Source: Enterobacteria phage ATK47. From it: a stretch of 64,000 nucleotides of DNA. The stretch lies in sequence record NC_055708.1; one strand, 5' to 3'. Of the stretch, positions 1 through 64,000 are shown in pieces; position 1 is the stretch's first letter, and each line of letters opens with the position of its first letter. A program made the position numbers and the translations under genes. The notes beneath the pieces were generated by a model that saw only the letters and a list, made by a program, of their open reading frames with translations, had not been told where the DNA came from and did no database searches.

Positions 1-2
1 AG

Positions 3-503
3 TTGGATGTTATTGAATTATTGGAAGAAGCGCTAATTTATTTGCAAAGTCAATATTTACCGATTAATAATGTTAAAGTATTATCATCGTTAGAAGGTGG
101 ATATTCGTATCTAGATATTAAACCATATGAAGCCCTGCGTGAAGCTATAAATAATATCAACGACACATGGTCAATCCGCCGTCTTATGCAAGCCCTCGGT
201 ACGGATGTTGTCGTTAATTTATTTGACCGTATGTATTGGGTTAAACTTTTTGCATTAAACTATATGGATTATATTGGAAGTGATTTCGATTACTATGTTG
301 TGACCGATACACGCCAAGTCCATGAAATGGAAACCGCTAGAGCGATGGGTGCTACAGTTATTCATGTGGTTCGCTCTGGTACGGAATCCACCGATAAACA
401 TATTACAGAAGCTGGGTTGCCTATTGAAGAAGGTGATTTAGTTATTACAAACGACGGCTCTTTAGAAGAGCTTTATTCTAAAATTGAAACAATCTTAAGG
501 TAA
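3..503 (+). CDS. 1: dNMP kinase gp1, 5'-truncated at window edge
   Basis: Translation matches remembered T4 gp1 C-terminal half (WSIRRLMQALGTD, DRMYWVKLFAL, ARAMGATVIHVVR, GDLVITNDGSLEEL). Confidence 0.8.
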   Translation: MDVIELLEEALIYLQSQYLPINNVKVLSSLEGGYSYLDIKPYEALREAINNINDTWSIRRLMQALGTDVVVNLFDRMYWVKLFALNYMDYIGSDFDYYVVTDTRQVHEMETARAMGATVIHVVRSGTESTDKHITEAGLPIEEGDLVITNDGSLEELYSKIETILR

Positions 504-507
504 TAAA

Positions 508-1193
<686 letters not shown>

Positions 1194-1204
1194 TTTTACA
1201 AAAC

Positions 1205-1244
1205 AGTTTACATAAGGATGATGGCGTGTTACTATCATCCTATC
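1205..1244 (+). promoter_or_regulatory. early promoter (GTTTAC -35, TACTAT -10) inside palindrome ggatgat/atcatcc
   Basis: -35/-10 spacing and flanking inverted repeat read directly. Confidence 0.5.
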
Positions 1245-1269
1245 AAATAAACGACCTCAAGGAAATAAA

Positions 1270-1557
1270 ATGAAAACCTATAAAGAATTTATATCACCTG
1301 ATGCTAACGTTTCTACTCTGACCGAAGCGACCCTTACTTCCGAAGTTATTAAAGCAAATAAAGGACGTGAGGGTAAACCAATGATTAGTCTGGTTGACGG
1401 CGAAGAAGTAAAAGGTACTGTTTACTTAGGGGATGGATGGTCTGCTAAGAAAGATGGCGCTACTATTGTTATCTCTCCGGCTGAAGAGACTGCACTGTTT
1501 AAAGCTAAGCATATTTCTGTAGCTCAGCTTAAAATTATTGCAAAAACCCTTCTGTAA
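1270..1557 (+). CDS. internal-protein-like (capsid-targeting N-terminus MKTYKEFI)
   Basis: N-terminus matches T4 internal protein capsid targeting sequence consensus MKTYQEFIAE; LxE sites for prohead protease. Confidence 0.6.
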   Translation: MKTYKEFISPDANVSTLTEATLTSEVIKANKGREGKPMISLVDGEEVKGTVYLGDGWSAKKDGATIVISPAEETALFKAKHISVAQLKIIAKTLL

Positions 1558-1560
1558 GTA

Positions 1561-1600
1561 GTTTACATGCTGATAGGATTATGGTATAGTAGTCCTATCA
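1561..1600 (+). promoter_or_regulatory. early promoter with -10 inside palindrome ataggatta/tagtcctat
   Basis: GTTTACA then TATAGT; inverted repeat flanks -10. Confidence 0.5.
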
Positions 1601-1620
1601 AAATTAATTAGGAAAATAAA

Positions 1621-1929
1621 ATGAAAACTTTCAAAGAATTTATCAATGAAGCGGCTGCACCAAAGACATTCGTTATTAATACTCAAGCGAGTCTTGATGA
1701 TGAGTACGCGGATGCAATTCTGAGGTCACTTGCTAAGAACGGCGTTGAAGTATCTGCATCAGACTTTAAGAAAGGGTCTTCCGAGATGTTTATTTCTATA
1801 GTTAAAGGATCTAAAGCTAAGATTAAATCATCATTCGGAGTTGCTCGTACCGATCAAATCGACAGTCATGACTTTAAACAAACCGGCGTTAAACGGCAGA
1901 ATACGATTGCATCACGCGGAATAAAATAG
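1621..1929 (+). CDS. internal-protein-like (MKTFKEFINE N-terminus)
   Basis: CTS-like N-terminus; SD AGGAAAA upstream. Confidence 0.6.
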   Translation: MKTFKEFINEAAAPKTFVINTQASLDDEYADAILRSLAKNGVEVSASDFKKGSSEMFISIVKGSKAKIKSSFGVARTDQIDSHDFKQTGVKRQNTIASRGIK

Positions 1930-1940
1930 TTTATAAAACC

Positions 1941-1980
1941 GTTTACTTTTAGATAGGGTAGTGATACTATTACCCTATCA
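1941..1980 (+). promoter_or_regulatory. early promoter with palindrome tagggta/taccctat
   Basis: GTTTAC -35, TACTAT -10, inverted repeat. Confidence 0.5.
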
Positions 1981-1998
1981 ACTACTGAGGAGAATAAA

Positions 1999-2184
1999 AT
2001 GAAACGCGCTGAACTGATTCGTAATGTTGCTGTAGTAATTGCTTCAATGGCTTTTAGTTTTTCGATGTTTGTAGGATTCATTTGTGGACTACTGACAACA
2101 ACTGAAAATTCTATCTCATTGGTAGTAGCATTTCTAATCGGTTTAATCGCTATTGTTATGGATAAAATTGCAAAAGGTGAGTAA
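1999..2184 (+). CDS. small hydrophobic membrane protein
   Basis: 61 aa ORF with SD GAGGAG; two hydrophobic segments. Confidence 0.45.
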   Translation: MKRAELIRNVAVVIASMAFSFSMFVGFICGLLTTTENSISLVVAFLIGLIAIVMDKIAKGE

Positions 2185-2185
2185 A

Positions 2186-2548
2186 ATGAAATATCACGTA
2201 TATGCGGATTTTGAAGCAAATCCTTCTAAAGACCCGGATTGTCGTTTATTCCGTAATCCGTTTGATTCAGCAGCTCAAGCATGGGCCTGGATTAAAACTT
2301 GTACTCCTTCTTACACTTTCTTTGAAGTGGTAGATGATAATGGTGTTTTGCATCCAGAACCTACAGAAACTATTAATTTCCTTCTGTTTGCTGGTTATGA
2401 CTGTTATCCTCTTGGTGGTATTGACGACCTTGTTGCTACAGGAAAAACTGTTGAAGCTCTTCGCGAAATTTATAAAAACGCAGAAGAAAATTTTGACTGG
2501 TATCATATTGTTGATGCTCATACCTTTGAAGTGGTGGAACATTCATGA
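2186..2548 (+). CDS. hypothetical protein
   Basis: ORF with SD GGTGAG before ATG at 2186; tight packing. Confidence 0.5.
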   Translation: MKYHVYADFEANPSKDPDCRLFRNPFDSAAQAWAWIKTCTPSYTFFEVVDDNGVLHPEPTETINFLLFAGYDCYPLGGIDDLVATGKTVEALREIYKNAEENFDWYHIVDAHTFEVVEHS

Positions 2549-2835
2549 TTCTTTATGCTAAGGTAAAATCCGTTGAGAATGGATATGAAAGCGATCAACG
2601 TGCAGCTAAAGCACTAGTCGATTACTATGGTATTTTGACCCACTTTGAAGTTGAAAAGGTTTACGTCGACCGTTCATCTTCACAGGTTAAATTACTTTGG
2701 GAAGACCGCAAATTTAATAGTGTGAACTTTGATTTCTTTATTGAAACAGAAAAAGGTCCTCTTGAATATGATATTTTCAAGAATCCTTTAAATCTTGAAT
2801 GTATTGAGTATAATTACATTAATATGGTACGGTGA
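2545..2835 (+). CDS. hypothetical protein
   Basis: 96 aa ORF, ATGA overlap with upstream gene. Confidence 0.5.
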   Translation: MILYAKVKSVENGYESDQRAAKALVDYYGILTHFEVEKVYVDRSSSQVKLLWEDRKFNSVNFDFFIETEKGPLEYDIFKNPLNLECIEYNYINMVR

Positions 2836-2839
2836 GTAA

Positions 2840-3355
2840 ATGAATATTTGTTTAGGCAGTACAATTCCTAAGGGTTATGTAATTGATGTCACTACCTATG
2901 AAAATGACGGGGACAACTATAAAACCAAAACATTGTTTGAAGTGGAAGAGCATGAGCTCCAACAGTTTAAATATCTCTTGAAGAAATTTAAGAGTCGTCA
3001 TTCCAGCACTAAAGCTGAACGTTACTGTGGTAATACACCATTCAGTGACTGCTCGCTTATTATCTACGAATATCTGGTTGAAGGGCTGTTCTCAGACCAA
3101 CTCCGACCAGAATTTATTAAAAAGGTCTTTGGCATCGAAGTAGACCTTGGTGATAAATCTGAAGAAGACGAAGCCCGCGTATTCGACCTGTTCTTTGTGA
3201 AAGGCGATGAGATATCTCAAGGACTTATTGATATTCTTGGCTATGCTTCTGAATACTATGATTACGATTTCTTGCGTGTAGTTGAACGTGTCGAATTTGC
3301 TTATATTGAAGAAGAAATTGTTTTGCCAACTGTTAAAATGATTGATTTGCTTTAA
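2840..3355 (+). CDS. hypothetical protein
   Basis: 171 aa ORF, SD GGTGAG upstream. Confidence 0.5.
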   Translation: MNICLGSTIPKGYVIDVTTYENDGDNYKTKTLFEVEEHELQQFKYLLKKFKSRHSSTKAERYCGNTPFSDCSLIIYEYLVEGLFSDQLRPEFIKKVFGIEVDLGDKSEEDEARVFDLFFVKGDEISQGLIDILGYASEYYDYDFLRVVERVEFAYIEEEIVLPTVKMIDLL

Positions 3356-3434
3356 GAATTATGTGTTATTATTAATTCATACCCTCTATTACCAAAGGTG
3401 CTCTAAAGTGCCTTTCATAATAGAAAGTTATTAA

Positions 3435-3509
3435 GGCCCTGTAGCTCAATGGGAGAGCTGTCAGCTCATAACTGATAGGTAGCTGGATCGAAACCAGCCA
3501 GGGTCACCA
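3435..3509 (+). tRNA. tRNA with CAU anticodon (Met or lysidine-modified Ile), includes encoded CCA
   Basis: Hand-folded cloverleaf: acceptor ggccctg/cagggtc, D stem gctc/gagc, anticodon stem gtcag/ctgat, loop CTCATAA, T stem gctgg/ccagc. Confidence 0.75.
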
Positions 3510-3512
3510 ATT

Positions 3513-3589
<77 letters not shown>

Positions 3590-3607
3590 ACTTCAAGTGA
3601 GGAAAAT

Positions 3608-3952
3608 ATGAAAGGTAATATTTATCTGGTAGTTCATGATTTAACGTTTTATTTTAACGAACAGGATACAGTTATTTCCGACCGGTTGATTAATTCATTA
3701 TATCAACACGCTGATTACGTTTATTTCCAAAATGAATTTGGCCATTGGAAGTTTCTTAAAAACCGTTCCGGGTTAACTAGTTTTGAATACTTTGACCGTA
3801 AAGACCTTTTAAACGAAATCCCATTGCAACATCGGTTCCAGAAACGCGAATCACTATACTATTGTCGCCATATACCAAATGCTGAATGTGTTTATGAAGC
3901 GATTAATCTATGGCGTCGGCGTCGAGAGCAAATTGATGATATGCCAAAATAA
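3608..3952 (+). CDS. hypothetical protein
   Basis: ORF with SD GAGGAAAA before ATG at 3608; upstream part of tracked ORF overlaps the tRNA. Confidence 0.45.
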   Translation: MKGNIYLVVHDLTFYFNEQDTVISDRLINSLYQHADYVYFQNEFGHWKFLKNRSGLTSFEYFDRKDLLNEIPLQHRFQKRESLYYCRHIPNAECVYEAINLWRRRREQIDDMPK

Positions 3953-4263
3953 GAAGCCGGGTCGCTACCGGCAAGTCGTCGGACTGATGTTCCCTGAGTA
4001 AGGACTGGTCTTAATAAATCTTTATGATTTGTTAATATCCCCTTACATCACAGCAGAAACGGCGCACAAAATTATCGATTCGAGGAAATATCTTTGCCGT
4101 AATCCGAGTAGCGTTTTTGACGGAACGTTCGGATATGGTCGAGATATGGCCTTTTAAAAATATTGAGTAGCGTCAACTGCTTAATAACCAGGTTCAAATC
4201 CCGGCGTTTCGTACAAACACTTGCCTTAGCAGGTGGAACCCCGACAAGGTTGCCGCAAGGCTT

Positions 4264-4290
4264 AGCCCCTTCCGAAAGGTTGGGGCTTTT
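4264..4290 (+). terminator. rho-independent terminator hairpin (gcccc..GAAA..ggggc + T-run), copy 1 of 3
   Basis: GC stem, tetraloop, U-run. Confidence 0.55.
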
Positions 4291-4335
4291 GGCATAATAA
4301 TAAATAGATAAGTTAATTAACTTAGGAAAAGCAAC

Positions 4336-4800
4336 ATGAAATCATACGCTGAATTTTTGACTGAACAATCTAGTTCAGATGTAAAAGCCGCTGCGATTGC
4401 AGCAATTCAAGCAGGTAAATATTCTTACAAAGACGCCTCTGATGAAGAACGTTTCCGTTTTATTAGAGATTTTAAAGCCGAAGGTTTTACTAATGCTAAT
4501 ACTGTTAGCCGAGTTTTTAAAAGCCTAGCTGCATCAGGTGAATTGTTCCAGAAAGCTACAGGTAAAGCACCTGCGCCAAAAACAGACCCTAAAGCAGCTC
4601 AAGAAAAAAATATCGCCAAAGGAATTATTTCTAAGTATGAAGCAATTCTTAAAGAGCTTTTAGTAATCAAAACAGAAGGCCAGAAACTGGCACGAGCACA
4701 TAGCTTCAAAGATAATCCTCACGCTCATAGCCTTGAGTATGTTGAAGATATCCAAAAACTTATTAAAGACCGTATCTGGTCTGCTAAACAAATTAAATAA
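4336..4800 (+). CDS. internal-protein-like (MKSYAEFLTE N-terminus)
   Basis: CTS-like N-terminus; SD AGGAAAAG. Confidence 0.55.
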   Translation: MKSYAEFLTEQSSSDVKAAAIAAIQAGKYSYKDASDEERFRFIRDFKAEGFTNANTVSRVFKSLAASGELFQKATGKAPAPKTDPKAAQEKNIAKGIISKYEAILKELLVIKTEGQKLARAHSFKDNPHAHSLEYVEDIQKLIKDRIWSAKQIK

Positions 4801-4806
4801 TAGAAT

Positions 4807-4834
4807 GCCCCTTCCTTATGGTTGGGGCCTTTTG
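4807..4834 (+). terminator. rho-independent terminator, copy 2 of conserved hairpin
   Basis: gcccc ttcc ttat gg tt ggggc followed by CTTTT. Confidence 0.55.
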
Positions 4835-4866
4835 GTATCTAGGGCATAAAAATATTTCATAAAGAT

Positions 4867-4906
4867 GTTTACTTCTTCCCTAGATGTGTTACTATAGATT
4901 TATCAA
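4867..4906 (+). promoter_or_regulatory. early promoter (GTTTAC, TACTAT)
   Basis: consensus elements upstream of 4924 gene. Confidence 0.5.
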
Positions 4907-4923
4907 CCACAGAGGAAAATATT

Positions 4924-5427
4924 ATGAGTCTTTACACTGAACTGAATAAAAAATCTGAAGAATCTGCTGAAACTATTTTTAAAAACGTGCAAAAGCGTAT
5001 TTTGGAAAAGATGTACGATGCAGCATCTAAAGGTGAAAAATCTTGCCGGTTTCCGATGAGGTGTTCTTCTGATTTATGCGCAAATACTATTGAATGGCTG
5101 GAAAGTGAAGGTCTTACGGTAGAGAAAAACCCGGCGACTTCTATTGACAGTGAATCATATATTAGTATTTCTTGGGATAAATCAAGGGTAGAAGAGAAAG
5201 ATGGTGATTGGGTTGTAGATGTTAAAACTTCTGATGGTGGACGTTCTGTTGAAGTTTCAGCTGTAGTTAAAGGTACCCACGGACAAAGGACTTGGGGTTG
5301 GGGTGGTGAAGAAAAAGAAATTGTTCTTAGTGTGATTGCAAGGTCTACTAGCAATAAAATTGCCCAGAGCATCATCTATGCTGCATGTATCGAAGCTGGA
5401 AAAATTTGCAAAATTAAAAATAAATGA
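4924..5427 (+). CDS. hypothetical protein
   Basis: 167 aa ORF with SD AGAGGAAAA; the antisense ORF 4932..5375 is treated as its shadow. Confidence 0.5.
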   Translation: MSLYTELNKKSEESAETIFKNVQKRILEKMYDAASKGEKSCRFPMRCSSDLCANTIEWLESEGLTVEKNPATSIDSESYISISWDKSRVEEKDGDWVVDVKTSDGGRSVEVSAVVKGTHGQRTWGWGGEEKEIVLSVIARSTSNKIAQSIIYAACIEAGKICKIKNK

Positions 5428-5485
5428 TGTACAAACACCATGGACGGTGTTACTATAGACCTATCAAATCAAGAGGAGAAACAAA

Positions 5486-5713
5486 ATGGCTAAAGTTAGT
5501 ATTGATGTCGTTGATTATGAATACACAGAAGAAGTTATTCGCAACCGTCACCCTGAAGTTCGTATCGATTCAGTACAAGATTCCAAGTTCTGGACAACTG
5601 AGCTTAATCTGAGTGGTCCTTATGAAGCTGTTAAGAAGTTCATGGTTGAAGAATACTGCGAAGGAATGCACCCGGAAGACGCCAAGTTTTATGTCAATTT
5701 GATTAAAAAATAA
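5486..5713 (+). CDS. hypothetical protein
   Basis: 75 aa ORF with SD AGAGGAG. Confidence 0.5.
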   Translation: MAKVSIDVVDYEYTEEVIRNRHPEVRIDSVQDSKFWTTELNLSGPYEAVKKFMVEEYCEGMHPEDAKFYVNLIKK

Positions 5714-5748
5714 TTTACAAACTCTTGAGAGCAGAGTATAATGCTCTC
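5714..5748 (+). promoter_or_regulatory. promoter cassette: TTTACAAACTCTTGAGAG..GAGTATAAT with -10 inside palindrome gagagca/tgctctc
   Basis: near-identical second copy at 36017-36052 with compensatory stem changes. Confidence 0.5.
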
Positions 5749-5783
5749 ATTGGATAATAAACCACCAATTGAAAGGTAATAAT

Positions 5784-6377
5784 ATGAACACACTGAAGAA
5801 ACTTGTTGAATTCATCCGCACTAAACTGGGTACTGCTATGGCTAAAAATCTGACTGTCGAAGAACAGTATAACGCAGCTGCAGATAAGTTGATTACCCAA
5901 ATCAAAGAACTAAAAACGGCTTCTGTTAAATCTATTAATGAAGAAAAACGTATTCGCGAACTTGTTAATGAAAAGAACAAGCAAGCCGCTTCTAAGGAAC
6001 GTGAAATTCGTAAGCTCCTGGCTGAAGGACAAGATGTTACCATGCATGCTAAGCTTGGTCTTCTGTATCGTCGAACTGCCGAACAACTTAATACAAAAGC
6101 TGACGGGTATGCCGCTATGCGAATTGAAATTGCTCGTAAGGTGGTTGAACTTGATGATGCTCGTCAGAACCTGGCAATCAAACTCGAATACATTCGTGAA
6201 ACTCGAGCAGCCAATGCCCTTGGTATCTCTACGGCTGATGATGTAATTGAAATCGCTGCACTGACTAAGGTTGATATCGAAGACACTCTGACTCGTGTTG
6301 AAACGTTCAATGGCACTCCAGCTGGTGTCGAAACCACTTCTGCTGATGTACAAGAATATATTAACTCTTTGAAATAA
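5784..6377 (+). CDS. coiled-coil protein of unknown function
   Basis: 197 aa, heptad-rich, SD AAAGGTAA. Confidence 0.5.
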
Positions 6378-6385
6378 AATAATAC

Positions 6386-6408
6386 GGAGGACTCCGGTCC
6401 TCCTTTTG
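6386..6408 (+). terminator. rho-independent terminator (ggaggac tccg gtcctcc TTTT)
   Basis: perfect 7 bp stem and T-run. Confidence 0.6.
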
Positions 6409-6426
6409 GATAATAAAGGAGTTAAC

Positions 6427-7029
6427 ATGCGAAACCAAAATAATGATATTGACTCAATGTTCGAAGAGTTCCGAGATAAGGTAAATCCACCTACGTCCTT
6501 AGTTGATTCATTACGATATGTTGCAACCGGACGTAAATGGTACTGGTCGTCTTCTTATGAGACCACCGAGAAAACGGCTAGCCATAGCAGAAAATCTTTA
6601 TTAGCCCCAGGTATTATGATTCATGATATCGGAGCTATTGCTAAACTAGTTGCAGACCATGATATTAGATTCACTGATTTCGTTGCTCCTACGTGGTCTG
6701 TTTGTTGTTTAAACACTGAATGGGAATATATCAGCGAACGCTCTGAAGATTATTATGGTTTTAGAGATAAGCTTCTGAGGTCTAATATGTTTTATATCGA
6801 TACAGAAGTTCTAGTCGATAATAAAAAATATTACTTTACGTTAATCATCGATTCTGAAACTATGTATGAAGGCAAGCCTTTGCTTAAAAGAGTTGATGCT
6901 TTAAGTGCTATTGATGCGCTTTATGAAACTATGGTTGTTAGTCCTAATTTCACTAACAATTTAATCCTTGAGCAATTTATTATGGAATGTAGAGAATATG
7001 TCAAAGCCAACCCTATACATGCCAAGTAA
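6427..7029 (+). CDS. hypothetical protein with FIMECR motif
   Basis: 200 aa ORF, SD AAAGGAG. Confidence 0.5.
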   Translation: MRNQNNDIDSMFEEFRDKVNPPTSLVDSLRYVATGRKWYWSSSYETTEKTASHSRKSLLAPGIMIHDIGAIAKLVADHDIRFTDFVAPTWSVCCLNTEWEYISERSEDYYGFRDKLLRSNMFYIDTEVLVDNKKYYFTLIIDSETMYEGKPLLKRVDALSAIDALYETMVVSPNFTNNLILEQFIMECREYVKANPIHAK

Positions 7030-7393
7030 GCCCTGGGCGTATGAATACAAGCGTAAATTAATCCCAAATGAAGTACTATTTGGCCCTATTTTAGCTTTAG
7101 CATTTTTAATCTTTATGATTATAGGAGCTGTTTTAGATTCTAGTGAAGTTATATCGTCTGATGCAGCATTTTCATTAATGTTCGTCGCACCACTTATTGT
7201 ACCGTTTTTATTAATGCCTATTAATTGGGCGGGATATTGGCACCAAGGCCGTCATCACAGAGCCCGATTAAGAGAATGGAAAGTTCAGTGCGCAAAAGCC
7301 CAAGCTCAGTATGATGAAGCTGTTAAAAAGTATGAATATGAAGAAGCTATGGAATTCGTTAAGGAAATAAGATGCAAAAGCCTCAACTCTTAA
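7019..7393 (+). CDS. membrane protein, variant C-terminal motif (EFVKEIRC)
   Basis: hydrophobic segments; start uncertain (6998 or 7019). Confidence 0.4.
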   Translation: MPSKPWAYEYKRKLIPNEVLFGPILALAFLIFMIIGAVLDSSEVISSDAAFSLMFVAPLIVPFLLMPINWAGYWHQGRHHRARLREWKVQCAKAQAQYDEAVKKYEYEEAMEFVKEIRCKSLNS

Positions 7394-7731
7394 CCGTATG
7401 GCCTTCTCTTGGTGAGAACATTCTAATTTTTATTATGAGTATTGGCATGGGATTTGCCTTTGGATTAGTTGGATTTCTTATTGACGGCGTTGTGTTAGGA
7501 TTTATAGGGAACACTGGTGGATTCACAGACCAATGGCAGGACTTACGGTATACCCAAGCCTTTGCATCCATCGCATCATTTTGTACTGTAGTCTATTTTT
7601 ACTACGATTTTATAAACCACAACAAGAAAAATAAAAAGGTTTACGCTTCTCAAATGATTAGTTATAATGAACTCCTAGCTAGACGTGAAAATGAAACAAT
7701 CGAAAACTTTATTAAGGAATGTAGAAAATGA
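7372..7731 (+). CDS. membrane protein, C-terminal NFIKECR motif family
   Basis: two TM segments; C-terminus IENFIKECRK. Confidence 0.45.
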   Translation: MQKPQLLTVWPSLGENILIFIMSIGMGFAFGLVGFLIDGVVLGFIGNTGGFTDQWQDLRYTQAFASIASFCTVVYFYYDFINHNKKNKKVYASQMISYNELLARRENETIENFIKECRK

Positions 7732-8033
7732 GTAAGATTATTGAAATTAAAGTACCAGAGTTTAATGATGCCAAATCCGCTTCAGATGCAATTTATAAAC
7801 TTCTGAATCAAGCTGAACGTATCGAAGAAGAAGCAACAAAGATCGCAGACCAATATGCCGTATCATTTTCTGTAGGTGATTATGGTAGTGGTCGTACTTA
7901 TTATCCTAAGGGTGAAATCGTATCCCAGTGGATGAAAGATGAAATTGAAAATAATGGCGGCGATGTTAAGCGTGAAGGTAATGGATACGTTATTACTGAA
8001 GGTGCTTGGGTTTCGTCTTCTGCGTTGTGCTAA
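7728..8033 (+). CDS. small protein, C-terminal GAWVSSSALC (paralog 1 of 3)
   Basis: tandem paralogs share C-terminal motif. Confidence 0.5.
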   Translation: MSKIIEIKVPEFNDAKSASDAIYKLLNQAERIEEEATKIADQYAVSFSVGDYGSGRTYYPKGEIVSQWMKDEIENNGGDVKREGNGYVITEGAWVSSSALC

Positions 8034-8042
8034 GGAATCATT

Positions 8043-8315
8043 ATGTCTAAAGAACAAACCGAACTGGCTGAAGCTGTAGCAAAAATCTATGCAGCTATTG
8101 AGGCTGCCAAAGAAATTGCTGATAAACAAAACACAACATTCGACTTGTATCCAGCTTATGGTATGGGTGGAACCTATCATTCACCAGGACATCTTAAAGC
8201 CGATCTTGAACGTTGTACAAAAAACGGTTATGCCGAATGGGCTGACGTTTACCAATACGACTACAACCTGAGCCTCGAAACTGGTGGTTGGGTCGCATCT
8301 TCTCACACTTGCTAA
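8043..8315 (+). CDS. small protein, C-terminal GGWVASSHTC (paralog 2 of 3)
   Basis: SD AAGGAA; shared motif. Confidence 0.5.
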   Translation: MSKEQTELAEAVAKIYAAIEAAKEIADKQNTTFDLYPAYGMGGTYHSPGHLKADLERCTKNGYAEWADVYQYDYNLSLETGGWVASSHTC

Positions 8316-8324
8316 GGAAACAAT

Positions 8325-8522
8325 ATGTCTCGTGAATTAGATTGTGCTGTACGTACGGCAGTAGCTGCTCTGGAAAACCTGTTCCAAATTGCAACAGAAG
8401 AACGCGAAGAAGTTACATTATGGATTGAAGATAACGCAGGTCTGAATCTCCAGGACGCGATCTCATTATCCCACAATAGTATCACTGTTCAAGGCTGGGT
8501 ATCATCTAGTTATTCTTGCTAA
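8325..8522 (+). CDS. small protein, C-terminal QGWVSSSYSC (paralog 3 of 3)
   Basis: SD AAGGAAA; shared motif. Confidence 0.5.
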   Translation: MSRELDCAVRTAVAALENLFQIATEEREEVTLWIEDNAGLNLQDAISLSHNSITVQGWVSSSYSC

Positions 8523-8526
8523 AACA

Positions 8527-8566
8527 GTTTACAACAAGATAGGGCTATGTTATAGTAGTCCTATCA
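8527..8566 (+). promoter_or_regulatory. early promoter with -10 inside palindrome
   Basis: GTTTACA, TATAGT, inverted repeat atagggcta/tagtcctat. Confidence 0.5.
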
Positions 8567-8584
8567 AAACAAATGGAGTCCACA

Positions 8585-8824
8585 ATGATTTATTACGAAA
8601 GTATCGGAACCAAAGTGGTTGGTAAAACCATTACTCGTGAAAAGTTTGCAAAGATATTCGATATGCGTTATAAAAAATCTGAACACAAAGGCATCCGATT
8701 CGAAGATGCGCACTGTACAATTTGCCCTTATAATGAAGACATAAACGGTACAATCGTTCCATTGGTAGAGGCTTCACATGATGACCTCTGGGATGAATAT
8801 AATATCGCATGTCGTGAAATTTAA
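8585..8824 (+). CDS. hypothetical protein
   Basis: SD GGAG 6 nt before ATG at 8585. Confidence 0.45.
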   Translation: MIYYESIGTKVVGKTITREKFAKIFDMRYKKSEHKGIRFEDAHCTICPYNEDINGTIVPLVEASHDDLWDEYNIACREI

Positions 8825-8852
8825 GTTAATGAATTAATCCGAGGAAAATATT

Positions 8853-9809
8853 ATGATGTTAGTTATTGGTTCTCGTGCACTTCACTATCACGGTCTTATT
8901 GATTCTAGCGCTATTAAAAATAGTGATTGGGACTTTATTGCGGACCAAGGTTCTTGGAATGTATTCAAAAATCAAATGATGGGTGTATATGTTCACCAAG
9001 ATAACCCTGATGTCCAAGTTTTCAAATGCTTCCATAACGGACGCGAAACTCATTTTGAAGCATACATCGTTCCGGCTATCACTAACGTTCGCGAACTAGT
9101 CGGTGAACTCACTCCTGAAGATTTCACGTCTTCTTATGACCTTTTAAAATACGCCAAGAAAAATTTGACTAAAGACCGTTTGAACGGGTTTTACTGGGCA
9201 ACTCCTGAGATATGTCTTGCAATTAAGATGTCTCATCGTTTCAAGAAAAATAATCCATTCTTTTTAAAGACTATGAACCATATTCAGTATCTTCGTGGTA
9301 AAGGTGTTACACTGAACGATGAACTTACTGAAATTATGCTGAAACGCCAGAAAGAAACCTTGAATTATGCTCACCCAGTTCTTGACACTTCTAAAAGTGC
9401 GTTCTTTAAAGATGACATCTATACATATGACCATGATACTATTCATGAAGCCATTGCACTAACAGACCGTCCAGCGTATACATTTTATATGAAAGATGGT
9501 TCTGAAGTCATGACCTCACGCGAGAAGTTCGAATCATTACCAGAAATGGTCAAATTGGCCGGCGTATACGAAGAATCATGTGTACTAGCGTTAGAACGTT
9601 CTCAGATTCCTAATAACTTTGAAATCCATCCACGTGATAGTTTTATGATGGCCCTTGAAAAGGTCTGCACATCAATCACATCAGGATGGTTCCGTGAGTT
9701 CGCTTGGGAAAATTATAGCAAAGTAGTAAGTATGTACCAAAGCTTAGGACACGACGATTACGTCAAGCGTTTCAAACAAAACTTTCATATGGTAAAACCT
9801 TTCAAATAA
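8853..9809 (+). CDS. hypothetical protein (318 aa)
   Basis: long ORF with SD GAGGAAAA. Confidence 0.55.
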   Translation: MMLVIGSRALHYHGLIDSSAIKNSDWDFIADQGSWNVFKNQMMGVYVHQDNPDVQVFKCFHNGRETHFEAYIVPAITNVRELVGELTPEDFTSSYDLLKYAKKNLTKDRLNGFYWATPEICLAIKMSHRFKKNNPFFLKTMNHIQYLRGKGVTLNDELTEIMLKRQKETLNYAHPVLDTSKSAFFKDDIYTYDHDTIHEAIALTDRPAYTFYMKDGSEVMTSREKFESLPEMVKLAGVYEESCVLALERSQIPNNFEIHPRDSFMMALEKVCTSITSGWFREFAWENYSKVVSMYQSLGHDDYVKRFKQNFHMVKPFK

Positions 9810-9821
9810 TTTCACAAAACA

Positions 9822-9860
9822 GTTTACAAGGTCTGTAGTTGTTGATACTATAGACCTATC
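9822..9860 (+). promoter_or_regulatory. early promoter with palindrome aggtct/agacct
   Basis: GTTTACA, TACTAT. Confidence 0.5.
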
Positions 9861-9889
9861 AAAACAAATGAGTGAATGGAGATATAAAA

Positions 9890-10090
9890 ATGACTACTTT
9901 GAATAAACGTTTCGGTAAAGCTAAACCTGGTTGTGCAGCAGAACGTCGTTATGTTTTCGCTCAGTTAGAAGATGTAGAGTATCAGATTAATCAAGTTCAC
10001 ATTACTGGTATCGAGCCTATGTGTGGCCTTGAAGCTCTTCGTGAAGTTCGTGATGGGTATCGTCGTGACATCGAAGAAATGTCAAAATAA
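9890..10090 (+). CDS. hypothetical protein
   Basis: 66 aa ORF from ATG at 9890. Confidence 0.45.
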   Translation: MTTLNKRFGKAKPGCAAERRYVFAQLEDVEYQINQVHITGIEPMCGLEALREVRDGYRRDIEEMSK

Positions 10091-10130
10091 GTGTACAAAC
10101 TGATAGGACTATGTTATAGTAGTCCTATTA
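10091..10130 (+). promoter_or_regulatory. early promoter with palindrome ataggacta/tagtcctat
   Basis: GTGTACA, TATAGT, 9 bp inverted repeat. Confidence 0.5.
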
Positions 10131-10148
10131 AAACATGAGGAGAATATT

Positions 10149-10454
10149 ATGAAATTAGGCGAAACCAACCGAATTGGTCTTTTAACAATATTTGTATCAC
10201 TTTTTTACGCAGCTCTTTCTGTTGCAGTATTACAAAAGGCTTACAGTATGGATGGTGTTCCTGGTTTTGTATTCTTATCGCCGTTTTTGCTATTCGTTGG
10301 AGCATTGTTATTATATGCCACGACTAGTTTCGACCATAACGTCTGGGTCAATTATAAATGTAAATTGTCTGAAGAAGAACACGCAGAAGCTCGTAAAAAA
10401 GCTATTGAATCTACCAATCTAGAAAATTTCATTAAAGAATGTCGAGGAAAATAA
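10149..10454 (+). CDS. membrane protein, C-terminal NFIKECR motif family
   Basis: two TM segments; C-terminus LENFIKECRGK. Confidence 0.5.
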   Translation: MKLGETNRIGLLTIFVSLFYAALSVAVLQKAYSMDGVPGFVFLSPFLLFVGALLLYATTSFDHNVWVNYKCKLSEEEHAEARKKAIESTNLENFIKECRGK

Positions 10455-10455
10455 T

Positions 10456-11142
10456 ATGAATAGTTCTAAAGTGTTTAATAGTCAAGCTCGTGCAGTAGGT
10501 GGTTTTGCTCATGCGATTAAAAATGACCAGATTAAAAACGAGCCTATGTTCTTTAATTGCGATTTGAATTTTGCTTTTGATAACGGCGGTCCAATTACTC
10601 GTAGCTTTATCCAAAATCTCCCTGACGATTGGAAAGACTCGGATGTAGTATTTGATTCACGAGTCCATATGCTGATGCCTGGTTGGTATCCTGCTATTCC
10701 TGGTTATCACCATGATGACGTACCACGCCCGGATATTCCGGTTGGTCAACATTTTATTACTGCAGGACAACCTGACTATGACAATCCTCGCTATTTGTCT
10801 GAACATATTCTTGGTCTTGTTAACGCTGATGTGTGTCCTACTCATTTTGCAACAGGAACTGCAGAGTTCAGTCAGATTCCTGATGGCGAACTTATCTATC
10901 GCCAGTGTCACAAAGAAGTCCTCGAAAAAATTGAAAAAGGTGAACTAGAGAAATGGGAAGCTCCAGATCGTACTCTTCTTCAGTTTGATTGGCAAACATG
11001 GCACACTGGTTCTCGTGCAATTAGTAATGGATGGCGTTGGTTCGGACGTGTATCTCGTAATACAGACCGAGTTAAAAAGATTACCAATGAAATTCGTGTC
11101 AATGCTCAAGTTTATCTGGAATTCCCTATGGAAGGCTGGTAA
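10456..11142 (+). CDS. hypothetical protein (228 aa)
   Basis: ORF with SD GAGGAAAA. Confidence 0.5.
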   Translation: MNSSKVFNSQARAVGGFAHAIKNDQIKNEPMFFNCDLNFAFDNGGPITRSFIQNLPDDWKDSDVVFDSRVHMLMPGWYPAIPGYHHDDVPRPDIPVGQHFITAGQPDYDNPRYLSEHILGLVNADVCPTHFATGTAEFSQIPDGELIYRQCHKEVLEKIEKGELEKWEAPDRTLLQFDWQTWHTGSRAISNGWRWFGRVSRNTDRVKKITNEIRVNAQVYLEFPMEGW

Positions 11143-11633
11143 TGATTAACAAAACATATTGGTCTAATATAGACGATGGCAACGAAGGTATTTCGTACTA
11201 TTCAGTGGATTGGACAGGATGTCCATCCTACTTAGTGAAACGTATTTGCCAAGAATTTAAAATCGACCAGCCAGCAGGTATTATCGTGAACAGATACATT
11301 AATGGATATCAACCTATCGATGAAGTAATACGAACAACTCAAGCTGAGCTTGAAAAGTTTTTCAATAAGTGCCAATGGATAACAGGATGGATTATATTTG
11401 TACCGTCGGTATGGTTTTTCAGTACTAAGGTGAGTTCTTTCGGATTTGTTGATATTATTGCTATCTTATTAGCATCTAGTATCGTAAGTGTTGTTGGTGG
11501 CATCATTGGCGGCGGTACCGCCGCCATCATTATTAATCTTATTAAAAGTAGTTTACAAGAACATAAAGACAAGATAAAAGCCAAGAATAATGAAGTTGAA
11601 CGTTTTATTACCGAATGCAGGAATTTGAGATGA
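11142..11633 (+). CDS. membrane protein, C-terminal RFITECR motif family
   Basis: hydrophobic C-terminal half; motif VERFITECRNLR. Confidence 0.5.
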   Translation: MINKTYWSNIDDGNEGISYYSVDWTGCPSYLVKRICQEFKIDQPAGIIVNRYINGYQPIDEVIRTTQAELEKFFNKCQWITGWIIFVPSVWFFSTKVSSFGFVDIIAILLASSIVSVVGGIIGGGTAAIIINLIKSSLQEHKDKIKAKNNEVERFITECRNLR

Positions 11634-11866
11634 GTATAGCAATTTACATTAAATCAGAATCATGTGATAGTTATCTGTACACATATGATAAAGATGTGTC
11701 AGAAGAAAAAATCAAAGACGACCTTAATACGGACCTTGATATGTTCTGTCCTATTGCAGATTACAAACTTGCGGTCTCTAATAGTGAAAGTCCATCTAAA
11801 GAAACGCGCATTGAAGAATTTATGTCTGAATTAATGGCCAAATCATGGGACCGAGATGATGAGTAA
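11630..11866 (+). CDS. hypothetical acidic protein
   Basis: ORF from ATG at 11630 overlapping upstream stop. Confidence 0.4.
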   Translation: MSIAIYIKSESCDSYLYTYDKDVSEEKIKDDLNTDLDMFCPIADYKLAVSNSESPSKETRIEEFMSELMAKSWDRDDE

Positions 11867-12314
11867 GAAAAATAAAGTGAAAGAGCTATCAGCCGGTATT
11901 ATTTTCCTTACCGAAGATAAAGAGTTATTCATGGGGCGTGTAACTGGTTCTCGTCCTAAAGGTGCATTAACTCATCGGTGGGATATTCCTAAAGGCCGTG
12001 TCGAACCTGGCGAATCTCCTATTGAAGCCGCTATTCGTGAATGCGAAGAAGAAACTGGGTTTACACAATATGACCCTGCCTTCCTGAAAGACCTAGGTGA
12101 ACATCATTACTCAGACAATAAGAATATTCATCTGTTCCTATATACCATCCCTGTAGAGCACGAGCAATTCAGAAACAGTGTTTGTAATTCCTATCATACA
12201 TTCCAAGACGGACGACAGATTCCTGAATTTGATGCATTCGCTTTAATTAAACCTTCTCAATGGGAATATGTAATGGGCAAATCGTTATATAAGGTGCTCA
12301 CTACCCTCCTATAA
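11856..12314 (+). CDS. nudE: Nudix hydrolase (NudE, e.1-like)
   Basis: Nudix box GRVEPGESPIEAAIRECEEETG; sits directly upstream of e as in T4. Confidence 0.75.
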   Translation: MMSKKNKVKELSAGIIFLTEDKELFMGRVTGSRPKGALTHRWDIPKGRVEPGESPIEAAIRECEEETGFTQYDPAFLKDLGEHHYSDNKNIHLFLYTIPVEHEQFRNSVCNSYHTFQDGRQIPEFDAFALIKPSQWEYVMGKSLYKVLTTLL

Positions 12315-12315
12315 G

Positions 12316-12347
12316 TAATAAATACCTCCTATAAACGTGGGAGGTAT
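12316..12347 (+). promoter_or_regulatory. late-promoter-like AATAAATA plus hairpin sequestering the lysozyme SD
   Basis: tacctcc/ggaggta stem occludes GGAGG; matches the known T4 e regulatory layout. Confidence 0.4.
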
Positions 12348-12348
12348 T

Positions 12349-12837
12349 ATGAATATATTTGAAATGCTTCGTAATGACGAAGGTCTTAGACTGACTTTAT
12401 ACAAAGACACTGAAGGCTTTTGGACGATTGGCATAGGCCATTTAGTAACAAAGAACCCGTCTTTAGCCGTAGCTAAAGCTGAACTTGACAGAATGATCGG
12501 CCGTAAATGCAACGGTACAATTACCCTTGATGAGGCTGAAAAGCTATTTAATGAAGACGTTGATAAAGCTGTCCGCGGAATCTTGGGTAATGCTAAACTT
12601 AAACCGGTATATGATTCTTTAGATGCAGTTCGTCGGTGTGCATTGGTCAATATGGTCTTCCAAATGGGTGTAGCAGGAGTCGCCGGTTTTACTAATTCTC
12701 TTCGTATGCTTAAACAGAAACGTTGGGATGAAGCGGCAGTAAATCTAGCTCAATCTAAATGGTATCGTCAGACACCTAATCGCGCGAAACGCGTAATCTC
12801 AACATTTAAAACAGGAACTTGGAAAGCGTATATATGA
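12349..12837 (+). CDS. e: endolysin (T4 lysozyme e)
   Basis: [48 protein letters not shown]; near-identical to remembered T4 lysozyme. Confidence 0.9.
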
Positions 12838-13115
12838 AAACATATAGTGAATTTTTATCAGAATCTATTCTTAACGAAGCTACTGACACATTTGCAACTA
12901 AGCTAGGTGCAGCTTTGGTTGAAGCTGAAAGTCTATTAGCACGTATTTCTGAACTTGCTAGTAAGATAGATACTCGCAAATTTGAACGTACCAGCGATAT
13001 CGCTAAGCTTGAAGCCTTGTTGCGTATGTGCGATAAACCAGAAGAAATCGCTAAGAACGGCTCGCTGATGAAACAACGTCTTGAAAAATATATTTCAGGC
13101 GCTTCAGAAAAATAG
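12834..13115 (+). CDS. internal-protein-like ([11 protein letters not shown]-terminus)
   Basis: CTS-like N-terminus; at T4 ipIII/ipII position. Confidence 0.55.
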
Positions 13116-13116
13116 T

Positions 13117-13168
13117 GTTTACTTCCTCCAAGGGTTTTGATACTATACATTCATCAACTACTTGGAGG
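13117..13168 (+). promoter_or_regulatory. early promoter with palindrome ttcctccaag/cttggaggaa
   Basis: GTTTAC, TACTAT; 10 bp inverted repeat whose 3' arm carries the SD. Confidence 0.5.
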
Positions 13169-13587
13169 AAATTATGACTCGTATCAATTTAACACTTGTT
13201 TCTGAACTGTCCGACCAACATCTTATGGCTGAGTATCGTGAATTACCACGCGTATTTGGTGCAGTCCGTAAACATGTTCAAAACGGTAAACGTGTAAAGG
13301 ATTTTAAAATCTCTCCAACATTTATCTTAGGCACAGGTCACGTAACATTCTTTTACGACAAACTCGAATTTTTACGTTTACGTCAAATCGAGCTAATCGC
13401 TGAATGTTTGAAACGTGGTTTCAAAATCAAGGACACGACAGTCCAGGATATTTCCGACATCCCTGCCGAATTTCGTAATAATTATGTCCCGTCCGAAGCG
13501 TCCATTGCGATAAGTCAAGCACGCTTAGATGAAAAAATTGCTCAACGTCCGACTTGGTACAAATACTATGGTAAATCAATTTACTAA
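13162..13587 (+). CDS. denV: endonuclease V, pyrimidine-dimer DNA glycosylase (DenV)
   Basis: [35 protein letters not shown]; near-identical to remembered T4 DenV. Confidence 0.9.
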
Positions 13588-13594
13588 GGAAAAA

Positions 13595-13924
13595 ATGAAA
13601 ACATATCAAGAGTTTATCACTGAAGTTACATTATCTGCGGAACAGAAAGCTGCTATCGAAGAAAGTAAAAATCCCAAAGTAACATATAAAGTAAATAGTA
13701 AAGGCGTTTTTGATGGCTTGGTTCAAGACCCTGAATTGAAAAAAGCTCTTTCTAAAACTAATGCGTACTTTGCTCCTAAATTTAACACAGCCGGTGTACT
13801 TATTGGATTGGATGTATTCAACTCTAAAGGTGTTCTATCTAATGCCTTTGGCTATGCCGCTAACAAAATTACCAAAGCCGCATGGGAATCCAATACCAAA
13901 CAAGCTCAAAAGCCTAGAGTATAA
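13595..13924 (+). CDS. internal-protein-like (MKTYQEFITE N-terminus)
   Basis: exact CTS-like start; SD AAGGAAAAA. Confidence 0.6.
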   Translation: MKTYQEFITEVTLSAEQKAAIEESKNPKVTYKVNSKGVFDGLVQDPELKKALSKTNAYFAPKFNTAGVLIGLDVFNSKGVLSNAFGYAANKITKAAWESNTKQAQKPRV

Positions 13925-14096
13925 TTCTTGTCTAATAAAGGGAAACGCAACCTCTCCTTATGAACGTCGAGTCCTCTGAGTGATGTACCTTTTCCAACCT
14001 GTAATAAGGTCGAGCGCAATGCGGTAATGGGTTTACATAGCGAGTCGAAGGACCTAACATGTGCCACGGAATGGCCCAAACCTTAAGAGAAATAAT

Positions 14097-14636
14097 ATGA
14101 GAACATTTTTAACTGGACCTTATCTATCCCTGATGAATGCTTTTACACACCATTCTGATGCTAGAGTAGAAGAAATTTGTAAGAACGGTTATATCCCACC
14201 ATTTGAAGACGTACTCAAGCAGTACTGTACACTTCGTTTAGACGGCGGCAGACAATCAGGTAAATCAATTGCTGTGACTAACTTTGCTGCTAATTGGCTG
14301 TACGATGGTGGAACAGTTATTATTCTTTCTAATACTTCAGCTTATGCTAAAATTTCTGCTGGCAACATTGAAAAAGAATTTTCTCGTTATTCTAGCGACA
14401 ATATTCGATTCCGTTTATTTACTGATTCTGTCCGTAGTTTTATTGGCAATGAAGGTTCTAAATTCCGTGGATTAACGCTTTCTCGTATTCTGTATATAAT
14501 TGACGAGCCTATTAAAGCTCCTGATATGGATAAGATTTACAATGTCCATATTAAAACAGTACAGTACTGCTGCAAAAGCAAATATTGCATCGGCGGTAAT
14601 TCTCGTCCTCAATTTTTTGTGATTGGAATGCAATGA
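14097..14636 (+). CDS. P-loop NTPase-like protein
   Basis: Walker A GGRQSGKS, Walker B-like IIDEP. Confidence 0.45.
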   Translation: MRTFLTGPYLSLMNAFTHHSDARVEEICKNGYIPPFEDVLKQYCTLRLDGGRQSGKSIAVTNFAANWLYDGGTVIILSNTSAYAKISAGNIEKEFSRYSSDNIRFRLFTDSVRSFIGNEGSKFRGLTLSRILYIIDEPIKAPDMDKIYNVHIKTVQYCCKSKYCIGGNSRPQFFVIGMQ

Positions 14637-14941
14637 TGACCACTATTGAAGTTTTTGAATATTGTTATAACAGCCCAGTATGCAATAAAAGGGCTCTTGT
14701 AGAAAATTATGAGATTTACCATTTTAAACCTAAACGATATCGTTTGACTAAAGGCCCGTTCGCAGGGCAGCAGGTTCTTTGTACTGCTCCTAATGCACGG
14801 TTGATGACTAGTATTCCGCATTTCAAAATGGAATTTATTGATGGGCCATTTAAGGGATTAATCACTCAAAGTTTAATGGCGTTTAATTCCGACCCATTTT
14901 TGATTAAAGAAAAATCTTGGATAAATTTATTTTCTAATTGA
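14633..14941 (+). CDS. hypothetical protein
   Basis: 102 aa ORF, ATGA overlap. Confidence 0.4.
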   Translation: MMTTIEVFEYCYNSPVCNKRALVENYEIYHFKPKRYRLTKGPFAGQQVLCTAPNARLMTSIPHFKMEFIDGPFKGLITQSLMAFNSDPFLIKEKSWINLFSN

Positions 14942-14947
14942 GGTTAT

Positions 14948-15310
14948 ATGAAAGCATATCAAATTCTTGAAGGTGAACATAAAGGCACTATTTATTTTGA
15001 AGACTGTACTCAAGCCCGGATTATTGTCTCTAAGACTTTTAAAGAAGACGCTATTGTAGATCCAGAAATTTTCTACGGTTTGAATGCTCGTGAAATTGAA
15101 ATTGAACATCAACCTAAAGTTAAAATTGAAGGTGGTCAACACCTGAACGTTAACGTTCTGCGTCGCGAAACTCTGGAAGATGCAGTTAAGCATCCAGAAA
15201 AATATCCGCAGCTGACCATCCGTGTATCCGGTTATGCAGTTCGCTTTAACTCTCTGACTCCGGAACAGCAGCGCGACGTTATCGCTCGTACCTTTACCGA
15301 GAGTCTATAA
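14948..15310 (+). CDS. grcA: autonomous glycyl-radical cofactor (GrcA/YfiD-like)
   Basis: C-terminus [59 protein letters not shown] matches enterobacterial GrcA glycyl-radical domain; host-like codon usage in 3' half. Confidence 0.8.
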
Positions 15311-15534
15311 TGGCTAAATTGATTATAGAAGGGTCTGAAGATGTTTTAAAATGTTTTGCCGCCTGGTTTAGTTGCTCAGGCGAGCAATCATTCATTGAAG
15401 CATTTAGAATGGGTGATATTACTGGAAACTATCCGACAACTGATATCACTGTACGTGGATATGGTATTAATGAGCCTATCCAATTGGTCGAATATGACCT
15501 TGCCACAGATGAGGAAATTCCTTATGTCGATTGA
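15310..15534 (+). CDS. hypothetical protein
   Basis: 74 aa ORF, TAATG overlap. Confidence 0.4.
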   Translation: MAKLIIEGSEDVLKCFAAWFSCSGEQSFIEAFRMGDITGNYPTTDITVRGYGINEPIQLVEYDLATDEEIPYVD

Positions 15535-15790
15535 AGATATTAAAGGCTACAAGCCACATACCGACGATAAAATCAGTAAAGTGAACGCTATTAAAGATGC
15601 AGAAGTCCGTCTTGGATTGATGTTTGATGCTCTGATTGAAGAAGCATATATCTTAAAAGAAAATGAAACAGAGCAACAAACCAAAGAAGATATGGATGCA
15701 GTGCAGGCTCTTAAGTATGCTAAGCAACATCTAAAAGAAGCTAGTATGTGGGCTTGTCGTGCGGTATTTCAACCAGAGGAAAAATACTAA
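15524..15790 (+). CDS. hypothetical protein
   Basis: ORF from ATG at 15524. Confidence 0.4.
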
Positions 15791-16089
15791 TGGCTCAAAT
15801 CCTATCAGGCTTTGGAACTCATTATGAAGCATCTCGACGCATAACTGAAAGCAATCCTTTTGGCCTTGTTCCGAAGCACAAGAAAATTCAAAGCCTTGAT
15901 GACTTTGAGAATCGCCTATGGGCCCTCTTTAATGAGTACAAGGCATATCTGAAAGAAGACGCTGACGATTGTCTTGAAGAAGATGAGATTGCGTATTACG
16001 AACAACGCCTTGAACAGCTCAAGAACTTCCACCAGGTTCGTGACGAAGTATCTAAAGCAGTTAAAAAGTTAATTCCTTTCAAAGAGTAG
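15789..16089 (+). CDS. hypothetical protein
   Basis: ORF from ATG at 15789. Confidence 0.4.
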
Positions 16090-16137
16090 TTTACTTCTCC
16101 TCTAGTTGTGTTACTATAGACCTGTCAACTAGAGGAG
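16089..16137 (+). promoter_or_regulatory. early promoter with 12 bp palindrome ctcctctagttg/caactagaggag
   Basis: GTTTAC, TACTAT; longest palindrome of the set. Confidence 0.55.
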
Positions 16138-16145
16138 AAATCAAA

Positions 16146-16604
16146 ATGACTATCAATTCAGACGTTTTTATCCGCCGCAATAAACTCCGTCGAATCTTTG
16201 AAACGGAGTTCCGCAAAATAAATGCCAGTATAAAAGATGCTGCAAAGTCTCTTGGACTACCAGGCTTTCATATCAAGTATTCTCAACATCTCTTAGATCG
16301 TGCCATCCAGAGAGAAATAGATGAGAATTACGTTTTTGAATTATTTCGTAAAGTAAAAAATCATGTTAAAGAAGTTGCAGAATTTTTATCAATGCCGGCA
16401 CGTCCAGATGTTGATGAAGATTTTGTCGAAGGTGTAGAATATCGCCCAGGCCGTTTAGAAATAACTGATGGAAATCTTTGGTTAGGACTTACAGTTTGTC
16501 GCGAAAATCCGGCATTCAAAATGAAGACTCTTCAATGCAGAATGGCTATTATTAACAATAAACGACTACCAGGAAAAGCTTCTAAAGCAGTGATTAAAAT
16601 CTAG
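16146..16604 (+). CDS. regB: RegB site-specific endoribonuclease
   Basis: MTINSDVFIRRNKLRR..KYSQHLLDRAIQREIDE..GVEYRPGRLEITDGNLWLG..RLPGKASKAVIK matches remembered T4 RegB. Confidence 0.85.
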   Translation: MTINSDVFIRRNKLRRIFETEFRKINASIKDAAKSLGLPGFHIKYSQHLLDRAIQREIDENYVFELFRKVKNHVKEVAEFLSMPARPDVDEDFVEGVEYRPGRLEITDGNLWLGLTVCRENPAFKMKTLQCRMAIINNKRLPGKASKAVIKI

Positions 16605-16612
16605 AGGTAAAC

Positions 16613-17155
16613 ATGAGAAAAGCACTACTCGCTGGTCTATTTGCTCTTTCATTATCAGCACATAGCTCCGAGCATACTTTTAGTAATGTCCAACTCGATA
16701 ACTTGAATTATGCTTATCAGTTTGGGGAACAGTTTTCTAAGGATGGAAAATTTAAAACGCATGAAAATATGCATAAGAAAGGACTTGGATACATAATGGC
16801 CGCAATACTATGGCAGGAATCATCTGCTGGTATTAATCTTAAAGATAAGAAAGGTCACCATGCGTATGGAATGTTCCAAAATTATCTACCAACAATGAGG
16901 GCAAGAATTAACCAGCTTGGTTATAATATGACTGATGCCCAAATTAAGAAAATGCTATCTAAGCGGTCTAATTCAACCAGATGGGCTTATATCGAATTTT
17001 CTTATTGGTTAAATATACATAATGGGGATATAAGAAAAGCTATATCCTCATACAATGCGGGATGGAAGACAAGTGCTGGAAGTAAATATGCTTCTGAAGT
17101 CCTAGAAAAGGCTAATTACCTTAAATCAAATAAACTACTGGAAATAAAAGAATGA
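16613..17155 (+). CDS. secreted lytic-transglycosylase-like protein (SLT-type motifs)
   Basis: signal peptide; QESSAG, GMFQ and SYNAG resemble family 1 lytic transglycosylase motifs. Confidence 0.5.
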   Translation: MRKALLAGLFALSLSAHSSEHTFSNVQLDNLNYAYQFGEQFSKDGKFKTHENMHKKGLGYIMAAILWQESSAGINLKDKKGHHAYGMFQNYLPTMRARINQLGYNMTDAQIKKMLSKRSNSTRWAYIEFSYWLNIHNGDIRKAISSYNAGWKTSAGSKYASEVLEKANYLKSNKLLEIKE

Positions 17156-17499
17156 CCAAAATGTTAGCTTTAATAGTTGGCTTGGTTTCATTTAACGCTC
17201 TTGCTAATACTACATATACTGATGTAACGGAGTATACAAACAGAACGGCGTCTGATTATTGTGGTAAAAGTCAAGAGTGTAAAGTAGATTTTTCACAAAA
17301 ATTGTTATATGCGTATAAAGACGGAGAAAAAGATGGGGCGTCTAGTAGGTTCAAGGCGTCTACCTTAATTAAAAGATACTATAAAAAATGGCAAATATTA
17401 GAATGCTCGGTGGCGGAACCTAAAGATAAGGCAGCATGCAATTCTATGGTGGACCGCCTAGTTGACTCTTATACTAGAGGACTTGCAGCAAGTGATTAA
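17152..17499 (+). CDS. secreted protein with signal peptide
   Basis: N-terminal MTKMLALIVGLVSFNALA. Confidence 0.45.
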   Translation: MTKMLALIVGLVSFNALANTTYTDVTEYTNRTASDYCGKSQECKVDFSQKLLYAYKDGEKDGASSRFKASTLIKRYYKKWQILECSVAEPKDKAACNSMVDRLVDSYTRGLAASD

Positions 17500-17959
17500 A
17501 AACTATATCAAGGGCGATATTGTCGCCCTGTTTTCTAAAGGTAATAATATTGCTCATGGGTGTAATTGTTTTCATACAATGGGCGCCGGTGTGGCAGGAC
17601 AATTAGCAAAGGCTTATCCAAAAATTCTGGAAGCCGATAAACTTCAAACCGAATTCGGAGACGAGTCTAAACTCGGGACTTATTCGGTTTATGAAAAATA
17701 TTTTAAGACCCATAAAGCTTATTGCTTTAATCTTTATACGCAGTTTGAGCCGGGACCTAATTTTGAGTACTCTGCTTTAATGAATTGTATAATAGAATTA
17801 AATGAATTTGGAAAGAATAAGATAACAAAGCCTGTAATTTATATGCCAAGAATTGGTGCAGGTATTGGTGGTGGAAACTGGGATGTCATCGAAGAGATTT
17901 TAGATACGTATTCCACTAAACTAGAAATTGTGATTGTTGATTGGGAACCGTTATTATGA
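17483..17959 (+). CDS. macro-domain protein (ADP-ribose binding/hydrolase fold)
   Basis: NIAHGCNCFHTMGAGVAGQL and RIGAGIGGGNWDVI resemble macro-domain glycine-rich loops; start approximate (non-ATG). Confidence 0.55.
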   Translation: MQQVIKNYIKGDIVALFSKGNNIAHGCNCFHTMGAGVAGQLAKAYPKILEADKLQTEFGDESKLGTYSVYEKYFKTHKAYCFNLYTQFEPGPNFEYSALMNCIIELNEFGKNKITKPVIYMPRIGAGIGGGNWDVIEEILDTYSTKLEIVIVDWEPLL

Positions 17960-18168
17960 ATATACATTATCCACATCCATATGATCCAAAGAATAAGGCA
18001 GTAATTATTCGTCAATGGGAACGCATTTGTCGTACTAAATGTCCAATTAATAGTCCACATGATGTAGATAAAGACTACATCGGAACATTCGTTGAATATA
18101 CCTTTATTGATAAGAAAGGCCGTAAACAACATGTAGAAGAATATTGCTTAAAGGTGACATGGCTATGA
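17956..18168 (+). CDS. hypothetical protein
   Basis: ORF from ATG at 17956. Confidence 0.4.
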   Translation: MNIHYPHPYDPKNKAVIIRQWERICRTKCPINSPHDVDKDYIGTFVEYTFIDKKGRKQHVEEYCLKVTWL

Positions 18169-18371
18169 GTCAAACAAAAATTCTTACAGGTGCTAAATGC
18201 GAAAAATGCGAATGGCCTGTAGTTTTTGCTTTATGCAATGACGAAATGGCTTGTGATTTTGATTATTGGTGTTACTGTTCGAACAAAGGTTGTAGCAATC
18301 ATAAAGGTGAAGGGTTTTACTCAGGATTTTACCCTTACCCAGATTTCGTTAAAGAAGGTGAACCTAAATGA
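18159..18371 (+). CDS. Cys-rich small protein (putative Zn-binding)
   Basis: CEKCEW...CNDEMACDFDYWCYCSNKGC. Confidence 0.45.
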   Translation: MAMSQTKILTGAKCEKCEWPVVFALCNDEMACDFDYWCYCSNKGCSNHKGEGFYSGFYPYPDFVKEGEPK

Positions 18372-18550
18372 AATTGACTAAAGAAGAGAAAACTAAACTG
18401 TTTGAACTTATCCATGACCTATTGGATGAGCAAGCAGCCACCAATGCGTATGATGAATATGCTCCTTTGACGGACGAAGAATATCAAGCATTGTTGGAAT
18501 CATTTGACAGGAAAGAACAAGAACTCATTGACTACGTGAATTCGTTATGA
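18368..18550 (+). CDS. hypothetical acidic protein
   Basis: 60 aa ORF, ATGA overlap. Confidence 0.4.
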   Translation: MKLTKEEKTKLFELIHDLLDEQAATNAYDEYAPLTDEEYQALLESFDRKEQELIDYVNSL

Positions 18551-18732
18551 TTACTCGCCAACAGAAAGAAGAAATAATTTATTTGTCTAATGAAATACGG
18601 TTAGCAGAACAAGCTTATGAATGGGAACATTCATCGTATTTCTCGTCTAAACTGGCAAAACAACTTGCAACACAAGAATTGGAAGATGCTCAAAAAGCAT
18701 TGGATGATTATTTAGAACGAATTACCGAATAA
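18547..18732 (+). CDS. hypothetical protein
   Basis: 61 aa ORF, ATGA overlap. Confidence 0.4.
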   Translation: MITRQQKEEIIYLSNEIRLAEQAYEWEHSSYFSSKLAKQLATQELEDAQKALDDYLERITE

Positions 18733-18740
18733 GGACTCTT

Positions 18741-19322
18741 ATGGCTAGTTTAATTTTTACATATGCCGCTATGAACGCTGGTAAGTCTGCTTCATTACTT
18801 ACTGCTGCACATAACTATAAAGAACGTGGCATGGGTGTATTAGTTCTTAAACCGGCTATTGATACTCGTGATTCAAAAGGTGAAATAGTCTCTCGTATTG
18901 GTATTCGTCAGGATGCCAATATAATTACAAAAGACATGGATATCTTTGAATTCTATAAATGGGCTGCAGCACAAAAGGATATTCACTGTGTATTTGTTGA
19001 CGAAGCTCAGTTCTTAACTACTGAAAAGGTGTATCAACTTAGTCGTATTGTTGACGTATACAATGTGCCGGTAATGGCATATGGACTACGAACAGATTTT
19101 AAAGGTAATCTATTTGAAGGTTCTCAAGCATTAATGGCTATTGCCGATAAGCTTGTTGAACTTAAAGGTGTCTGTCATTGCGGTAAAAAGGCCACAATGG
19201 TAGCTAGAGTCACGGAAGACGGACTTCCAATTACAGATGGCAGTCAAATTGAAATTGGTGATACCGATAGATACGTGTCATTATGCCGGAAGCATTGGAA
19301 TGATTTGACAGGGTTGTTATAA
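18741..19322 (+). CDS. tk: thymidine kinase
   Basis: P-loop YAAMNAGKS, VFVDEAQF, C-terminal Zn ribbon CHCGKKA...CRKHW; 193 aa as in T4 Tk. Confidence 0.9.
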   Translation: MASLIFTYAAMNAGKSASLLTAAHNYKERGMGVLVLKPAIDTRDSKGEIVSRIGIRQDANIITKDMDIFEFYKWAAAQKDIHCVFVDEAQFLTTEKVYQLSRIVDVYNVPVMAYGLRTDFKGNLFEGSQALMAIADKLVELKGVCHCGKKATMVARVTEDGLPITDGSQIEIGDTDRYVSLCRKHWNDLTGLL

Positions 19323-19349
19323 ATACTAATATCTAACCAAGAGGTATAT

Positions 19350-19562
19350 ATGCAGCAATTAAACGAAAGACAACTTCGTAATCTTACTGTAACCCAATTG
19401 GATGAAATCCGAAGAGAATTAGGACATTCTATTTCTCATTTAAACGAGGATATCCGTCAAACTGGTTCTAAAGCTGATTATACACGCAAGCGCAAGCTGG
19501 AAAAATACCTCGCAGATGTTAAGGCCGTCCAAAGGCGAAAAATAAATACTGGCCAAAATTAA
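19350..19562 (+). CDS. hypothetical protein
   Basis: 70 aa ORF with SD AAGAGG. Confidence 0.45.
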
Positions 19563-19574
19563 CAGGAGGCCTAT

Positions 19575-19877
19575 ATGGCCTTAAGAGCGATAGCTGTCAT
19601 GGCGATGCTGGGGTTTTTTGCAGCAACAACTCCTATCGTTGGTACTGCACATATTGACCCATATTTTGATAACTTTATGGAATCAGGGATTAAAAACGTA
19701 TATACTTTGTTTGAAATTCAAAATGTCGAGAATTCTGAAAAATTCTATAAGTATATGGCAAAGCATTACAAAAATAGCCCCTGTGATGATGCATTTGAAT
19801 GTCATGAACAAGGCATAAAAACTGCCAGACAATTTGCTGAGTTCATGAAAATAAAATTAGAGCCTACATCTATCTAA
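19575..19877 (+). CDS. secreted protein with signal peptide
   Basis: N-terminal hydrophobic signal; SD AGGAGG. Confidence 0.45.
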   Translation: MALRAIAVMAMLGFFAATTPIVGTAHIDPYFDNFMESGIKNVYTLFEIQNVENSEKFYKYMAKHYKNSPCDDAFECHEQGIKTARQFAEFMKIKLEPTSI

Positions 19878-19884
19878 TTTACTA

Positions 19885-19911
19885 GCCCCTTCCTTATGGT
19901 TGGGGCTTTTT
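19885..19911 (+). terminator. rho-independent terminator, copy 3 of conserved hairpin
   Basis: gcccc ttcc ttat gg tt ggggc + TTTTT. Confidence 0.55.
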
Positions 19912-19922
19912 GGCATTTAACA

Positions 19923-19972
19923 GTTTACTTCTCCTTGAGATGTGTTATAGTAGTCCTTACTTACTAGAGGAG
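19923..19972 (+). promoter_or_regulatory. early promoter with inverted repeat flanking -10
   Basis: GTTTAC, TATAGT, ctcct...aggag arms. Confidence 0.5.
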
Positions 19973-19977
19973 AACGT

Positions 19978-20158
19978 TATGACACGTAAAGAAAAGATTT
20001 CTAAGTTGATGTTTTTGATTGAAGAGTACGCTAATGCGGTATCTGATTGGGAAAATGCTCATGGTTGCGAAGATGGAGACATCGACATTAACAGAGCTAT
20101 GAAAAAGATGGCCGACGCTCACACCGAATTGCAAATGTATGTTAACGAGATTATGTGA
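19978..20158 (+). CDS. hypothetical protein
   Basis: ORF from ATG at 19978. Confidence 0.4.
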
Positions 20159-20165
20159 GGATATT

Positions 20166-20372
20166 ATGCTTTACGATTATACTGGAAAATCTGAAGACGG
20201 TGTGCTTGAACTTTTACCTGAAAGCGCTGAAGATGATGATATGGTGGCAATGTTTTGTAAAAATGGTCCTGGGGATAAGGGATGGATTTATCTTCGCCAA
20301 GAAAATGACCTAATTGTTTTAGACCCAAAACAAGTTGAAGAACTTTATCAACATTTAAAACACAATCGGTAG
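20166..20372 (+). CDS. hypothetical acidic protein
   Basis: ORF from ATG at 20166. Confidence 0.4.
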   Translation: MLYDYTGKSEDGVLELLPESAEDDDMVAMFCKNGPGDKGWIYLRQENDLIVLDPKQVEELYQHLKHNR

Positions 20373-20410
20373 TTTACATCTTGGTAGGACTATGTTATAG
20401 TAGTCCTACC
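20373..20410 (+). promoter_or_regulatory. early promoter with 10 bp palindrome ggtaggacta/tagtcctacc
   Basis: GTTTACA, TATAGT. Confidence 0.5.
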
Positions 20411-20535
20411 AAAACAAACGGAGAACAAAATGAAACTTTTGCTTATCGCTTATGTTGTAGTACAATACAATTATCCGATGTTTACTTATAACATGGTAAA
20501 CGGCATAGTGAATCTTATTGAAACGAGTATGGTAA

Positions 20536-20715
20536 AATGACCCGTGAACAAGCTAATAAATTGATGGACCTTATCCGTGACCTACGTGAAGCCGATTCAG
20601 ATTTGAATGATGTAGCTTATCACGCGGTAAATGATAACGGAGACTTTTATGAAAATCAGGTTGATGCGTGCCAGAATGCTTTGGTGAATTTTGTTGAAAC
20701 TTTAATTGGTGAATA
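20536..20715 (+). CDS. hypothetical small protein (59 aa, below ORF-track cutoff)
   Basis: translated by hand from ATG at 20536. Confidence 0.35.
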
Positions 20716-20717
20716 AT

Positions 20718-21248
20718 ATGAAAATTGTAATTGAAACAACCGAGTTGTTTGGTGATTTATGTATCGAAAAACGTGGTTATGCTTACGTTCTGACACAAGA
20801 AGATGATTCTGTTACTATTCTTCCTATGGAACTGGACAAGATTTTGAAACTCAATCCGCCAGGCCATGCATCTGTAATTAACATCGATGAAGACCTTCAA
20901 GTTCGTTTTTATCACGGTCTTTATAGTGGGGTTAATATCGAAACAGAAGATGAATGCCTTTCTATCAATAATTGGAAAACATTCGTCACTAAGGTGAAAG
21001 AATTAATGGAATCTGAAATAGCCAAAAAGGCCAAACTTCAATGGGCTAAATGCCGTAATGCTTTTATTACAAATCAGGACCGCCCTGACTATACAACGGT
21101 CCTAGGCGTTAATCCTTCTTATGAAGATGGCGATGTTGTAGTTATTCGTCAAATTGATGACCTTCGTCAACATATCGTTACATTAGACAAAGATGAAGCA
21201 GTTGCTCTTAAAGCTTATCTCGATTCTATTATCCCAACTTTGAAATAA
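20718..21248 (+). CDS. hypothetical protein
   Basis: ORF from ATG at 20718. Confidence 0.5.
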   Translation: MKIVIETTELFGDLCIEKRGYAYVLTQEDDSVTILPMELDKILKLNPPGHASVINIDEDLQVRFYHGLYSGVNIETEDECLSINNWKTFVTKVKELMESEIAKKAKLQWAKCRNAFITNQDRPDYTTVLGVNPSYEDGDVVVIRQIDDLRQHIVTLDKDEAVALKAYLDSIIPTLK

Positions 21249-21257
21249 GGAATTATT

Positions 21258-21731
21258 ATGATTATCAATGAAAACTCTTGGCACTTTAAAATTTATGCCG
21301 CGTTCAATAGTACATGGAATCGTCCGAAAACGTTGTGTGCTTATTTTTGGAAAACGTTAATCCCGGTATTGGCTGTTTCAATTATTGGATTTGCGATTTT
21401 AGCAGCAGTCACAATCATTGGCCAGGAAATTTTAACTAAATTCTTTGTTTTTAGCAGTCTATGGACATTAGTTCCAGCCTCAATTGGTGTAGGCATTTTA
21501 ATTGTAGCAGTCATGGCTTTTATTGCTACCGGGTTAGTAATTGGTCCGTCTTGGTTGTTAGACAAATATAACGACAGAAAATATTATAAAGAAATTGAGC
21601 TCATTGCGCAAAACCAAGAACGAATTAAAAATGGACTTGAGCCTATTGAACGTAAGAAATCATTAATAGGTGAATACCTTAAAGCTCGTAAAGAAAAAGT
21701 CTGTCCTACTCTTGAATATAAGGCTAAATGA
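21258..21731 (+). CDS. membrane protein
   Basis: multiple hydrophobic segments. Confidence 0.5.
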   Translation: MIINENSWHFKIYAAFNSTWNRPKTLCAYFWKTLIPVLAVSIIGFAILAAVTIIGQEILTKFFVFSSLWTLVPASIGVGILIVAVMAFIATGLVIGPSWLLDKYNDRKYYKEIELIAQNQERIKNGLEPIERKKSLIGEYLKARKEKVCPTLEYKAK

Positions 21732-22717
21732 TGAAAACAATTATGAAAGGCTACTTTGGTAGCCACCTTTATGGAACGTCTACTCCTGAATCTGACGTCG
21801 ATTTTAAAGAAATTTATGTCCCTCATGCTCGTGATATTTTGACCGGTAACGTTAAAGAACATATGAGCAAGAACACGAATAACACATCTTCTAAGAACAC
21901 AAAAGACGACGTAGACCATGAGTTGTATAGTCTAAAATATTTCTTTAAACTAGCTGCGGATGGTGAAACCGTCGCATTAGATATGCTTCATACTCCACCA
22001 AGTCTAGTAGTTAAATCTGATTTGCCTGATGTATGGAAGTATATTCAAGATAACAGGTCTCGTTTCTATACCACTAACATGAAATCTTATTTAGGGTACG
22101 TCCGTAAGCAAGCTTCTAAATACGGTGTCAAGGGTTCTCGACTGGCTGTTCTTCGTCAAGCCCTTAAACGTTCTAATGAATGGGGACAATACTTTGATAA
22201 TGGTGCAGTAATTCGTTTATCACATATGAAGAATGTTCTACCTGTAGGTGAATTTGCTTCATGGGTTGAAACCGAAAACGAGAAAACAGGTAAGCAAACA
22301 TTCTATAGTCTGTTAGACCGTAAATTCCAAGACACGTTAACCAATAAAGAGTTCAATGCTATCCTGGTTAAACTGGAAGAGAACTATGGTGAACGTGCTC
22401 GTAAAGCAGAAGCTAACGAAGGTATTGACTGGAAAGCATTGAGTCATGCATGTCGTGGTGGACTTCAATTATTGGAAATTTACAAAACCGGCGACCTGGT
22501 TTACCCACTTCAGGATGCTCCATTTATTCTCGATGTTAAGCTTGGTAAACATACGTTTAAAACTGTACAAGAATTCCTAGAAGATATCGTTGACCAAGTT
22601 GAACATGCGTCAGAACAAGCTGCCAAGAATGGTATGCAACAAAAAGTAGATACGAGTTTCTGGGATGATTTCCTTGAGCAAGTCTATCTCGAAAATCATA
22701 ATTCTTACTATAAATAA
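21728..22717 (+). CDS. Pol-beta-superfamily nucleotidyltransferase-fold protein
   Basis: GS-x12-DVD motif (GYFGSHLYGTSTPESDVDF). Confidence 0.5.
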   Translation: MMKTIMKGYFGSHLYGTSTPESDVDFKEIYVPHARDILTGNVKEHMSKNTNNTSSKNTKDDVDHELYSLKYFFKLAADGETVALDMLHTPPSLVVKSDLPDVWKYIQDNRSRFYTTNMKSYLGYVRKQASKYGVKGSRLAVLRQALKRSNEWGQYFDNGAVIRLSHMKNVLPVGEFASWVETENEKTGKQTFYSLLDRKFQDTLTNKEFNAILVKLEENYGERARKAEANEGIDWKALSHACRGGLQLLEIYKTGDLVYPLQDAPFILDVKLGKHTFKTVQEFLEDIVDQVEHASEQAAKNGMQQKVDTSFWDDFLEQVYLENHNSYYK

Positions 22718-22748
22718 GTAGATAAATAACCCTTAACTTGAGGTAAAT

Positions 22749-23009
22749 ATGAAAAAATTAGCAATTGGTTTATTCGCAGTAATGATGGCATTCTCTGTTG
22801 GTGCTACCACAGGAGCTGGTGGTAACCAGTCTTCTGGGCCTTCCAACGGTTCGGTAAATGCATCACATTCTCAGGGTATTGAGAATATCAAATCGAGCTA
22901 TATTAATAGCACTGCCGGACAAGCAACTGAAGCATGGTCAAAGGGTCGAGTAGTTACACGCTCCGTATTCTGTGATATGCCTAATTATGTTGCTAAGTGC
23001 GATAAGTAA
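22749..23009 (+). CDS. secreted small protein
   Basis: signal peptide MKKLAIGLFAVMMAFSVGA. Confidence 0.45.
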   Translation: MKKLAIGLFAVMMAFSVGATTGAGGNQSSGPSNGSVNASHSQGIENIKSSYINSTAGQATEAWSKGRVVTRSVFCDMPNYVAKCDK

Positions 23010-23012
23010 ATG

Positions 23013-23034
23013 TGGGGACCTTCGGGTCCCTTTA
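23013..23034 (+). terminator. rho-independent terminator (gggacc ttcg ggtccc TTT)
   Basis: UUCG tetraloop hairpin. Confidence 0.55.
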
Positions 23035-23060
23035 GGGGGTCAAAATATTTTTAAAAAGTA

Positions 23061-23098
23061 GTGTACATGCTTTTAGGATATGATACTATAGACCTATC
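23061..23098 (+). promoter_or_regulatory. early promoter
   Basis: GTGTACA, TACTAT, aggata...tagacctat. Confidence 0.45.
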
Positions 23099-23127
23099 GA
23101 AACGAAATGAGTAAATTGGAGAATAAA

Positions 23128-24108
23128 ATGTTCAACGTTCAAATCAAAAAAGGTATCTATCGTAATAACGAAATCTCTGGTTCTTATGTTGCCACAAAGA
23201 CATGGTTCCCGGCAAAGCTTAATCCTGAATGTTCCCACTTAGGTGATGGTAAAATTTTCGTTATGATTGATGGTTCTGAACGTGGAGTATGGGTCTTCAA
23301 ATCAGACATCGTAATGGAAGGAGTTGAGACGTCACCAGTTGCAGTTGTTGAAAGCACTGAAGATATGAAAACTCGTATCAACAAACGCTTTAAAGTAATG
23401 AACATGATGACGAATGGCATTATTGATGGCAAAATTCGTTCACTCATTATTTCAGGTGCAGCTGGTATTGGTAAGACGTATTCTCTGGATAAAGCACTTA
23501 ATAATGCTAATGATAATGGTTTCATCAAATACAAAAGCATTAATGGTAAAATCTCCGGTATTGGCCTTTACGAACAACTTTGGCTCAACCGTGATGAAGA
23601 CAGCGTTCTCTTAATCGATGACGTTGACGTATTCTCAGATATGGACATCCTGAACCTTCTTAAAGCAGCATTAGATACCGGAGATAAACGCAAAGTTTGT
23701 TGGAGCACTGCGTCATCTTATCTCGAGGATAAGGGTATTGATAAAGAATTTGAGTTTGAAGGTACTATCGTTTTCATTACAAACGTTGATATCGATAAAG
23801 AGTTAGAACGGGGTTCGAAACTTGCTCCACACCTTCAAGCTTTAGTATCTCGTTCAGTGTATCTCGACCTTGGAGTACACTCTAATGAAGAGATTATGGT
23901 TCGAGTTGAAGATGTAATATTATCTACTGATATGATGCAGAAACGTGGCTTGACTGATGCTGAAACGTATAAAGCATTGTCCTGGATGAAGGCTAATGTA
24001 TCTCGTCTTCGCAATGTATCATTACGTACGGCTCTTTATGTAGCAGATTTTATTTCAACCGATAAAGATGGTTGGGAGGAAATCTCCGAAGTAACTTTAC
24101 TGAAATAA
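23128..24108 (+). CDS. AAA/P-loop ATPase
   Basis: Walker A GAAGIGKT, Walker B VLLIDDVD. Confidence 0.6.
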   Translation: MFNVQIKKGIYRNNEISGSYVATKTWFPAKLNPECSHLGDGKIFVMIDGSERGVWVFKSDIVMEGVETSPVAVVESTEDMKTRINKRFKVMNMMTNGIIDGKIRSLIISGAAGIGKTYSLDKALNNANDNGFIKYKSINGKISGIGLYEQLWLNRDEDSVLLIDDVDVFSDMDILNLLKAALDTGDKRKVCWSTASSYLEDKGIDKEFEFEGTIVFITNVDIDKELERGSKLAPHLQALVSRSVYLDLGVHSNEEIMVRVEDVILSTDMMQKRGLTDAETYKALSWMKANVSRLRNVSLRTALYVADFISTDKDGWEEISEVTLLK

Positions 24109-24245
24109 GCTTATAGGAAGTTCTGAGGTAACAAAAGCCATAAAGATGAATAATCATATGGCTTACCTCAAAGAAGGACACCAGGAACCTACTGAGGGCA
24201 TAGAAATATTTAAAATAATGATGTACAAATCAAAGAGGATATGTT

Positions 24246-24533
24246 ATGGATTTTATGCAAAAAATTAAAGCCGCAGTCGAACTCTATGCTCATCGTATGG
24301 TTAGTTCTACGATGCAATATAGCGAGGAGGTTCGCCAGGACTCTTCCTTGAAAGGAAAAACTAAAGCCTTAATTACCTTAGATCGTTTGCAAAAGAATGC
24401 CATAGAGATGCTCCAGTACGACAAGGGTGTATATAAGAAAGAACAGGAAGAGAAACTTAAATCTGAAAAATTACAAAAAATCCCGAAGTCGGTTTGGTTC
24501 AGTGGAAAAAATACCGAAAAAAGTTTCTTTTAG
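24246..24533 (+). CDS. hypothetical protein
   Basis: 95 aa ORF with SD AGAGGA. Confidence 0.4.
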   Translation: MDFMQKIKAAVELYAHRMVSSTMQYSEEVRQDSSLKGKTKALITLDRLQKNAIEMLQYDKGVYKKEQEEKLKSEKLQKIPKSVWFSGKNTEKSFF

Positions 24534-24535
24534 TT

Positions 24536-24575
24536 GTTTACAAGGTCTATGGTTATGTTATTATAGACCTATCAA
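24536..24575 (+). promoter_or_regulatory. early promoter with palindrome aggtctat/atagacct
   Basis: GTTTACA, TATTAT. Confidence 0.5.
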
Positions 24576-24591
24576 CTACTGGAGGTAAAAC

Positions 24592-25119
24592 ATGAACGCT
24601 AAAGATATTTTCAACCTGGTAAATTATAACGACGGTAAATTTAAATCTGAAGCACAAAGCAAGTTCTTTAATGACGTTGCTTATGGTAACGAGATTACCG
24701 TAGATGGAGGTCAGATTTTCAAATCTCGCTGGAATTGGATTGTTATCATCGATTCAGTTGGAATTGTGGAAGTCTACAAAAACACTAACAAAAACCGTAC
24801 ATTATTCTGGTCTCGTGAAACTAACGAGCAGTACAAAAAGGATAAAGCATCTCGTTTATCCAAAGTAACCCAGGAAGATATCGAGTTTATTAAGAAAGAT
24901 ATCGAGATGTACGAAAATTTAATCGCTGAAGACCAGGCAGTACTCGATAAGTTTGATGAAATTAAAGCTTCTCGTGAAATCCCTGACTTCATGAAAGAAA
25001 CAGTAAACGAACGATACGCTCTCACTTCAGAACGTATTGCAAACTATACAAAACAGAAAGCAGAACGTATTAGTACTCTTCGGAAATTTGAAGAACGTTT
25101 AAAGACGGTTCACGCATAA
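24592..25119 (+). CDS. hypothetical protein
   Basis: 175 aa ORF with SD GGAGG. Confidence 0.5.
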   Translation: MNAKDIFNLVNYNDGKFKSEAQSKFFNDVAYGNEITVDGGQIFKSRWNWIVIIDSVGIVEVYKNTNKNRTLFWSRETNEQYKKDKASRLSKVTQEDIEFIKKDIEMYENLIAEDQAVLDKFDEIKASREIPDFMKETVNERYALTSERIANYTKQKAERISTLRKFEERLKTVHA

Positions 25120-25148
25120 ACGCTTTACCCAAGGACGGGTTATAATGG
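25119..25148 (+). promoter_or_regulatory. middle-type promoter (MotA-box-like CGCTTTA at about -30, TATAAT)
   Basis: resembles T4 middle promoter layout. Confidence 0.45.
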
Positions 25149-25181
25149 TTTTGAGTTCCAATTCAATCTGAGGAAATAGTT

Positions 25182-26177
25182 ATGAGCATTACATCTGATG
25201 CGATAAAACATGAAATTAACGGTTTATGTGCTTCACAGATTAAAGTGTGGTTTAAAGACCATAATGATCGCAGAGCGCTTAATTATGAACGAATTGCTAT
25301 CCAAGTTCATCAATTACTGGTTAGTAAATTTGATTTTCATATGCCGTCTGAAATCTATACTAATCTACCGCGAGCGCTTATTAAAGCGTGTAAAGGCTAC
25401 GGAAAATCAATGGCTGACGGAATCTTCAGCGCGCTGAATAAACTTAACGTTCTGTCGATGATTAACTCTAACAATATCCTGCGTAATCTAGGACGTACTG
25501 ATTTGTTCGGTCGTGAACAGTGTAAAATGCCTTTGAAACGGATTGTTGCTCATCTTAACGAGAACCAAACACGTTTTATGGCCGTAACAGCACGTTTACA
25601 AATGGGCCTAGATCGTCAGATGAACTTTAAAACTCATCCACGTTATTCAGGTTCAACAGACTTTTATAAATGTGAGCTTCAAAAGGTTGGTGGTAAAACT
25701 GTCTTAGTAGTTCGTGTAACGTTTGAAGGACGACGTCAAGGATATTTTGACATAATCGGCTCTGGTCTTAAACATTGTGGATTTATCGACGAAGTTGATA
25801 TCAAGCGAGACGGCATTGGATACCGTATTGGGTATGTTTGTACTCTTAAAGAAGAGATTTCAGGACCAGCTCCAGGACTAAAAGACGTTAGATATAAAGA
25901 CGAGCTCGTTGAAGAAATAAAAGAAGTTGAATATGATATCAACCAAGAAGATGCTCTTAAAGACCTTATTGATGAACTGAACCAAGATGTTATTCCTGTT
26001 CAGAAATTTGAATCAAAACATGCTGAGCAAATCAAATACTTTGAAGCTTTGATTAACGAACTTAATGTAACTATTCAACAGACTGACGATGAAATCTCAC
26101 GATTAGCAGGCTTAAACGGTAAAAATAAAACAGAACGAGCTAATCTTATTCAAGTAGTAAAACTTCTTAAGGAATGA
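25182..26177 (+). CDS. hypothetical protein with C-terminal coiled coil
   Basis: 331 aa ORF; first of three similar-sized tandem genes. Confidence 0.5.
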   Translation: MSITSDAIKHEINGLCASQIKVWFKDHNDRRALNYERIAIQVHQLLVSKFDFHMPSEIYTNLPRALIKACKGYGKSMADGIFSALNKLNVLSMINSNNILRNLGRTDLFGREQCKMPLKRIVAHLNENQTRFMAVTARLQMGLDRQMNFKTHPRYSGSTDFYKCELQKVGGKTVLVVRVTFEGRRQGYFDIIGSGLKHCGFIDEVDIKRDGIGYRIGYVCTLKEEISGPAPGLKDVRYKDELVEEIKEVEYDINQEDALKDLIDELNQDVIPVQKFESKHAEQIKYFEALINELNVTIQQTDDEISRLAGLNGKNKTERANLIQVVKLLKE

Positions 26178-26208
26178 TGTACAACCAAGGATGGTTGGAG
26201 TATAATAA
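26176..26208 (+). promoter_or_regulatory. promoter cassette AACCAAGGATGGTTGGAGTATAAT
   Basis: near-identical element at 27196-27228. Confidence 0.45.
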
Positions 26209-26232
26209 ATTTTTCAACATGAGGAATATAAA

Positions 26233-27192
26233 ATGGCTTTTATTACACGTAGAGAACTTATCAAAGAATTTACCTCGAACGCATATACTCCAGGACCTAA
26301 TCCTATCCGTATGCCTGTAAAGACTCCTGAAGAGATTGAGGAAATCTGTTCATATTATGGGATTACTTCTCGTATGTTTACCCAATTTGAATGCGTTACT
26401 AACACACCCGTTAAAGAGTTCATTAAAAATGGTGAGTTCAGCCGTTTATTGGCCAAACAGAAACTTCGTAATTTTTGTATTGGCGGTGAAGGTCAATATT
26501 TCGCTAAGCAGTTCCGGAATAACCTTAACAATCTGATGGCCATTGCTTCTCGTATTCGTCCTCAAGCAATTAACATGAAACATTTGAAATATACTTACGA
26601 TAAGTTAGAAATCATGGTTATCAGTGAGAACGAGTTCACTCTTACGTATAAACCTAAGAATGATAACGTTGCTCGTGTATTCCACCAAGCGTTGGAAGTT
26701 TTAGGTGATAATATCCACCAGATTAAAGCAATTTATTCTCGTGAGCTTAATATTATCGACCCTATCAAGAATAAGGGCCATATCGCTATCCAGGCTCGTG
26801 TATCTATTGGTAAAAAGGTTCCTGCACCATGGTGGCACAAAGACTCTGAATATTATCAAAATCTTAAAAAGGAAAATGCAACATTTGAAGCGTCAATTAC
26901 TGCAACCCCAATTGGTAATGCTGAAGTTCTAGGTTCATATTCTACTTCGGGTAAATCAATGTTTAAAGGTTTGCCAAATGTGTGCAAACTGTCTGCAGTA
27001 AAACTAAATGTTTCTAATGACCTTCTTCCGGTCGAAGATTACCATTACAATCAAATCAAGGCCACTATGGACCAACTGTCTGTTGAACTTGACAAAGCAC
27101 AAGCTAAGCTTCGTGATGCTCAAAGTGTTGTAACGAATCTCCAGTTGCAGTACTCTAAACTTTTTAACGCAATGAATGCATTAAAATCATAA
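26233..27192 (+). CDS. hypothetical protein with C-terminal coiled coil
   Basis: 319 aa ORF. Confidence 0.5.
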   Translation: MAFITRRELIKEFTSNAYTPGPNPIRMPVKTPEEIEEICSYYGITSRMFTQFECVTNTPVKEFIKNGEFSRLLAKQKLRNFCIGGEGQYFAKQFRNNLNNLMAIASRIRPQAINMKHLKYTYDKLEIMVISENEFTLTYKPKNDNVARVFHQALEVLGDNIHQIKAIYSRELNIIDPIKNKGHIAIQARVSIGKKVPAPWWHKDSEYYQNLKKENATFEASITATPIGNAEVLGSYSTSGKSMFKGLPNVCKLSAVKLNVSNDLLPVEDYHYNQIKATMDQLSVELDKAQAKLRDAQSVVTNLQLQYSKLFNAMNALKS

Positions 27193-27195
27193 AAC

Positions 27196-27228
27196 GGTTT
27201 ACAACCAAGGACGGTTGGAGTATAATGA
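27196..27228 (+). promoter_or_regulatory. promoter cassette GTTTACAACCAAGGACGGTTGGAGTATAAT
   Basis: second copy of 26176 element. Confidence 0.45.
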
Positions 27229-27254
27229 ATCTATCTTAACGAGAGGAAAATATT

Positions 27255-28205
27255 ATGACACGTTCACATTACATTGAATACTTTGCCGGGCTTATCGCTA
27301 ACGTTCATGCTCAGCGCGCTACTGGTGCACTAGGATTTGATGTTCCACACCGAGATGTAGTAAGTGGTATTCTTCGCGATTTTGGTACATACACAGGCCA
27401 AGAAAATCATATCTGTAAAGATACTCAAAATGCATATTCTCATTCATTAGGGACGCTGCTTCAATGGTTCAAACGTTCTCGTTTATTATCTTCTACTGTA
27501 GCTCGCGATAACATTAAAAACTTTATGAAGCCGAGCTTTATTAAATCTGTGACATCTAAAACCGATTTGGTTGAATTCACTATTGTTAATGATGTTAAAA
27601 AGACTCATTTGGCTGATTGGTTATCTACCATTCCTGAAACTAAATTTGCTGATAAATTTGCTTGTGAATTCAATAACCAAGTGAATATGCTTTTTAAACA
27701 TTCTCGTAAATTATTCACGGGCGGTGATGGTCGTACAAATAAAGTTCATGTTAAAGATTGGGTTACTGCAGTATTCAAACCGACCGGTAATGGTAACGCA
27801 TCATTATCAATTGATATCCAGGTTCCTTATTACTACTCACGTAATCTCGGTACCATGAAAGCCGAAGAAATTAATAAGCACAACAAAACCGTTCGTTCAT
27901 TGTCTTATAAACTTATTACATTGTTAGAGACTATGGATGTTGTTGAAACGTTCGACGAATCCGAAGATAACGGTTCAATGTTATACAGTTCTCGTACCAG
28001 AATTAAGCTGAAGAACCCTAACGAGTATAAACTTAAGACTATTAAAGAACCTAAAGTAGAAAAAGTTGACAACTTGAGCGAAGAACGTGAATACCTCAAA
28101 TCTCGTCTGAAAGAAGTCGAAGCCCAGATTAAAGAACAAACTAAATCGTTAAAAGCTCTTAATGCGAAAGCGGATGGTTTACGAAATGCCATTGAGGTTT
28201 TATAA
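27255..28205 (+). CDS. hypothetical protein with C-terminal coiled coil
   Basis: 316 aa ORF. Confidence 0.5.
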   Translation: MTRSHYIEYFAGLIANVHAQRATGALGFDVPHRDVVSGILRDFGTYTGQENHICKDTQNAYSHSLGTLLQWFKRSRLLSSTVARDNIKNFMKPSFIKSVTSKTDLVEFTIVNDVKKTHLADWLSTIPETKFADKFACEFNNQVNMLFKHSRKLFTGGDGRTNKVHVKDWVTAVFKPTGNGNASLSIDIQVPYYYSRNLGTMKAEEINKHNKTVRSLSYKLITLLETMDVVETFDESEDNGSMLYSSRTRIKLKNPNEYKLKTIKEPKVEKVDNLSEEREYLKSRLKEVEAQIKEQTKSLKALNAKADGLRNAIEVL

Positions 28206-28510
28206 TGAAACTACGTCTTTTAGAGGATATTGATATGAACACTAATCACAGCTTGGTTAAGTTTATTGACGATAGTTCAAAGATTGAATTTGTTCAGCGA
28301 GATAAAATCCACGGTGAAGAAGAGTTCGTTCCTCCAGCATGGAACGAAATCATGAAAATGGTTGAACGACGTGAAAATGCTGCCAAATCGGCAGCAAAAC
28401 ACCCATGTCCGGAATGTGGAACTATCCAAGTCCAACTGGTTAACTGGACCACTGATAACTTGAAATTGAAATGCCGTAAATGCTTCCACAATTTTGAGAG
28501 AACATTATAA
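28205..28510 (+). CDS. zinc-ribbon protein
   Basis: CPECG...CRKCFH. Confidence 0.45.
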   Translation: MKLRLLEDIDMNTNHSLVKFIDDSSKIEFVQRDKIHGEEEFVPPAWNEIMKMVERRENAAKSAAKHPCPECGTIQVQLVNWTTDNLKLKCRKCFHNFERTL

Positions 28511-28923
28511 TGAGATATAGCCTTCGTTGTTTTATCGCAGCTTTAGTTTTTGCTATTATTCCATTCATTTGGAACAGCCAGAATACTTACATGGAAACTA
28601 AAGTAATTCCTGTGGAGGTAGTGGAATTAATCTCAGGACAATCTACAGGAAAATATTCTAAATTGGAATTTATTGCAGTCTATAAAGATGAGCAAGGACG
28701 AGTTTTTGACAGGCGTGTATCGCCATCGTTTTATACGCTTCTGAATAAAGGTGATACGATAGCTATAGAAATTCGTGAGATGGATATCAAACAAACTACT
28801 AAAGATAACTTGATTTGGTTCTTTGGTACAGTGTTGTTGGTTTCTATCTGTATCACAGGTTTTATTACATGTATTGTATTTGGCGTTGCATATTTAATCG
28901 ATGAAAGGAAAAATAATGTTTAA
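28510..28923 (+). CDS. membrane protein
   Basis: N- and C-terminal TM segments. Confidence 0.45.
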   Translation: MRYSLRCFIAALVFAIIPFIWNSQNTYMETKVIPVEVVELISGQSTGKYSKLEFIAVYKDEQGRVFDRRVSPSFYTLLNKGDTIAIEIREMDIKQTTKDNLIWFFGTVLLVSICITGFITCIVFGVAYLIDERKNNV

Positions 28924-29179
28924 AGTGTACGGGTACGACTCTACTATTCATAAATGCATTTATTGCGATAATGCGAAACGATTGCTGACTGTTAAGAAAC
29001 AGCCATTCGAATTCATTAATGTTATGCCGGAAAAAGGTGTTTTTGATGATGAGAAAATTGCTGAGCTTCTGGCTAAGCTTGGACGTGAAACACATGTTGG
29101 ATTGACGATGCCTCAGGTGTTTGCTCCTGACGGAAGTCACATTGGTGGATTTGACCAACTACGAGAATATTTTAAATGA
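28916..29179 (+). CDS. nrdC: glutaredoxin/thioredoxin NrdC
   Basis: MFKVYGYDS..IHKCIYCDNAKRLL..MPQVFAPDGSHIGGFDQLREYFK matches remembered T4 NrdC; 87 aa. Confidence 0.85.
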   Translation: MFKVYGYDSTIHKCIYCDNAKRLLTVKKQPFEFINVMPEKGVFDDEKIAELLAKLGRETHVGLTMPQVFAPDGSHIGGFDQLREYFK

Positions 29180-29472
29180 GTATTGATTTAACTTTCCCTG
29201 GCCCTTATGACCAGGGTGAATTAGAAGCTTTATTATATCAAGAAATGTGCTCTCGTGCCAAGAACGATATTCAGTATGCTATCGATAATCCATGGGGCGA
29301 ATTTCGAGTAATGATGGGTAATCGAATCATCGGTGTCCAATGGCGATTCGTTGGCCTTGAGCCTGAGGACTATGAAGAAAACGAGCACGGTGACTGGATT
29401 CCCGTTGGTGAATATCACTGGGAATACGGTGGTCCTGATTTTGAAGTCTCTTGTTCATGGGTAGAACAATAA
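29176..29472 (+). CDS. hypothetical protein
   Basis: 98 aa ORF, ATGA overlap. Confidence 0.45.
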   Translation: MSIDLTFPGPYDQGELEALLYQEMCSRAKNDIQYAIDNPWGEFRVMMGNRIIGVQWRFVGLEPEDYEENEHGDWIPVGEYHWEYGGPDFEVSCSWVEQ

Positions 29473-29490
29473 CCTGCGAGAAAATTTTAA

Positions 29491-29847
29491 ATGACATATT
29501 CATTAAATCTTAAAGATTTCCAGGATGTATACGAAGTTTGTGCCAATGAACTTGGTCCTGATGCTCCAACTATTATTGAAGTTTTAAATGTGCTACCTTC
29601 AACATTAGCTTACGAAGCCAAATCATGGGGATGGAACGACACTGTCGTTCGTGATGACCTTTACATCCTGATGAACGATATGATTGTTAAAAAGGCAGAA
29701 CCGGTTGCACCAATGGTTACCATTACCGTTGAAGAATATAATCGCCTGCAAGCCATTGAAGAGCTTCTGTGGAACATTGAATGTGACCTGCCGTCAGGGC
29801 TAGAATCCTGGATTGATTATGAAGAGCTCAATAAACTCCGGGGTTAA
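29491..29847 (+). CDS. hypothetical protein
   Basis: 118 aa ORF. Confidence 0.45.
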   Translation: MTYSLNLKDFQDVYEVCANELGPDAPTIIEVLNVLPSTLAYEAKSWGWNDTVVRDDLYILMNDMIVKKAEPVAPMVTITVEEYNRLQAIEELLWNIECDLPSGLESWIDYEELNKLRG

Positions 29848-29975
29848 ACCGTGGTATTCTGCTCGATGGGAGACTGTCGAGCCAGACGTTGAAACGGTTT
29901 ACAACGACGAAGAACCATGTTATGATGAACCTTCAATAAATGAATTAATTGATATGGAAATGGGAAGAGATTATT

Positions 29976-30146
29976 ATGCAAGTTAAATTATTGTACCGTT
30001 TATTAAAAAACGGCAAACATGATTGGTATTTGCTTATTAAAACCGATCCGAATTTTTTCTCTGGACAACCATTTACAGTTCGTCCTACTAAACGTCAGCT
30101 TCGCAAAGCTAAACGTTCTCATCGTAACTTTTATAGAGAATATTGA
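29976..30146 (+). CDS. small basic protein (paralog of 30571 gene)
   Basis: shared C-terminal RPTKR..R..K..R..FY..Y pattern. Confidence 0.35.
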   Translation: MQVKLLYRLLKNGKHDWYLLIKTDPNFFSGQPFTVRPTKRQLRKAKRSHRNFYREY

Positions 30147-30147
30147 T

Positions 30148-30561
30148 ATGAATATTTCTGAAACTCGCGGTAAATGGTTCAAGATTGTTAAAGAAGATGA
30201 AGAACTACAAGTCAAGTTTCCTGAATTAAAGAAAGGAACAATCATCAAGGTAATTGGTACTACTACCGAAGATGGTTATGGCGACCATGGCATTATCGAA
30301 GTGATGTTGAACACAGGTGAGAAACTTTGCATCTATGACCGTGATACTTCTCTTTGGTGCTTCTGGGAATCCCATTCAATAGATGAACTCGAAGAAATTG
30401 ACCAAGTAGTTTGTGATGGTGGACTTGGCGAATTCGAAGGTGAACGTATTTCTTATGCTTTAGCTAAATTAGCTGGTCAAGAAAATAATGACGGTTATGA
30501 AGGTAATCTGATGCAAGCCGCAGCGGAATACATTGAATACTTAGAAAGACGTTTAAGTTAA
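30148..30561 (+). CDS. hypothetical acidic protein
   Basis: ORF from ATG at 30148. Confidence 0.45.
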   Translation: MNISETRGKWFKIVKEDEELQVKFPELKKGTIIKVIGTTTEDGYGDHGIIEVMLNTGEKLCIYDRDTSLWCFWESHSIDELEEIDQVVCDGGLGEFEGERISYALAKLAGQENNDGYEGNLMQAAAEYIEYLERRLS

Positions 30562-30570
30562 AGGTTTATT

Positions 30571-30750
30571 ATGAAAACTGAACTATTTTATGGTGAAAGA
30601 AAAAATGGGCAAAAATCCTGGAAATTTATTATGATTGGGGCCCCAAACAATCCAAATATGAGGACTTCAATTATTTCAGAAACTCGTCCTACTAAAAGAA
30701 TGATTCGTCAGTATAAGCGTTTCCATCGAGACTTTTATAACGTTTACTAA
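30571..30750 (+). CDS. small basic protein (paralog of 29976 gene; 59 aa, below ORF-track cutoff)
   Basis: translated by hand; conserved C-terminal motif. Confidence 0.35.
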   Translation: MKTELFYGERKNGQKSWKFIMIGAPNNPNMRTSIISETRPTKRMIRQYKRFHRDFYNVY

Positions 30751-30752
30751 AT

Positions 30753-30789
30753 TATAAATACCCTTATCTATTTAAGGTAAGGGTTTATC
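30753..30789 (+). promoter_or_regulatory. late promoter TATAAATA plus hairpin ccctta/taaggg before gene 49
   Basis: exact T4 late promoter consensus at 30753-30760. Confidence 0.5.
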
Positions 30790-31263
30790 ATGTTATTATC
30801 AGGCGCAAAATATAAAGAAGAAAAACAAAAATTTTATGATGCACAGAACGGTAAGTGTCCTATTTGCCACCGTGAATTAGACCCTGATGTTCAAGGTAAC
30901 CATCTTGACCATGACCACGAATTAAAAGGGCCAAAAGCCGGTAGAGTTCGTGGTTTACTATGTAACCTGTGCAATGCAGCAGAAGGTCAAATGAAGCATA
31001 AGTTCAACCGTTCCGGTTTGAAAGGTCAAAACGTTGACTACTTAGAATGGCTTGAAGCTCTTCTTGCTTATTTGAAACAAGATTATTCTGATAATAATAT
31101 CCATCCTAATTTTGTTCCGGATAAAACTAAAGAGTTCTCAAGACTAGGTAAAGAGGAAATGATGACCGAGATGCTTCAAAGAGGATTTGAATATAATGAA
31201 TCTGATACTAAAACACAATTAATAGCTTCATTCAAAAAGCAGCTTAGAAAGAGTTTAAAATGA
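30790..31263 (+). CDS. 49: endonuclease VII (Holliday junction resolvase)
   Basis: MLLSGAKYKEEKQKFYDAQNGKCPIC..HLDHDHEL..LCNLCNAAEGQ; near-identical to remembered T4 gp49; 157 aa. Confidence 0.9.
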   Translation: MLLSGAKYKEEKQKFYDAQNGKCPICHRELDPDVQGNHLDHDHELKGPKAGRVRGLLCNLCNAAEGQMKHKFNRSGLKGQNVDYLEWLEALLAYLKQDYSDNNIHPNFVPDKTKEFSRLGKEEMMTEMLQRGFEYNESDTKTQLIASFKKQLRKSLK

Positions 31264-33077
31264 AAATTGAAAAAGAAATTGAAGGATTAATTTATAAAAC
31301 TAATAAAGATCTTTTGAACGAGAATGCTAATAAAGATTCTCGTGTTTTTCCAACTCAACGGGACCTTATGGCTGGTATTGTGTCTAAGCACATTGCCAAA
31401 AATATGGTCCCGTCTTTTATTATGAATGCGCATGAAAGCGGAATCATTCATATGCATGATATTGATTATTCTCCTGCTCTTCCATTTACTAATTGCTGTT
31501 TAGTCGATTTAAAGGGGATGCTTGAGAATGGATTTAAATTAGGCAATGCTCAAATTGAAACGCCTAAATCGATTGGTGTTGCTACTGCAATTATGGCACA
31601 AATTACTGCACAAGTTGCTTCCCATCAATACGGCGGAACGACTTTTGCTAATGTAGATAAAGTACTTTCTCCTTATGTTAAACGCACCTATGCAAAACAT
31701 ATTGAGGATGCAGAAAAATGGCAAATCGCTGATGCGTTGAATTATGCTCAATCCAAAACAGAAAAAGATGTCTATGACGCATTCCAAGCTTATGAATATG
31801 AAGTAAATACTCTCTTTAGTTCAAACGGACAAACGCCTTTTGTAACAATTACATTTGGTACTGGAACTGATTGGACCGAACGAATGATTCAGAAGGCAAT
31901 TCTTAAAAACCGCATTAAAGGTCTTGGTCGTGATGGAATAACTCCTATTTTCCCTAAACTTGTTATGTTTGTCGAAGAGGGTGTTAATCTTTATAAAGAC
32001 GATCCGAACTATGATATTAAGCAACTCGCTCTAGAGTGTGCAAGCAAAAGAATGTATCCTGACATTATTTCTGTTAAGAATAATAAAGCTATTACCGGTT
32101 CTTCAGTTCCAGTTTCTCCAATGGGTTGCCGTAGTTTCTTGAGCGTATGGAAAGATTCGACCGGTAATGAAATTCTTGATGGACGTAATAATCTCGGTGT
32201 TGTAACACTGAATCTTCCTCGTATCGCATTAGATTCTTATATTGGAACACAGTTCAATGAACAGAAATTTGTTGAATTATTCAACGAACGAATGGATCTG
32301 TGCTTTGAAGCTTTGATGTGTAGAATTAGTTCCTTAAAAGGAGTTAAAGCGACTGTTGCTCCTATTCTTTACCAAGAAGGTGCATTCGGGGTTCGTCTTA
32401 AACCTGACGACGATATAATTGAGTTATTTAAAAACGGTAGAAGTTCAGTGTCTTTAGGATACATTGGTATTCATGAATTGAATATTCTTGTTGGCCGTGA
32501 TATTGGACAAGAAATTTTAACTAAGATGAATGCTCATCTTAAACAGTGGACTGAAAGAACTGGATTTGCTTTTAGCTTGTATTCTACACCTGCTGAAAAC
32601 CTTTGTTATCGTTTCTGTAAACTCGACACAGAAAAATACGGAAGTGTAAAGGATGTCACTGATAAAGGCTGGTACACTAATAGTTTCCATGTTTCAGTAG
32701 AAGAAAATATTACTCCGTTTGAAAAGATTTCTCGTGAAGCGCCATATCATTTCATTGCGACAGGTGGTCACATTTCTTATGTTGAACTTCCAGATATGAA
32801 AAACAATTTAAAGGGACTTGAGGCTGTCTGGGATTATGCTGCACAACATTTAGATTATTTTGGTGTTAATATGCCAGTAGATAAGTGTTTTACATGCGGA
32901 AGCACCCATGAAATGACTCCTACTGAAAACGGATTTGTTTGTTCAGTTTGCGGAGAAACTGATCCTAAAAAGATGAACACTATAAGAAGGACCTGCGGTT
33001 ATTTGGGAAATCCGAACGAGCGCGGATTTAATCTAGGCAAAAATAAAGAAATCATGCATAGGGTTAAACACCAATGA
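31260..33077 (+). CDS. nrdD: anaerobic ribonucleoside-triphosphate reductase NrdD
   Basis: 605 aa; C-terminal glycyl-radical motif RRTCGYLG and Zn ribbon CFTCGS..CSVCG. Confidence 0.9.
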   Translation: MKIEKEIEGLIYKTNKDLLNENANKDSRVFPTQRDLMAGIVSKHIAKNMVPSFIMNAHESGIIHMHDIDYSPALPFTNCCLVDLKGMLENGFKLGNAQIETPKSIGVATAIMAQITAQVASHQYGGTTFANVDKVLSPYVKRTYAKHIEDAEKWQIADALNYAQSKTEKDVYDAFQAYEYEVNTLFSSNGQTPFVTITFGTGTDWTERMIQKAILKNRIKGLGRDGITPIFPKLVMFVEEGVNLYKDDPNYDIKQLALECASKRMYPDIISVKNNKAITGSSVPVSPMGCRSFLSVWKDSTGNEILDGRNNLGVVTLNLPRIALDSYIGTQFNEQKFVELFNERMDLCFEALMCRISSLKGVKATVAPILYQEGAFGVRLKPDDDIIELFKNGRSSVSLGYIGIHELNILVGRDIGQEILTKMNAHLKQWTERTGFAFSLYSTPAENLCYRFCKLDTEKYGSVKDVTDKGWYTNSFHVSVEENITPFEKISREAPYHFIATGGHISYVELPDMKNNLKGLEAVWDYAAQHLDYFGVNMPVDKCFTCGSTHEMTPTENGFVCSVCGETDPKKMNTIRRTCGYLGNPNERGFNLGKNKEIMHRVKHQ

Positions 33078-33544
33078 ATTATGATAGATTTTATCCTTGC
33101 GATTTTGTGAATGGCCCTGGTTGTAGGGTCGTTCTTTTCGTTACAGGGTGTTTGCATAAATGCGAAGGGTGTTATAATAAATCAACATGGAATGCTAGAA
33201 ATGGTGTTCCATTCACTGGTGAAACACTAGAACAATTAATTGAATGTTTGAATAATGATTATATAGAAGGATTAACTATAACCGGAGGTGACCCTCTCTA
33301 TCCTGATAACCGAGATGTTATTCATTGCATTGTTCAAACAGTAAAAAATCTTTATCCTAATAAAAGCATTTGGTTGTGGACAGGATATACGTTTGAAGAT
33401 ATTAAACAACTAGAAATGCTTAAATATGTTGATGTTATTATTGATGGGAAGTATGAGAAAAATCTTCCGACCAAAAAACTGTGGCGAGGATCAGATAATC
33501 AGCGACTTTGGTCAAATACCGATGGGGTGTGGAAACATGATTAA
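33074..33544 (+). CDS. nrdG: anaerobic RNR activating protein NrdG (radical SAM)
   Basis: Cys cluster GCLHKCEGCYN; downstream of nrdD. Confidence 0.8.
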   Translation: MNYDRFYPCDFVNGPGCRVVLFVTGCLHKCEGCYNKSTWNARNGVPFTGETLEQLIECLNNDYIEGLTITGGDPLYPDNRDVIHCIVQTVKNLYPNKSIWLWTGYTFEDIKQLEMLKYVDVIIDGKYEKNLPTKKLWRGSDNQRLWSNTDGVWKHD

Positions 33545-33655
33545 ATTGAACTACATTATGGATACTATAAATGATATGATTTTTCATTTTGGTCCAGAAT
33601 TTTATTCGCAATATGGTTTGCTTATCAACGCTTGGTTAATTAATTAAGGGTAAAT

Positions 33656-33871
33656 ATGTATAAATTTCGTAAAGGTTTAGCTGATTTTCTTACAACTGTA
33701 ACATTCTTTCTGTTTATGGCAGTTGGAGCTATTTTTCTTATTCCTTTTACTGGTGTATTTTTCGTGATTAGTTTAATTTCTCCGGAAAAGGGTTTATCCT
33801 CCAGCGAATTCAATGAACGTTTGGATAAAATTACTAACAAACTGAATTCTGTTCTTGATAAAAAGGCTTAA
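33656..33871 (+). CDS. small membrane protein
   Basis: two TM segments. Confidence 0.4.
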   Translation: MYKFRKGLADFLTTVTFFLFMAVGAIFLIPFTGVFFVISLISPEKGLSSSEFNERLDKITNKLNSVLDKKA

Positions 33872-33873
33872 TT

Positions 33874-34185
33874 ATGATTAGTTTTGAGCGGTACGTGGTA
33901 GAGAGTTGGAAGGGTTTTGACATGTTCGGTAATGACTATTATTTCTATGAATGTAGTCTGAACCCAAGCTTCTGGGCTGGACGTGAACAAGACCTCGAAG
34001 AAATCAACGCTCGTGCCGATTTGTTAGGTGAACTGCCTACTACTTATTTCACCTTTGATGAATCCGGCTTCGTTATCCAGGTTTATTTCCCTGAAGAAAA
34101 TTCTGGTGATGATTCTGTTAATCCTCCTTATTGGGCTTACCAAGGAATTATTTCTCGTGGAACAAAACTCGAACTTAAAGAATAA
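33874..34185 (+). CDS. hypothetical protein
   Basis: 103 aa ORF. Confidence 0.45.
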   Translation: MISFERYVVESWKGFDMFGNDYYFYECSLNPSFWAGREQDLEEINARADLLGELPTTYFTFDESGFVIQVYFPEENSGDDSVNPPYWAYQGIISRGTKLELKE

Positions 34186-34186
34186 G

Positions 34187-34480
34187 ATTGAAGTCTATGG
34201 CATCCCTGAAGAAGTTGGACGTTGTCCAGGATGTTATACCGTTACAAAACTTTTAAAGGAGCTCAATGCTCCTTATACATTTTATAAAGTCCTCACTAAT
34301 AATGGTAAGATTGAATATGATCGTCCTTTAATCGTATCTCTTGCTAAACGTGCAGGATTCACTTCACTTAATATTCGTTATCCTGTCATATTTTTAAATG
34401 ATAAGAAACAAAAGAATATTGCAGAGTTTAAAAAGTCCTTGATTTCATTAGGATACGACTCTGATATCATAGAAGATTGA
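34187..34480 (+). CDS. glutaredoxin-like protein (CPGC active site), start codon unresolved (possible ATT)
   Basis: KIEVYGIPEEVGRCPGCY is a thioredoxin-fold active site; no in-frame ATG/GTG/TTG between upstream stop and the conserved N-terminus. Confidence 0.45.
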   Translation: MEVYGIPEEVGRCPGCYTVTKLLKELNAPYTFYKVLTNNGKIEYDRPLIVSLAKRAGFTSLNIRYPVIFLNDKKQKNIAEFKKSLISLGYDSDIIED

Positions 34481-34503
34481 CCAGGTGCCGCCTGGTCTTC
34501 TTT
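34479..34503 (+). terminator. rho-independent terminator (gaccagg tgccg cctggtc TTCTTT)
   Basis: 7 bp stem + T-rich tail. Confidence 0.55.
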
Positions 34504-34588
34504 ATCCTATTTCTAATATAATCCATTAGAATCTTCACTTCACTATCTCCTTGTGCCCCTCTCAAATCAAAAATATTTTCATAAAACA

Positions 34589-34640
34589 GTTTACATCCTC
34601 AATAGATGTGTTAAGATTAAACCATCTGCTATAGAGGAAA
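34589..34640 (+). promoter_or_regulatory. early promoter with inverted repeat
   Basis: GTTTACA; cctc...gagg arms. Confidence 0.4.
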
Positions 34641-34645
34641 ACAAA

Positions 34646-34828
34646 ATGAAAATTGAAGATAAAGAAATTAAGGTTGACCAGTATTATTCTGTCAATGGTA
34701 ATGCAGTACGGATAACCAGAATTTCAAGCCTGGATGTTTGGTATCGTTCAATCAAATATCCAGAAATTGGTGAAATGCTTTGTGACCGTAGTATCTTCTG
34801 TTCAATTGCGAAGGAAATTAAGCCATGA
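34646..34828 (+). CDS. hypothetical protein
   Basis: ORF from ATG at 34646. Confidence 0.4.
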   Translation: MKIEDKEIKVDQYYSVNGNAVRITRISSLDVWYRSIKYPEIGEMLCDRSIFCSIAKEIKP

Positions 34829-35073
34829 TTAGTTTGGATTCAAAGAAGGTTGTTCTAACCCTTAAAGTTAATGATGAGCGACCGGTATTCGTTACCATTT
34901 CAGATTTGCATGTTGAAATTGCTAATGGCGTTCGTACTTATCAAACGTCTAAAACTCAATGGGACTATATCCCAATGTTGACGCTTACTCAGCGTTTAGA
35001 ATCAATCGGTCTTAAAGACCTTTCAGTAAGTGAAGTGAATTTTATCAAACGCATTGTATCAATCAACCTCTGA
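34825..35073 (+). CDS. hypothetical protein
   Basis: 82 aa ORF. Confidence 0.4.
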   Translation: MISLDSKKVVLTLKVNDERPVFVTISDLHVEIANGVRTYQTSKTQWDYIPMLTLTQRLESIGLKDLSVSEVNFIKRIVSINL

Positions 35074-35080
35074 GGTACTT

Positions 35081-35374
35081 ATGGGTAAAACATATCGTCG
35101 TAAAGATTTGAAAGTTCGCGATTACGACTATTTTGGTAAGCGTAAAGCTCCTGACGGTGTTAGCCACAAAGACATGGTTGAAAACATCTTCCGCTCAGAT
35201 AAATGGAAACGTATGAAAGGTGTTGATTCTGAAGTCAAGAATGAAATGAATCGACAACTCCGCAAAGAGGTTCGTAAGTTGAAAAAAGATGTTTACAGTA
35301 AAGAAGAGTATGATTATAATACTTCTCATACTGAAGCCAAACGTAAAGCTAACGAATGTTATCGTTACAGTTGA
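35081..35374 (+). CDS. basic hypothetical protein
   Basis: ORF from ATG at 35081. Confidence 0.4.
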   Translation: MGKTYRRKDLKVRDYDYFGKRKAPDGVSHKDMVENIFRSDKWKRMKGVDSEVKNEMNRQLRKEVRKLKKDVYSKEEYDYNTSHTEAKRKANECYRYS

Positions 35375-35512
35375 GGAAATTATGAATATTAAACGAATGC
35401 TTTTTAAGCAAGGATTATATACTTTAAATGTTAATCCAAAGGGTGATACAACTAAATGGTCTGTAAATGACTGGATTAAGTTCATCGATGAAAATGGGGC
35501 GTGGAATACAAA

Positions 35513-35713
35513 ATGAATCCTGAATCTATGTTATCGCAAAAGCTTCGTGAAGAACGTGCCGAATTCTTTGCCAATATGAAACTCAACGGCGTTGAGGATG
35601 AAGACTTCTTACGCTGGTTCTGGATTTACAAATACAAAGAATGCCAGCACGCTGTACTATTGACTTGTGCAGCTATGTACGAAGGCTGGAAAGGCGCTAA
35701 AAAGTTCGGTTAA
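35513..35713 (+). CDS. hypothetical protein
   Basis: ORF from ATG at 35513. Confidence 0.4.
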   Translation: MNPESMLSQKLREERAEFFANMKLNGVEDEDFLRWFWIYKYKECQHAVLLTCAAMYEGWKGAKKFG

Positions 35714-35776
35714 CAATGTACAACGATAGGAAGACATGTTATTATCTTCCTATCGTCTTAAAATGAGGAAAATATC

Positions 35777-36016
35777 ATGGCCCAAGAATTAGATTTTATC
35801 AAATTCAAAAAACACCTCGACGTTAAAATTGGGGATTCAATTGTTAGGATTGAGTATGACATTTTAACAGATGCTATTACTGTTAGTTGTGATGGAAATA
35901 GTTTCAGCTTCGATACAACCGAAAACAAATACCCAATCTATAAAGGTATCTTTGATATGGGTGTTGATATTACTCCACGTGATACAAATTACTTACTTTT
36001 CATGCTTAAAAAATAA
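35777..36016 (+). CDS. hypothetical protein
   Basis: 79 aa ORF with SD GAGGAAAA. Confidence 0.4.
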   Translation: MAQELDFIKFKKHLDVKIGDSIVRIEYDILTDAITVSCDGNSFSFDTTENKYPIYKGIFDMGVDITPRDTNYLLFMLKK

Positions 36017-36052
36017 TATACAAACTCTTGAGAGATGAGTATAATTCTCTCA
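36017..36052 (+). promoter_or_regulatory. second copy of TACAAACTCTTGAGAG..GAGTATAAT cassette, palindrome gagaga/tctctc
   Basis: direct comparison with 5714-5748. Confidence 0.5.
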
Positions 36053-36082
36053 TCGGATAATAAAATAACCGAGGAAAATAAT

Positions 36083-36415
36083 ATGTCTACTAAAATCAAA
36101 AACGTAGTTAATTCTTTCGCTTTCGATAAAGTTGTTGCTCTTCTGGAATCCGGCAATATTGTTACTCCTCAAGTTCTTGACGCATGGGAATTCCGTCTTT
36201 ATGAAATCATGCAAAAACACGACCAGAAAATTGGACGTAATTCTATTCGTGAAATTCTAGTGCAATATATTCTTTCTGAATTTGACGTTGCTGCATTTGG
36301 TGTTGAATCTAAAGCTTATCAGAAACATGAAATCTCTGAAAAGACTATCCGTCGTATGAAAAATCAACGTAAGAAAAAATTCGTTGACCTGAAAATTGTT
36401 AAGGCGGTAAAATGA
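36083..36415 (+). CDS. hypothetical protein
   Basis: ORF from ATG at 36083. Confidence 0.45.
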   Translation: MSTKIKNVVNSFAFDKVVALLESGNIVTPQVLDAWEFRLYEIMQKHDQKIGRNSIREILVQYILSEFDVAAFGVESKAYQKHEISEKTIRRMKNQRKKKFVDLKIVKAVK

Positions 36416-36639
36416 GCGTATTAACAGAAACTTTGATTAATGACCTGCGTCTAGCTGGTTACGAAGTTGGTACAAATAGTCTAGGTCTTCCTCAGATTGA
36501 AGGGCCTGGATTTATCCTAGAATATGAATTCAAACAATGGTGGTTATATGCTACGGTTGACGATGCGTTGAATATTGATTTCGTTGACCAATTTGATTCG
36601 TTGGATGCTGCTCTTGAAGCAGCAAAGGAACTAGAATGA
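36412..36639 (+). CDS. hypothetical acidic protein
   Basis: 75 aa ORF. Confidence 0.4.
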   Translation: MSVLTETLINDLRLAGYEVGTNSLGLPQIEGPGFILEYEFKQWWLYATVDDALNIDFVDQFDSLDAALEAAKELE

Positions 36640-36905
36640 AATTAACTCGAATCAGTATAACTGAAGAAAAGCTGGGCGAATTTTACATCGACAACTTTAT
36701 GAAAGTCACGTATTTTCCATTCGTTAAAGGTGTTGGTTTTTGGGAAACTCATGTATCTCAATTAAACGAAGGCGACTATAACGAAACACATGAGAACTTT
36801 TTAGATTTTCTTTATAACGCCGGTCTTACTGAGCTTTATATCGATATCCATGAGTTCAAACGTTTAATGGAAAAAGTGTTTCAGGCTTATTGTTTGCTCC
36901 GATAG
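36636..36905 (+). CDS. hypothetical protein
   Basis: 89 aa ORF. Confidence 0.4.
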   Translation: MKLTRISITEEKLGEFYIDNFMKVTYFPFVKGVGFWETHVSQLNEGDYNETHENFLDFLYNAGLTELYIDIHEFKRLMEKVFQAYCLLR

Positions 36906-36911
36906 TATCTC

Positions 36912-36957
36912 GTGCTTTAAGATAGGTCTCTAAATATTATGATATAATAGACCTATG
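36912..36957 (+). promoter_or_regulatory. promoter before gene 55 (GCTTTAA box, TATAAT inside palindrome ataggtct/agacctat)
   Basis: motifs read directly. Confidence 0.45.
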
Positions 36958-36977
36958 AATTGAGCCAAGAGGTACTT

Positions 36978-37535
36978 ATGACTGAACAAAAACCTAAAAA
37001 TAACTATGTGAATAATAAAGAGCTTCTCGCTGCTATAATCGAGTGGAAAAAGGAGCTCTTAAATAATAAAGACCCAAACAAAATTATTCGTCAGAATGAT
37101 ACCATCGGTTTAGCAATTATGCTTATCGCCGAAGGCCTGTCCAAACGTTTCAACTTTTCAGGATATACCCAGTCTTGGAAGCAGGAGATGATTGCAGATG
37201 GGATTGAAGCCTCTATTAAGGGACTTCATAATTTCGACGAAACTAAGTACAATAACCCACATGCATACATAACTCGAGCTTGTTTTAATGCTTTTGTCCA
37301 ACGTATCAAAAAAGAACGTAAGGAAGTTGCAAAGAAATATAGTTACTTCGTTCATAACGTCTACGACAGTCATGACGATGATATGGTAGCGTTGGTAGAT
37401 GAAACGTTTATTCAAGACATCTACGATAAAATGACGCATTATGAAGAATCCGCTTATAAAGCTCCTGGGGCTGAAAAGAAGGAAGTTGTTAGCGATTCGC
37501 CTAGTTTGGATTTTTTATATGAGGATGACAATTGA
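36978..37535 (+). CDS. 55: late-transcription sigma factor gp55
   Basis: [70 protein letters not shown]; near-identical to remembered T4 gp55; 185 aa from ATG at 36978. Confidence 0.9.
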
Positions 37536-37734
37536 TATCTCTAACTACTTAGAAGAACCTTTTGACGAAGCAATCCCTTATTTGGTAAAACTGTTGGGCC
37601 GAGAATTTAAAATTAATTTTGACATCGACCCTTTGAACCCACATGACGTGTCATTTTCGATAAATGGGACTCCAGTTGAGTACGAGTTCTGTATTGAAGA
37701 GGACGGACGTTTTTATTTTAATTTAATGAGATAA
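37523..37734 (+). CDS. hypothetical protein
   Basis: ORF overlapping the gp55 stop. Confidence 0.35.
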
Positions 37735-37735
37735 T

Positions 37736-38059
37736 ATGACTACCGAGATTATTGAAAATAAAGAAGCAGAAGATGCAGTAGCTAAAATGCTACAAGAAAT
37801 CCAAAAGAAAAACGAAGCTGAAGCACGTAAAAAATCCGAAAAGATTCTTAAAAAGAATCGTTTTGAACTAAACCGTCTTTATGCTCATGCTCAAGAAGCA
37901 GCAATTCAAAACAACTTCGAAGCTTACGAATACGCTATTAAGAAATCTCGGGATATTCTACGACAACCATATAATGACAAGTTAATTAAAATCCAGTGGG
38001 TTACTACTCGTCAGGCTATTGAGGACATCATTAATGGCGCTAGTTCAAACAAAGTTTAA
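37736..38059 (+). CDS. hypothetical protein
   Basis: 107 aa ORF. Confidence 0.45.
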   Translation: MTTEIIENKEAEDAVAKMLQEIQKKNEAEARKKSEKILKKNRFELNRLYAHAQEAAIQNNFEAYEYAIKKSRDILRQPYNDKLIKIQWVTTRQAIEDIINGASSNKV

Positions 38060-38240
38060 ACGTCTGAAGCTGAACGCAGGGTTCACCGTTAAATTGGGTG
38101 GTCCTCTTTGTGTTAAAATTTCTGAAAAGGAATATCACGACGGTTCTATTACAGAAATTTGTCCGCCTATTGTAAAGGCAGACCCAAAACAACTCGTGTG
38201 GGTTGATTCATTTCAAGTTAAGAAATGGTGGAAACGATGA
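38034..38240 (+). CDS. hypothetical protein
   Basis: ORF from ATG at 38034. Confidence 0.35.
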   Translation: MALVQTKFKRLKLNAGFTVKLGGPLCVKISEKEYHDGSITEICPPIVKADPKQLVWVDSFQVKKWWKR

Positions 38241-38279
38241 GAGAAATCGATTTAGGCATTTTCCGAGAGGTGCTTATGC

Positions 38280-38453
38280 ATGATGAACATCCCGACTTCT
38301 GAAAATTTCGATAAAATCCGTAAAGGCAAAGCAGAAAGAATGAGACGTTTTAAAGAGTCTTATGATAAAGCTAAAGCCGAAGGAACTATTACGTACAAGC
38401 CCATTCGATTTAAAAGTCCAAATGAGCCTCTGTACGGTGTACTATGTGGATAG
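38280..38453 (+). CDS. hypothetical small protein (57 aa, below ORF-track cutoff)
   Basis: translated by hand; followed by terminator. Confidence 0.3.
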   Translation: MMNIPTSENFDKIRKGKAERMRRFKESYDKAKAEGTITYKPIRFKSPNEPLYGVLCG

Positions 38454-38476
38454 GAACTCTTCGGAGTTCCTTTTTT
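38453..38476 (+). terminator. rho-independent terminator (ggaactc ttcg gagttcc TTTTTT)
   Basis: UUCG hairpin + T6. Confidence 0.6.
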
Positions 38477-38522
38477 GCTTTATAAACGGATGATAGAATG
38501 AATTAACTAATGAGGAAATAAT

Positions 38523-39542
38523 ATGAAAATTTTGCACTTAGGAGACTTCCATATCGGAGTCAAACAAGATGACCCATGGGTTCAAGATATTCAACGTGAT
38601 GGTATTCGTCAAGCAATTGAATACTCTAAGAAACACGGGATTAAAACTTGGATTCAGTACGGTGATTGGTTCGACGTCCGTAAAGCAATAACACATCGTA
38701 CAATGGAATTCAATCGTGAAATCGTTGATATGATTTCTAAAGCAGGCATTCACGTTCATGTCACGATAGGAAACCATGACATGGCGTTTAAGAATACAAT
38801 AACACCTAACACTGTTTCTGAATTGTTAACTCAATTTGAAAACTTTACTATTTACGAACATCCAACTACTGTAGATTTTGATGGATGTCTGATTGATATC
38901 GTTCCATGGATGTGTGAAGAAAATACAGGTGAAATCTTAGAGCATATCAAGACTTCTTCTGCTGCGTATTGTGTTGGGCACTGGGAACTGAATGGCTTTT
39001 ATTTCTATAAAGGAATGAAGTCTCATGGGCTTGAACCTGATTTCTTAAAGACCTATAAACAAGTCTGGTCCGGCCACTTCCACACAATCTCTGAAGCTGC
39101 TAACGTCAAATATATTGGGACACCATGGACCCTTACTGCAGGTGACGAGAACGACCCACGTGGATTCTGGGTATTTGACACTGATGTTGAACGTATGGAA
39201 TTTATTCCTAATGAAACGACATGGCATCGACGAATCACTTATCCATTTAAAGGCAAAATCAATTATTCTGATTATACTAATCTAGCCGTACGTGTTATAG
39301 TATCAGAAATTGATTCAGAGTTGACTAAGTTTGAATCTGAACTTGAAAAAGTAGTTCACTCTCTTCGTATGGTTTCTAAAGTTGATAACAGTGTTGAATC
39401 TGATGACGACCAGGAAATCGAGATTAAATCACTTCAAGATATCATTAAAGAATATATTGACGCGATTCCAGATATCTCAGACGAAGACAGAGAAGCGCTG
39501 GTCAAATATTCCAACGAACTTTATATTGAGGCAACACAATGA
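38523..39542 (+). CDS. 47: recombination nuclease subunit gp47 (Mre11/SbcD-like)
   Basis: phosphoesterase motifs LGDFHIG, GDWFD, GNHD; 339 aa as T4 gp47. Confidence 0.9.
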   Translation: MKILHLGDFHIGVKQDDPWVQDIQRDGIRQAIEYSKKHGIKTWIQYGDWFDVRKAITHRTMEFNREIVDMISKAGIHVHVTIGNHDMAFKNTITPNTVSELLTQFENFTIYEHPTTVDFDGCLIDIVPWMCEENTGEILEHIKTSSAAYCVGHWELNGFYFYKGMKSHGLEPDFLKTYKQVWSGHFHTISEAANVKYIGTPWTLTAGDENDPRGFWVFDTDVERMEFIPNETTWHRRITYPFKGKINYSDYTNLAVRVIVSEIDSELTKFESELEKVVHSLRMVSKVDNSVESDDDQEIEIKSLQDIIKEYIDAIPDISDEDREALVKYSNELYIEATQ

Positions 39543-39796
39543 CTTTAGATGAATTTAACAATGCTGGGCTTGGGCTTGAAGTTGAAATAGACGTTAAAGA
39601 TGATGATGGATTCGAGAACACTATCAAGTATTGGATTGAGCCATTACGCGTTGAAGGCAATGAAGTTAAAGCCGTTCATGTCTGTACCGACTGGGCTATT
39701 GAATTTAGCTTTAATATAATGGACAACGATACTCCTGGCTCTATTCTTAAAATGGCTGAAGCGTGTATTGAGGATGCGTATAATGACGAAGACTGA
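39539..39796 (+). CDS. hypothetical acidic protein
   Basis: 85 aa ORF between 47 and 46. Confidence 0.45.
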   Translation: MTLDEFNNAGLGLEVEIDVKDDDGFENTIKYWIEPLRVEGNEVKAVHVCTDWAIEFSFNIMDNDTPGSILKMAEACIEDAYNDED

Positions 39797-40022
39797 CTAT
39801 GAAATCCATCGTCACGAATTTAGTATTGGTGACGGTTATATTGGTATCGTTGAATGGACTGAGAATTACGAGGAATCAACTCCTCGTTTCTTTGGAACAA
39901 TGTATGTTACCTGTGAGTACGCACCAGGTGTTGTTATGTATGCAGAACTAGATGAATATTTTGCTGATAGGGATGACATGTTAAAATATGTAGAGGACTT
40001 CATTCGAAGAGAATACATATGA
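39780..40022 (+). CDS. hypothetical protein
   Basis: ORF from ATG at 39780. Confidence 0.4.
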   Translation: MMTKTDYEIHRHEFSIGDGYIGIVEWTENYEESTPRFFGTMYVTCEYAPGVVMYAELDEYFADRDDMLKYVEDFIRREYI

Positions 40023-41707
40023 AATCATTTAAATTAAATCGTGTTCGTTATCAAAACATCATGTCGGTAGGTGGGAATCCTATTGATATCCAATTAGATA
40101 AAGTCCAAAAGACATTAATCACTGGTAAAAATGGTGGTGGTAAATCTACGATGTTAGAAGCCATTACTTTCGGACTTTTCGGTAAACCATTTCGTGATGT
40201 TAAGAAAGGACAAATCATTAATAGCACGAACAAGAAAGAGCTCTTAGTTGAGCTTTGGATGGAATTCGATGATAAAAAATACTTCATTAAACGAGGCCAA
40301 AAGCCCAATATTTTCGAAATCTCCGTTGACGGTGTTCGTCTTGATGAATCTGCCAGCAGTCGTGACTTCCAAGAAGAATTTGAACGTAGCATCGGAATGT
40401 CATACGCGTCTTTTAAACAGATCGTTGTGCTTGGGACGGCAGGGTATACCCCTTTCATGGCTCTTAGCACCCCTGCTCGCAGAAAGCTTGTTGAAGACTT
40501 ATTAGAAGTTGGAACACTAGCTGAAATGGATAAAATCAATAAGTCTCAAGTTCGAGAACTTAATTCCCAGGGACAAGTTCTCGATGCCAAGAAAGATGGT
40601 ATTATCCAACAAATTAAGATTTATAACGAGAATATCGAACGTCAAAAGAAATTATCTGGCGATAATGTAGCGCGTCTACAGAATATGTATGACGACCTAG
40701 CCAAAGAAGCTCGTTCATTAAAAGCAGAAATTGAAGAAGCTAACGAGCGTCTACTTAATATCGTTCTTGACGAAGACCCTACTGAGGCATTCAACAAGAT
40801 CGGACAAGAAGCATTCTTGATTAAATCTAAAATTGACTCATATAACAAAGTTATTAAGATGTATCATGATGGCGGTACATGTCCTACTTGCGCATCACAG
40901 TTGCACCAGGGTGACCCTATTGTCTCTAAGATTACCGATAAGCTTCATGAATGTAATCACTCATTCGAGCAACTTACCTGCCACAGAGATAATCTGAGTG
41001 TCCTAGTGGACGAATATCGAGCTAATGTTAAGACTAAACAGGACCTTGCATCCGATATCCGTACCAAGAAACAAGCAATGATTGCCACTATTGATAAAGC
41101 TAAGAAAGTTAAAGCTGCAATAGAGCAAGCCTCGGCGGAATTTATCGACCATGCCGATGAGATAGCTTTGCTTCAAAAAGAACTTGATAAAATCATTAAA
41201 ACAAAATCAGATATCGTTCTTGAAAAATACCATCGTGGTATTATCACAGATATGTTAAAAGATTCTGGTATTAAAGGTGCTATCATTAAAAAATATGTGC
41301 CTCTGTTCAACAAGCAGATTAACCATTATCTTAAAATCATGGAAGCCGATTACGTGTTTTCTATTGATGAAGAATTCAATGAATCTATAAAATCACGTGG
41401 TCGTGAAGATTTTAGTTATGCTTCATTTAGTCAAGGTGAAAAGGCACGTATCGATATCGCATTGTTGTTTACATGGCGAGATATTGCTGAAAAGGTCTCT
41501 GGTGTTAGAATCAATACATTAATTATGGACGAAGTCATGGATTCCGCGACTGATTCTGAAGGTATTAAAGCTATTTCAACAATTCTTAACTCTCTAACCG
41601 ATGCAAACGTGTTTATAATTAGTCACAGAGACCATGACCCACAAGCTTATGGACAACATCTTCAGATGAGTAAAGTTGGACGATTTACTGTAATGTCTGT
41701 TTCATAA
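40019..41707 (+). CDS. 46: recombination nuclease ATPase subunit gp46 (Rad50/SbcC-like)
   Basis: Walker A GKNGGGKST, long coiled coil with Zn hook CPTC, C-terminal signature/Walker B LIMDEV; 562 aa. Confidence 0.9.
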   Translation: MKSFKLNRVRYQNIMSVGGNPIDIQLDKVQKTLITGKNGGGKSTMLEAITFGLFGKPFRDVKKGQIINSTNKKELLVELWMEFDDKKYFIKRGQKPNIFEISVDGVRLDESASSRDFQEEFERSIGMSYASFKQIVVLGTAGYTPFMALSTPARRKLVEDLLEVGTLAEMDKINKSQVRELNSQGQVLDAKKDGIIQQIKIYNENIERQKKLSGDNVARLQNMYDDLAKEARSLKAEIEEANERLLNIVLDEDPTEAFNKIGQEAFLIKSKIDSYNKVIKMYHDGGTCPTCASQLHQGDPIVSKITDKLHECNHSFEQLTCHRDNLSVLVDEYRANVKTKQDLASDIRTKKQAMIATIDKAKKVKAAIEQASAEFIDHADEIALLQKELDKIIKTKSDIVLEKYHRGIITDMLKDSGIKGAIIKKYVPLFNKQINHYLKIMEADYVFSIDEEFNESIKSRGREDFSYASFSQGEKARIDIALLFTWRDIAEKVSGVRINTLIMDEVMDSATDSEGIKAISTILNSLTDANVFIISHRDHDPQAYGQHLQMSKVGRFTVMSVS

Positions 41708-41748
41708 ACGCTTTAACACGATGTGGTTATAATGACCACATCAAATTA
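41708..41748 (+). promoter_or_regulatory. middle-type promoter (GCTTTA box, TATAAT inside palindrome gatgtggt/accacatc)
   Basis: motifs read directly. Confidence 0.45.
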
Positions 41749-41761
41749 AATGGAGAACAAC

Positions 41762-41950
41762 ATGGAGTATTCAACCGGTCAACATCTTCTCGTTGTCCCT
41801 GAAATTAAAAAATATGTTTTGACCAATACGTTTTCAGGTGAAGAACATATTGTTACTGAACAAATGCTCAAATCTGCTTTTAAAGATGAGTATAATAAAA
41901 TAATGTCTAATCGCAATTCCGCATGGACAGTTACTGACTTCTACGAATAA
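41762..41950 (+). CDS. hypothetical protein
   Basis: ORF from ATG at 41762 after SD GGAG. Confidence 0.4.
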   Translation: MEYSTGQHLLVVPEIKKYVLTNTFSGEEHIVTEQMLKSAFKDEYNKIMSNRNSAWTVTDFYE

Positions 41951-41962
41951 GAGAGAAATAAT

Positions 41963-42379
41963 ATGTTTACTACTGCTAAAGGTTTCACTGCTGCTGATCT
42001 GAAAGTTACTTCTATCCGTACTGACGCTAACCCACATAACCATAATCGTGTTCGTAAAGCATGGGTCCTGCATTGTGATGACGCAAGTGCTAAAAAGCTT
42101 CAATCTTTGCCACAAGAAACTCGTTTTATGATTTATGGTTTTATTGATAACGATGTATCTGATATGTGGATTCATCTGATGCGTAAGCACTATAAAGATT
42201 CTATTGAAGCTGGTGGAAAAATCGTTCTTGATAAAGATGGTTCTGAGCGTCTGGAAGATTTCTACTGTGTTGATGCCGACGAACAATTAATTGCAGCCGG
42301 CGAAATTGTTGCTTCTAAAATTCCAGAATATATTGAATCGCTGCCTGAAGCTATTAAAAAGCAGATGGTTGCTGCGTAA
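41963..42379 (+). CDS. hypothetical protein at T4 rpbA position
   Basis: 138 aa ORF between 46 and 45; synteny only. Confidence 0.45.
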   Translation: MFTTAKGFTAADLKVTSIRTDANPHNHNRVRKAWVLHCDDASAKKLQSLPQETRFMIYGFIDNDVSDMWIHLMRKHYKDSIEAGGKIVLDKDGSERLEDFYCVDADEQLIAAGEIVASKIPEYIESLPEAIKKQMVAA

Positions 42380-42419
42380 TAAATTTGTTATACTTTGAAT
42401 TGTCTTGAAAGGAAATAAA

Positions 42420-43106
42420 ATGAAACTGTCTAAAGATACTATCGCTATTCTGAAAAACTTTGCCTCTATTAACTCCGGTATTCTGCTGAGTCAAGGTAAA
42501 TTTATTATGACCCGTGCAGTTAATGGCACCACTTATGCGGAAGCAAATATCTCTGATGAAATTGATTTTGACGTAGCACTTTATGATTTGAATAGCTTCT
42601 TAAGCATTTTGAGTCTAGTGTCTGATGATGCTGAAATTTCAATGCACACTGATGGCAATATTAAAATTGCAGATACACGTTCCACAGTTTATTGGCCTGC
42701 TGCCGACAAGAGCACCATTGTTTTTCCTAATAAGCCAATTCAATTCCCAGTGGCTTCTGTGATTACTGAAATTAAAGCTGAAGACCTTCAACAATTGCTT
42801 CGAGTTTCACGTGGTCTCCAGATTGATACAATTGCTATTACAAATAAAGATGGTAAAATTGTTATCAATGGTTACAATAAAGTTGAAGATTCTGGCTTGA
42901 CTCGTCCTAAGTATTCTTTGACTCTTACCGATTATGATGGTTCTAACAACTTTAACTTCGTAATCAATATGGCTAATATGAAAATCCAGCCAGGTAACTA
43001 TAAAGTAATGTTGTGGGGAGCTGGTGATAAAGTTGCAGCCAAGTTTGAAAGCTCTCAAGTAAGTTATGTTATTGCAATGGAAGCCGATTCTACTCACGAC
43101 TTCTAA
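42420..43106 (+). CDS. 45: sliding clamp gp45
   Basis: 228 aa; MKLSKDTIAILKNFASINSGILL...; synteny with 44/62. Confidence 0.9.
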   Translation: MKLSKDTIAILKNFASINSGILLSQGKFIMTRAVNGTTYAEANISDEIDFDVALYDLNSFLSILSLVSDDAEISMHTDGNIKIADTRSTVYWPAADKSTIVFPNKPIQFPVASVITEIKAEDLQQLLRVSRGLQIDTIAITNKDGKIVINGYNKVEDSGLTRPKYSLTLTDYDGSNNFNFVINMANMKIQPGNYKVMLWGAGDKVAAKFESSQVSYVIAMEADSTHDF

Positions 43107-43181
43107 GTCAAAGCTTTACGTTTAATGTAGTACGATTATGGAGGAGAAATCCTCCAGATTAATGATAATGAGGAAAATTAC

Positions 43182-44144
43182 ATGATTACTATCAATTCCA
43201 AAGAACACATTCTAGAACAGAAATATCGTCCTTCTTCCATCGACGAATGTATTCTGCCTGCGTATGACCATGAAACATTCAAGTCTTTAGTATCTAAAGG
43301 AAAACTTCCTCATATTATTTTGCACTCTCCTTCTCCTGGTACAGGTAAAACAACCGTAGCAAAAGCATTATGTAATGATATCAATGCCGAAATGATGTTC
43401 GTCAACGGTTCTGATTGTAAGATTGATTTTGTGCGTGGTCCGTTAACTGCATTCGCTCGTTCAGTCTCAATGGAAGGCAAGCCTAAAGTTATTGTTATTG
43501 ATGAATTTGACCGTAGTGGCCTCGCCGAATCACAACGTCACCTTCGTACGTTTATGGAAGAATTCTCTAGTAACTGCTCTATTATTATCACTGCTAACAA
43601 TATTGATGGAATTATTGAACCATTACGTAGTCGTTGTCGAGTTATCGAATTCGGTCGTCCGACTGAAGAAGATAAAATCTCGATGATGAAGAAAATGATT
43701 CATCGTATGGTTGAAATCTGTAAGAACGAAAATATCGAAATCGCTGATATGAAAGTTGTTGCAGCTCTGGTTAAAAAGAACTTCCCAGACTTTCGTCGTA
43801 CAATTGGCCAATTAGACCAGTACTCGTCTAAAGGTGTTCTTGATGCAGGTATTCTGTCTATCGTAACTAATGACCGTGGCACAGTCTCTGATGTTATCGA
43901 AGCAATGAAGAACAAAGATATCAAACAACTTCGTGCATTAGCTCCAAAATATGCTGCAGATTATTCATGGTTCATCGATAAATTAGTTTCAGAATGTTAC
44001 GACCAAGTTGCACCTGGTAAAAGTATTATTTCGCTTTACGAAATTGCAGGCGAAAATAATAAGTTTCATGGACTAGCAAGTAATATTGAATTACATGTTA
44101 TGTATATGCTTCTTCAACTGACCTGTGAACTGACTTGGAAATAA
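43182..44144 (+). CDS. 44: clamp loader large subunit gp44 (AAA+)
   Basis: Walker [10 protein letters not shown], Walker [12 protein letters not shown]-like motif. Confidence 0.9.
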
Positions 44145-44145
44145 T

Positions 44146-44709
44146 ATGAACTTATTCGATGATGACGTCCAGCTTAACGAGCACCAAATTGCATGGAAGT
44201 CTAATGACGCTGATGCGATTCAAAAATGTGCTGATATGTTTAAAGAAAAACCTGAGAATGAATTCTTTAAAATCATTAATGCTATTAATGAAAAGAAATC
44301 TATGTCAATTGCTCAGGTCGACTACTCAAAATTTATGGTTGAGAACTCATTATCCCAGTTCCCAGAATGTATGCCAGCCGTTTACATGATGAACTTAGTC
44401 GGTTCTGAATTAAGTGATGAAGCGCACTTCAACTATATGATGGCGGCAATTCCACGTGGTCGTCGATTCTCTAAATGGGCTAAACTAGTCGAAGACACTT
44501 CAGAGTTACTAGTTATCAAACTGTTGATGAAACATTACACAATCAACATGAACGATGCTACCGAGTATAAGCGGCTCCTTGAAAAAAATAACAAGTTGCC
44601 AATAGTCCTTAAAGAACTGAAGGCCATGGTCACTGATGAATTTCTCAAAGAAGTTACTAAAAACGTAAAAGAACAAAAACAATTTAAAAAATTAGCATTG
44701 GAATGGTAA
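44146..44709 (+). CDS. 62: clamp loader small subunit gp62
   Basis: 187 aa immediately after gp44; synteny. Confidence 0.8.
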
Positions 44710-44711
44710 AA

Positions 44712-45080
44712 ATGATTGAAATTAAATTGAAGAACCCTGAAGATTTTCTTAAAGTCAAAGAGACTTTGACCCGTATGGGCATCGCTAATAACAAAGATAA
44801 AGTCCTTTACCAGTCTTGTCATATCCTCCAAAAGCAAGGTAAGTACTATATTGTCCACTTTAAAGAAATGTTGCGTATGGACGGACGTCAGGTTGATATT
44901 GATGGTGAAGACTATCAGCGACGTGATTCGATTGCTCAGTTGCTTGAAGACTGGGGATTGATTGTTATTGAAGACTCTGCTCGTGAAGATCTGTTTGGCC
45001 TGACTAATAACTTCCGTGTTATCTCTTTTAAACAGAAAGATGACTGGACTTTGAAAGCAAAATATACAATTGGTAATTAA
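44712..45080 (+). CDS. regA: translational repressor RegA
   Basis: MIEIKLKNPEDFLKVKETLTRMGIANNKDKVLYQSCHILQK; near-identical to remembered T4 RegA; 122 aa. Confidence 0.9.
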   Translation: MIEIKLKNPEDFLKVKETLTRMGIANNKDKVLYQSCHILQKQGKYYIVHFKEMLRMDGRQVDIDGEDYQRRDSIAQLLEDWGLIVIEDSAREDLFGLTNNFRVISFKQKDDWTLKAKYTIGN

Positions 45081-45085
45081 AGCAA

Positions 45086-45104
45086 TGGGACTTCGGTCCC
45101 ATTT
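45086..45104 (+). terminator. hairpin tgggac ttcg gtccca + TTT (terminator/operator before gene 43)
   Basis: UUCG hairpin. Confidence 0.5.
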
Positions 45105-45161
45105 GGAGTATAATAAGTTCATCAACAAACAAAAGACAATAACTCGTCTAAAGGAAATTAA

Positions 45162-47873
45162 ATGAAAGAATTTTACTTAACGGTTGAACAGATTGGTGAT
45201 TCAATTTTTGAACGTTACATCGATTCTAATGGCCGTGAACGTACTCGTGAAGTAGAATATAAACCATCACTGTTTGCTCATTGTCCAGAAAGTCAGGCTA
45301 CTAAATATTTCGATATCTACGGTAAACCTTGTACTCGTAAGTTGTTCGCTAATATGCGTGATGCCTCCCAATGGATTAAACGCATGGAAGATATCGGACT
45401 TGAAGCACTTGGCATGGACGATTTCAAATTGGCGTATTTGTCTGACACTTATAACTATGAAATCAAATATGACCATACAAAAATTCGTGTGGCTAACTTC
45501 GACATCGAAGTAACATCCCCGGATGGGTTCCCTGAGCCGTCACAAGCAAAACATCCGATTGATGCTATCACCCATTATGACTCAATTGACGACAGGTTCT
45601 ACGTATTTGATCTATTGAATTCTCCATATGGCAATGTAGAAGAATGGTCTATCGAAATTGCGGCTAAGCTTCAAGAACAAGGTGGTGATGAAGTTCCATC
45701 TGAAATTATCGATAAAATCATTTATATGCCGTTTGATAATGAAAAAGAATTATTGATGGAATATCTCAACTTCTGGCAACAGAAAACTCCTGTCATTTTG
45801 ACTGGATGGAACGTTGAGTCATTTGATATTCCATATGTGTATAATCGAATCAAGAATATTTTTGGTGAATCCACAGCAAAACGGTTGTCGCCACATCGTA
45901 AAACTCGTGTTAAAGTTATCGAAAACATGTATGGTTCTCGTGAAATCATTACATTGTTCGGTATCTCTGTTCTTGATTACATTGACCTTTACAAAAAATT
46001 CTCTTTCACAAACCAACCGTCGTATTCTCTGGATTACATTTCAGAATTTGAATTGAACGTTGGTAAACTGAAATATGACGGCCCTATTTCTAAGCTTCGT
46101 GAAAGCAATCACCAACGATATATTTCTTATAACATTATCGACGTATATCGTGTATTGCAAATTGATGCTAAACGCCAGTTCATTAACTTGAGCTTGGACA
46201 TGGGTTATTATGCTAAGATACAGATTCAATCTGTGTTTAGCCCAATTAAAACATGGGATGCTATTATTTTTAATAGCCTTAAAGAGCAGAACAAGGTGAT
46301 TCCACAAGGTCGTTCTCACCCGGTTCAACCTTATCCTGGCGCTTTTGTTAAGGAACCTATTCCAAATCGATACAAATATGTAATGAGTTTCGACCTTACA
46401 TCTCTGTATCCAAGTATTATTCGCCAAGTGAATATTAGCCCAGAAACAATAGCAGGAACGTTTAAAGTAGCTCCATTGCATGATTATATTAACGCAATCG
46501 CTGAACGTCCTTCAGATGTGTACAGTTGCTCTCCTAACGGCATGATGTATTATAAAGACCGTGACGGTGTAGTTCCAACTGAAATCACTAAGGTCTTTAA
46601 TCAACGTAAAGAACATAAAGGTTATATGCTTGCGGCTCAACGTAATGGTGAAATAATTAAAGAGGCGTTGCATAATCCTAATCTTTCTGTTGACGAACCA
46701 TTAGATGTTGATTATCGTTTCGACTTCACTGACGAGATTAAAGAAAAGATTAAAAAGTTGTCTGCTAAATCTCTTAATGAAATGTTGTTTAGAGCTCAAC
46801 GTACTGAAGTTGCAGGTATGACTGCACAAATTAACCGTAAATTGCTTATCAACTCGCTTTATGGTGCACTTGGTAACGTATGGTTCCGTTATTACGATTT
46901 GCGTAATGCTACTGCAATCACAACATTCGGGCAAATGGCTTTACAGTGGATTGAACGTAAAGTTAATGAATATCTGAATGAAGTTTGTGGTACAGAAGGT
47001 GAAGCTTTCGTTCTTTATGGTGATACAGACTCTATTTACGTATCTGCTGATAAAATTATCGATAAGGTTGGTGAATCTAAATTCCGTGATACCAACCATT
47101 GGGTAGACTTCTTAGATAAGTTTGCACGTGAACGTATGGAACCAGCTATTGATAAAGGTTTCCGTGAAATGTGTGAATACATGAACAATAAACAACACTT
47201 AATGTTCATGGACCGAGAAGCTATCGCTGGTCCTCCGCTCGGTTCTAAAGGTATTGGTGGATTCTGGACCGGTAAGAAACGTTATGCATTAAACGTGTGG
47301 GATATGGAAGGAACTAGATACGCTGAGCCTAAACTCAAAATCATGGGTCTCGAAACACAGAAATCTTCGACCCCTAAAGCAGTACAGAAAGCTCTTAAAG
47401 AATGTATTCGTCGTATGCTTCAAGAAGGTGAAGAATCATTACAAGAATATTTTAAAGAGTTTGAAAAAGAATTCCGTCAATTGAATTATATTAGCATCGC
47501 GTCAGTATCTTCTGCGAATAACATTGCTAAATATGACGTTGGTGGATTCCCTGGTCCTAAATGCCCGTTCCATATTCGTGGAATTCTGACATATAACAGA
47601 GCTATCAAAGGTAATATTGATGCTCCACAAGTTGTAGAAGGTGAAAAAGTATATGTTCTGCCTTTACGTGAAGGAAACCCATTCGGTGATAAATGTATCG
47701 CATGGCCTTCTGGTACTGAAATCACAGATTTAATTAAAGACGACGTACTTCATTGGATGGACTACACTGTTCTCCTTGAGAAGACATTTATTAAACCACT
47801 TGAAGGATTCACATCAGCAGCGAAACTCGATTACGAGAAGAAAGCATCTCTGTTCGATATGTTCGATTTTTGA
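45162..47873 (+). CDS. 43: DNA polymerase gp43 (family B, with 3'-5' exonuclease)
   Basis: 903 aa; exo motif FDIEV; polymerase motifs SLYPSII, YGDTDS. Confidence 0.95.
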   Translation: MKEFYLTVEQIGDSIFERYIDSNGRERTREVEYKPSLFAHCPESQATKYFDIYGKPCTRKLFANMRDASQWIKRMEDIGLEALGMDDFKLAYLSDTYNYEIKYDHTKIRVANFDIEVTSPDGFPEPSQAKHPIDAITHYDSIDDRFYVFDLLNSPYGNVEEWSIEIAAKLQEQGGDEVPSEIIDKIIYMPFDNEKELLMEYLNFWQQKTPVILTGWNVESFDIPYVYNRIKNIFGESTAKRLSPHRKTRVKVIENMYGSREIITLFGISVLDYIDLYKKFSFTNQPSYSLDYISEFELNVGKLKYDGPISKLRESNHQRYISYNIIDVYRVLQIDAKRQFINLSLDMGYYAKIQIQSVFSPIKTWDAIIFNSLKEQNKVIPQGRSHPVQPYPGAFVKEPIPNRYKYVMSFDLTSLYPSIIRQVNISPETIAGTFKVAPLHDYINAIAERPSDVYSCSPNGMMYYKDRDGVVPTEITKVFNQRKEHKGYMLAAQRNGEIIKEALHNPNLSVDEPLDVDYRFDFTDEIKEKIKKLSAKSLNEMLFRAQRTEVAGMTAQINRKLLINSLYGALGNVWFRYYDLRNATAITTFGQMALQWIERKVNEYLNEVCGTEGEAFVLYGDTDSIYVSADKIIDKVGESKFRDTNHWVDFLDKFARERMEPAIDKGFREMCEYMNNKQHLMFMDREAIAGPPLGSKGIGGFWTGKKRYALNVWDMEGTRYAEPKLKIMGLETQKSSTPKAVQKALKECIRRMLQEGEESLQEYFKEFEKEFRQLNYISIASVSSANNIAKYDVGGFPGPKCPFHIRGILTYNRAIKGNIDAPQVVEGEKVYVLPLREGNPFGDKCIAWPSGTEITDLIKDDVLHWMDYTVLLEKTFIKPLEGFTSAAKLDYEKKASLFDMFDF

Positions 47874-47913
47874 TATAATGCCATGGACGGTAAACTAATT
47901 AAATGAGAGAAAT

Positions 47914-48549
47914 ATGAAAACTACACCAATCACTATCGCTATTGACGCAATCGTAAAACAAGCTTCTTCTTTGGCTACTATGGCCAAAGTAATTAGTCAA
48001 AACCCTGCTCGTTATAATGCTATTCTAGAAACTCTTCGACGCCCAGGACTTAGTAATTATGAAAGCCGAGTAATTATTACAGGTGTTGGTAAGAATGCTA
48101 ATATTGCAACTAAAGCTTCTGAGACATTTGCTTCACTCGGTATCCCAAGTATGTACTTGAACACCGGGCATTATTCTCACGGTGATGCAGGATTCATTGC
48201 GCCTAATGATGTGTTGATTCATATTAGTCGTTCTGGTAAGACTGAAGAAATGATAGGTGTTGCTAAACATCTTCGTATGATTCGTCCTCAGGTTAAACAG
48301 ATTCTGTTACATTGTAACCCTGACATTCCACAAGAATACGAAGCTCTTTTTGATTATACGTTCTGTACCGGTATCGCGGTAGAAGTTGACGAGAACTCTT
48401 TAGCTCCGACAATGTCCACTACATTGTTGTTAGCGCTTATCGATACGTTCGCTATCAACCTTTCGTCTGAACGCGGATTTACCTCTAATGACTTCCTTAA
48501 GTTCCACCCTGGTGGTGCACTAGGTGCCATGTTACGAGGCGAGCAATGA
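47914..48549 (+). CDS. SIS-domain sugar-phosphate isomerase (KdsD/GutQ arabinose-5-phosphate isomerase-like, no CBS domains)
   Basis: ITGVGKNANIATK, HGDAGFI, ISRSGKTEE, LAPTMSTT and FHPGGALG match SIS-domain isomerase motifs. Confidence 0.7.
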   Translation: MKTTPITIAIDAIVKQASSLATMAKVISQNPARYNAILETLRRPGLSNYESRVIITGVGKNANIATKASETFASLGIPSMYLNTGHYSHGDAGFIAPNDVLIHISRSGKTEEMIGVAKHLRMIRPQVKQILLHCNPDIPQEYEALFDYTFCTGIAVEVDENSLAPTMSTTLLLALIDTFAINLSSERGFTSNDFLKFHPGGALGAMLRGEQ

Positions 48550-48689
48550 AAGCAATAACAATAGGACTTTTACTATTGATGCTTGTCATGACTATCTACT
48601 GGAGCTTAACGGCTCCAGTAATGATTCCGACTCTTATAATCGGATGGATTATGATTGGACTACAAGCAAAGTATGAATGCTTTAACTAG
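48546..48689 (+). CDS. small hydrophobic protein (47 aa, below ORF-track cutoff)
   Basis: translated by hand; ATGA overlap with upstream stop. Confidence 0.3.
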   Translation: MKAITIGLLLLMLVMTIYWSLTAPVMIPTLIIGWIMIGLQAKYECFN

Positions 48690-48730
48690 AATAGTGTACA
48701 ATACACCTACTTACCAATGAGGACCACAAC

Positions 48731-50416
48731 ATGAAAAAAGCTGTTATTCTTGGTGCTGGACTGGCAACTCGTTTGTATCCAATAACGCATCATATTCCTA
48801 AGGTGCTTGTTAACTATAAACAAGACACTATTCTGAGCAATTTGTATACAATTTATTCTGACCTTGGCGCAGATGAAATTATTGTAGTAGTTCATTCAAA
48901 ATTTGCTGAAACTGTTCGAGCTTATTGCGAGCAAGAAGGGTTCAATGCGACTATTCGTACAGTTGATGAAGCGTATGGTTCTGCTTATGCTCTTGCTAAA
49001 TTATACAAAGATTTAGATGGCCATAATGTAATTGTTAACTGGTGTGATATTATTCCTGATTTTGGTTCATGGTCTTGGAATGTTAACGCAATCTATGTTA
49101 AGGGTGATGAATGTCGATATAATTTCGATGGTGAAAATATCACTAACGTAGGTTCAACAGGCGGTAATGTTGTAGGAATTTATCAGTTCAAAGACTGGGA
49201 ATTCTACATGGGTTCTACTGATGAGGAAATTCACGAATACTGCAAAGGACGTGATTTCGTAGAATTCCTTTACGGCAGTGCATTCAATAAATCAGAGCTT
49301 ATGAATCTAATTGATTTAGGTGATATGCCTAAACTTGAAAAAGCTCATGAAGTTCGTGAACTTAATCGTAGTTTTAATGCAGTTGAAATTGGCGAAGAAA
49401 CTGTAACTAAATTCGCGTTAACCGAACAAGGTCGAGCTCTTCAGAAAGATGAGATTTCATGGTATTTGAAAGTGAAATCAGATTCAGTCCCTCAGTTAGT
49501 TTCTGTTAATGAAAATAACTTTGAAATGGAACGTATTAAAGGTAAGCCGGCATTTGAATATATTAAATCCAAATCAAGTCTTGCTCGTCCACAAATTGTT
49601 GATGCAATTTTAGATGCACTGAAATTCAGCACAGACACTTATTTTGTAAGTCCTGAAACTGTTCGCCGTGATTTCACTAAAGAGTTCTATACGAAAGTTA
49701 TTGATCGTTGTGAAAGCATTCAGCCATTGATTGATTCATTTGGTAAAATCACACACGTGAACTACACTAAGATTGGACGTCTGAAGCCAATGTTGAAACA
49801 AGCTTTAGAACATCTTATTCGTTATCATAACCGTTCTCAGGGACAGTACTCTGTTATTCACGGTGATCCGAACTTCAGTAATACTATGATTACTGATAAC
49901 GGCGAAGTCAAGTTTATCGACCCTCGTGGATATTTTGGTGAAACCAAGATTTACGGACCAAAATTGTATGATGAAGCTAAAGTGCTTTATGCTGTTTCAG
50001 GTTATGATGAATTCAACGCTAATCCGACCTGGGGCCAGTTTATTATTGATGAAACAACTTGTAATGTGACTATTAACATCAATCCATTAGTTTACAAATA
50101 TGGAAAGATGAGTTCGTTTAACGAGTATCATCATTTGGCAGTAGCAATTATCTGGATTGCATTAGGTGGTTATTTCAAGAATAATCCACTTAAAGCGGTA
50201 GCCGCATATTATAAAGGTATGGAACTTCTGACTAAGCAATTACGTAACATGGGCCGTGTACTTCAAGATGGCTCTATTAGTTATGACGTAGCAGAACCTG
50301 TAACGGCTACTCTGATTACAAAAAATCCTGGTAAATGGGTACTAACTGATAAAGAAACTGGTGTTTCCTATCGTCCAATCGGTGGCGATATCACTCATCA
50401 ATGGGAACGAATCTAA
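48731..50416 (+). CDS. bifunctional sugar-1-phosphate nucleotidyltransferase (N-terminal) / anomeric sugar kinase (C-terminal)
   Basis: N-terminal AVILGAGLATRL as in LicC/RmlA-type nucleotidyltransferases; C-terminal HGDPNFSNTMI...FIDPRG as in choline/aminoglycoside/AmgK kinases. Confidence 0.7.
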   Translation: MKKAVILGAGLATRLYPITHHIPKVLVNYKQDTILSNLYTIYSDLGADEIIVVVHSKFAETVRAYCEQEGFNATIRTVDEAYGSAYALAKLYKDLDGHNVIVNWCDIIPDFGSWSWNVNAIYVKGDECRYNFDGENITNVGSTGGNVVGIYQFKDWEFYMGSTDEEIHEYCKGRDFVEFLYGSAFNKSELMNLIDLGDMPKLEKAHEVRELNRSFNAVEIGEETVTKFALTEQGRALQKDEISWYLKVKSDSVPQLVSVNENNFEMERIKGKPAFEYIKSKSSLARPQIVDAILDALKFSTDTYFVSPETVRRDFTKEFYTKVIDRCESIQPLIDSFGKITHVNYTKIGRLKPMLKQALEHLIRYHNRSQGQYSVIHGDPNFSNTMITDNGEVKFIDPRGYFGETKIYGPKLYDEAKVLYAVSGYDEFNANPTWGQFIIDETTCNVTININPLVYKYGKMSSFNEYHHLAVAIIWIALGGYFKNNPLKAVAAYYKGMELLTKQLRNMGRVLQDGSISYDVAEPVTATLITKNPGKWVLTDKETGVSYRPIGGDITHQWERI

Positions 50417-50802
50417 TGCACCGTGTAGAAAACATGCTTAATCTTTGTTTTGATGTCGATGATTGTATAACAGAGTGGAATAACAATCGTGATTATGTGA
50501 ACTTCAAACCAGACGTCGAAATGGTGACCGCCATTAATGCCCTGTATGATGCAGGGCATACCATAACGCTTTACACTGCTCGTGGTATGAAGTCGGTAGG
50601 TCCTGGTCGTATAGCAATTGACATTCTCCCAAGTCTGATTCAGAACTTGGAAAACATTGGTTTGAAGTACCATAATTTGCTAACACATAAACCAGTATAT
50701 GATTGGATTATCGACGACAAAGCTATGCGTCCTGACGAATTCAAAGCTCTTATGAATAAAGGCGAATTCGAAACATTTAAATCGTATAAACCGAATCTAT
50801 AA
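50416..50802 (+). CDS. HAD-superfamily phosphatase
   Basis: motif I FDVDDCIT; small cap-less HAD architecture; TAATG overlap with upstream gene. Confidence 0.55.
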   Translation: MHRVENMLNLCFDVDDCITEWNNNRDYVNFKPDVEMVTAINALYDAGHTITLYTARGMKSVGPGRIAIDILPSLIQNLENIGLKYHNLLTHKPVYDWIIDDKAMRPDEFKALMNKGEFETFKSYKPNL

Positions 50803-50853
50803 TAATTTAAGTAAGACCTGCAAAAAAAAACCCATCGCATCAATTAACGCGAG

Positions 50854-52023
50854 ATGCAAAAAATGAATACTTTTAAAATCGGAACGAATTTTGATTTAGC
50901 TCTTCTTGATAAAATCGTAGAGCTCAATAAAACTTATCCTAATAGCTTGATAAATGAAGTATACGGCTCTACAAGAGAAATGGCTTTTGTAGCAGCCAGA
51001 CCTGATTTTAGGCTTCCTGACGTTGACAAAAAGATGTTAGAAGACTACGTTAAACGTTGTAACGAATTAGGTATTTGCTTTAACTATACACTCAACACGA
51101 TAAATCCTGGTTCAAAAAGAGAACTAGTTGAGTGGAAGAAGAAAGCTATTCAGGATTATGTTCAGTATCTTTGGTCAATAGGCGTATGGCGTATTACTAT
51201 CGCTAACCCTGTTGTTATGGAAATTGTTCGTGAAGTCAATAAAGACATTGAGATTGAAGTTTCAACAATTCTACATGTTGATGCTGTAACTCAAATCAAA
51301 TACTTGCACGACCAATATAACATCAAAAAAGTCTGTTGCGGAATTCATAAGAACCGTTCAGTTTCTTTCCTGAAGCGTGCAGCAGAGTTTTGCAATAAGA
51401 ACAATATAATATTTGAAGTTCTTGTAAATGAGTTCTGTTCTAATGCTGGTAAAGGGTATACAACACATTGTAGCTATCGTGACTCTTGCTATATTTTCCA
51501 TAGTACTGATGTTACCGCTGATGATGCTAAATCCTTAAATGGATATCCTATGCAGCACTGTATTAAAGCTCGTGATACAGACCCATTTAACTGGCTGAGA
51601 ACTCGTTTTGTTCGTCCTCAAGATTTGAAACTTTATAATGATATTGGTATCACTCAATTCAAAGTTTCAGGACGTACAGGTAGCACAGACTACATTTTGA
51701 AAGTTCTTGAAGCATACGCTTCTGAAAAGTTTGAAGGTAATTTGTTAGAACTGTGGAAGCCTTTAGAGACTATTTTCACTCTTGAAAATGAGACTGAGTT
51801 TTCACATACAGTAAATATTGAAACCTCATTGTTAGACGGTTTTTTAGAAAAAAGGTGGTTCAGACATCCAGATTTCGATTGTGCTAATGAAATCTGCGGG
51901 ACGACGTGTACATATTGTGAAAGATATTATAAACGTCAGTTATCTAAAAATGGGTTATCAGAAAACTCTATATCTATTATTGATATAACTAACTCTGATG
52001 ACGCTTTGAGGTACCCGGAATGA
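50854..52023 (+). CDS. hypothetical protein, Cys-rich C-terminus (candidate sugar-modifying or transferase enzyme)
   Basis: 389 aa ORF inside the island; CANEICGTTCTYC cluster; function not recognisable. Confidence 0.45.
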   Translation: MQKMNTFKIGTNFDLALLDKIVELNKTYPNSLINEVYGSTREMAFVAARPDFRLPDVDKKMLEDYVKRCNELGICFNYTLNTINPGSKRELVEWKKKAIQDYVQYLWSIGVWRITIANPVVMEIVREVNKDIEIEVSTILHVDAVTQIKYLHDQYNIKKVCCGIHKNRSVSFLKRAAEFCNKNNIIFEVLVNEFCSNAGKGYTTHCSYRDSCYIFHSTDVTADDAKSLNGYPMQHCIKARDTDPFNWLRTRFVRPQDLKLYNDIGITQFKVSGRTGSTDYILKVLEAYASEKFEGNLLELWKPLETIFTLENETEFSHTVNIETSLLDGFLEKRWFRHPDFDCANEICGTTCTYCERYYKRQLSKNGLSENSISIIDITNSDDALRYPE

Positions 52024-52259
52024 TTTCTAGAAAAACTTTTAACCACCAACTTAATGAAGAGATTTTGACTATAAAACTGAACACTAACGAACAAATTCTT
52101 AAAAAGGCCCTTATGGGCCTGTTTGAAACCAAAGCGGCTAAAGTGATTAAAGAACCTGTTCAATTGGAATACTACACTGATGCATTCCTTCATAGTGTTC
52201 TTGGAAGTATAGATTCTGAAGCTTTACGTTATATCAACATTGCCAAGAAATTCAAATAA
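52020..52259 (+). CDS. hypothetical protein
   Basis: 79 aa ORF, ATGA overlap. Confidence 0.4.
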   Translation: MISRKTFNHQLNEEILTIKLNTNEQILKKALMGLFETKAAKVIKEPVQLEYYTDAFLHSVLGSIDSEALRYINIAKKFK

Positions 52260-52301
52260 GCTTTACGAATTGAGTATATAATAAATTGTATTGAGGTAAA
52301 C

Positions 52302-53018
52302 ATGGGAAAACATAACACAATGAAATATATCAAAGCCGCAGATTTTCAAGCCGCATTTAAAGCAGTCAATCGTGAAATTTTAGAAAATCCTGAATTCGTA
52401 ACTGATTCTCGTATTGGACGTTGTAATGAAATCGGGTCCATGACAGTAGTTGTTGACAATCCATCATCATTCAAAATGACCGACCCACGTATTAACCGCA
52501 TCTCTTATGAATATGCCGAAGACTTCTGGAAGTTTATGATTTCTGGTGGTACTGATGCAGAAGAAGCGTTTAAGGCATATCCTAATGTCGCTAAATTTAT
52601 TTCTAAACCTAAATCAGACGCTTTGCCGGCGAACTTCAACACTTTCTATGGTCCTCGCATTGCGGCCCAATTACCAGCTCTTCTAAAAGAACTTAAAGAG
52701 AAACCTAACTCTCGAAGAGTTGTGTTCCAAATTCTAGAAAGTTCTGATCAGGCTTTGCTTGATTCGGACGAAACACTTGAATATCCATGTACTGACTCAG
52801 TGACTTATTATATTCGCGATGGTAAGCTTTATACCCACTGTCATATGCGTTCTCAGAACTGTGCTGTTGTTATGCAGTTGGATTTTTATCTCCAAGGAAA
52901 ATTACTTCATTATATCGCTAACGAATGCGGCGTAGAAGTTGGTGATTATACTCATACCATGGTAAGTGCCCATGTGTTTGAACGTGATTTTGATTATGTT
53001 AAAGGATTCCTTGACTAA
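52302..53018 (+). CDS. thymidylate-synthase-family deoxypyrimidylate hydroxymethylase (gp42-like, divergent)
   Basis: KPNSRRVVF, nucleophile motif YPCTDSVTYYIRD, MRSQN...QLDFY align to remembered T4 dCMP hydroxymethylase NPDSRR / MCTNTVQYLIRD / MRSND...RNDY. Confidence 0.7.
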   Translation: MGKHNTMKYIKAADFQAAFKAVNREILENPEFVTDSRIGRCNEIGSMTVVVDNPSSFKMTDPRINRISYEYAEDFWKFMISGGTDAEEAFKAYPNVAKFISKPKSDALPANFNTFYGPRIAAQLPALLKELKEKPNSRRVVFQILESSDQALLDSDETLEYPCTDSVTYYIRDGKLYTHCHMRSQNCAVVMQLDFYLQGKLLHYIANECGVEVGDYTHTMVSAHVFERDFDYVKGFLD

Positions 53019-53917
53019 TGGCTATTTTCCGCGTACCAATCTTGAGTATGCGGTCTTATGAAACTGGACAGTATGCTATCCTTAAGGATGGCAACTTCCA
53101 ACTTCATTTGCACCGTGCTAATCCAGGTGATGTGATTACATATCCACGTAATGCATCTGATATTAAAGAATGTGAACGTCTTTTCCCGGAATTTAAGTTT
53201 GTTCCATTATGGTATAAAGATAACGCGTATAACACTCGTAAATATTTCTGGTCTGAAAATGAATTTGTGGTTGATTCATTAATTGCTTATTATGATTGTG
53301 ATTTTCTAATAACAGATATCACTGGATATGACGGCGCTTTTGATGTAGAATTCAATTTCAATATCACTGCAGACCCTAATAAACCACGTTTTTATATTGA
53401 TGAATTCTTAAAAACCGATATGTTGTCGGTTAATCGTTCACTTCAAACTACTGTGTTGAATGAACGTCAAAAAGAAGTGCTGGTTAACGCCGGTGCAGAT
53501 GGTAATAAGATTATCGTAACGCAGAAAGTTATACGTCCTTCCATCATGCAGCGTCTTGTAGGTGATTTGGCTCCTATTCATGTAGATGGTATTTTTCATC
53601 CATTTCGAATTAGTGATCCGTGTTATCATTTTGAACAAGTGGTTGAATGTGCAATTCAATTAGGTCAACCGCTTTATATAACTGATCCAAATAATAGCTT
53701 TGACAGAAATAAGTATCCTGAAGAAGCGCTGATTCGAATTTTTAAACCAACTAAAACTGAGTACTATCAAATTCTTAAAGGACGTCCGAAGATTCAATAT
53801 TTCGAAAATCCTGAAGAAGTATTCCATCCAGGTCTTGGTGAGTTCATCTACTTTAATGCTTTAATTTCTTCGCCGTATAATATACCTAAATACGAAGATG
53901 TCGTAATCGAGGAATAA
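53018..53917 (+). CDS. hypothetical protein at T4 beta-gt position (candidate DNA glycosyltransferase)
   Basis: 299 aa ORF, position only; no motif recognised. Confidence 0.4.
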   Translation: MAIFRVPILSMRSYETGQYAILKDGNFQLHLHRANPGDVITYPRNASDIKECERLFPEFKFVPLWYKDNAYNTRKYFWSENEFVVDSLIAYYDCDFLITDITGYDGAFDVEFNFNITADPNKPRFYIDEFLKTDMLSVNRSLQTTVLNERQKEVLVNAGADGNKIIVTQKVIRPSIMQRLVGDLAPIHVDGIFHPFRISDPCYHFEQVVECAIQLGQPLYITDPNNSFDRNKYPEEALIRIFKPTKTEYYQILKGRPKIQYFENPEEVFHPGLGEFIYFNALISSPYNIPKYEDVVIEE

Positions 53918-53918
53918 A

Positions 53919-54467
53919 ATGGCTAAAATTATTTTAGTAGATGGCCCAGATAATGCTGGTAAAACAACTTTCATTAATGACATAATGGAAATTAGTGAAA
54001 GATATGTAAAGATTGATTTCCCTAAACGAACAGTTGATGGACGTTTCGATGTTAAGTCTCGAAATGAAGTTGGCTGTTTCGAAACGATGTTGAATTATTT
54101 AGACCCTACTAAGATTTATCTGTTAGACCGTGGATATATTAGTAACTGGGTTTATGGACGTATTCGACAAGATGCGGACTCGGTTCTTGACGTTTATGAA
54201 CAGGACTATGTTCGTCTTTGCCAAAACCATGATGTGTTCACAATTATTTTAACACGTAACGAAATGACTGAAAGTTTTGAAGACGACCTTATTACTTTGT
54301 CTTCATTCGGTTTTAATACAGTCATTTCACATTTTGAAGAGTTTGCAATTCATAACAAAATCCAAACGTATCAATTACTTAATCATGATGGTGCTAACAA
54401 AGTTATAGGATTTAATGCAAGCGAACGTAATTATTTGATTACAGAAATTATCAAATGGGCTCGTTAA
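53919..54467 (+). CDS. thymidylate-kinase-like P-loop nucleotide kinase
   Basis: P-loop VDGPDNAGKTT and LDRGYISNWVYG (DRY-type motif) resemble dTMP kinase family. Confidence 0.55.
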   Translation: MAKIILVDGPDNAGKTTFINDIMEISERYVKIDFPKRTVDGRFDVKSRNEVGCFETMLNYLDPTKIYLLDRGYISNWVYGRIRQDADSVLDVYEQDYVRLCQNHDVFTIILTRNEMTESFEDDLITLSSFGFNTVISHFEEFAIHNKIQTYQLLNHDGANKVIGFNASERNYLITEIIKWAR

Positions 54468-54565
54468 GAGCCATTTAAAGTTTTAAATGCTGTATAACCA
54501 TTAGTATATAATTGTCTTATCTTTTAAACATGAGTAAAATATAATGATGCCTATGGAAAAATACA

Positions 54566-55738
54566 ATGTCTGATTTAAAATCTCGTCTGATTAAAGCTTC
54601 TACTTCTAAAATGACTGCCGACTTGACCAAGTCTAAGCTCTTTAATAATCGTGATGAAGTCCCTACTCGTATTCCGATGTTGAATATTGCACTAGGTGGT
54701 GCTCTGAATGCAGGATTGCAATCAGGCTTGACTATTTTTGCTGCACCTTCTAAACACTTTAAAACATTGTTTGGGCTGACTATGGTTGCAGCGTATATGA
54801 AGAAATATAAAGATGCAATCTGTTTGTTTTATGACTCGGAATTTGGTGCTTCAGAATCTTATTTTCGTTCAATGGGTGTTGATTTAGACCGTGTAGTTCA
54901 CACACCAATTCAGTCCGTCGAACAACTTAAAGTTGATATGACTAATCAGCTTGACGCTATTGAACGCGGTGATAAAGTTATTATCTTTATCGATTCAATC
55001 GGTAATACTGCATCTAAGAAAGAAACCGAAGATGCATTGAACGAGAAAGTTGTAGGTGATATGTCTCGTGCTAAGGCACTTAAATCTCTGTTCCGTATTG
55101 TGACTCCTTATCTGACTATTAAAGATATTCCGTGTGTTGCAATCAACCATACAGCAATGGAAATCGGCGGACTATATCCTAAAGAGATTATGGGCGGTGG
55201 TACAGGTATTCTTTACTCTGCTAACACTGTATTCTTTATCTCTAAACGTCAGGTTAAAGAAGGTACAGAATTGACAGGTTATGACTTCACGTTGAAAGCA
55301 GAAAAATCTCGTACTGTTAAAGAAAAATCTACTTTCCCGATCACGGTTAATTTTGATGGCGGTATTGATCCATTCAGTGGCTTGTTAGAAATGGCAACTG
55401 AAATTGGATTTGTTGTTAAGCCTAAAGCTGGTTGGTATGCTCGTGAATTCCTTGACGAAGAAACAGGCGAAATGATTCGTGAAGAAAAATCATGGCGTGC
55501 TAAAGCTACTGATTGTGTAGAATTCTGGGGGCCGTTGTTTAAACACAAACCTTTCCGAGATGCAATTGAAACTAAATATAAACTAGGTGCTATCTCTTCT
55601 ATTAAAGAAGTTGATGACGCTGTTAACGACCTTATTAATTGCAAAGCAACAACTAAAGTTCCGGTTAAAGCTTCTGATGCTCCGTCTGCAGCAGATATAG
55701 AAAACGACCTTGACGAAATGGAAGATTTCGATGAATAA
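54566..55738 (+). CDS. uvsX: recombinase UvsX (RecA-like)
   Basis: 390 aa; MSDLKSRLIKAS...; Walker A FAAPSKHFKT; near-identical to remembered T4 UvsX. Confidence 0.95.
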   Translation: MSDLKSRLIKASTSKMTADLTKSKLFNNRDEVPTRIPMLNIALGGALNAGLQSGLTIFAAPSKHFKTLFGLTMVAAYMKKYKDAICLFYDSEFGASESYFRSMGVDLDRVVHTPIQSVEQLKVDMTNQLDAIERGDKVIIFIDSIGNTASKKETEDALNEKVVGDMSRAKALKSLFRIVTPYLTIKDIPCVAINHTAMEIGGLYPKEIMGGGTGILYSANTVFFISKRQVKEGTELTGYDFTLKAEKSRTVKEKSTFPITVNFDGGIDPFSGLLEMATEIGFVVKPKAGWYAREFLDEETGEMIREEKSWRAKATDCVEFWGPLFKHKPFRDAIETKYKLGAISSIKEVDDAVNDLINCKATTKVPVKASDAPSAADIENDLDEMEDFDE

Positions 55739-56072
55739 TCTTGATGATTTAAATCTAGAAATCGTTGATGAATCCCCTTCTTCGGAAGGGGAAGACATTC
55801 GCAAAGAACGAGTGTTTAATGAATCTCTTAAAATTATCCGTTCAGCAATGGAAAATGTCATTCAAGAGATTCTGATTACACTTGAAGACGGTTCTCATCA
55901 TATAGTCTATATTACAAAACTAGACTGGGTTGATGGTAAAATCGTAATGGACTTTGCAGTTCTTGACCAGGACAGAAAAGCAGAACTTGCACCGCATGTT
56001 GAAAAATGTGTTACAATGCAGGTACAACAAGCTTTTAATGAACGAACCAAGAAAAAATTTAAATTCTTTTAA
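55731..56072 (+). CDS. 40: gp40 head vertex assembly chaperone
   Basis: 113 aa ORF between uvsX and 41; synteny. Confidence 0.6.
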   Translation: MNNLDDLNLEIVDESPSSEGEDIRKERVFNESLKIIRSAMENVIQEILITLEDGSHHIVYITKLDWVDGKIVMDFAVLDQDRKAELAPHVEKCVTMQVQQAFNERTKKKFKFF

Positions 56073-56081
56073 GGAGTTATC

Positions 56082-57524
56082 GTGGTAGAAATTATTTTGT
56101 CTCATCTAGTATATGACCAGGCTTATTTTTCTAAGGTCTGGCCTTATATGGATTCTGAGTATTTTGAGCGTGGACCGGCAAAAAACGTCTTTAAAATTAT
56201 AAAGAACCACGTTAACGAATATAATGCAATGCCATCTATCAATGCATTAAAGGTGGCTTTAGATAACAGTTCTTTAACTGAAGCCGAATATAAAGGAACT
56301 TCAGACCTAATTGAAAAATTGGCTGACACTCCTGAAGACCACGAATGGTTGGTTAAAGAAACTGAGAAATATGTCCAGCAAAAAGCGATGTATAATGCTA
56401 CGTCCAAAATCATTGAGATTCAGACTAATGCTGAACTACCTCCAGAACAACGTAACAAGAAAATGCCTGACGTAGGAGCTATTCCTGATATTATGCGTCA
56501 AGCACTTTCAATTTCGTTTGATAGTTATGTTGGTCATGACTGGATGGAAGACTATGAAGCACGCTGGCTTTCTTATCTAAATAAAGCACGTAAGGTCCCG
56601 TTCAAATTAAACATTCTGAATAAAATCACCAAAGGTGGTGCAGAAACAGGTACACTGAACGTTTTAATGGCCGGTGTTAACGTTGGTAAATCTTTAGGCC
56701 TTTGTTCACTTGCTGCAGATTATCTTCAAACAGGACATAATGTTCTTTATATTTCCATGGAAATGGCTGAAGAAGTTTGTGCTAAGCGTATAGACGCAAA
56801 CATGCTTGACGTATCACTCGATGATATCGACGATGGTAACGTATCTTATGCTGAATATAAAGCCAAGATGGAAAAATGGCGTTCAAAAACAACATTAGGA
56901 CGTTTAGTAGTTAAACAGTATCCTACTGGTGGAGCTAATGCTAATACATTTCGTGCATTGCTTAATGAGTTAAAACTTAAGAAGAACTTTGTGCCATCTG
57001 TAATCATGGTTGATTACTTAGGTATTTGTGGGTCTTGTCGTATCAGAGTTTACACTGAAAATAGCTACACATTAGTTAAAGCTATCGCAGAAGAACTTCG
57101 TGCATTAGCAGTAGAATCTGAAACAGTTCTATGGACTGCAGCTCAAGTAGGACGTGCAGCCTGGGATGCTTCAGACATGAACATGAGTGATATCGCAGAA
57201 TCAGCAGGTTTACCAGCAACAGCAGATTTCATGTTGGCCGTAATTGAAACCGAAGAACTTGCACAAGCTGAACAACAACTTATCAAACAAATCAAATCAC
57301 GATACGGTGATAAGAATAAGTGGAATAAATTCCTGATGGGTGTACGTAAAGGCAATCAGAAATGGGTTGAGATTGAGCAAGAAGGCATGAACACACCTAA
57401 CACAGTAAATGAAAACGCAGGTGCTCAGATGCGTCAGGCAGAGGTGAATCGCACGGAACGCGTAGGTAAAGCCAAAGCAACACGTGCTGACCTAGATAGC
57501 TTAGCCAATGAGTTAAAATTTTAA
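56082..57524 (+). CDS. 41: replicative DNA helicase gp41 (DnaB-like), GTG start
   Basis: MVEIILSHL...; Walker A GVNVGKSLG; near-identical to remembered T4 gp41. Confidence 0.95.
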   Translation: MVEIILSHLVYDQAYFSKVWPYMDSEYFERGPAKNVFKIIKNHVNEYNAMPSINALKVALDNSSLTEAEYKGTSDLIEKLADTPEDHEWLVKETEKYVQQKAMYNATSKIIEIQTNAELPPEQRNKKMPDVGAIPDIMRQALSISFDSYVGHDWMEDYEARWLSYLNKARKVPFKLNILNKITKGGAETGTLNVLMAGVNVGKSLGLCSLAADYLQTGHNVLYISMEMAEEVCAKRIDANMLDVSLDDIDDGNVSYAEYKAKMEKWRSKTTLGRLVVKQYPTGGANANTFRALLNELKLKKNFVPSVIMVDYLGICGSCRIRVYTENSYTLVKAIAEELRALAVESETVLWTAAQVGRAAWDASDMNMSDIAESAGLPATADFMLAVIETEELAQAEQQLIKQIKSRYGDKNKWNKFLMGVRKGNQKWVEIEQEGMNTPNTVNENAGAQMRQAEVNRTERVGKAKATRADLDSLANELKF

Positions 57525-57531
57525 TAAAAAA

Positions 57532-57550
57532 GGAGACTTCGGTCTCCTTT
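57532..57550 (+). terminator. rho-independent terminator (ggagac ttcg gtctcc TTT)
   Basis: UUCG hairpin after gene 41. Confidence 0.6.
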
Positions 57551-57554
57551 CGGG

Positions 57555-57590
57555 GTTTACATCTTCCTCTAGGCATGATATGATGTACTT
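57555..57590 (+). promoter_or_regulatory. early promoter (GTTTACA, TATGAT)
   Basis: consensus elements. Confidence 0.45.
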
Positions 57591-57613
57591 ACACCAACCA
57601 AGAGGAAAACATT

Positions 57614-57988
57614 ATGAATATGTCTCAAGCAATTTTTACTGCAATCACCGAAAACACAACTGTTGAAGTAGTTTCTCCGCTGGCAACCTACGTTATTCTT
57701 GCTCCTAAATCTATTGTATCTCGTATGGAAAACATGGGCAAACGTATCGTACAAATCGTTGGAGCCGGAAATCAAAAACTTGATTATCTGCGAACCATCA
57801 AAGCTTATGAACATTTCCAACTCGAAAAAGGTTCTCCTATCCAGGTAGAACTCGTAAATGGTGATATCGTTCGAGCAATGTTCCATCATTTCTATGCATT
57901 GAATGACCCATCTAAAGCGGTTCGTTTAATTGCATACGACGCAAACCAAAACGAAATCAACGCAGATATATCTAAATTACGTTTTTAA
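57614..57988 (+). CDS. hypothetical protein
   Basis: 124 aa ORF with SD AAGAGGAAAA. Confidence 0.45.
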   Translation: MNMSQAIFTAITENTTVEVVSPLATYVILAPKSIVSRMENMGKRIVQIVGAGNQKLDYLRTIKAYEHFQLEKGSPIQVELVNGDIVRAMFHHFYALNDPSKAVRLIAYDANQNEINADISKLRF

Positions 57989-58038
57989 GTTTACTTCTCC
58001 AGTAGTTGTGTTATTATAGACCTATCAACTACTGGAGA
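57989..58038 (+). promoter_or_regulatory. early promoter with 10 bp palindrome ccagtagttg/caactactgg
   Basis: GTTTAC, TATTAT. Confidence 0.5.
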
Positions 58039-58043
58039 ACAAA

Positions 58044-58361
58044 ATGAAAACCATCGATTGTAAAGCAGAATTTAAGATTTTTTATCACGGTTCAAGTAGT
58101 TCAGCTAACATCGAAAACATGCTTTGTCCTCCTGAAGAAACAGGAGTTCTGTCTGAAACTGGACGTAAGAAAAACTTGAATCGTGTATTCTTTACTGAAG
58201 ATATCGGTTTAGCAAAGATTTATGCAGGACGAGCAGCACGCTCTTATGGAGGTGAACCACGTCTCTATCGAGTAATTTCTCCGGTAGACGTAGTTCAAAT
58301 GAATAATACTAAAGGTGCTACAGTTTATCACGCTGAATGGGCATTTTGCGAGGAAATATGA
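58044..58361 (+). CDS. hypothetical protein with YHGSS motif (possible NAD-binding/ADP-ribosyltransferase-like fold)
   Basis: motif-level resemblance only. Confidence 0.4.
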   Translation: MKTIDCKAEFKIFYHGSSSSANIENMLCPPEETGVLSETGRKKNLNRVFFTEDIGLAKIYAGRAARSYGGEPRLYRVISPVDVVQMNNTKGATVYHAEWAFCEEI

Positions 58362-58546
58362 GCAAATTAACTAAAGTTACTTTTATCGGTTGGTTTAAAA
58401 GCGGCGAGATGTTCACTAAAGATATCATGCTATCAGGTGATCGCGAAGAAATCGAGTGGGTTACGGTACAACTTGCTGAAGTGAACAATGCATTAGTTAA
58501 AGCATTTATTAATGACGAGAAAGTTTTCGAAGCAGATTTTCGATAA
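58358..58546 (+). CDS. dmd: Dmd-like antitoxin (discriminator of mRNA degradation)
   Basis: VTFIGWFKSGEMFTKDIM...AEVNNALVKAFINDEKVFEADFR resembles remembered T4 Dmd; located next to gene 41. Confidence 0.65.
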   Translation: MSKLTKVTFIGWFKSGEMFTKDIMLSGDREEIEWVTVQLAEVNNALVKAFINDEKVFEADFR

Positions 58547-58559
58547 TTTTAAAATAACT

Positions 58560-58600
58560 GTTTACAAGCACCACATACTGTGTTACTATCTTTCTATCAA
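58560..58600 (+). promoter_or_regulatory. early promoter
   Basis: GTTTACA, TGTTACTAT. Confidence 0.45.
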
Positions 58601-58617
58601 CTACAGAGGAAATTGAA

Positions 58618-58986
58618 ATGAAAAAATTAATCGCTTTAGCAATGGTATTTGGATTAACCGGATGTGGTGCCCATGGCTTTATCCCTAATAACGTCGGCCA
58701 ATTGATTTACAATCCGAATGTTAAACAGTACGACCAACCTAAAGTTGAAGTGGAAGACCCGGTTACTGTAGGTAATCGAATGATTCAAGCTGATGCCCAT
58801 GCTCAACGTTATCGTGATTCTGATACTGTAGCATTGTCAAAAGAACAACGCGTTAAAGAACATTGCTTACAGGCTACTGAAATCGCATTCATTCGCTATG
58901 TTGAAACAACTGGTAAAGAGCCTTCCCAGAAACAAATCGCGAATAACTACGTCCAGTGTATTGAACGTTTAAACAAATTTAATTAA
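58618..58986 (+). CDS. lipoprotein (lipobox LTGC)
   Basis: signal peptide MKKLIALAMVFGLTGC. Confidence 0.5.
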   Translation: MKKLIALAMVFGLTGCGAHGFIPNNVGQLIYNPNVKQYDQPKVEVEDPVTVGNRMIQADAHAQRYRDSDTVALSKEQRVKEHCLQATEIAFIRYVETTGKEPSQKQIANNYVQCIERLNKFN

Positions 58987-58989
58987 TTG

Positions 58990-59025
58990 GTTTACACCAA
59001 AGTTAAAATAAGATACTATAAACAT
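58990..59025 (+). promoter_or_regulatory. early promoter
   Basis: GTTTACA, GATACTAT. Confidence 0.45.
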
Positions 59026-59047
59026 AACAAATCAAGAGGAAATTAAC

Positions 59048-59296
59048 ATGGAATTATTCGTAGCTAGTTCAGTAGCAGTTTTAATCGCAGGTATTGGTTC
59101 AATCATCATTTACATGTTGCCTTGGGTAATCGCACTTATTCGTGGCACAAAAAGCACAACAGCAATCTTCTTTGTATCTTTGCTCTTTAACTGGACGATG
59201 GTTGGTTGGATTGGAACTTTAATTTGGTCTATCGTTGCCGAAAAGAAATCTGCTCAGCAGCCTCAACAAGTAATTATTATTCGCGAAAAAGAATAA
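59048..59296 (+). CDS. imm: superinfection-immunity (Imm)-like membrane protein
   Basis: two TM segments; PWVIALIRGTKSTTAIFFVSLLFNWTMVGWIGTLIWS resembles the Imm family pattern. Confidence 0.5.
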   Translation: MELFVASSVAVLIAGIGSIIIYMLPWVIALIRGTKSTTAIFFVSLLFNWTMVGWIGTLIWSIVAEKKSAQQPQQVIIIREKE

Positions 59297-59300
59297 ACTT

Positions 59301-59340
59301 GTTTACATTATAGATGGACTATAGTATAGTAGTCCTATCA
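59301..59340 (+). promoter_or_regulatory. early promoter with palindrome ggacta/tagtcc
   Basis: GTTTACA, TATAGT. Confidence 0.5.
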
Positions 59341-59359
59341 AATCAACTAAGGAGTTAAA

Positions 59360-59653
59360 ATGAAAAAGTTATCATTGGCAGCAATCTTACTCGCAGTATC
59401 ATGTGCACCAGCTCCAGTTACAGCAGGTTATGATAAAGACCTCTGTGAGTGGTCAATGACTGCAAATCAAGAAGATGTTGAACATCAAATCTTCGCTGAT
59501 ATCATGAACATTACTAAACGAGACCGTCCTAATATGGTTAATAAAGTTGTTGAACAACTTAAGTCTGGCGGTATCATGCAGTACAACTATGTTTTGTATT
59601 GTGACCCTAATTTCGATAACAAAGATATCGTAACCGAAATCACAGGTGAATAA
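59360..59653 (+). CDS. sp: Spackle (periplasmic inhibitor of gp5 lysozyme, superinfection exclusion)
   Basis: 97 aa with signal peptide; GYDKDLCEWSMTA...SGGIMQYNYVLYCD matches remembered T4 Sp. Confidence 0.7.
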   Translation: MKKLSLAAILLAVSCAPAPVTAGYDKDLCEWSMTANQEDVEHQIFADIMNITKRDRPNMVNKVVEQLKSGGIMQYNYVLYCDPNFDNKDIVTEITGE

Positions 59654-59654
59654 T

Positions 59655-60305
59655 ATGATTTATTACATGCACAAAAACGCGCCATTTAAATATGGTAAAT
59701 TTCCTAATGCACAATGTTATAATATAACGCCGAATGAAAATAATAATGGATACCATATTGGTGTAATTTTTGTAATTGTTAAAGATAACGAAATCGTTGC
59801 ATGGGCAGATTTTAAAGGTACAACGTATGACGTTAATCCAGTTCCGTTCACATATTATAATTTAATGGATTTAGCATACGACTATAATTGGTTTACTCAT
59901 GATACTCTAGCACATGTTGAAGGCGTAGGATTTGACATCTCTTATTCTAGTTATTCATTATGTCCTATGAGCCGAGCTCACGGTAAAGATGTATCATATC
60001 TTTCAATTCGGAAACGTGTAAACTTTAAACGTAGTACAGAGTATGTTGGTGGACTCTTTGTTAAAGATAATAAAATAACTCGTATTAGTTATCCTTTAAG
60101 TGTAGGTCAAAAAGATGTTGATGTTGATTTAGACTTAACTGAAAGTAACATTAATCGTATTGCTTCTGTATATTTTGATATCGATGAAAAAATTGTAGTG
60201 TGTGGATACGAATTACCACCTGAAGAAAAGGCTGAAACAATTGAAGTCGAATTAGAAATTTCTGTTGATGACCAAATATTTAATGCATTTATGAATCGAG
60301 GTTAA
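59655..60305 (+). CDS. hypothetical protein
   Basis: 216 aa ORF from ATG at 59655. Confidence 0.5.
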   Translation: MIYYMHKNAPFKYGKFPNAQCYNITPNENNNGYHIGVIFVIVKDNEIVAWADFKGTTYDVNPVPFTYYNLMDLAYDYNWFTHDTLAHVEGVGFDISYSSYSLCPMSRAHGKDVSYLSIRKRVNFKRSTEYVGGLFVKDNKITRISYPLSVGQKDVDVDLDLTESNINRIASVYFDIDEKIVVCGYELPPEEKAETIEVELEISVDDQIFNAFMNRG

Positions 60306-60306
60306 A

Positions 60307-60504
60307 ATGACTACTGCAATTTGCACTGGTTCTAAAATTAGTGTTTTTACAAGTTTTGAAGATTATGAAGTTGTTTCAAAACACCAATGCCATATTAGCG
60401 TAAAAGCTAATGATGGCGTAATTTGGAATATTCCACACTATGAAGACACTACATATGAAGTCACAGATGCGAACGGTGATAAAGCGATCTTTGTGATTGA
60501 TTAA
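60307..60504 (+). CDS. hypothetical protein
   Basis: 65 aa ORF. Confidence 0.4.
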   Translation: MTTAICTGSKISVFTSFEDYEVVSKHQCHISVKANDGVIWNIPHYEDTTYEVTDANGDKAIFVID

Positions 60505-60523
60505 ATATACTCAGGAGGTACCT

Positions 60524-60991
60524 ATGGGTATTATTAACACTGCAATAGATTCAGTTTATGCATATAAGTTTATTCGACTAATGCAAAAACCTTTTACCGA
60601 ATGGAAAGCGTACGAAGCCAAAATCATCGACGAACGTGGAAGTGTTCTTAAACGTCCTTCCACTCCTGAAGAGAAAGCGGCTTATACACCTTTTCATGCT
60701 TCAGTTCGTTCAATGAAGCGAATGATGAGCACTGTTCCGGGTCTTAATGGAATGGCCTCAATGATGTCTGCCTGGAGTGCTGTAGCATCCCGCTATAACA
60801 TTACAGAAGAACAACAGAAAGAAATATTTAAAGAACTCCCTTTATTTGAGGATATGGTTGCTGGTGATTCAGGTGGCAGCCCTCAAGCTATTGCATCAGG
60901 AACAACTACAGGTGCAGTCGTAAATAAAGGTCCAGAACAAATTCCTTCCAAGAAAAGAAAGCGAATTAAAGTAAATATTAATAAGTTGTGA
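60524..60991 (+). CDS. hypothetical protein
   Basis: ORF from ATG at 60524 after SD AGGAGG. Confidence 0.45.
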   Translation: MGIINTAIDSVYAYKFIRLMQKPFTEWKAYEAKIIDERGSVLKRPSTPEEKAAYTPFHASVRSMKRMMSTVPGLNGMASMMSAWSAVASRYNITEEQQKEIFKELPLFEDMVAGDSGGSPQAIASGTTTGAVVNKGPEQIPSKKRKRIKVNINKL

Positions 60992-61030
60992 TATGATGGC
61001 CTTATTAATTTAAGGCCTCTGGAGAATACT

Positions 61031-62053
61031 ATGGCTGAATGGATAGATAATGAATTTGCTTATCGTGCGTTTTCTCACCTCCCTCGTTTTAGACAAATCA
61101 ATAATTCAAGCACATTTAAATTAACGTTTCGTTGTCCAGTTTGTGGCGACTCTCAGACAGATGCAATGAAAGCCCGCGGATGGTATTATGGTGGTACTCC
61201 AGGTAATGTGCATTGCTATAACTGTCAGTATCATAATACAATTTCCGGATACTTAAAAGAGTATGATGAAGAGCTTTATCGCGAGTATCTAATGGAAGTT
61301 CGTAAAGAAAAAGTTAGAATGGAACCAAAGATTGAAAAGGTTCCTGAACATAAACCAGAACCGGAGAAAAAGACTATAAATTCTTTGCCGTCTTGTTCTC
61401 GTCTGGACAAGCTGCCTGAAGAGCATCCTATTGTGAAATATGTTAAGTCTCGGTGTATTCCTAAAGAATCGTGGAACAGATTATGGTTCACATTAGAATG
61501 GCCTAAATTGGTCAACAAGATTCAACCTGGTACGTATAAGAAAGAGATTCCCGAGCCACGTTTAGTGATTCCTATTTTTAATAAAGATGGGAAGGCCGAG
61601 TCATTCCAAGGACGTGCACTTCGTAAAGATGCTCCTCAGAAATATATCACTATTAAAGCGTTTGAGTCTGCAACAAAAATTTATGGTGTTGAACGTGTTA
61701 AGGAAGGAGACGTCTGGGTAATGGAAGGCCCTATTGATAGTTTATTCATACCCAATGCAATCGCTATTACAGGCGGCTCAATAGATTTAGATGTGGTACC
61801 ATTTAAAGAACGTCGGGTATGGGTAATGGATAATGAACCTAGGCATCCAGATACTATAGCTCGCATGAAGCGATTAGTTGATGCAGGCGAACGTGTCATG
61901 TTCTGGGACCGAGCTCCGTGGAGTTCAAAGGATGTGAATGATATGGTAATGAAAGAAAATGCAACACCACAAGAAATTTTAGAATATATGAAACAGAATA
62001 TTTCAAGTGGGTTGCATGCTAAAATGAGATTATCTCGTTATTCGAAGATTTAA
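61031..62053 (+). CDS. 61: DNA primase gp61
   Basis: Zn ribbon CPVCGDS...CYNC; TOPRIM-like region; near-identical N-terminus to remembered T4 gp61. Confidence 0.9.
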   Translation: MAEWIDNEFAYRAFSHLPRFRQINNSSTFKLTFRCPVCGDSQTDAMKARGWYYGGTPGNVHCYNCQYHNTISGYLKEYDEELYREYLMEVRKEKVRMEPKIEKVPEHKPEPEKKTINSLPSCSRLDKLPEEHPIVKYVKSRCIPKESWNRLWFTLEWPKLVNKIQPGTYKKEIPEPRLVIPIFNKDGKAESFQGRALRKDAPQKYITIKAFESATKIYGVERVKEGDVWVMEGPIDSLFIPNAIAITGGSIDLDVVPFKERRVWVMDNEPRHPDTIARMKRLVDAGERVMFWDRAPWSSKDVNDMVMKENATPQEILEYMKQNISSGLHAKMRLSRYSKI

Positions 62054-62247
62054 ACAAGCCCTATAATAGCAAAGGCCAAATCAACTACAGTATCCAACGG
62101 AACAGAAGGAACTATAATACCATGGGCAACTAACAACGGTGCAATCCCGAAGTTCCATGAAATAATGCCACCTACAACTATTGCGGCGATAGCAGTTTTC
62201 TTTTTATTGCCTTTAATAGCGTTGATTAACGATGGAAGTTTAAACAT
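62050..62247 (-). CDS. small two-TM membrane protein on opposite strand
   Basis: minus-strand ORF with strong SD (AAGGAGAT) 7 nt before ATG; AATAAATA late-promoter-like element upstream. Confidence 0.4.
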   Translation of the reverse strand: MFKLPSLINAIKGNKKKTAIAAIVVGGIISWNFGIAPLLVAHGIIVPSVPLDTVVDLAFAIIGLV

Positions 62248-62335
62248 AATATCTCCTTGGTTACCTATTATTTATTACGCTTTATAAAATTAATGTTAGA
62301 ATTAACTCTCTTATACTGAATTGAAAGGAAAAATA

Positions 62336-62857
62336 ATGGCACACTTTAATGAATGTTCACAACTTATTTCTGGTGTTGATAAAGCAGAAGAAGCTTATTT
62401 TAATGCTCTGATTCACGAAGATAAAGACCCACTGCAGGTAATGCTTGATATGCAGAAATCTTTACAGGTTCGTCTGGCAAATGACAAGCCTGAACATAAC
62501 AAACATCCTGATGAATTGGCCACTGCTGGTGATGTTGTTGATTGGCTGCGTAATCAGAAAGATTATATTGATGATGAATTCCGTGAACTGTTGACTTCAC
62601 TTGGTGGTATGAGCAATGGTGAAAAAGCCGCCAGCAGTGTATGGAAGCCATGGAAAGCACAACATGCTGAATATCGAAATCGTCGTATCGATGAACTGTC
62701 TCCTGAAGACCAGCTTGAAATTAAATTTGAAATGATTGATATTCTGCATTTCGTTCTAAATATGTTCCAAGGTCTAGGTCTTTCGGCTGAAGAAATCTTT
62801 AAACTTTACTACTTGAAAAACCAACACAACTTTGAACGTCAGGATAATGGTTACTAA
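62336..62857 (+). CDS. 56: dCTPase/dCDPase gp56 (MazG-like)
   Basis: MAHFNECSQLI...; 173 aa; position next to 61 as in T4. Confidence 0.8.
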   Translation: MAHFNECSQLISGVDKAEEAYFNALIHEDKDPLQVMLDMQKSLQVRLANDKPEHNKHPDELATAGDVVDWLRNQKDYIDDEFRELLTSLGGMSNGEKAASSVWKPWKAQHAEYRNRRIDELSPEDQLEIKFEMIDILHFVLNMFQGLGLSAEEIFKLYYLKNQHNFERQDNGY

Positions 62858-62863
62858 TTAAGT

Positions 62864-62871
62864 TATAAATA
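62864..62871 (+). promoter_or_regulatory. late promoter TATAAATA upstream of soc
   Basis: exact T4 late promoter consensus. Confidence 0.55.
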
Positions 62872-62902
62872 CACCTGTAATTAAACAACAAAGGAGTTAA
62901 TT

Positions 62903-63139
62903 ATGGGTGGTTATGTAAACATCAAAACCTTTACGCATCCTGCTGGTGAAGGCAAAGAAGTTAAAGGTATGGAAGTTTCTGTTCCGTTTGAGATTTATTC
63001 AAACGAACATCGGATTGCAGATTCTCATTACCAAATCTTTCCATCAGAAAAGGCAGCTTATTCTGATGTCGTTTCTGATGCAGCAACTTGGAAAACTAAG
63101 AACGCTGCAATGTTTACCCCTACGCCAGTAAGTGGTTAA
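62903..63139 (+). CDS. soc: small outer capsid protein Soc
   Basis: GYVNIKTF...HYQIFPSEKAAYS matches remembered T4 Soc. Confidence 0.8.
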   Translation: MGGYVNIKTFTHPAGEGKEVKGMEVSVPFEIYSNEHRIADSHYQIFPSEKAAYSDVVSDAATWKTKNAAMFTPTPVSG

Positions 63140-63148
63140 ATAATTTAA

Positions 63149-63172
63149 GGAATCCTTCGGGATTCCTTTTTT
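63149..63172 (+). terminator. rho-independent terminator (ggaatcc ttcg ggattcc TTTTTT)
   Basis: UUCG hairpin + T6. Confidence 0.6.
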
Positions 63173-63183
63173 CGTTTCTAGAG

Positions 63184-63225
63184 TTTACATCCACTAAAAA
63201 CTATGTTAAGATATTCTTACTTACT
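63184..63225 (+). promoter_or_regulatory. early promoter
   Basis: GTTTACA, TATGTTAAGAT. Confidence 0.4.
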
Positions 63226-63240
63226 CAAGAGGAGAACAAT

Positions 63241-63468
63241 ATGTTAAATCGTTGGATTAAACCTAATAACACATTAGGTGCTTTGATTGCTCAAGAAGTT
63301 TCGTTGAAATACGGTCTTGGATATTACGATGATGTAGTCGTACACTCATTCATGATGGATGGTGAAGACGTCAAATTTAATGCCGAAATCCGCTGGGATG
63401 ATGGTGGCGTTCGTTTTGTTCGAGGAACAATTAATGCTTACGATGCTAAAGAAGTTATTTGCTGTTAA
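63241..63468 (+). CDS. hypothetical protein
   Basis: 75 aa ORF with SD AAGAGGAG. Confidence 0.4.
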   Translation: MLNRWIKPNNTLGALIAQEVSLKYGLGYYDDVVVHSFMMDGEDVKFNAEIRWDDGGVRFVRGTINAYDAKEVICC

Positions 63469-63481
63469 ACCAGGCGAAGGT

Positions 63482-63682
63482 ATGATGCCTATTCCTGATA
63501 CACACGAAAAAAGTTGGGAATATATCGGTGACGGAATGATGGAAGAAGTTGTTCGTCCAAAAACAAAACAGGTTAATGCTTCAAGCTCTTCAAGTTATAA
63601 TCATTCATACGTATCGTCTTGGCCTGGTGATTCCGGGTCAAGTTATTCTGATTGTGGTTCAAGCTCAGGGAGCTGCGAATGA
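63482..63682 (+). CDS. hypothetical protein with Ser-rich C-terminus
   Basis: ORF from ATG at 63482. Confidence 0.35.
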   Translation: MMPIPDTHEKSWEYIGDGMMEEVVRPKTKQVNASSSSSYNHSYVSSWPGDSGSSYSDCGSSSGSCE

Positions 63683-63858
63683 ACAAGATAGTTAAATGGT
63701 TTAAAAGCTGGGACGATGGTGTCGGTCCAGAAGATTGGCTGGATGTTCTTGAAGAGAATATGGCTAAAGAATTCCAGAAACATGAAGAAAAGCTCGTCGA
63801 AGATGAAGGCGAACGTATTGTAAAACTTTATATGGGTGAACCATCGAGGAAATTATAA
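63679..63858 (+). CDS. hypothetical protein
   Basis: ORF from ATG at 63679. Confidence 0.35.
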   Translation: MNKIVKWFKSWDDGVGPEDWLDVLEENMAKEFQKHEEKLVEDEGERIVKLYMGEPSRKL

Positions 63859-64000
63859 TGGATGCTATGTTATTTAAAATGTATTTGCTTGAAGCCAAGT
63901 CATTTAAACATATACCAGTAGAAGATAAGACTCCACTAGAAATAGCTATTCTCATTAACAAAAGTCTAAATAATCCGCAATATATCGTAGAAGAATTCTG
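63858..64000 (+). CDS. hypothetical protein, 3'-truncated at window edge
   Basis: open frame from ATG at 63858 to window end. Confidence 0.35.
   Translation, partial: MDAMLFKMYLLEAKSFKHIPVEDKTPLEIAILINKSLNNPQYIVEEF

Follow-up and report, generated by a model that had tools for sequence, protein, structure and literature searches.

A Mosigvirus gene cluster between gp43 and uvsX of phage ATK47 with a predicted role in arabinosylation of 5-hydroxycytosine in virion DNA

Results and Discussion

The interval between gp43 and uvsX of phage ATK47 (positions 47914-54467 of the window, the 64,000-nucleotide stretch that was analysed) is most probably a Mosigvirus (RB69-type) cluster by which virion-DNA cytosine would become mono- and di-arabinosylated 5-hydroxycytosine; judged by homology, a probability of about 0.93 was assigned to this reading. 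It takes the window proteins to act as their RB69 counterparts do, as 97-99% identity to these and family membership or fold suggest. The cluster is already published and not new: in 2018 it was proposed to serve UDP-arabinose synthesis, and three reports from 2025-2026 worked it out (Mahler 2025, Cell Host Microbe, and He 2026, Nat Chem Biol, both as cited in PMC13326640; Lee 2026, NAR, PMC13326640). The general idea of the earlier note, a DNA hypermodification pathway based on an NDP-pentose, was upheld.

Gene content and conservation of the cluster

Nine co-oriented genes are closely spaced in the interval on the + strand, with intergenic spacings of -16 to +51 nt. The flanking genes and the one outlying gene considered below are included in the list.

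45162-47873: gp43 (DNA polymerase), one flank of the cluster
47914-48549, + strand: predicted arabinose-5-phosphate isomerase, 211 aa, SIS domain only; RB69 gp55 homologue, 97% identical
48546-48689, + strand: 47-aa hydrophobic peptide, two predicted membrane helices; phrog_3610, 4.5e-27
48731-50416, + strand: putative bifunctional nucleotidyltransferase/kinase, 561 aa, AfhE-like; RB69 gp52:53
50401-50802, + strand: putative HAD-type phosphatase, 133 aa, AfhF-like; RB69 gp51
50854-52023, + strand: U32-family protein, 389 aa; RB69 gp50, 99.7% identical
52020-52259, + strand: 79-aa ORF, RB69 gp49; phrog_8601, 5.5e-51; overlaps the U32 stop codon by 4 nt
52302-53018, + strand: predicted TS-fold dCMP 5-hydroxylase (5hodCMP synthase), 238 aa; RB69 gp48 homologue
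53018-53917, + strand: GT-B glycosyltransferase, 299 aa, candidate first arabinosyltransferase on 5-hydroxycytosine; RB69 gp46:47
53919-54467, + strand: TMK-like P-loop nucleotide kinase, 182 aa; RB69 gp45
54566-55738: uvsX, the other flank
62321-62857, + strand: NTP pyrophosphohydrolase (dCTPase; T4 gp56 / RB69 gp28 homologue), outside the reported interval; phrog_173, 1.8e-45

The seven ORFs named in the earlier note were all found in place on this strand, but the gene count had to be raised to nine, as the conserved 47-aa and 79-aa ORFs had been overlooked. The comparison it drew with the T4 slot was correct, the T4 order being 43 / imm.1 / imm / 42 / beta-gt / segA / uvsX. A PHROG family match was obtained for every ORF of the cluster (E 1e-27 to 1e-293), and the 6.5-kb segment is kept at 95-100% identity across 153 phage records, of which that of phage ATK48 (Mosigvirus) is 100% identical and the other 152, predominantly from Escherichia and Shigella phages, are 95-99% identical. 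Judged by these matches and this conservation, the ORFs are genuine genes and not chance ORFs. With its G+C content of 0.34-0.40 the cluster matches the flanking DNA, so that a compositional island was rejected.

The gene content and order from gp55 to gp45 are the same in RB69, and the proteins are 92-99.7% identical to their RB69 counterparts. The differences are confined to the sequence level: the 561-aa and the 299-aa protein are each encoded here by one intact ORF, where the RB69 reference record has two, which supports the published view that the RB69 splits are sequencing errors. In the GenBank record of ATK48 both genes are without annotation.

The TS-fold enzyme

The 238-aa protein matched Pfam Thymidylat_synt (2.4e-15), with sequence identities of 99.2% to RB69 gp48 and 98% to the proteins in PDB 9iqc/9ir2/9iqu. 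Its alignment displays Cys146 together with L143E, D169N and N177D. At ThyA position 169 an Asn (RSQN) is found in the window protein and in 4 other aligned phage homologues, RB69 gp48 carrying the same D169N signature, versus Asp in E. coli ThyA and T4 gp42 (RSND). RB69 gp48 hydroxylates dCMP at C5 to 5-hydroxy-dCMP with a flavin and O2: it binds FMN, 18O2 is incorporated, the product is 5hodC and not 5hmdC, and in aerobic E. coli gp48 and a kinase are enough for 5hodC (PMC13326640). By its near identity to gp48 the window enzyme would likewise be a flavin- and O2-dependent dCMP 5-hydroxylase and not the TS-family hydroxymethylase assumed earlier, an assignment which both the diagnostic D169N exchange and the 99.2% identity contradict. 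If so, the acceptor would be 5-hydroxycytosine and the sugar would be ether-linked.

The sugar-nucleotide branch

The 211-aa isomerase matched Pfam SIS (4e-10) and phrog_5670 (1.5e-116), and its best family matches are KpsF/KdsD/GutQ, with which it shares the SIS catalytic domain; this agrees with the KdsD-like isomerase originally described. The NCBIfam scores (kpsF 5e-32, KdsD 2e-30) are both under the curated cut-offs because the protein consists of the SIS domain only: it has 211 aa versus about 320-330 aa in KdsD/GutQ/KpsF, and since the match runs from model position 2 to 153 of 268, or from 47 to 202 of 328, and no further, the C-terminal CBS pair is absent. The fused architecture of the 561-aa protein, 99.4-99.5% identical to its RB69 counterpart, was likewise borne out by a Pfam NTP_transferase match in the N-terminal domain (residues 3-99, 3.7e-9), weak APH/choline-kinase-like kinase matches in the C-terminal domain (residues 308-409), a match to PDB 1jyk (3.9e-5) and an HGDPNFSN motif at residue 377. 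The predicted HAD phosphatase could also be recognised, by NCBIfam TIGR01689 (capsule biosynthesis phosphatase, 2e-13, under the curated cut-off), phrog_1238 (5e-43) and a DVDDC motif at residue 18. Its start codon is placed at 50401 or 50416, and the records differ in this respect.

By homology, the isomerase would convert ribulose-5-P into arabinose-5-P (Ara-5-P), the kinase domain of the 561-aa enzyme would form arabinose-1,5-bisphosphate (Ara-1,5-P2), the HAD phosphatase would take off the 5-phosphate to give Ara-1-P, and the nucleotidyltransferase domain would turn this into UDP-arabinofuranose. The earlier proposal had the phosphatase act before the kinase. For the HY126 homologues the reverse order is reported, as He et al. 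are cited in PMC13326640: the kinase acts first, then the HAD phosphatase, then UDP activation follows. The AfhE and AfhF reactions were demonstrated by experiment, according to the same citation of He et al.

The nucleotide branch, the transferase and the small ORFs

The dCTPase homologue, whose gene probably starts downstream of the mechanically assigned TTG, is listed as a pathway member in Table 1 of PMC13326640; by homology it would belong to the same pathway, supplying dCMP from dCTP and also excluding C from the DNA. The TS-fold enzyme would then hydroxylate dCMP at C5 with flavin and O2, and kinases would phosphorylate 5-hydroxy-dCMP further, to the triphosphate that the phage polymerase uses. 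The TMK-like P-loop kinase was correctly recognised before (phrog_761, 2.4e-45; a weak TIGR00041 match; GPDNAGKT at residue 9), and its gene always adjoins the family of the 299-aa transferase (GT1), uncultured phages included.

The 299-aa protein, 98-99% identical to that of RB69, gave no match in the Pfam search or in the PDB sequence search. Its AF2 model (pLDDT 94.3) resembles MshA 3c4q, 5ze7 and 6kih in Foldseek (TM about 0.6), and 3c4q and 6kih are also the published fold matches of the RB69 homologue, which has been proposed as an arabinosyltransferase (PMC13326640). It is the candidate GT-B transferase that would add the first arabinose to the 5-hydroxyl. Of the two unknown proteins among which a transferase had been sought, this one models as GT-B, while the 389-aa protein belongs to the U32 family and is not a transferase candidate. 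The purified DLP3 transferases use UDP-Araf as donor on DNA, and the pair gp76+gp77 has tri-arabinosylation activity, but neither alone arabinosylated 5hoC-DNA (PMC13326640); because of the latter, the acceptor may be either the nucleotide or DNA. The second transferase would be the homologue of RB69 gp3, which was not found inside the window.

The base structure, the hydroxylase reaction and the dNMP kinase step were shown in RB69, HY126 or DLP3 (PMC13326640). Three of the nine genes, those of the U32, 79-aa and 47-aa proteins, fit nowhere in the published scheme. The 47-aa ORF keeps its position across genera (62-66% identical in Kanagawavirus and Winklervirus) and is annotated in AlbertHofmann and KLB31. 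The 79-aa ORF fills the slot of chorismate mutase (CM) in sister genera. It was rejected as a chorismate mutase, as the CM_2 search gave no match at E<=10 and comparison with phage CMs gave about 0 bits in hmmsearch and 0.1% in hhalign; in Yersinia phage phiR1-RT its homologue g049 lies between U32 and CM.

Alternative readings of the cluster

The model of 2018, which the earlier note follows, has hmC produced, as in T4, by a dCMP hydroxymethylase, with arabinose then attached to its hydroxymethyl group by an unknown transferase, so that arabinosyl-hmC results. The TS homologue does sit in the gene 42 position, it shares N177D and L143E with T4 gp42, arabinosyl-hmC was reported for RB69 (PMC6024577), and the dCMP hydroxymethylase label persists in many database records. 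Against it stand Asn169 and the 18O-labelled 5hodC product of gp48, as well as the base itself: RB69 and DLP3 DNA contain arabosylated 5-hydroxycytosine, with an ether link without methylene according to NMR and MS (PMC13326640), and 5-ara-dC and 5-ara-ara-dC were found in the independent Mosigvirus NP by a paper that calls the 2018 assignment erroneous (PMC13390438). Arabinosylated hmC, on which the earlier note had relied, is now held to be a mis-assignment of 5-O-arabinosyl-cytosine (PMC13326640, PMC13390438). For RB69 the published structure of the nucleoside has already refuted this model, and for this phage it is very improbable. Even less probable is that the genes form an auxiliary metabolic island whose target would be envelope sugars of the host, with arabinose-5-P leading to KDO, capsule or LPS precursors, and not phage DNA. 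The KdsD/KpsF-like isomerase and the capsule-type phosphatase match would suit it, and PHROGs places both in the category of auxiliary metabolic genes; yet the sugar genes are interleaved with those of a nucleotide hydroxylase and kinase inside a replication-gene interval, phages with arabinosylated DNA carry the same gene set, and UDP-Araf is the donor on DNA in DLP3.

The preferred arabinosyl-5-hydroxycytosine pathway resembles that of T4 (gp56 dCTPase, gp42 dCMP hydroxymethylase, gp1 kinase, alpha- and beta-glucosyltransferases) in its genomic slot, the dCTPase, TS-fold modification of dCMP at C5, kinases, incorporation by the polymerase and a GT-B transferase. It differs in that Asn replaces Asp169 and the enzyme of this type hydroxylates with flavin and O2 in place of folate-dependent hydroxymethylation, in that the sugar of the RB69-type base is ether-joined directly to C5, and in the 299-aa transferase, which in the PDB sequence search has no detectable similarity to solved structures. 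The RB69-type donor, UDP-arabinofuranose, is not made by the host (PMC13326640), and the phage therefore brings along three enzymes of its own to make it.

The U32-family protein

The 389-aa protein matched Pfam Peptidase_U32 (7.4e-11, 42.2 bits, cut-off 22.4), its AF2 model (pLDDT 89.8) has as top PDB match the U32 structure 5d88, whose fold it shares, and hhalign to E. coli TrhP/RlhA/UbiU gave 95.5%. At 17-22% identity to the E. coli proteins it belongs to a subfamily of its own, whose members are borne by phages, measure about 360-390 aa and share ten family-invariant Cys. The characterised relatives, all O2-independent, act on 23S rRNA (RlhA, ho5C2501), tRNA (TrhP, ho5U34) and ubiquinone (UbiU/UbiV). 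As in RlhA, Cys in the U32 motif and a C-terminal Cys cluster are conserved, and the RlhA product, 5-hydroxycytosine, is the same base as in the phage pathway. Differences are that one of the four canonical Fe-S cysteines has no aligned counterpart in the window protein and that the proposed phage substrate is a deoxynucleotide or DNA, versus RNA or quinone.

The protein could alternatively be a sugar-branch enzyme, a peptidase, or a TrhP/RlhA-like modifier of phage or host tRNA/rRNA, and not a hydroxylase of deoxycytidine nucleotides; this is possible, at a little short of even odds. The characterised U32 pyrimidine hydroxylases have RNA substrates, the BASEL annotation reads 'UDP-arabinose biosynthesis', and metagenomic locus L014 places the U32 gene among SIS, kinase/nucleotidyltransferase and epimerase genes. 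Lee et al. labelled it 'sugar or heterocycle reductase' (PMC13326640, Table 1), and the sufficiency of gp48 and a kinase in aerobic E. coli also favours such a reading. On the other hand, the genome of DLP3, whose DNA is fully arabinosylated, has no U32 gene, so U32 is dispensable for UDP-Araf synthesis and transfer. We know of no U32 family member that is a sugar reductase, and peptidase activity in the family is doubted. In sister phages a chorismate mutase gene follows the U32 gene, a coupling present in 48 phage genomes that ties the phage protein genomically to prephenate supply as in the U32 hydroxylases. In unrelated uncultured phages the U32 gene adjoins the same GT1 and TMK-like kinase genes, and a search of the surrounding 8 kb (on one flank of a single locus, 6 kb) revealed no TS homologue. 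We propose the U32 protein as a candidate Fe-S, prephenate-dependent, O2-independent C5-hydroxylase, which may provide the phage with an O2-independent backup of the TS-fold enzyme for anaerobic infection.

Gene content and conservation of the cluster

The interval between gene 43 and uvsX (47914-54467) carries nine genes on the plus strand. The seven ORFs described in the earlier note were all present with exactly the coordinates it gave, while two small conserved ORFs, of 47 aa (48546-48689) and 79 aa (52020-52259), had been overlooked. The intergenic spacing is -16 to +51 nt, and every product matches a phage protein family with E values between 1e-27 and 1e-293.

Genes of the cluster and a related gene of the window (coordinates, strand, description)
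47914-48549, +, relative of KpsF/KdsD/GutQ, SIS domain only, without the CBS pair
48546-48689, +, very hydrophobic 47-aa peptide, MKAITIGLLLLMLVMTIYWSLTAPVMIPTLIIGWIMIGLQAKYECFN, overlapping the isomerase stop codon
48731-50416, +, 561-aa fusion of a sugar-1-phosphate nucleotidyltransferase (residues 3-109) and an APH/choline-kinase-like domain, the latter having the catalytic loop HGDPNFSN
50401-50802, +, small HAD phosphatase, DVDDC motif; the best match is a capsule-biosynthesis phosphatase family
50854-52023, +, Peptidase_U32 member exceeding the Pfam threshold (389 aa)
52020-52259, +, 79-aa ORF, its start overlapping the stop codon of the 389-aa gene
52302-53018, +, thymidylate-synthase-fold protein
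53018-53917, +, predicted 299-aa GT-B glycosyltransferase (structure model)
53919-54467, +, thymidylate-kinase-like (TMK-like) P-loop kinase
62321-62857, +, homologue of the T4 gp56 dCTPase, outside the cluster interval (sequence match)

The comparison with T4 made in the earlier note was borne out, as T4 has imm.1, imm, 42, beta-gt and segA between 43 and uvsX. The G+C content of the cluster is the same as that of its flanks, and the composition profile gave no island signature; in a promoter and terminator scan of the cluster the number of sites did not exceed that in shuffled sequence. The 6.5-kb cluster is 100% identical to that of Enterobacteria phage ATK48 (genus Mosigvirus) and 95-99% identical in 152 further phage records, chiefly of Escherichia and Shigella phages, and its proteins share 92-99.7% identity with those of the type phage RB69. 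The cluster is the already described RB69-type arabinosyl-5-hydroxycytosine hypermodification cluster, and as first reported it represents already known biology.

Several observations concern annotation and layout. In the ATK48 record (KT184310.1) the 561-aa gene (73235-74920) and the 299-aa gene (77522-78421) are unannotated, and 'repeat_region' features (StbAB binding site, ori type 2 repeat) are placed within the bifunctional gene. The RB69 reference record splits both genes (gp52/53 and gp46/47); both are intact in the window. The 47-aa hydrophobic peptide (48546-48689) recurs at the same position in other genera with 62-66% identity, a predicted small membrane protein within a cytoplasmic nucleotide and sugar pathway. 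A Seg-like GIY-YIG homing endonuclease gene lies between the HAD phosphatase and the U32 gene in Winklervirus Virsaitis27 (L004 4352-4990) and Tegunavirus phiR1-RT (L009 2707-3345) and is absent from the window; since T4 segA is situated in the same region between gene 43 and uvsX, homing endonucleases have targeted this slot repeatedly.

The thymidylate synthase homologue and the modified base

Alignment of the thymidylate synthase (TS) homologue with E. coli ThyA and T4 gp42 revealed the pattern LEYPC...RSQN...LDF, that is, Cys146 together with L143E, D169N and N177D (PC162, RSQN 183-186 and LDF 193 in the alignment of TS homologues, where T4 gp42 has RSND), and the pattern is common to the window protein and homologues from four other genera. 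The protein is 99.2% identical to RB69 gp48 and, over its full length of 238 residues, 98% identical to PDB 9iqc/9ir2, with 9iqu covering residues 5-238 of the same sequence; these entries presumably represent the HY126 enzyme structure. Among the best 60 of its 108 PDB sequence matches ThyA and MilA were present and T4 dCMP hydroxymethylase chains were absent.

RB69 gp48 converts dCMP to 5-hydroxy-dCMP with oxygen derived from 18O2 and with FMN bound, and gp48-type hydroxylases are diagnosed by an Asn where E. coli ThyA has residue 169 (Lee et al. 2026, PMC13326640); He et al. 2026 are cited there for a flavin-containing crystal structure of the HY126 homologue. The signature of a 5hodCMP synthase (Asn at ThyA 169, Cys146 and the dCMP-specifying N177D) is present in the window protein. 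The earlier note had proposed a hydroxymethylase; one of the T4 gp42 type would have Asp at ThyA 169 and folate-dependent hydroxymethyl transfer. The window protein has Asn at this position, and the RB69 orthologue yields 5hodC, not 5hmdC. Because of the D169N signature and the near-identity to gp48 and 9iqc, neither the hydroxymethylase nor the hmC acceptor is supported; the published base is arabinosylated 5-hydroxycytosine. In the DNA of RB69 and of Acinetobacter phage DLP3 it is mono-, di- or tri-arabinosylated, the sugar being ether-linked straight to C5 (PMC13326640), and the DNA of Mosigvirus NP contains 5-ara-dC and 5-ara-ara-dC, the former hydroxymethyl assignment being termed erroneous (PMC13390438). 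Replacement of dC by 5-O-arabinosyl-2'-deoxycytidine has been shown for RB69, DLP3 and NP (PMC13326640, PMC13390438). Arabinose in RB69 DNA was reported by Thomas et al. 2018 (PMC6024577), who proposed exactly these gp43-uvsX genes for UDP-arabinose synthesis, and it is at this level that the earlier interpretation stands.

Sugar branch and glycosyltransferases

Domain and family matches, together with motifs, support a UDP-arabinofuranose route of predicted enzymes in the window, consisting of the arabinose-5-phosphate isomerase, the bifunctional kinase/pyrophosphorylase and the HAD phosphatase, which are 97-99.5% identical to RB69 gp55, gp52:53 and gp51. The same three activities had been named in the earlier note, although its order of steps differs from the published one, in which the kinase precedes the phosphatase: AfhE converts arabinose-5-phosphate to the 1,5-bisphosphate and later forms UDP-arabinose, and AfhF removes the 5-phosphate (He et al. 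2026 as cited in PMC13326640). KdsD and GutQ combine the SIS domain with tandem CBS domains, whereas the window isomerase is SIS only and ends at 211 aa; its match is confined to the N-terminal half of the KdsD/GutQ models, with scores below the curated cut-offs. The product of 47914-48549 is best described as a truncated, SIS-only predicted arabinose-5-phosphate isomerase. The isomerase gene is missing in the clusters of Dhakavirus (phage IME08, L006 6131-11175) and of the Thanatos phages, where arabinose-5-phosphate may come from the host KdsD/GutQ; upstream of the bifunctional enzyme, imm is retained in Dhakavirus, and an Imm_superinfect-domain protein is encoded in Thanatos-2 (L008 1988-2491).

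For the 299-aa protein no Pfam or PDB sequence match was obtained. Since PDB sequence searches with the 299-aa and 389-aa proteins gave no match at E<=1, structure prediction was needed. The AF2 model of the 299-aa protein (pLDDT 94.3, from a 34-sequence alignment) matched the GT-B enzymes MshA 3c4q, 5ze7 and 6kih in Foldseek with a TM of about 0.6, which supports a GT-B-fold candidate arabinosyltransferase (hereafter GT1) adjoining the hydroxylase gene. The expectation that a transferase would be found among the unknown proteins is thereby supported for this protein. It had been extended to the Cys-rich 389-aa protein, for which it fails: that protein has the TIM-barrel fold of the U32 family and not a glycosyltransferase fold, and its assignment as the missing transferase was rejected. 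A tblastn search of the 64-kb window with the second arabinosyltransferase, RB69 gp3 (di-arabinosyl form), gave no match. Because RB69 gp3 adjoins rIIA, its homologue is expected by synteny outside the window, so it is missing from the window and not necessarily from the genome.

The 389-aa protein is a member of the U32 family

The product of 50854-52023 is a true member of the U32 family. It scores 42.2 bits with Pfam Peptidase_U32 (cut-off 22.4), aligns in hhalign with E. coli TrhP/RlhA/UbiU at 95.5% (E 1.4e-8, 209 columns), and the best PDB structural match of its AF2 model (pLDDT 89.8) is the U32 structure 5d88. The relationship is visible with profiles only, as pairwise BLASTP against RlhA and TrhP gave insignificant fragments. 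Ten Cys residues are invariant over 27 members of the subfamily with identities down to 46%. In hhalign C206, C212 and C236 align with TrhP C170, C177 and C197, three of the four canonical Fe-S ligands, the MAFFT register being different; the fourth canonical 4Fe-4S Cys does not align, and the nearby invariant C195 is a candidate fourth ligand. The invariant C343, C348, C352 and C355 form a C-terminal Cys cluster which recalls the essential C-terminal cysteines of RlhA. The conservation of the protein is unusually high for the cluster: identity with its Thanatos-2 counterpart is 82%, compared with 71% for gp43, 68% for UvsX, 54% for the bifunctional enzyme and 48% for the transferase.

The U32 proteins characterised so far are O2-independent hydroxylases requiring prephenate. 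RlhA forms 5-hydroxycytidine in 23S rRNA, TrhP forms 5-hydroxyuridine in tRNA with the O2-dependent TrhO as aerobic backup, and UbiU/UbiV act on ubiquinone precursors, which they hydroxylate with oxygen donated by prephenate. The BASEL annotation of gp50-type genes reads 'UDP-arabinose biosynthesis', and RB69 gp50 is listed by Lee et al. only as 'sugar or heterocycle reductase', with no role in the published scheme, the RlhA and TrhP pathways being mentioned there only as unrelated to the TS-type enzyme (PMC13326640). Nothing relevant to a link between U32 proteins, prephenate and phage DNA modification was found in the accessible literature, which did not cover He et al. 2026 and Mahler et al. 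2025.

Chorismate mutase genes coupled to U32

In Kanagawavirus KLB31, Winklervirus Virsaitis27 and Shewanella phage Thanatos-2 a chorismate mutase (CM) gene of the CM_2 family (38.5, 44.6 and 32.8 bits, respectively; Pfam threshold 27) overlaps the stop codon of the U32 gene and is translationally coupled downstream of it. Chorismate mutase is the prephenate-forming enzyme. Since the pair sits elsewhere in the Thanatos-2 cluster, the two genes have moved together. Phages of at least eleven host genera, 48 records in all, carry this CM; among the matches listed it adjoins the TS homologue, and several of these show an overlap with the U32 gene as well. Near the U32 genes of the metagenomic loci a home-made HMM detected nothing significant, and the CM link is limited to T4-like phages.

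The window has no chorismate mutase, therefore any U32 reaction would draw on host prephenate. The 79-aa ORF was considered as a diverged CM and rejected: it gave no CM_2 match at E<=10, about 0 bits against the phage-CM HMM and 0.1% in hhalign, and Yersinia phage phiR1-RT has both a homologue of it and a separate CM. In phiR1-RT this homologue, g049 (L009:4501-4746), sits between U32 and CM. The 114-aa CM of Virsaitis27 (L004:6158-6499) is extended at its N-terminus by MRRINHTMNELV, a stretch similar to the N-terminal part of the 79-aa protein, ISRKTFNHQLNEEI, which suggests a fusion of a gene of this type with CM, made by deletion. The 79-aa protein may be an accessory factor of U32.

Distribution in isolated phages and relation to oxygen

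GT1 was found in 347 records, 57 of them from phages of Acinetobacter, a strict aerobe. The U32 gene is present in 220 records, none from Acinetobacter phages, and is lacking in all 57 with GT1; it is also missing in the Dhakaviruses of E. coli, and the pattern is confounded by phylogeny, its cases not being phylogenetically independent. DLP3 arabinosylates its DNA fully (PMC13326640) and has no U32 gene, so U32 is not required for donor synthesis or transfer.

Anaerobic ribonucleotide reductase genes of the window
31260-33077, NrdD (Pfam NRDD, 2.6e-171) with glycyl radical domain
33074-33544, NrdG activase (Fer4_12, radical SAM)

With NrdD/NrdG the phage is equipped for anoxic replication, yet the sole hydroxylase of the pathway for which activity is demonstrated, in RB69, is O2-dependent. 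Endonuclease VII (30790-31263) is encoded just upstream of NrdD, and the PinA protease inhibitor at 30019-30561.

U32 genes of uncultured phages

When 5.8 billion proteins were searched, a large set of U32 homologues with 50-58% identity emerged, and seven loci, representing six distinct phages, were viewed. The conserved order TMK-like kinase, GT1 homologue, U32 was found in three of them.

TMK-like/GT1/U32 cassettes of metagenomic loci
L019, 6552-9089, ERZ28614484 scaffold_1146
L020, 6495-9101, SRR33454321_1371
L021, 5459-9086, SRR33674992_2970

The GT1-family glycosyltransferases of the cassettes carry the N-terminal motif PIFSMRSYETG.Y..DGN. All three cassettes adjoin dUTPase/dCTP-deaminase-type genes and DNA polymerase III alpha, within replication modules of non-T4 phages (DNA polymerase III alpha, primase, RecA, terminase). 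In L020 (5777-14179) the genes flanking U32 encode a Gly_transf_sug protein, a TAGT-like glycosyltransferase, a dCTP deaminase/dUTPase-family protein and a UDP-galactopyranose mutase. The arrangement is reminiscent of the system for galactofuranosyl-5-hydroxycytosine in Rhizobium phage RL38J1, but no TS homologue is nearby. In L013, L015 and L016 a dCMP deaminase gene is followed by U32.

No TS homologue was detected in the DNA flanking the seven loci, 8 kb on each side (downstream 4.3 kb in L016 and about 4.5-5.6 kb in L021, up to the contig end), these being views of 14-17 kb of each contig, elsewhere on which one may lie. For the phages of L019-L021 a glycosylated hydroxypyrimidine is the probable product. 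Alongside GT1 and the TMK-like kinase there is thus a TS-type hydroxylase, a U32 protein or both, a pattern which would be expected if these were alternative routes to the same hydroxyl acceptor.

The remaining locus, L014 (SRR13394437_29825, an 80-kb phage-like contig; 4939-10804), carries in order GT1, SIS, AfhE-like, U32, DAHP synthase and NAD-dependent epimerase genes, with two UDG-family genes, a NUDIX gene and an adenylate-kinase-like gene upstream. The DAHP synthase is of Bacillus type (NCBIfam 237 bits, versus 63 bits for KDO8P synthase). As the predicted first enzyme of the shikimate pathway, encoded beside U32, it ties U32 to the supply of prephenate in a second, independent way. The same context is compatible with a sugar-related role, for instance in making a higher sugar.

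Proposed role of the U32 protein and its significance

We propose that the U32 protein is an Fe-S enzyme which hydroxylates C5 of deoxycytidine nucleotides (or of DNA) in dependence on prephenate and without O2, a reading to which we give slightly less than even odds (about 0.45). It is argued for by the family membership, by the coupling of U32 with CM and by the TMK-like/GT1/U32 cassettes without TS; by the O2 dependence of the TS-fold enzyme in a phage which yet has NrdD/NrdG for anaerobic replication; by the absence of U32 from the 57 GT1-bearing Acinetobacter phages; and by the full arabinosylation in DLP3, which lacks U32, so that U32 is not part of the sugar chemistry. In the absence of O2 the enzyme would yield 5-hydroxy-deoxycytidine nucleotides or hydroxylate DNA, and in the sister genera it would act with the CM encoded downstream. 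The position in dNTPase, kinase and transferase cassettes favours a nucleotide substrate. U32 would be a second, anaerobic route to 5-hydroxycytosine beside the O2- and flavin-dependent TS-fold hydroxylase, an arrangement that would parallel TrhO/TrhP, UbiIHF/UbiUV and NrdAB/NrdDG, and in the uncultured phages with TMK-like kinase, GT1 and U32, and no TS homologue found nearby, it would be the only hydroxylase.

The cluster as a whole explains why a large group of coliphages in therapeutic and model use, RB69 and the Mosigviruses with their relatives, have restriction- and CRISPR-resistant DNA, and why type IV systems such as BrxU recognise it, all of which is already in the literature. The practical value here is correction, since many records, including ATK48, call the hydroxylase 'dCMP hydroxymethylase' or 'thymidylate synthase'. 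What interest is left concerns U32 and the CM of the sister phages, the role of the TMK-like kinase, and whether the first arabinose is placed onto the nucleotide or onto DNA. If the proposed hydroxylase role is true, the U32 enzymes would represent a second, independent origin of the hydroxyl 'handle' for DNA glycosylation, and within the U32 hydroxylase family the phage protein would be the first that is DNA-directed. Such a role would also explain how gut phages sustain total cytosine replacement without oxygen, and would point to a class of uncultured phages with hydroxylated, glycosylated pyrimidines made without any thymidylate-synthase homologue.

Follow-up and report, generated by a model that had tools for sequence, protein, structure and literature searches.

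An AfhE ortholog in an RB69-like phage: a fused nucleotidyltransferase and kinase very likely supplying UDP-arabinofuranose for DNA modification

The window of 64,000 nucleotides analysed here, which is matched with 100% identity by the ATK48 GenBank record (an RB69-like Mosigvirus), contains a gene on the + strand at positions 48731-50416 encoding a 561-aa protein that is an ortholog of AfhE. Very likely, its C-terminal part is a D-arabinose-5-phosphate 1-kinase and its N-terminal part a UDP-D-arabinofuranose pyrophosphorylase, which together provide UDP-arabinofuranose (UDP-Araf) for the arabinosylation of 5-hydroxycytosine in DNA. Descriptions and biochemical characterisation of this enzyme family have been published before, so that the gene is correctly predicted but not new.

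The open reading frame runs from an ATG to a stop codon over 561 aa, the opposite strand is rich in stop codons, and the profile phrog_4098 matches the protein end to end (E 1.3e-293). Homologs are present in 372 phage records, with identities ranging from 100% down to about 26%, and the DNA of AlbertHofmann (Bas47) is 97.5% identical across the region. The gene is genuine, and a chance ORF is excluded. In the ATK48 record it is left unannotated, and other phage records title its homologs “bifunctional protein GlmU”, “mannose-1-phosphate guanyltransferase” or similar. A scan for promoters and terminators between positions 47800 and 52400 gave 14 signals versus 17.4 expected from shuffled sequences, and hence no enrichment in this region.

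The original prediction had described a single protein joining an N-terminal G-x-G-x-x-R nucleotidyltransferase to a C-terminal kinase with an HGD...N...D signature, and this architecture is borne out by the ORF, by the full-length profile match and by both folds. The protein is divided as follows:

48731..49342, + strand: N-terminal nucleotidyltransferase domain, about residues 1-204, with G8-A-G10-L-A-T-R14 ... P23-K24 and D106
49343..50260, + strand: C-terminal APH/choline-kinase-like kinase domain, about residues 205-510, with K227, E241, H377-G-D379, N384 and D397
50261..50413, + strand: C-terminal tail of about 50 residues (511-561), a small beta-rich extension in the AF2 model

All motifs quoted in the prediction were located, namely AVILGAGLATRL at residues 4-15, HGDPNFSN at 377-384 and FIDPRG at 395-400. 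The N-terminal half exceeds the gathering cut-off of Pfam NTP_transferase (37 versus 21.2 bits, residues 3-99), and the AlphaFold model of the whole protein, with a pLDDT of 92, has the nucleotidyltransferase fold there; a different fold in this half, which had been named as a possible objection, was not found. The kinase half stays below the Pfam gathering cut-offs in the 561-aa protein itself (APH 14.1 versus 23.2, Fructosamin_kin 16.9 versus 22.4), and its homologs give APH matches exceeding the cut-off. Among 34 aligned homologs K227, E241, D379, N384 and D397 are invariant, which answers the second objection, that the kinase residues might be absent on alignment, and the catalytic residues of both domains show no variation among homologs as low as about 30% identity. 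Structure comparison backs a GT-A-like nucleotidyltransferase and an APH-like kinase, the nearest kinase folds being APH, choline kinase and fructosamine kinase. The kinase identity of the C-terminal half is thus confirmed by the invariant residues, the APH matches of the homologs and the structure comparison, and the domain search and structure prediction that had been proposed as a check uphold both domains, the kinase half being sub-threshold by Pfam. The tail has a pLDDT of 75-86 with short strands; it is kept in phage homologs, being part of the alignment consensus, and is missing from shorter ones such as P0083 with 519 aa.

At the syntenic position of phage HY126 lies XAN60479.1, which is identical in 542 of 562 positions (96%) over the full length and differs by a single-residue indel and about 20 substitutions; of all these differences, roughly half fall into residues 242-265 of the kinase N-lobe. 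XAN60479 can be assumed to be AfhE from the account of Lee 2026 (PMC13326640). HY126 AfhE and RB69 ORF53_52c (gp52:53) have the same two-domain architecture as the 561-aa protein, and the HY126 and RB69 loci share with this one the neighbouring isomerase, phosphatase, U32-like gene, ThyA homolog, glycosyltransferase and kinase. The gene neighbourhood is:

47914..48549, + strand: SIS-domain arabinose-5-phosphate isomerase, RB69 gp55 ortholog (Pfam SIS E 4.1e-10; role according to Lee 2026)
48546..48689, + strand: 47-aa ORF, annotated likewise in AlbertHofmann (bas47_0152) and HY126 (XAN60480)
48731..50416, + strand: AfhE ortholog, 561 aa (96% to HY126; phrog_4098; AF2 pLDDT 92)
50401..50802, + strand: HAD-type phosphatase, AfhF/RB69 gp51 ortholog (NCBIfam EcbF-BcbF capsule biosynthesis phosphatase E 2e-13; motifs FDVDDCIT and IIDDK)
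50854..52023, + strand: U32-“peptidase”-like protein, RB69 gp50 ortholog (Pfam Peptidase_U32, 42.2 versus 22.4 bits)
52020..52259, + strand: 79-aa ORF in the slot held by chorismate mutase in related phages
52302..53018, + strand: thymidylate-synthase homolog, RB69 gp48 ortholog (Pfam Thymidylat_synt E 2.4e-15; 98% identical to its HY126 counterpart)
53018..53917, + strand: putative 299-aa glycosyltransferase, RB69 gp46:47 ortholog (Lee 2026 Table 1)
53919..54467, + strand: 182-aa thymidylate-kinase-like nucleotide kinase, RB69 gp45 ortholog (weak NCBIfam dTMP kinase match; Lee 2026 Table 1)

With the isomerase on one side and the HAD phosphatase on the other, the AfhE ortholog sits in an arabinosyl-5-hydroxycytosine DNA-modification cluster, in synteny with the arabinose-5-phosphate isomerase, the HAD phosphatase, the ThyA-like 5hodCMP synthase and the DNA glycosyltransferase. 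Gene, folds, catalytic residues, orthology and synteny are established here. SIS is the sole domain of the isomerase, which matches NCBIfam KpsF/GutQ (E 5.1e-32) and KdsD (E 2e-30), both under the equivalog cut-offs. An alternative start of the HAD gene at 50416 shares the sequence TAATG with the stop codon of afhE. The 47-aa ORF is noted with a transmembrane segment in the LC53 record, and the 182-aa kinase is titled “Putative thymidylate kinase” in AlbertHofmann. The 299-aa glycosyltransferase has no match in Pfam or NCBIfam and is unannotated in the ATK48 record; in every Straboviridae locus compared, its gene adjoins that of the ThyA homolog, and RB69 gp46:47 has been proposed as the first DNA arabinosyltransferase (Lee 2026 Table 1, PMC13326640).

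Substrates, step order and the use of UTP are taken at second hand from the literature. Arabinosylated 5-hydroxycytosine is present in the DNA of RB69, Bas46, Bas47 and HY126, the RB69 gp48-type ThyA homolog is reported as a flavin- and O2-dependent dCMP 5-hydroxylase (5hodCMP synthase), and AfhE is described as “analogous to RB69 gp52:53” (Lee 2026, PMC13326640); a UDP-arabinose role for RB69 ORF53_52c had been put forward in 2018 (Thomas 2018, PMC6024577). As relayed in the text of Lee 2026, HY126 AfhE acts in vitro both as D-arabinose-5-phosphate 1-kinase and as UDP-D-arabinose pyrophosphorylase (He 2026), and the HAD phosphatase is reported there to strip the 5-phosphate from arabinose 1,5-bisphosphate (PMC13326640). 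The pathway would then start with the upstream SIS isomerase, which would turn ribulose 5-phosphate of the host into D-arabinose 5-phosphate, a sugar phosphate confined to the furanose form. Using ATP, the APH-like kinase domain in the C-terminal half would phosphorylate C1 to give arabinofuranose 1,5-bisphosphate, the HAD phosphatase from the overlapping downstream gene would take off the 5-phosphate, and the N-terminal nucleotidyltransferase would convert arabinofuranose 1-phosphate and UTP to UDP-Araf and pyrophosphate. Finally, phage glycosyltransferases would move the arabinose onto the 5-hydroxycytosine supplied by the ThyA homolog. The furanose ring form would in this scheme be fixed by phosphorylation at C1 before the 5-phosphate is removed.

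The original prediction had assumed that NDP-sugars are made from free sugars, following AmgK/MurU- or LicA/LicC-like logic. This is probably mistaken, since the substrate has been reported to be a sugar 5-phosphate, which resembles the logic of the heptose pathways. In a free-sugar order the HAD phosphatase would release D-arabinose, the kinase would then phosphorylate C1 and the nucleotidyltransferase would form UDP-arabinose; we regard this as improbable. Since both orders need the same four enzymes, gene content and fusions cannot discriminate between them, and APH, choline kinase and fructosamine kinase, the relatives of the kinase domain, act mostly on unphosphorylated substrates. The published account itself gives both versions: Table 1 of Lee 2026 states that gp51 “dephosphorylates Araf5p to Ara” and that the CTD “Phosphorylates Ara to Araf1p”, whereas its text, citing in vitro work with HY126 AfhE and AfhF, places the Ara5P kinase first and the 1,5-bisphosphate phosphatase second (PMC13326640). 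The closest solved relative of the nucleotidyltransferase domain by profile, HddC (E 1.3e-14), belongs to a pathway of the bisphosphate order. Furthermore, the donor that works, and that related transferases accept, is UDP-Araf and not UDP-Arap, and free D-arabinose is predominantly pyranose, which also counts against the free-sugar order.

Comparison with known systems likewise places the proposed phage route, with phosphorylation before dephosphorylation, next to the nucleotide-heptose pathways rather than to free-sugar salvage. The four-step logic is alike, with GmhA as SIS isomerase, HldE or HddA as C1 kinase on heptose 7-phosphate, GmhB as HAD 7-phosphatase and HldE-C or HddC as nucleotidyltransferase, and HldE is likewise a fusion of kinase and nucleotidyltransferase. 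HldE, however, combines a PfkB-type kinase with a cytidylyltransferase-like transferase and HddA is a GHMP kinase, whereas the phage kinase is APH/choline-kinase-like and the 561-aa protein has no Pfam match to a PfkB or CTP_transf_like domain, and thus lacks the HldE-type pair of PfkB kinase and cytidylyltransferase-like adenylyltransferase. It also differs from the heptose pathways in the domain order, from nucleotidyltransferase to kinase, in the C5 furanose sugar and in the UDP carrier. The AmgK/MurU and NahK-type anomeric kinases are, unlike the phage enzyme, separate proteins that act on a free amino sugar without a phosphatase step; the NCBIfam model NAMPUrTaseMurU reaches 24.2 bits, its cut-off being 250, so that the fold alone is in common. 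LicA/LicC differ in the substrate choline, which is no sugar, in the CTP carrier, in being separate proteins and in an unrelated gene context. FKP (L-fucokinase/GDP-fucose pyrophosphorylase) and the trypanosomatid arabino/fucokinase-pyrophosphorylases join an anomeric kinase and a pyrophosphorylase in one chain as the phage enzyme does; they differ in having a GHMP-type kinase and in making GDP-sugars in pyranose form from free sugars, and to our knowledge they need no phosphatase step.

The same architecture might also serve another product, that is a different pentose (xylose, or a deoxypentose as proposed for phage Thanatos) or CDP, GDP or dTDP as carrier. The prediction had held that sugar and nucleotide specificities cannot be read from sequence; this stands for the nucleotidyltransferase signature alone, which is silent on both, and the top structural matches of this domain mix CTP-, dTTP-, UTP- and GTP-using enzymes, but gene context and literature do allow the specificities to be inferred. 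The Thanatos modification was read as a deoxypentose, and purified TH1_060 of Thanatos was inactive on xylose-1-phosphate, a non-cognate sugar, together with any of five NTPs (Thanatos paper). On the other hand, the adjoining isomerase is of the arabinose-5-phosphate type, arabinose is attached to 5-hydroxycytosine in RB69, whose cluster is near-identical, and the UDP-Araf preference of the related transferases points the same way. With 96% identity to the HY126 enzyme an altered specificity is unlikely, and we consider another product very improbable.

The GenBank labels GlmU and mannose-1-phosphate guanylyltransferase, carried by several phage records, and the reading as a GT-A glycosyltransferase acting on DNA, for which a CDD GT-A match was noted by Thomas 2018 (PMC6024577) and by the Thanatos authors, can practically be discarded: GlmU is refuted by domain content, since the NCBIfam match (TIGR01173, 20.6 versus a cut-off of 366.85) is confined to residues 3-104, the left-handed beta-helix acetyltransferase domain is missing and the C-terminal half is a kinase, and the other two are rejected on scores and domain content, the guanylyltransferase model reaching 19.8 against a cut-off of 440, the cluster encoding separate GT-B-like transferases (Lee 2026, PMC13326640) and TH1_060 having moved no sugar onto DNA in vitro (Thanatos paper).

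With UDP-Araf made by the AfhE pathway, RB69-like phages cover every cytosine with arabinose chains, a coat that blocks restriction enzymes and shapes the sensitivity to other defence systems. As this arabinosylation biology has already been published, finding the gene again adds little beyond a correction of the databases, in which it is missing from the ATK48 record and elsewhere misnamed GlmU or mannose-1-P guanylyltransferase. The enzyme family reaches jumbo phages and, as four-domain fusions such as P0084, giant-virus-like contigs.

More novel than the AfhE ortholog is the lead offered by the nearby U32-like gene, for which the published label found is only “sugar or heterocycle reductase”. 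U32 enzymes form 5-hydroxycytidine and 5-hydroxyuridine in RNA, drawing the oxygen from prephenate (PMC5727448, PMC6599085, PMC10990095). All 220 phage records with the U32 gene encode a protein of at least 80% identity, and ten of its Cys are invariant. Foldseek with its model gave the U32 structure 5d88, the one solved U32 structure, as top match, followed by generic TIM barrels. Pairwise BLAST against E. coli UbiU, UbiV, RlhA and TrhP is insignificant, and of the four Cys ligands of the 4Fe-4S cluster only one column aligns cleanly: C212 aligns with UbiU C176, UbiV C180, RlhA C176 and TrhP C177. C195 is one column off UbiU C169, and the remaining ligands do not align. Directly after the U32 gene, 54 related phages encode a chorismate mutase whose catalytic residues are intact, even where the other gene order is rearranged, and this pairing suggests an oxygen-independent, prephenate-dependent cytosine 5-hydroxylase. 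Tentatively, the U32-like protein may therefore be a candidate for such an enzyme, acting on nucleotide or DNA and backing up or replacing the ThyA-like 5-hydroxy-dCMP synthase when enteric hosts are infected under anaerobic conditions. If true, prephenate-dependent hydroxylation would be extended to a DNA base for the first time, and this would explain how gut phages could synthesise 5-hydroxycytosine without oxygen. In support of this reading, the U32 gene has no match among 57 phage records of the strict aerobe Acinetobacter that have the rest of the pathway. A strict link between U32 and host anaerobiosis was rejected, as the coliphage AnYang, the one Dhakavirus locus examined, lacks U32 in the cluster region, and the AfhE homolog occurs in about 40 more Escherichia phage records than the U32 gene, which also speaks against it. 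The 79-aa ORF at 52020-52259 was rejected as a diverged chorismate mutase (BLASTP insignificant, no Pfam match, hhalign probability against the phage chorismate mutase profile 0.1%). Also in support of the hydroxylase reading, U32 homologs with 50-58% identity adjoin genes for dCMP deaminase and thymidylate kinase in large uncultured phage contigs.

The ORF at 48731-50416 (+) runs from its ATG to the stop codon without interruption and encodes 561 aa, and the antisense strand of this interval carries stop codons throughout. The protein aligns with phrog_4098 over its entire length (E 1.3e-293) and has homologs in 372 phage records, with identities from 100% down to ~26% (tblastn). It is a genuine conserved gene, and the variable region that contains it is flanked by DNA polymerase gp43 (45162-47873) and uvsX (54566-55738). 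In megablast, 47900-52300 finds Enterobacteria phage ATK48 (KT184310.1) at 100%, which is a Mosigvirus and RB69-like T-even phage, and 152 further records match at 95-99%. The ATK48 record has no annotation of the ORF, showing two “repeat_region” features instead, and a 299-aa ORF (53018-53917), a putative arabinosyltransferase, is also unannotated there. In other records the gene is labeled “hypothetical”, “GlmU”, “mannose-1-phosphate guanyltransferase” or “nucleotidyl transferase”, and in BASEL phage AlbertHofmann “putative enzyme involved in UDP-arabinose biosynthesis”. Identity as GlmU can be rejected, since the score is 20.6 bits where the cut-off is 366.85 and an acetyltransferase domain is lacking.

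The original prediction, an N-terminal nucleotidyltransferase (NT) joined to a C-terminal kinase in one protein, agrees with both the domain matches and the catalytic residues. The quoted NT motif, AVILGAGLATRL, lies at residues 4-15, and the HGD...N...D kinase signature is found as HGDPNFSN (377-384) and FIDPRG (395-400). The domain search recovered the NT, since Pfam NTP_transferase matches residues 3-99 with 37 bits against a gathering score of 21.2, but not the kinase, as APH, fructosamine kinase, EcKL, RIO1 and ABC1 all match residues 344-409 of this sequence under the Pfam cut-offs. NCBIfam gives sub-threshold matches, all N-terminal, to archaeal GlmU-type, AglF, MurU, HddC and RmlA. In an alignment of 34 homologs with identities down to ~30%, G10, R14, K24 and D106 of the NT and K227, E241, D379, N384 and D397 of the kinase never change, and conservation of H377 is 90% or more. 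The top solved match to the profile of the AfhE family, named after the phage HY126 enzyme, is the heptose-1-phosphate guanylyltransferase HddC (E 1.3e-14); a structure of the family itself was not found in this search for solved relatives. The structural matches 4y7t, 1jyk and 3ham are the same as those reported for RB69 gp52:53 (Lee et al., 2026). As the kinase residues are in place and the N-terminus has an NT fold, the two-domain reading is therefore favored.

AfhE itself, reported as both a D-arabinose-5-phosphate 1-kinase and a UDP-D-arabinose pyrophosphorylase (He et al., 2026, via Lee et al., 2026), is probably the syntenic protein of HY126, which is 96% identical to the 561-aa protein over the full length; the remaining cluster genes are 92-100% identical. 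All features of the AfhE / RB69 ORF53_52c family that are testable here are present, and judged by its sequence the protein is a member of this family. The ATK48-type sequence is common to 85 phage records at at least 99%. Of the ~20 changes that separate the protein from its HY126 ortholog, about half, with the sole indel among them, lie in residues 241-265 (49451-49525) of the kinase N-lobe, and this cluster resembles a variable hairpin or a local mosaic patch. The family and its role are already known and published. Arabinose was found in RB69 DNA, and RB69 ORF053c and ORF052c were recognized as one gene of 561 residues that a sequencing error had divided; it was expressed and proposed as a candidate for UDP-arabinose synthesis (Thomas et al., 2018, PMC6024577); in agreement, the RB69 record carries an extra C relative to the window in this gene. 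The modified base is arabinosylated 5-hydroxycytosine, whereby 5-hydroxy-dCMP is made by a ThyA homolog with flavin and O2, the RB69 protein gp52:53 was modeled as N-terminal nucleotidyltransferase plus C-terminal kinase, and the donor of the DLP3 transferases is UDP-Araf, not UDP-Arap (Lee et al., 2026, PMC13326640). The homolog of Shewanella phage Thanatos is 54% identical; according to the Thanatos paper it is genetically essential for propagation and had no activity on xylose-1-phosphate with any of five NTPs.

The gene is surrounded by the following features:

47914-48549, SIS-only arabinose-5-phosphate isomerase of the KpsF/GutQ type, upstream of the NT/kinase gene (E 5.1e-32)
48546-48689, 47-aa ORF between isomerase and NT/kinase gene, annotated in relatives
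50401 or 50416 to 50802, small EcbF/BcbF-type HAD phosphatase, directly downstream (E 2e-13; FDVDDCIT, IIDDK)
50854-52023, U32-like protein, downstream of the HAD phosphatase
52020-52259, 79-aa ORF, overlapping the U32 stop codon
further downstream, ThyA homolog, 299-aa protein and thymidylate-kinase-like protein

One of the two candidate starts of the HAD gene overlaps the NT/kinase stop (TAATG); several RefSeq records name its product “phosphoheptose isomerase”. For the 47-aa ORF, a transmembrane segment is noted in the LC53 record, and for RB69 ORF054c in this slot, similarity to the T4 42-imm intercistronic region has been described. Gene content was compared by a tblastn matrix across six divergent Straboviridae loci (Serratia LC53, Klebsiella P545, Shewanella Thanatos-2, Proteus PM2, Dhakavirus AnYang, and Acinetobacter Acj61). 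NT/kinase gene, HAD phosphatase, ThyA homolog, 299-aa protein and kinase occur together in all six, the isomerase and the U32 gene in only part of them.

In the best-supported account, the upstream isomerase would convert ribulose 5-phosphate to D-arabinose 5-phosphate, the C-terminal kinase domain would phosphorylate C1, the downstream phosphatase would remove the 5-phosphate, the N-terminal domain would join arabinofuranose 1-phosphate with UTP, and the phage transferases would place the sugar on 5-hydroxycytosine. Gene, folds, catalytic residues, orthology and synteny are direct results for the NT/kinase protein; substrates, order of steps and nucleotide come from the literature at one remove, from which, together with the context, the sugar and nucleotide specificities can be inferred, contrary to their supposed unreadability. 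The chief alternative is the free-sugar order assumed in the original prediction, with the phosphatase acting first, which is still given in Table 1 of Lee et al. (2026, PMC13326640) and which the gene content fits equally well. It is set apart only by the cited enzymology, as far as relayed, in which the kinase acts before the phosphatase: AfhF, the HAD phosphatase, is described as Mg-dependent, converting arabinofuranose 1,5-bisphosphate to the 1-phosphate (He et al., in the part relayed by Lee et al., 2026, PMC13326640). We infer that phosphorylating C1 before the 5-phosphate is lost holds the sugar as a furanose, which would fit UDP-Araf as the active donor. The kinase-first order has the same logic as the nucleotide-heptose pathways (GmhA, then HldE or HddA, then GmhB, then HldE-C or HddC), whereas the kinase fold is APH-like here and PfkB or GHMP there. 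With AmgK/MurU and LicA/LicC, the systems first proposed as models, the folds are common but the pathway logic is not.

The U32/chorismate mutase pairing is the part of the locus that deserves a further look. The U32-like gene has a Pfam U32 domain above cut-off, with the U32 structure 5d88 as best solved match of its model, and its product shows 80% identity or more in every one of the 220 phage records with it, far more conserved than AfhE. The host genera listed for it are Enterobacterales and Shewanella; Acinetobacter is not among them, in contrast to 57 Acinetobacter phage records with AfhE, and the tblastn matrix found no U32 gene in the Acj61 cluster. A type II chorismate mutase directly follows the U32 gene in 54 of the 220 records. 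The pair is kept in Thanatos-2, though placed elsewhere relative to the ThyA homolog, and the phage mutases retain R11, R28, K39, E52, S84, and Q88 of the E. coli PheA mutase domain. Related U32 loci among the comparison sequences are:

L004:5992-7502
L005:3829-5231
L006:3874-5264
L007:2731-5228

The window's 79-aa ORF occupies the same slot without detectable similarity to the mutase and was rejected as such; its HY126 counterpart is annotated as 40 aa only and is 92% identical over those 40. Further U32 homologs with 50-58% identity lie on large uncultured phage-like contigs (L008:8001-9086, 466 kb; L009; L010:8001-9083) within modules for replication and nucleotide metabolism, in the order thymidylate kinase, UDG, DnaE-type polymerase, dCMP deaminase, U32, with no ThyA homolog or AfhE near them at these three loci. 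Ten cysteines are invariant in the phage subfamily, of which C212 aligns with a conserved 4Fe-4S ligand of UbiU, UbiV, RlhA, and TrhP, the remaining ligands being unplaceable in the alignment. U32 enzymes form ho5C2501 (RlhA) and ho5U34 (TrhP) in RNA, and UbiU/V act under anoxia with prephenate as oxygen donor (PMC5727448, PMC6599085, PMC10990095). Because U32 enzymes hydroxylate C5 of RNA pyrimidines with prephenate, the phage gene is a candidate and may encode an O2-independent cytosine 5-hydroxylase; U32 gene, chorismate mutase and context together suggest an O2-independent route to 5-hydroxycytosine, with the caveat that the tblastn matrix found no U32 gene in the Dhakavirus locus AnYang. 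RB69 gp50 is labeled only “sugar or heterocycle reductase”, with U32 and prephenate unmentioned (Lee et al., 2026, PMC13326640), and the authors of the Thanatos paper state no hypothesis on the origin of the hydroxyl. A U32-prephenate link to the cluster was absent from the literature searched.

Beyond phages of this type, a kinase-domain search of 1.84 billion cluster representatives gave 1,274 clusters at E <= 1e-3, falling to 449 at <= 1e-10 and 59 at <= 1e-30. Among the best 150, most share the NT-kinase layout, 16 are multi-domain fusions (887-1011 aa), and kinases of ~300 aa that stand alone also occur. Distant homologs of ~890-1010 aa combine HAD, SIS, NT and kinase in a single chain and retain every catalytic residue of both AfhE domains, which is Rosetta-stone evidence that the four activities belong to one pathway. 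On a 350-kb jumbo-phage-like contig, a 519-aa homolog lies in the order SIS ... GT2, AfhE-like, HAD, ThyA homolog. Three homologs of ~890-950 aa are:

L014:9001-11781, P0084
L017:8001-10679, P0115
L018:5545-8283, P0108

All three contain the HAD phosphatase plus NT-kinase unit, only P0084 and P0108 the SIS isomerase. The fusion genes have neighbors of eukaryotic-virus (giant-virus) type: at one contig two Rpb2 genes, RNA_pol_N, TFIIB and MutS-HNH; at another a Ski2-like helicase, dUTPase, epimerases and GT2; at the last SNF2, a Ulp1-type peptidase and asparagine synthase; no ThyA homolog is near them at the three contigs looked up. Domain content and neighbors suggest a one-protein route from ribulose-5-P to NDP-pentose in eukaryotic viruses, the product of which is probably used for glycans, not DNA; giant viruses are not mentioned in Lee et al. 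(2026, PMC13326640). In Vibrio phage F86, a 441-aa homolog (L013:8974-10299; 27% identical) is found by itself, with QueC-like, radical-SAM and nicotinamide phosphoribosyltransferase genes around it. There is no HAD, ThyA-homolog or GT partner near it at this locus, and it may therefore serve a different sugar or pathway.

Follow-up and report, generated by a model that had tools for sequence, protein, structure and literature searches.

Which proteins add sugar to the DNA of RB69-like phages, and which make the hydroxyl group that receives it? The DNA of this phage group contains arabosylated 5-hydroxycytosine (arabinosyl-5hoC), not hydroxymethylcytosine (hmC) (Lee 2026, PMC13326640). Our window, the whole 64,000-nucleotide stretch of phage ATK47 DNA that we analyzed (NC_055708.1), comes from an RB69-like Mosigvirus and is 100% identical to phage ATK48. 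A preliminary description of it, made from the sequence alone, had singled out two proteins of 389 and 299 aa as unrecognizable and as the best candidates for the DNA sugar transferases, and had suggested hmC-DNA as the substrate. The substrate has to be replaced, since phages of this group use 5-hydroxycytosine as the base that accepts the sugar (PMC13326640). The open reading frames (ORFs) themselves are real (50854-52023 for 389 aa and 53018-53917 for 299 aa, both on the + strand). Given that a codon of this sequence is a stop with probability 0.072, the chance of such open frames is about 3e-13 and 2e-10, respectively, and each protein has hundreds of conserved homologs. The 389 aa protein probably starts at M4 (window position 50863, 386 aa), matching most homologs and the ATK48 annotation.

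Both genes lie in an island of sugar-nucleotide and base-modifying genes, all on the + strand. Upstream are an SIS-domain arabinose-5-phosphate isomerase (47914-48549; RB69 gp55; Pfam SIS, PHROG 5670; Lee 2026), an AfhE-like bifunctional sugar kinase/UDP-arabinose pyrophosphorylase of 561 aa (48731-50416; RB69 gp52:53; Pfam NTP_transferase with a kinase-like C terminus; assigned in Lee 2026 by way of He 2026), and an AfhF-like HAD-type phosphatase of 133 aa (50401-50802; RB69 gp51; PHROG 1238; Lee 2026). The 389 aa gene, a homolog of RB69 gp50 with about eight conserved cysteines, follows and opens a translationally coupled string: its stop overlaps the start of a 79 aa ORF (52020-52259) as ATGA. 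Next comes a 238 aa thymidylate synthase (TS) homolog (52302-53018; RB69 gp48; Pfam Thymidylat_synt), the flavin- and O2-dependent 5-hydroxy-dCMP (5hodCMP) synthase characterized biochemically in Lee 2026. It matches PDB 9iqc over its full length with 538 bits (HY126 structures 9iqc and 9ir2); this homolog and the second HY126 glycosyltransferase (GT) are the only members of this gene set with solved structures. TS and the 299 aa gene likewise overlap, stop with start, in TAATG, and one base after the stop of the latter is the ATG of a Tmk-like nucleotide kinase of 182 aa (53919-54467; RB69 gp45; PHROG 761). Elsewhere in the window, the phage encodes the anaerobic ribonucleotide reductase NrdD (31260-33077, + strand) and its activase NrdG (33074-33544, + strand), recognized from the mapped ATK48 annotation and the Cys motif in the NrdG translation; it is equipped for O2-free replication. 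A gp56-type dCTP pyrophosphatase (62336-62857, + strand; ATK48 annotation and translation) removes dCTP and supplies dCMP, so that replication depends on the modified nucleotide.

We considered the 299 aa protein as the transferase. It has two Rossmann-like domains in GT-B topology. By sequence it indeed escapes recognition, as had been said, with no match in Pfam, NCBIfam or PDB and no CAZy/Pfam GT signature such as Glycos_transf_1/GT4; homology to T4 alpha- or beta-glucosyltransferase is undetectable at this level, again in agreement with the preliminary description. The gene also occupies the position of T4 beta-gt, between a dCMP-modifying TS homolog and uvsX (Thomas 2018), with the Tmk-like kinase gene intervening here. 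GT4-type GT-B enzymes (6kih, BshA, PimA) are typically longer than this 299 aa protein, with 340-400 aa. It is a homolog of RB69 gp46:47, DLP3 gp79 and Thanatos TH1_063, and is most likely the putative first (base-proximal) arabinosyltransferase on 5-hydroxycytosine. The same prediction, "arabinosyltransferase 1," was made for RB69 gp46:47 and DLP3 gp79 (Lee 2026, PMC13326640), and our result on this protein alone is confirmatory of that proposal. The upstream isomerase, kinase/pyrophosphorylase and phosphatase would make UDP-Araf, from which the enzyme would attach the first arabinofuranose to the 5-OH of 5-hydroxycytosine, an ether link directly to the ring; the T4 enzymes, in contrast, take UDP-Glc as the donor and hmC as the acceptor. 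We infer this donor and acceptor, as well as the level of action, which may be DNA or the mononucleotide. A fusion of the GT with the Tmk-like kinase, found in some metagenomic phages (L034 and others), suggests that the first sugar is possibly added to the mononucleotide, and linkage of the kinase to the GT is constant.

Published activity data could be read differently. Purified TH1_063 produced UDP-xylose from UTP and xylose-1-P, detected by LC-MS (PMC12838424), so that the 299 aa protein might be a nucleotide-sugar pyrophosphorylase, and transfer tests in this GT299 family have been negative or used unsuitable acceptors: the purified DLP3 GTs, tested singly, did not arabosylate 5hoC-DNA (Lee 2026, PMC13326640). 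However, the acceptors offered in the Thanatos assays were unmodified C, dCMP or dCTP rather than 5hoC (PMC12838424), GT-B is not a nucleotidyltransferase fold, and a dedicated NTP-transferase domain is already present in the island, in the 561 aa protein. Synteny of the GT with a hydroxylase gene is universal, and its linkage to hydroxylase and kinase persists in loci that have no sugar-activation genes (L029). A pyrophosphorylase is therefore quite improbable, and we retain the transferase.

The 389 aa protein turned out to be something else. It matches Pfam PF01136 (Peptidase_U32) over residues 97-289 with 42.2 bits (gathering threshold, 22.4; E = 7.4e-11) and PHROG 5757 with E = 3e-267, so "unrecognizable" does not describe it. 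Nothing in PDB matched it in a sequence search; its fold is the U32 TIM barrel, with no resemblance to GT-A or GT-B folds. Mk0906, a U32 "collagenase-family" protein of Methanopyrus kandleri (PDB 5d88), shares 14% identity but has 247 aa and lacks the Cys-rich insert and tail of the phage protein. The proposal of two sugar transferases thus survives for the 299 aa protein and falls for its neighbor, which the fold search assigned to a non-transferase family. That both are transferases, as their shared place in the island and the beta-gt position of one had suggested, is scarcely credible against this fold and the Pfam match. GenBank offers another function, since the family name and annotations such as "peptidase," "putative protease" and "collagenase" point to a genuine collagenase-type peptidase. 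The U32 peptidase label is historical, however, with no known catalytic mechanism (PMC5727448), and a protease would be a misfit with the conserved Cys clusters, the prephenate-supply neighbors described below and the context of nucleotide metabolism; we give this function next to no weight. The 389 aa protein is a divergent U32-family, predicted iron-sulfur enzyme.

The prediction of Fe-S clusters comes from its cysteines. The preliminary description had noticed a CxxxCxxxxCxxC cluster at the end of the protein. The cluster exists and is conserved, but its spacing is C343-x4-C348-x3-C352-x2-C355 and 34 more residues follow. Over 96 homologs of 23-49% identity, four cysteines never vary (C195, C206, C236 and C355) and three more (C343, C348 and C352) have a conservation of at least 90%, which puts all four tail positions at 90% or above; ten cysteines are invariant in the close U32 clade, and C212 is the majority residue in the wide one. 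C195 and C212 share alignment columns with the [4Fe-4S] ligands C169 and C176 of UbiU, although the phage spacing, C195-x10-C206-x5-C212-x23-C236, differs from the canonical CX6CX15CX3/4C. Similarity to the E. coli proteins is marginal, with clade HMM scores of 15.1 bits for TrhP, 8.6 for RlhA, 6.9 for UbiU and −1.5 for UbiV, and the 389 aa protein reaches only 18 bits against the NCBIfam UbiU model (cutoff, 440). Judged by these comparisons, the phage clade is a subfamily separate from the characterized U32 hydroxylases. We also considered a radical SAM enzyme, since C348-x3-C352-x-Y-C355 resembles CX3CXphiC. There was no Radical_SAM Pfam match, and this candidate was excluded because the motif is C terminal and accompanied by a fourth conserved cysteine, C343.

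What could a U32 protein do in this operon? The functionally characterized U32 proteins in the papers that we read are all tied to O2-independent, prephenate-dependent hydroxylation (PMC5727448, PMC6599085, PMC10990095), although, according to a 2024 PNAS paper, in vitro hydroxylase activity had been reconstituted for no U32 protein. The closest parallel in chemistry is E. coli RlhA (YdcP), which acts at C2501 of 23S rRNA and yields 5-hydroxycytidine. This is cytosine C5-hydroxylation, the same base modification that the phage needs; it depends genetically on prephenate and on Fe-S biogenesis (PMC5727448). RlhA shares the Pfam U32 domain and the conserved U32-motif cysteines with the phage protein, and its own C-terminal cysteines are essential (PMC5727448). 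It differs in having 653 aa with a DUF3656 domain and in acting on a ribosome precursor, whereas the phage protein is a single domain of 386-389 aa with the Cx4Cx3Cx2C tail, and its presumed substrate is a deoxynucleotide. We propose that the phage U32 protein would convert dCMP to 5-hydroxy-dCMP, a C5-hydroxylation of a pyrimidine nucleotide that needs no O2 and in which prephenate would donate the oxygen, as has been suggested for RlhA, TrhP and UbiU/V. Fe-S clusters on C195/C206/C212/C236 and on C343/C348/C352/C355 would carry electrons.

The neighboring TS homolog would then be its aerobic counterpart. In the TS-type enzyme (RB69 gp48, DLP3 gp80, HY126; 9iqc), the oxygen of the product derives from 18O2 (Lee 2026, PMC13326640). 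Its gene follows that of U32 in the operon at a distance of 0.3 kb and the two enzymes would share a product, yet they are unrelated: the synthase has the thymidylate synthase fold, a flavin cofactor and O2 as the oxygen source. Facultative anaerobes hold similar non-homologous pairs that make one product, TrhP/TrhO and UbiU-UbiV/UbiIHF, with one partner dependent on O2 and the other on U32 and prephenate (PMC6599085, PMC6747719, PMC10990095). Those enzymes act on tRNA U34 and on ubiquinone precursors, and UbiU/V is a heterodimer; gene context suggests the same logic in the phage island, with U32 as an O2-independent twin or backup of the flavin- and O2-dependent synthase. A dCTP-destroying phage carrying NrdDG might thereby replicate in an anoxic host. 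Taken jointly, the reading that the 299 aa protein is the first arabinose transferase and the 389 aa protein an O2-independent U32 hydroxylase is one towards which we lean, if only slightly. For the 389 aa protein, we observe the family and fold, the conservation of cysteines and the association with other genes; its substrate, oxygen donor and physiological role we infer from them. In the literature that we searched, to which He et al. 2026 and Mahler et al. 2025 did not belong, we found no statement of a phage U32 hydroxylase and no biochemical or genetic test for one.

If prephenate is the oxygen donor, enzymes that supply it may accompany U32. In 48 records of T4-like phages, whose hosts span about 11 genera, the gene directly downstream of U32 encodes a monofunctional chorismate mutase (CM_2). 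A DAHP synthase (DAHPS)-CM fusion is encoded two genes upstream of U32 in L038 and L039 and also occurs in L036 and L041 (CM_2, 65 bits; DAHPS, 163 bits versus 53 for KDO8P synthase). Stand-alone DAHPS genes are found near U32 in L008 and L025, and a CM_2 gene (68 bits) in L059. These neighbors would supply prephenate. Nearby SIS isomerase and KdsC-like phosphatase genes led us to consider the DAHP_synth_1 neighbors as KdsA (KDO8P synthase), and we rejected this because the NCBIfam DAHP synthase scores are 3- to 4-fold higher (163 and 237 versus 53 and 63 bits) and four of these proteins are fused to CM_2. In ATK47, the 79 aa ORF downstream of U32 was a candidate chorismate mutase. It has no CM_2 match at E ≤ 10 and aligns poorly (26%), and Yersinia phage TG1 and Pectobacterium phage PM2 have both a homolog of it and a separate CM. 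By tblastn, there is no chorismate mutase anywhere in the window.

Outside the T4-like phages, we examined 28 viral U32 loci. A GT299-like gene is linked to U32 in 16 of them, a Tmk-like kinase is nearby in most, and some add a dUTPase_2/MazG-like pyrophosphatase or a dCMP deaminase. Within the 10-kb flanks covered, beyond which TS homologs could lie, only one of the 28 had a TS-like ORF. In such TS-less operons, U32 is the only candidate maker of the hydroxyl acceptor. In the T4-like island, U32 is the most conserved protein, with a median identity of 84% versus 72.5% for gp43. The subfamily comprises 1,698 clusters at 50% identity and is mostly phage-borne; where it turns up in cellular assemblies, which is seldom, the contig is mostly one assigned to a strict anaerobe. 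We tentatively suggest, with somewhat less confidence than in the joint reading above, that the 389 aa protein founds a U32 subfamily of O2-independent, prephenate-dependent deoxypyrimidine C5-hydroxylases, fed by phage CM and DAHPS. This enzyme, a GT299-type transferase and a Tmk-like kinase would together be a portable hypermodification module that hydroxylates, phosphorylates and glycosylates, TS-free in many uncultured phages of anaerobes, one of them represented by a 466-kb contig.

A different function within the same island would place U32 in the sugar branch, as a "sugar or heterocycle reductase" or in some other step of UDP-arabinose biosynthesis. Table 1 of Lee 2026 (PMC13326640) labels it in this way, as does the BASEL annotation for phage Bas47. 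By position, U32 does belong to the sugar-nucleotide island, with the HAD phosphatase gene on one side and the base-modifying genes on the other, and SIS, NTP-transferase/kinase and KdsC-like genes are close to it in several metagenomic loci. Against this, L029-type loci have U32 with GT, kinase and pyrophosphatase and no sugar-nucleotide genes nearby, and the CM and DAHPS neighbors have no role in pentose chemistry. We know of no U32 protein that acts on a sugar. Acinetobacter phages lack U32 but share the isomerase, kinase/pyrophosphorylase, phosphatase and GTs, and they produce mono-, di- and tri-arabinosyl-5hoC (Lee 2026, PMC13326640), so the sugar chemistry does not require U32. In the account of He et al. 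relayed by Lee 2026 (PMC13326640), AfhE and AfhF alone suffice to produce UDP-arabinose from Ara5P. A role in the sugar branch is improbable, and hydroxylation remains our preferred function.

The substrate of that hydroxylation may still differ from dCMP. Characterized relatives act on RNA or quinones, and the phage enzyme could modify host tRNA or rRNA (ho5U/ho5C), cytosine in DNA after replication, or dUMP; the last would be favored in the huge-phage loci L007 and L009, where a dCMP deaminase gene lies immediately upstream of U32. Yet across unrelated phage lineages U32 is consistently found with DNA polymerase genes and among enzymes that work at the dNMP level (Tmk-like kinase, dNTP pyrophosphatase, dCMP deaminase, TS-type dCMP hydroxylase), and it co-occurs with a GT that requires a hydroxylated base. 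We regard another substrate as unlikely, if less so than a sugar-branch role, and action on DNA or dUMP would modify the main hypothesis rather than replace it.

The distribution of U32 bears on its proposed role as an anaerobic backup. It was found in 0 of 57 Acinetobacter phages, whose hosts are strict aerobes, but the correlation with host aerobiosis, though real, is weak, resting largely on one clade, the Acinetobacter Twarogvirinae. E. coli Dhakaviruses such as VR5 have the arabinosyl pathway without U32, and U32 is therefore dispensable in at least some enteric phages. On the other hand, the only demonstrated route to 5-hydroxy-dCMP needs O2, yet these phages infect gut enterobacteria, destroy dCTP and carry NrdDG; an O2-independent hydroxylase would explain anoxic replication.

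If the proposal is correct, a DNA precursor would for the first time be the substrate of a U32 enzyme. Known U32 substrates (polyprenyl quinones, ribosome precursors and tRNA) are large or hydrophobic and, in our judgment, awkward to handle; a soluble mononucleotide substrate would offer an ideal way to settle the mechanism by which prephenate would donate oxygen. It would also become clear why phages have auxiliary metabolic genes for chorismate mutase and DAHP synthase, and phage fitness in anoxia should depend on the supply of prephenate and Fe-S by the host, a point of relevance to phage therapy and gut ecology. The combination of U32, a GT299-like gene and a kinase without TS flags many uncultured phages that likely have unknown glycosylated pyrimidines; in one locus, L068, the modified pyrimidines are perhaps methoxylated.

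Both open reading frames that the preliminary description proposed as DNA sugar transferases are real, at 50854-52023 (+, 389 aa) and 53018-53917 (+, 299 aa). For a per-codon stop probability of 0.072, such open frames would arise by chance with P of ~3e-13 and ~2e-10, and the proteins have 282 and 137 database homologs, respectively. Both genes belong to a translationally coupled string: the stop of the 389 aa gene overlaps the next gene's start (ATGA), the junction between the TS homolog (52302-53018, +) and the 299 aa gene is TAATG, and a single base separates the stop of the latter from the ATG of a Tmk-like kinase (53919-54467, +). The two products had been called unrecognisable, which is true of the sequence of the 299 aa protein but not of the 389 aa protein, a match to Pfam Peptidase_U32 (42 bits; cut-off, 22). 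The former is a GT-B glycosyltransferase (GT) of putative activity; the latter is not a transferase but a divergent U32 enzyme, probably of the Fe-S type. The earlier observation is partly confirmed, and its interpretation was half right.

At 47900-54500 the sequence matches Enterobacteria phage ATK48 with 100% identity and ~150 further Mosigvirus (RB69-like) genomes, among them BASEL phage Bas47, with 97 to 98%. The gene order is gp44/62, regA, gp43, an island of eight genes, uvsX, gp40, and gp41. Phage HY126, reportedly the subject of the biochemical study by He et al., has a copy of the 299 aa protein with 98.7% identity to that of the window. GenBank KT184310 (ATK48) has no annotated CDS for the 299 aa ORF (53018-53917) or for a 561 aa ORF at 48731-50416, both of which are intact; in the RB69 reference, the counterparts of both are broken up by sequencing errors (Lee et al. 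2026, PMC13326640). Between the SIS isomerase gene and the 561 aa gene lies an ORF of ~47 aa (about 48546-48689, +) whose position is conserved across genera and which is annotated as "hypothetical" or as a transmembrane protein in Bas47 and the Klebsiella phage KLB31. The modified base had been taken to be hmC, and a 2018 report described arabinosyl-hmC in RB69-like phages (PMC6024577). Their DNA instead carries mono- and di-arabinosylated 5-hydroxycytosine (5hoC), with the sugar in an ether link straight to C5 (Lee et al. 2026, PMC13326640; PMC13390438).

The name of the U32 family is historical (PMC5727448). For RlhA, TrhP, and UbiU/UbiV, the members with functions assigned in the cited papers, the published link is always to O2-independent hydroxylation of aromatic rings that needs Fe-S clusters and prephenate (PMC5727448, PMC6599085, PMC6747719, PMC10990095). 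RlhA produces 5-hydroxycytidine in 23S rRNA (PMC5727448), so its chemistry on an RNA base is that needed on the phage DNA precursor. TrhP produces 5-hydroxyuridine in tRNA and has an O2-dependent partner, TrhO (PMC6599085); UbiU/UbiV hydroxylate ubiquinone precursors, for which the flavin/O2 counterparts are UbiI/H/F (PMC6747719, PMC10990095). Labeling with 18O identified prephenate as the oxygen donor of UbiU/UbiV (PMC6747719, PMC10990095), and in vitro reconstitution has been achieved for no U32 hydroxylase (PMC10990095). The best-supported reading of the 389 aa protein is a putative O2-independent, prephenate-dependent pyrimidine C5-hydroxylase. If true, this would take a known kind of enzyme, in a new form, into the hypermodification of viral DNA, a setting that is also new. 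Lee et al. label the RB69 homolog, gp50, a "sugar or heterocycle reductase" and cite the U32/prephenate pathways solely as unrelated to the TS-type enzyme (PMC13326640). In a full-text literature search, with He et al. 2026 and Mahler et al. 2025 outside its reach, no paper treated prephenate and hydroxycytosine together in phages, and no meaningful combination of chorismate mutase with U32 and phage turned up.

The true start of the phage U32 protein is probably M4 at 50863 (MNTFK..., 386 aa), as in its homologs and the ATK48 annotation, with 50854 as the alternative. The protein had been described as ending in a CxxxCxxxxCxxC cluster; the cluster is real, but its spacing is C343-x4-C348-x3-C352-x2-C355, and it lies 34 residues short of the C terminus. 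Ten cysteines are invariant in the close clade. In 96 representatives with 23 to 49% identity, there is no variation at C195, C206, C236, or C355, and conservation reaches at least 90% at C343, C348, and C352. Aligned to the four U32 paralogs of E. coli, the protein has C195 and C212 in the same columns as UbiU C169 and C176, two proven [4Fe-4S] ligands (PMC6747719). The phage clade is very remote from RlhA, TrhP, UbiU, and UbiV (≤15 bits), does not keep the canonical U32 cysteine spacing, and forms a large separate subfamily of 1,698 clusters (50% identity) at E<1e-3, 478 of them at <1e-30. The last three cysteines (C348-C355; 51895-51918) are spaced as in radical-SAM enzymes, CX3CX(aromatic)C, and Y354 is nearly invariant. 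We rejected a radical-SAM assignment: the protein does not match the Radical_SAM domain, and the motif is preceded by C343, which makes four conserved cysteines.

Prephenate is the product of chorismate mutase (CM), and DAHP synthase (DAHPS) catalyzes the entry step of the pathway toward it. Genes for both occur beside U32 genes. In KLB31 and the Erwinia phage Virsaitis27, a bona fide AroQ CM lies directly 3′ of U32 with a 4-nt overlap (Pfam CM_2, 38.5 and 44.6 bits; cut-off, 27). By tblastn, this CM gene is present in 48 phage genomes, whose hosts belong to ~11 enterobacterial genera, and in every case it is flanked by U32 and the TS homolog; of 16 T4-like loci outside Mosigvirus, 15 have CM by HMM. 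In unrelated viral contigs, DAHPS with a C-terminal CM_2 domain is encoded two genes 5′ of U32; the L039 fusion scores 125 bits for DAHP_synth_1, 65 bits for CM_2, and 163 bits for NCBIfam DAHPS versus 53 for KDO8P synthase, and the fusion recurs in L036, L038, and L041. A stand-alone DAHPS is next to U32 in L008 and L025 (237 versus 63 bits), and in L059 a 94 aa CM_2 protein (68 bits) abuts a Tmk-like kinase, 3.3 kb from U32. No chorismate mutase was found in the window, and prephenate for the Mosigvirus enzyme would have to come from host PheA/TyrA. The Virsaitis27 CM gave a weak tblastn match at 17761-17928 (-), on the non-coding strand (E=0.004 in a window-only search; 30% over 56 aa), probably by chance. 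The gene coupled translationally to U32 here is a 79 aa ORF without cysteine (52020-52259, +), 75 to 100% identical within Mosigvirus and ~42 to 45% identical to its counterparts in phages of Yersinia and Pectobacterium, in which its place is between U32 and CM. Since both genes are present in Yersinia TG1 and Pectobacterium PM2, we rejected its identification as CM; it is a different gene and could encode an accessory factor for U32. In Virsaitis27, a Seg-like homing endonuclease gene (L003:4352-4990) sits between the HAD phosphatase gene and U32, so the junction where U32 and CM come and go is plastic.

Viral contigs that are not T4-like, of sizes up to 466 kb, also carry U32 homologs (45 to 56% identity), which lie within replication and nucleotide metabolism modules. 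Of 28 such loci, 16 have a gene like that of the 299 aa protein (GT299-like) on the same strand within 6 kb, most have a Tmk-like kinase, and SIS and NTP-transferase/kinase genes are present in several. A TS-like ORF lies within the 10-kb flanks of a single locus only, and TS homologs may be located farther out. The clearest case, L029, is an overlapping operon of dUTPase_2/MazG-like pyrophosphatase, Tmk-like kinase, GT299-like, U32, GT47-like, and PolIII-alpha genes. This set repeats the T4 logic, in which a dNMP is made, modified, phosphorylated, polymerized, and glycosylated; for the modification, no gene of the set but U32 is a candidate. In two huge-phage contigs of up to 466 kb (L007:7447-9086 and L009:7504-9083), dCMP deaminase is immediately 5′ of U32, amid Tmk, UDG, PolIII-alpha, and SSB and with GT299 absent from the flanks; these enzymes might act on dUMP and yield 5-hydroxy-dU. 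In a Phocaeicola faecalis scaffold (L068, NZ_JADNRM010000017; 3984-7137), a 425 aa guanylate-kinase-like/SAM-methyltransferase fusion and phage protein GP88 precede U32. This arrangement could be a sign of DNA modification by hydroxylation followed by O-methylation (5-methoxypyrimidine) in a phage of a strict anaerobe.

The TS homolog is of the same family as HY126 9iqc (538 bits), and the TS-type enzyme makes 5-hydroxy-dCMP with flavin and with oxygen from 18O2 (Lee et al. 2026, PMC13326640). The window also encodes an anaerobic ribonucleotide reductase, NrdD/NrdG (31260-33544, +; 17 kb upstream), relevant to the question of phage replication under anoxia, and dCTPase gp56 (62336-62857, +). 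With these genes, under anoxia dNTPs would be made and dCTP destroyed, while the known hydroxylase would be without its oxidant. U32 would fill this gap as an O2-independent isozyme, the same pairing as in the host's TrhP/TrhO and UbiUV/UbiIHF. U32 is missing from all 57 GT-carrying phages of Acinetobacter, a strict aerobe. These phages still make tri-arabinosyl-5hoC (PMC13326640), and therefore U32 is not part of the sugar chemistry. It is also absent from E. coli Dhakaviruses, which makes it accessory. Among 185,579 species genomes there were few U32 hits, mostly in contigs assigned to strict anaerobes; few independent lineages are behind the correlation with host aerobe or anaerobe lifestyle. 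Across T4-like genera, U32 is the best-conserved protein of the island, with a median identity of 84%; the corresponding values are 80.5% (TS homolog), 72.5% (gp43), and 66% (GT). The Acinetobacter absence, the anaerobe contigs, and this high conservation are consistent with an O2-independent role.

As for the 299 aa protein, its kind is known and its novelty low, since its prediction as the first arabinosyltransferase on 5hoC is already in print. Purified DLP3 GTs, assayed singly, did not arabosylate 5hoC-DNA, and according to Lee et al. the first sugar could be attached either at the level of the mononucleotide or of DNA (PMC13326640). The Thanatos homolog, TH1_063, reportedly converts UTP and xylose-1-P to UDP-xylose; acceptors in its transfer assays were unmodified C substrates only (PMC12838424). 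In metagenomic phages (L034, L042, L045, and L049), a GT299-like domain is fused to a Tmk-like kinase; the 605 aa protein at L034:2594-4411 has its GT domain at residues 49-392 (89 bits) and its kinase domain at 415-588. The fusion is compatible with nucleotide-level glycosylation; the presence of both domains in a single protein suggests that the first glycosylation and phosphorylation share one mononucleotide substrate.
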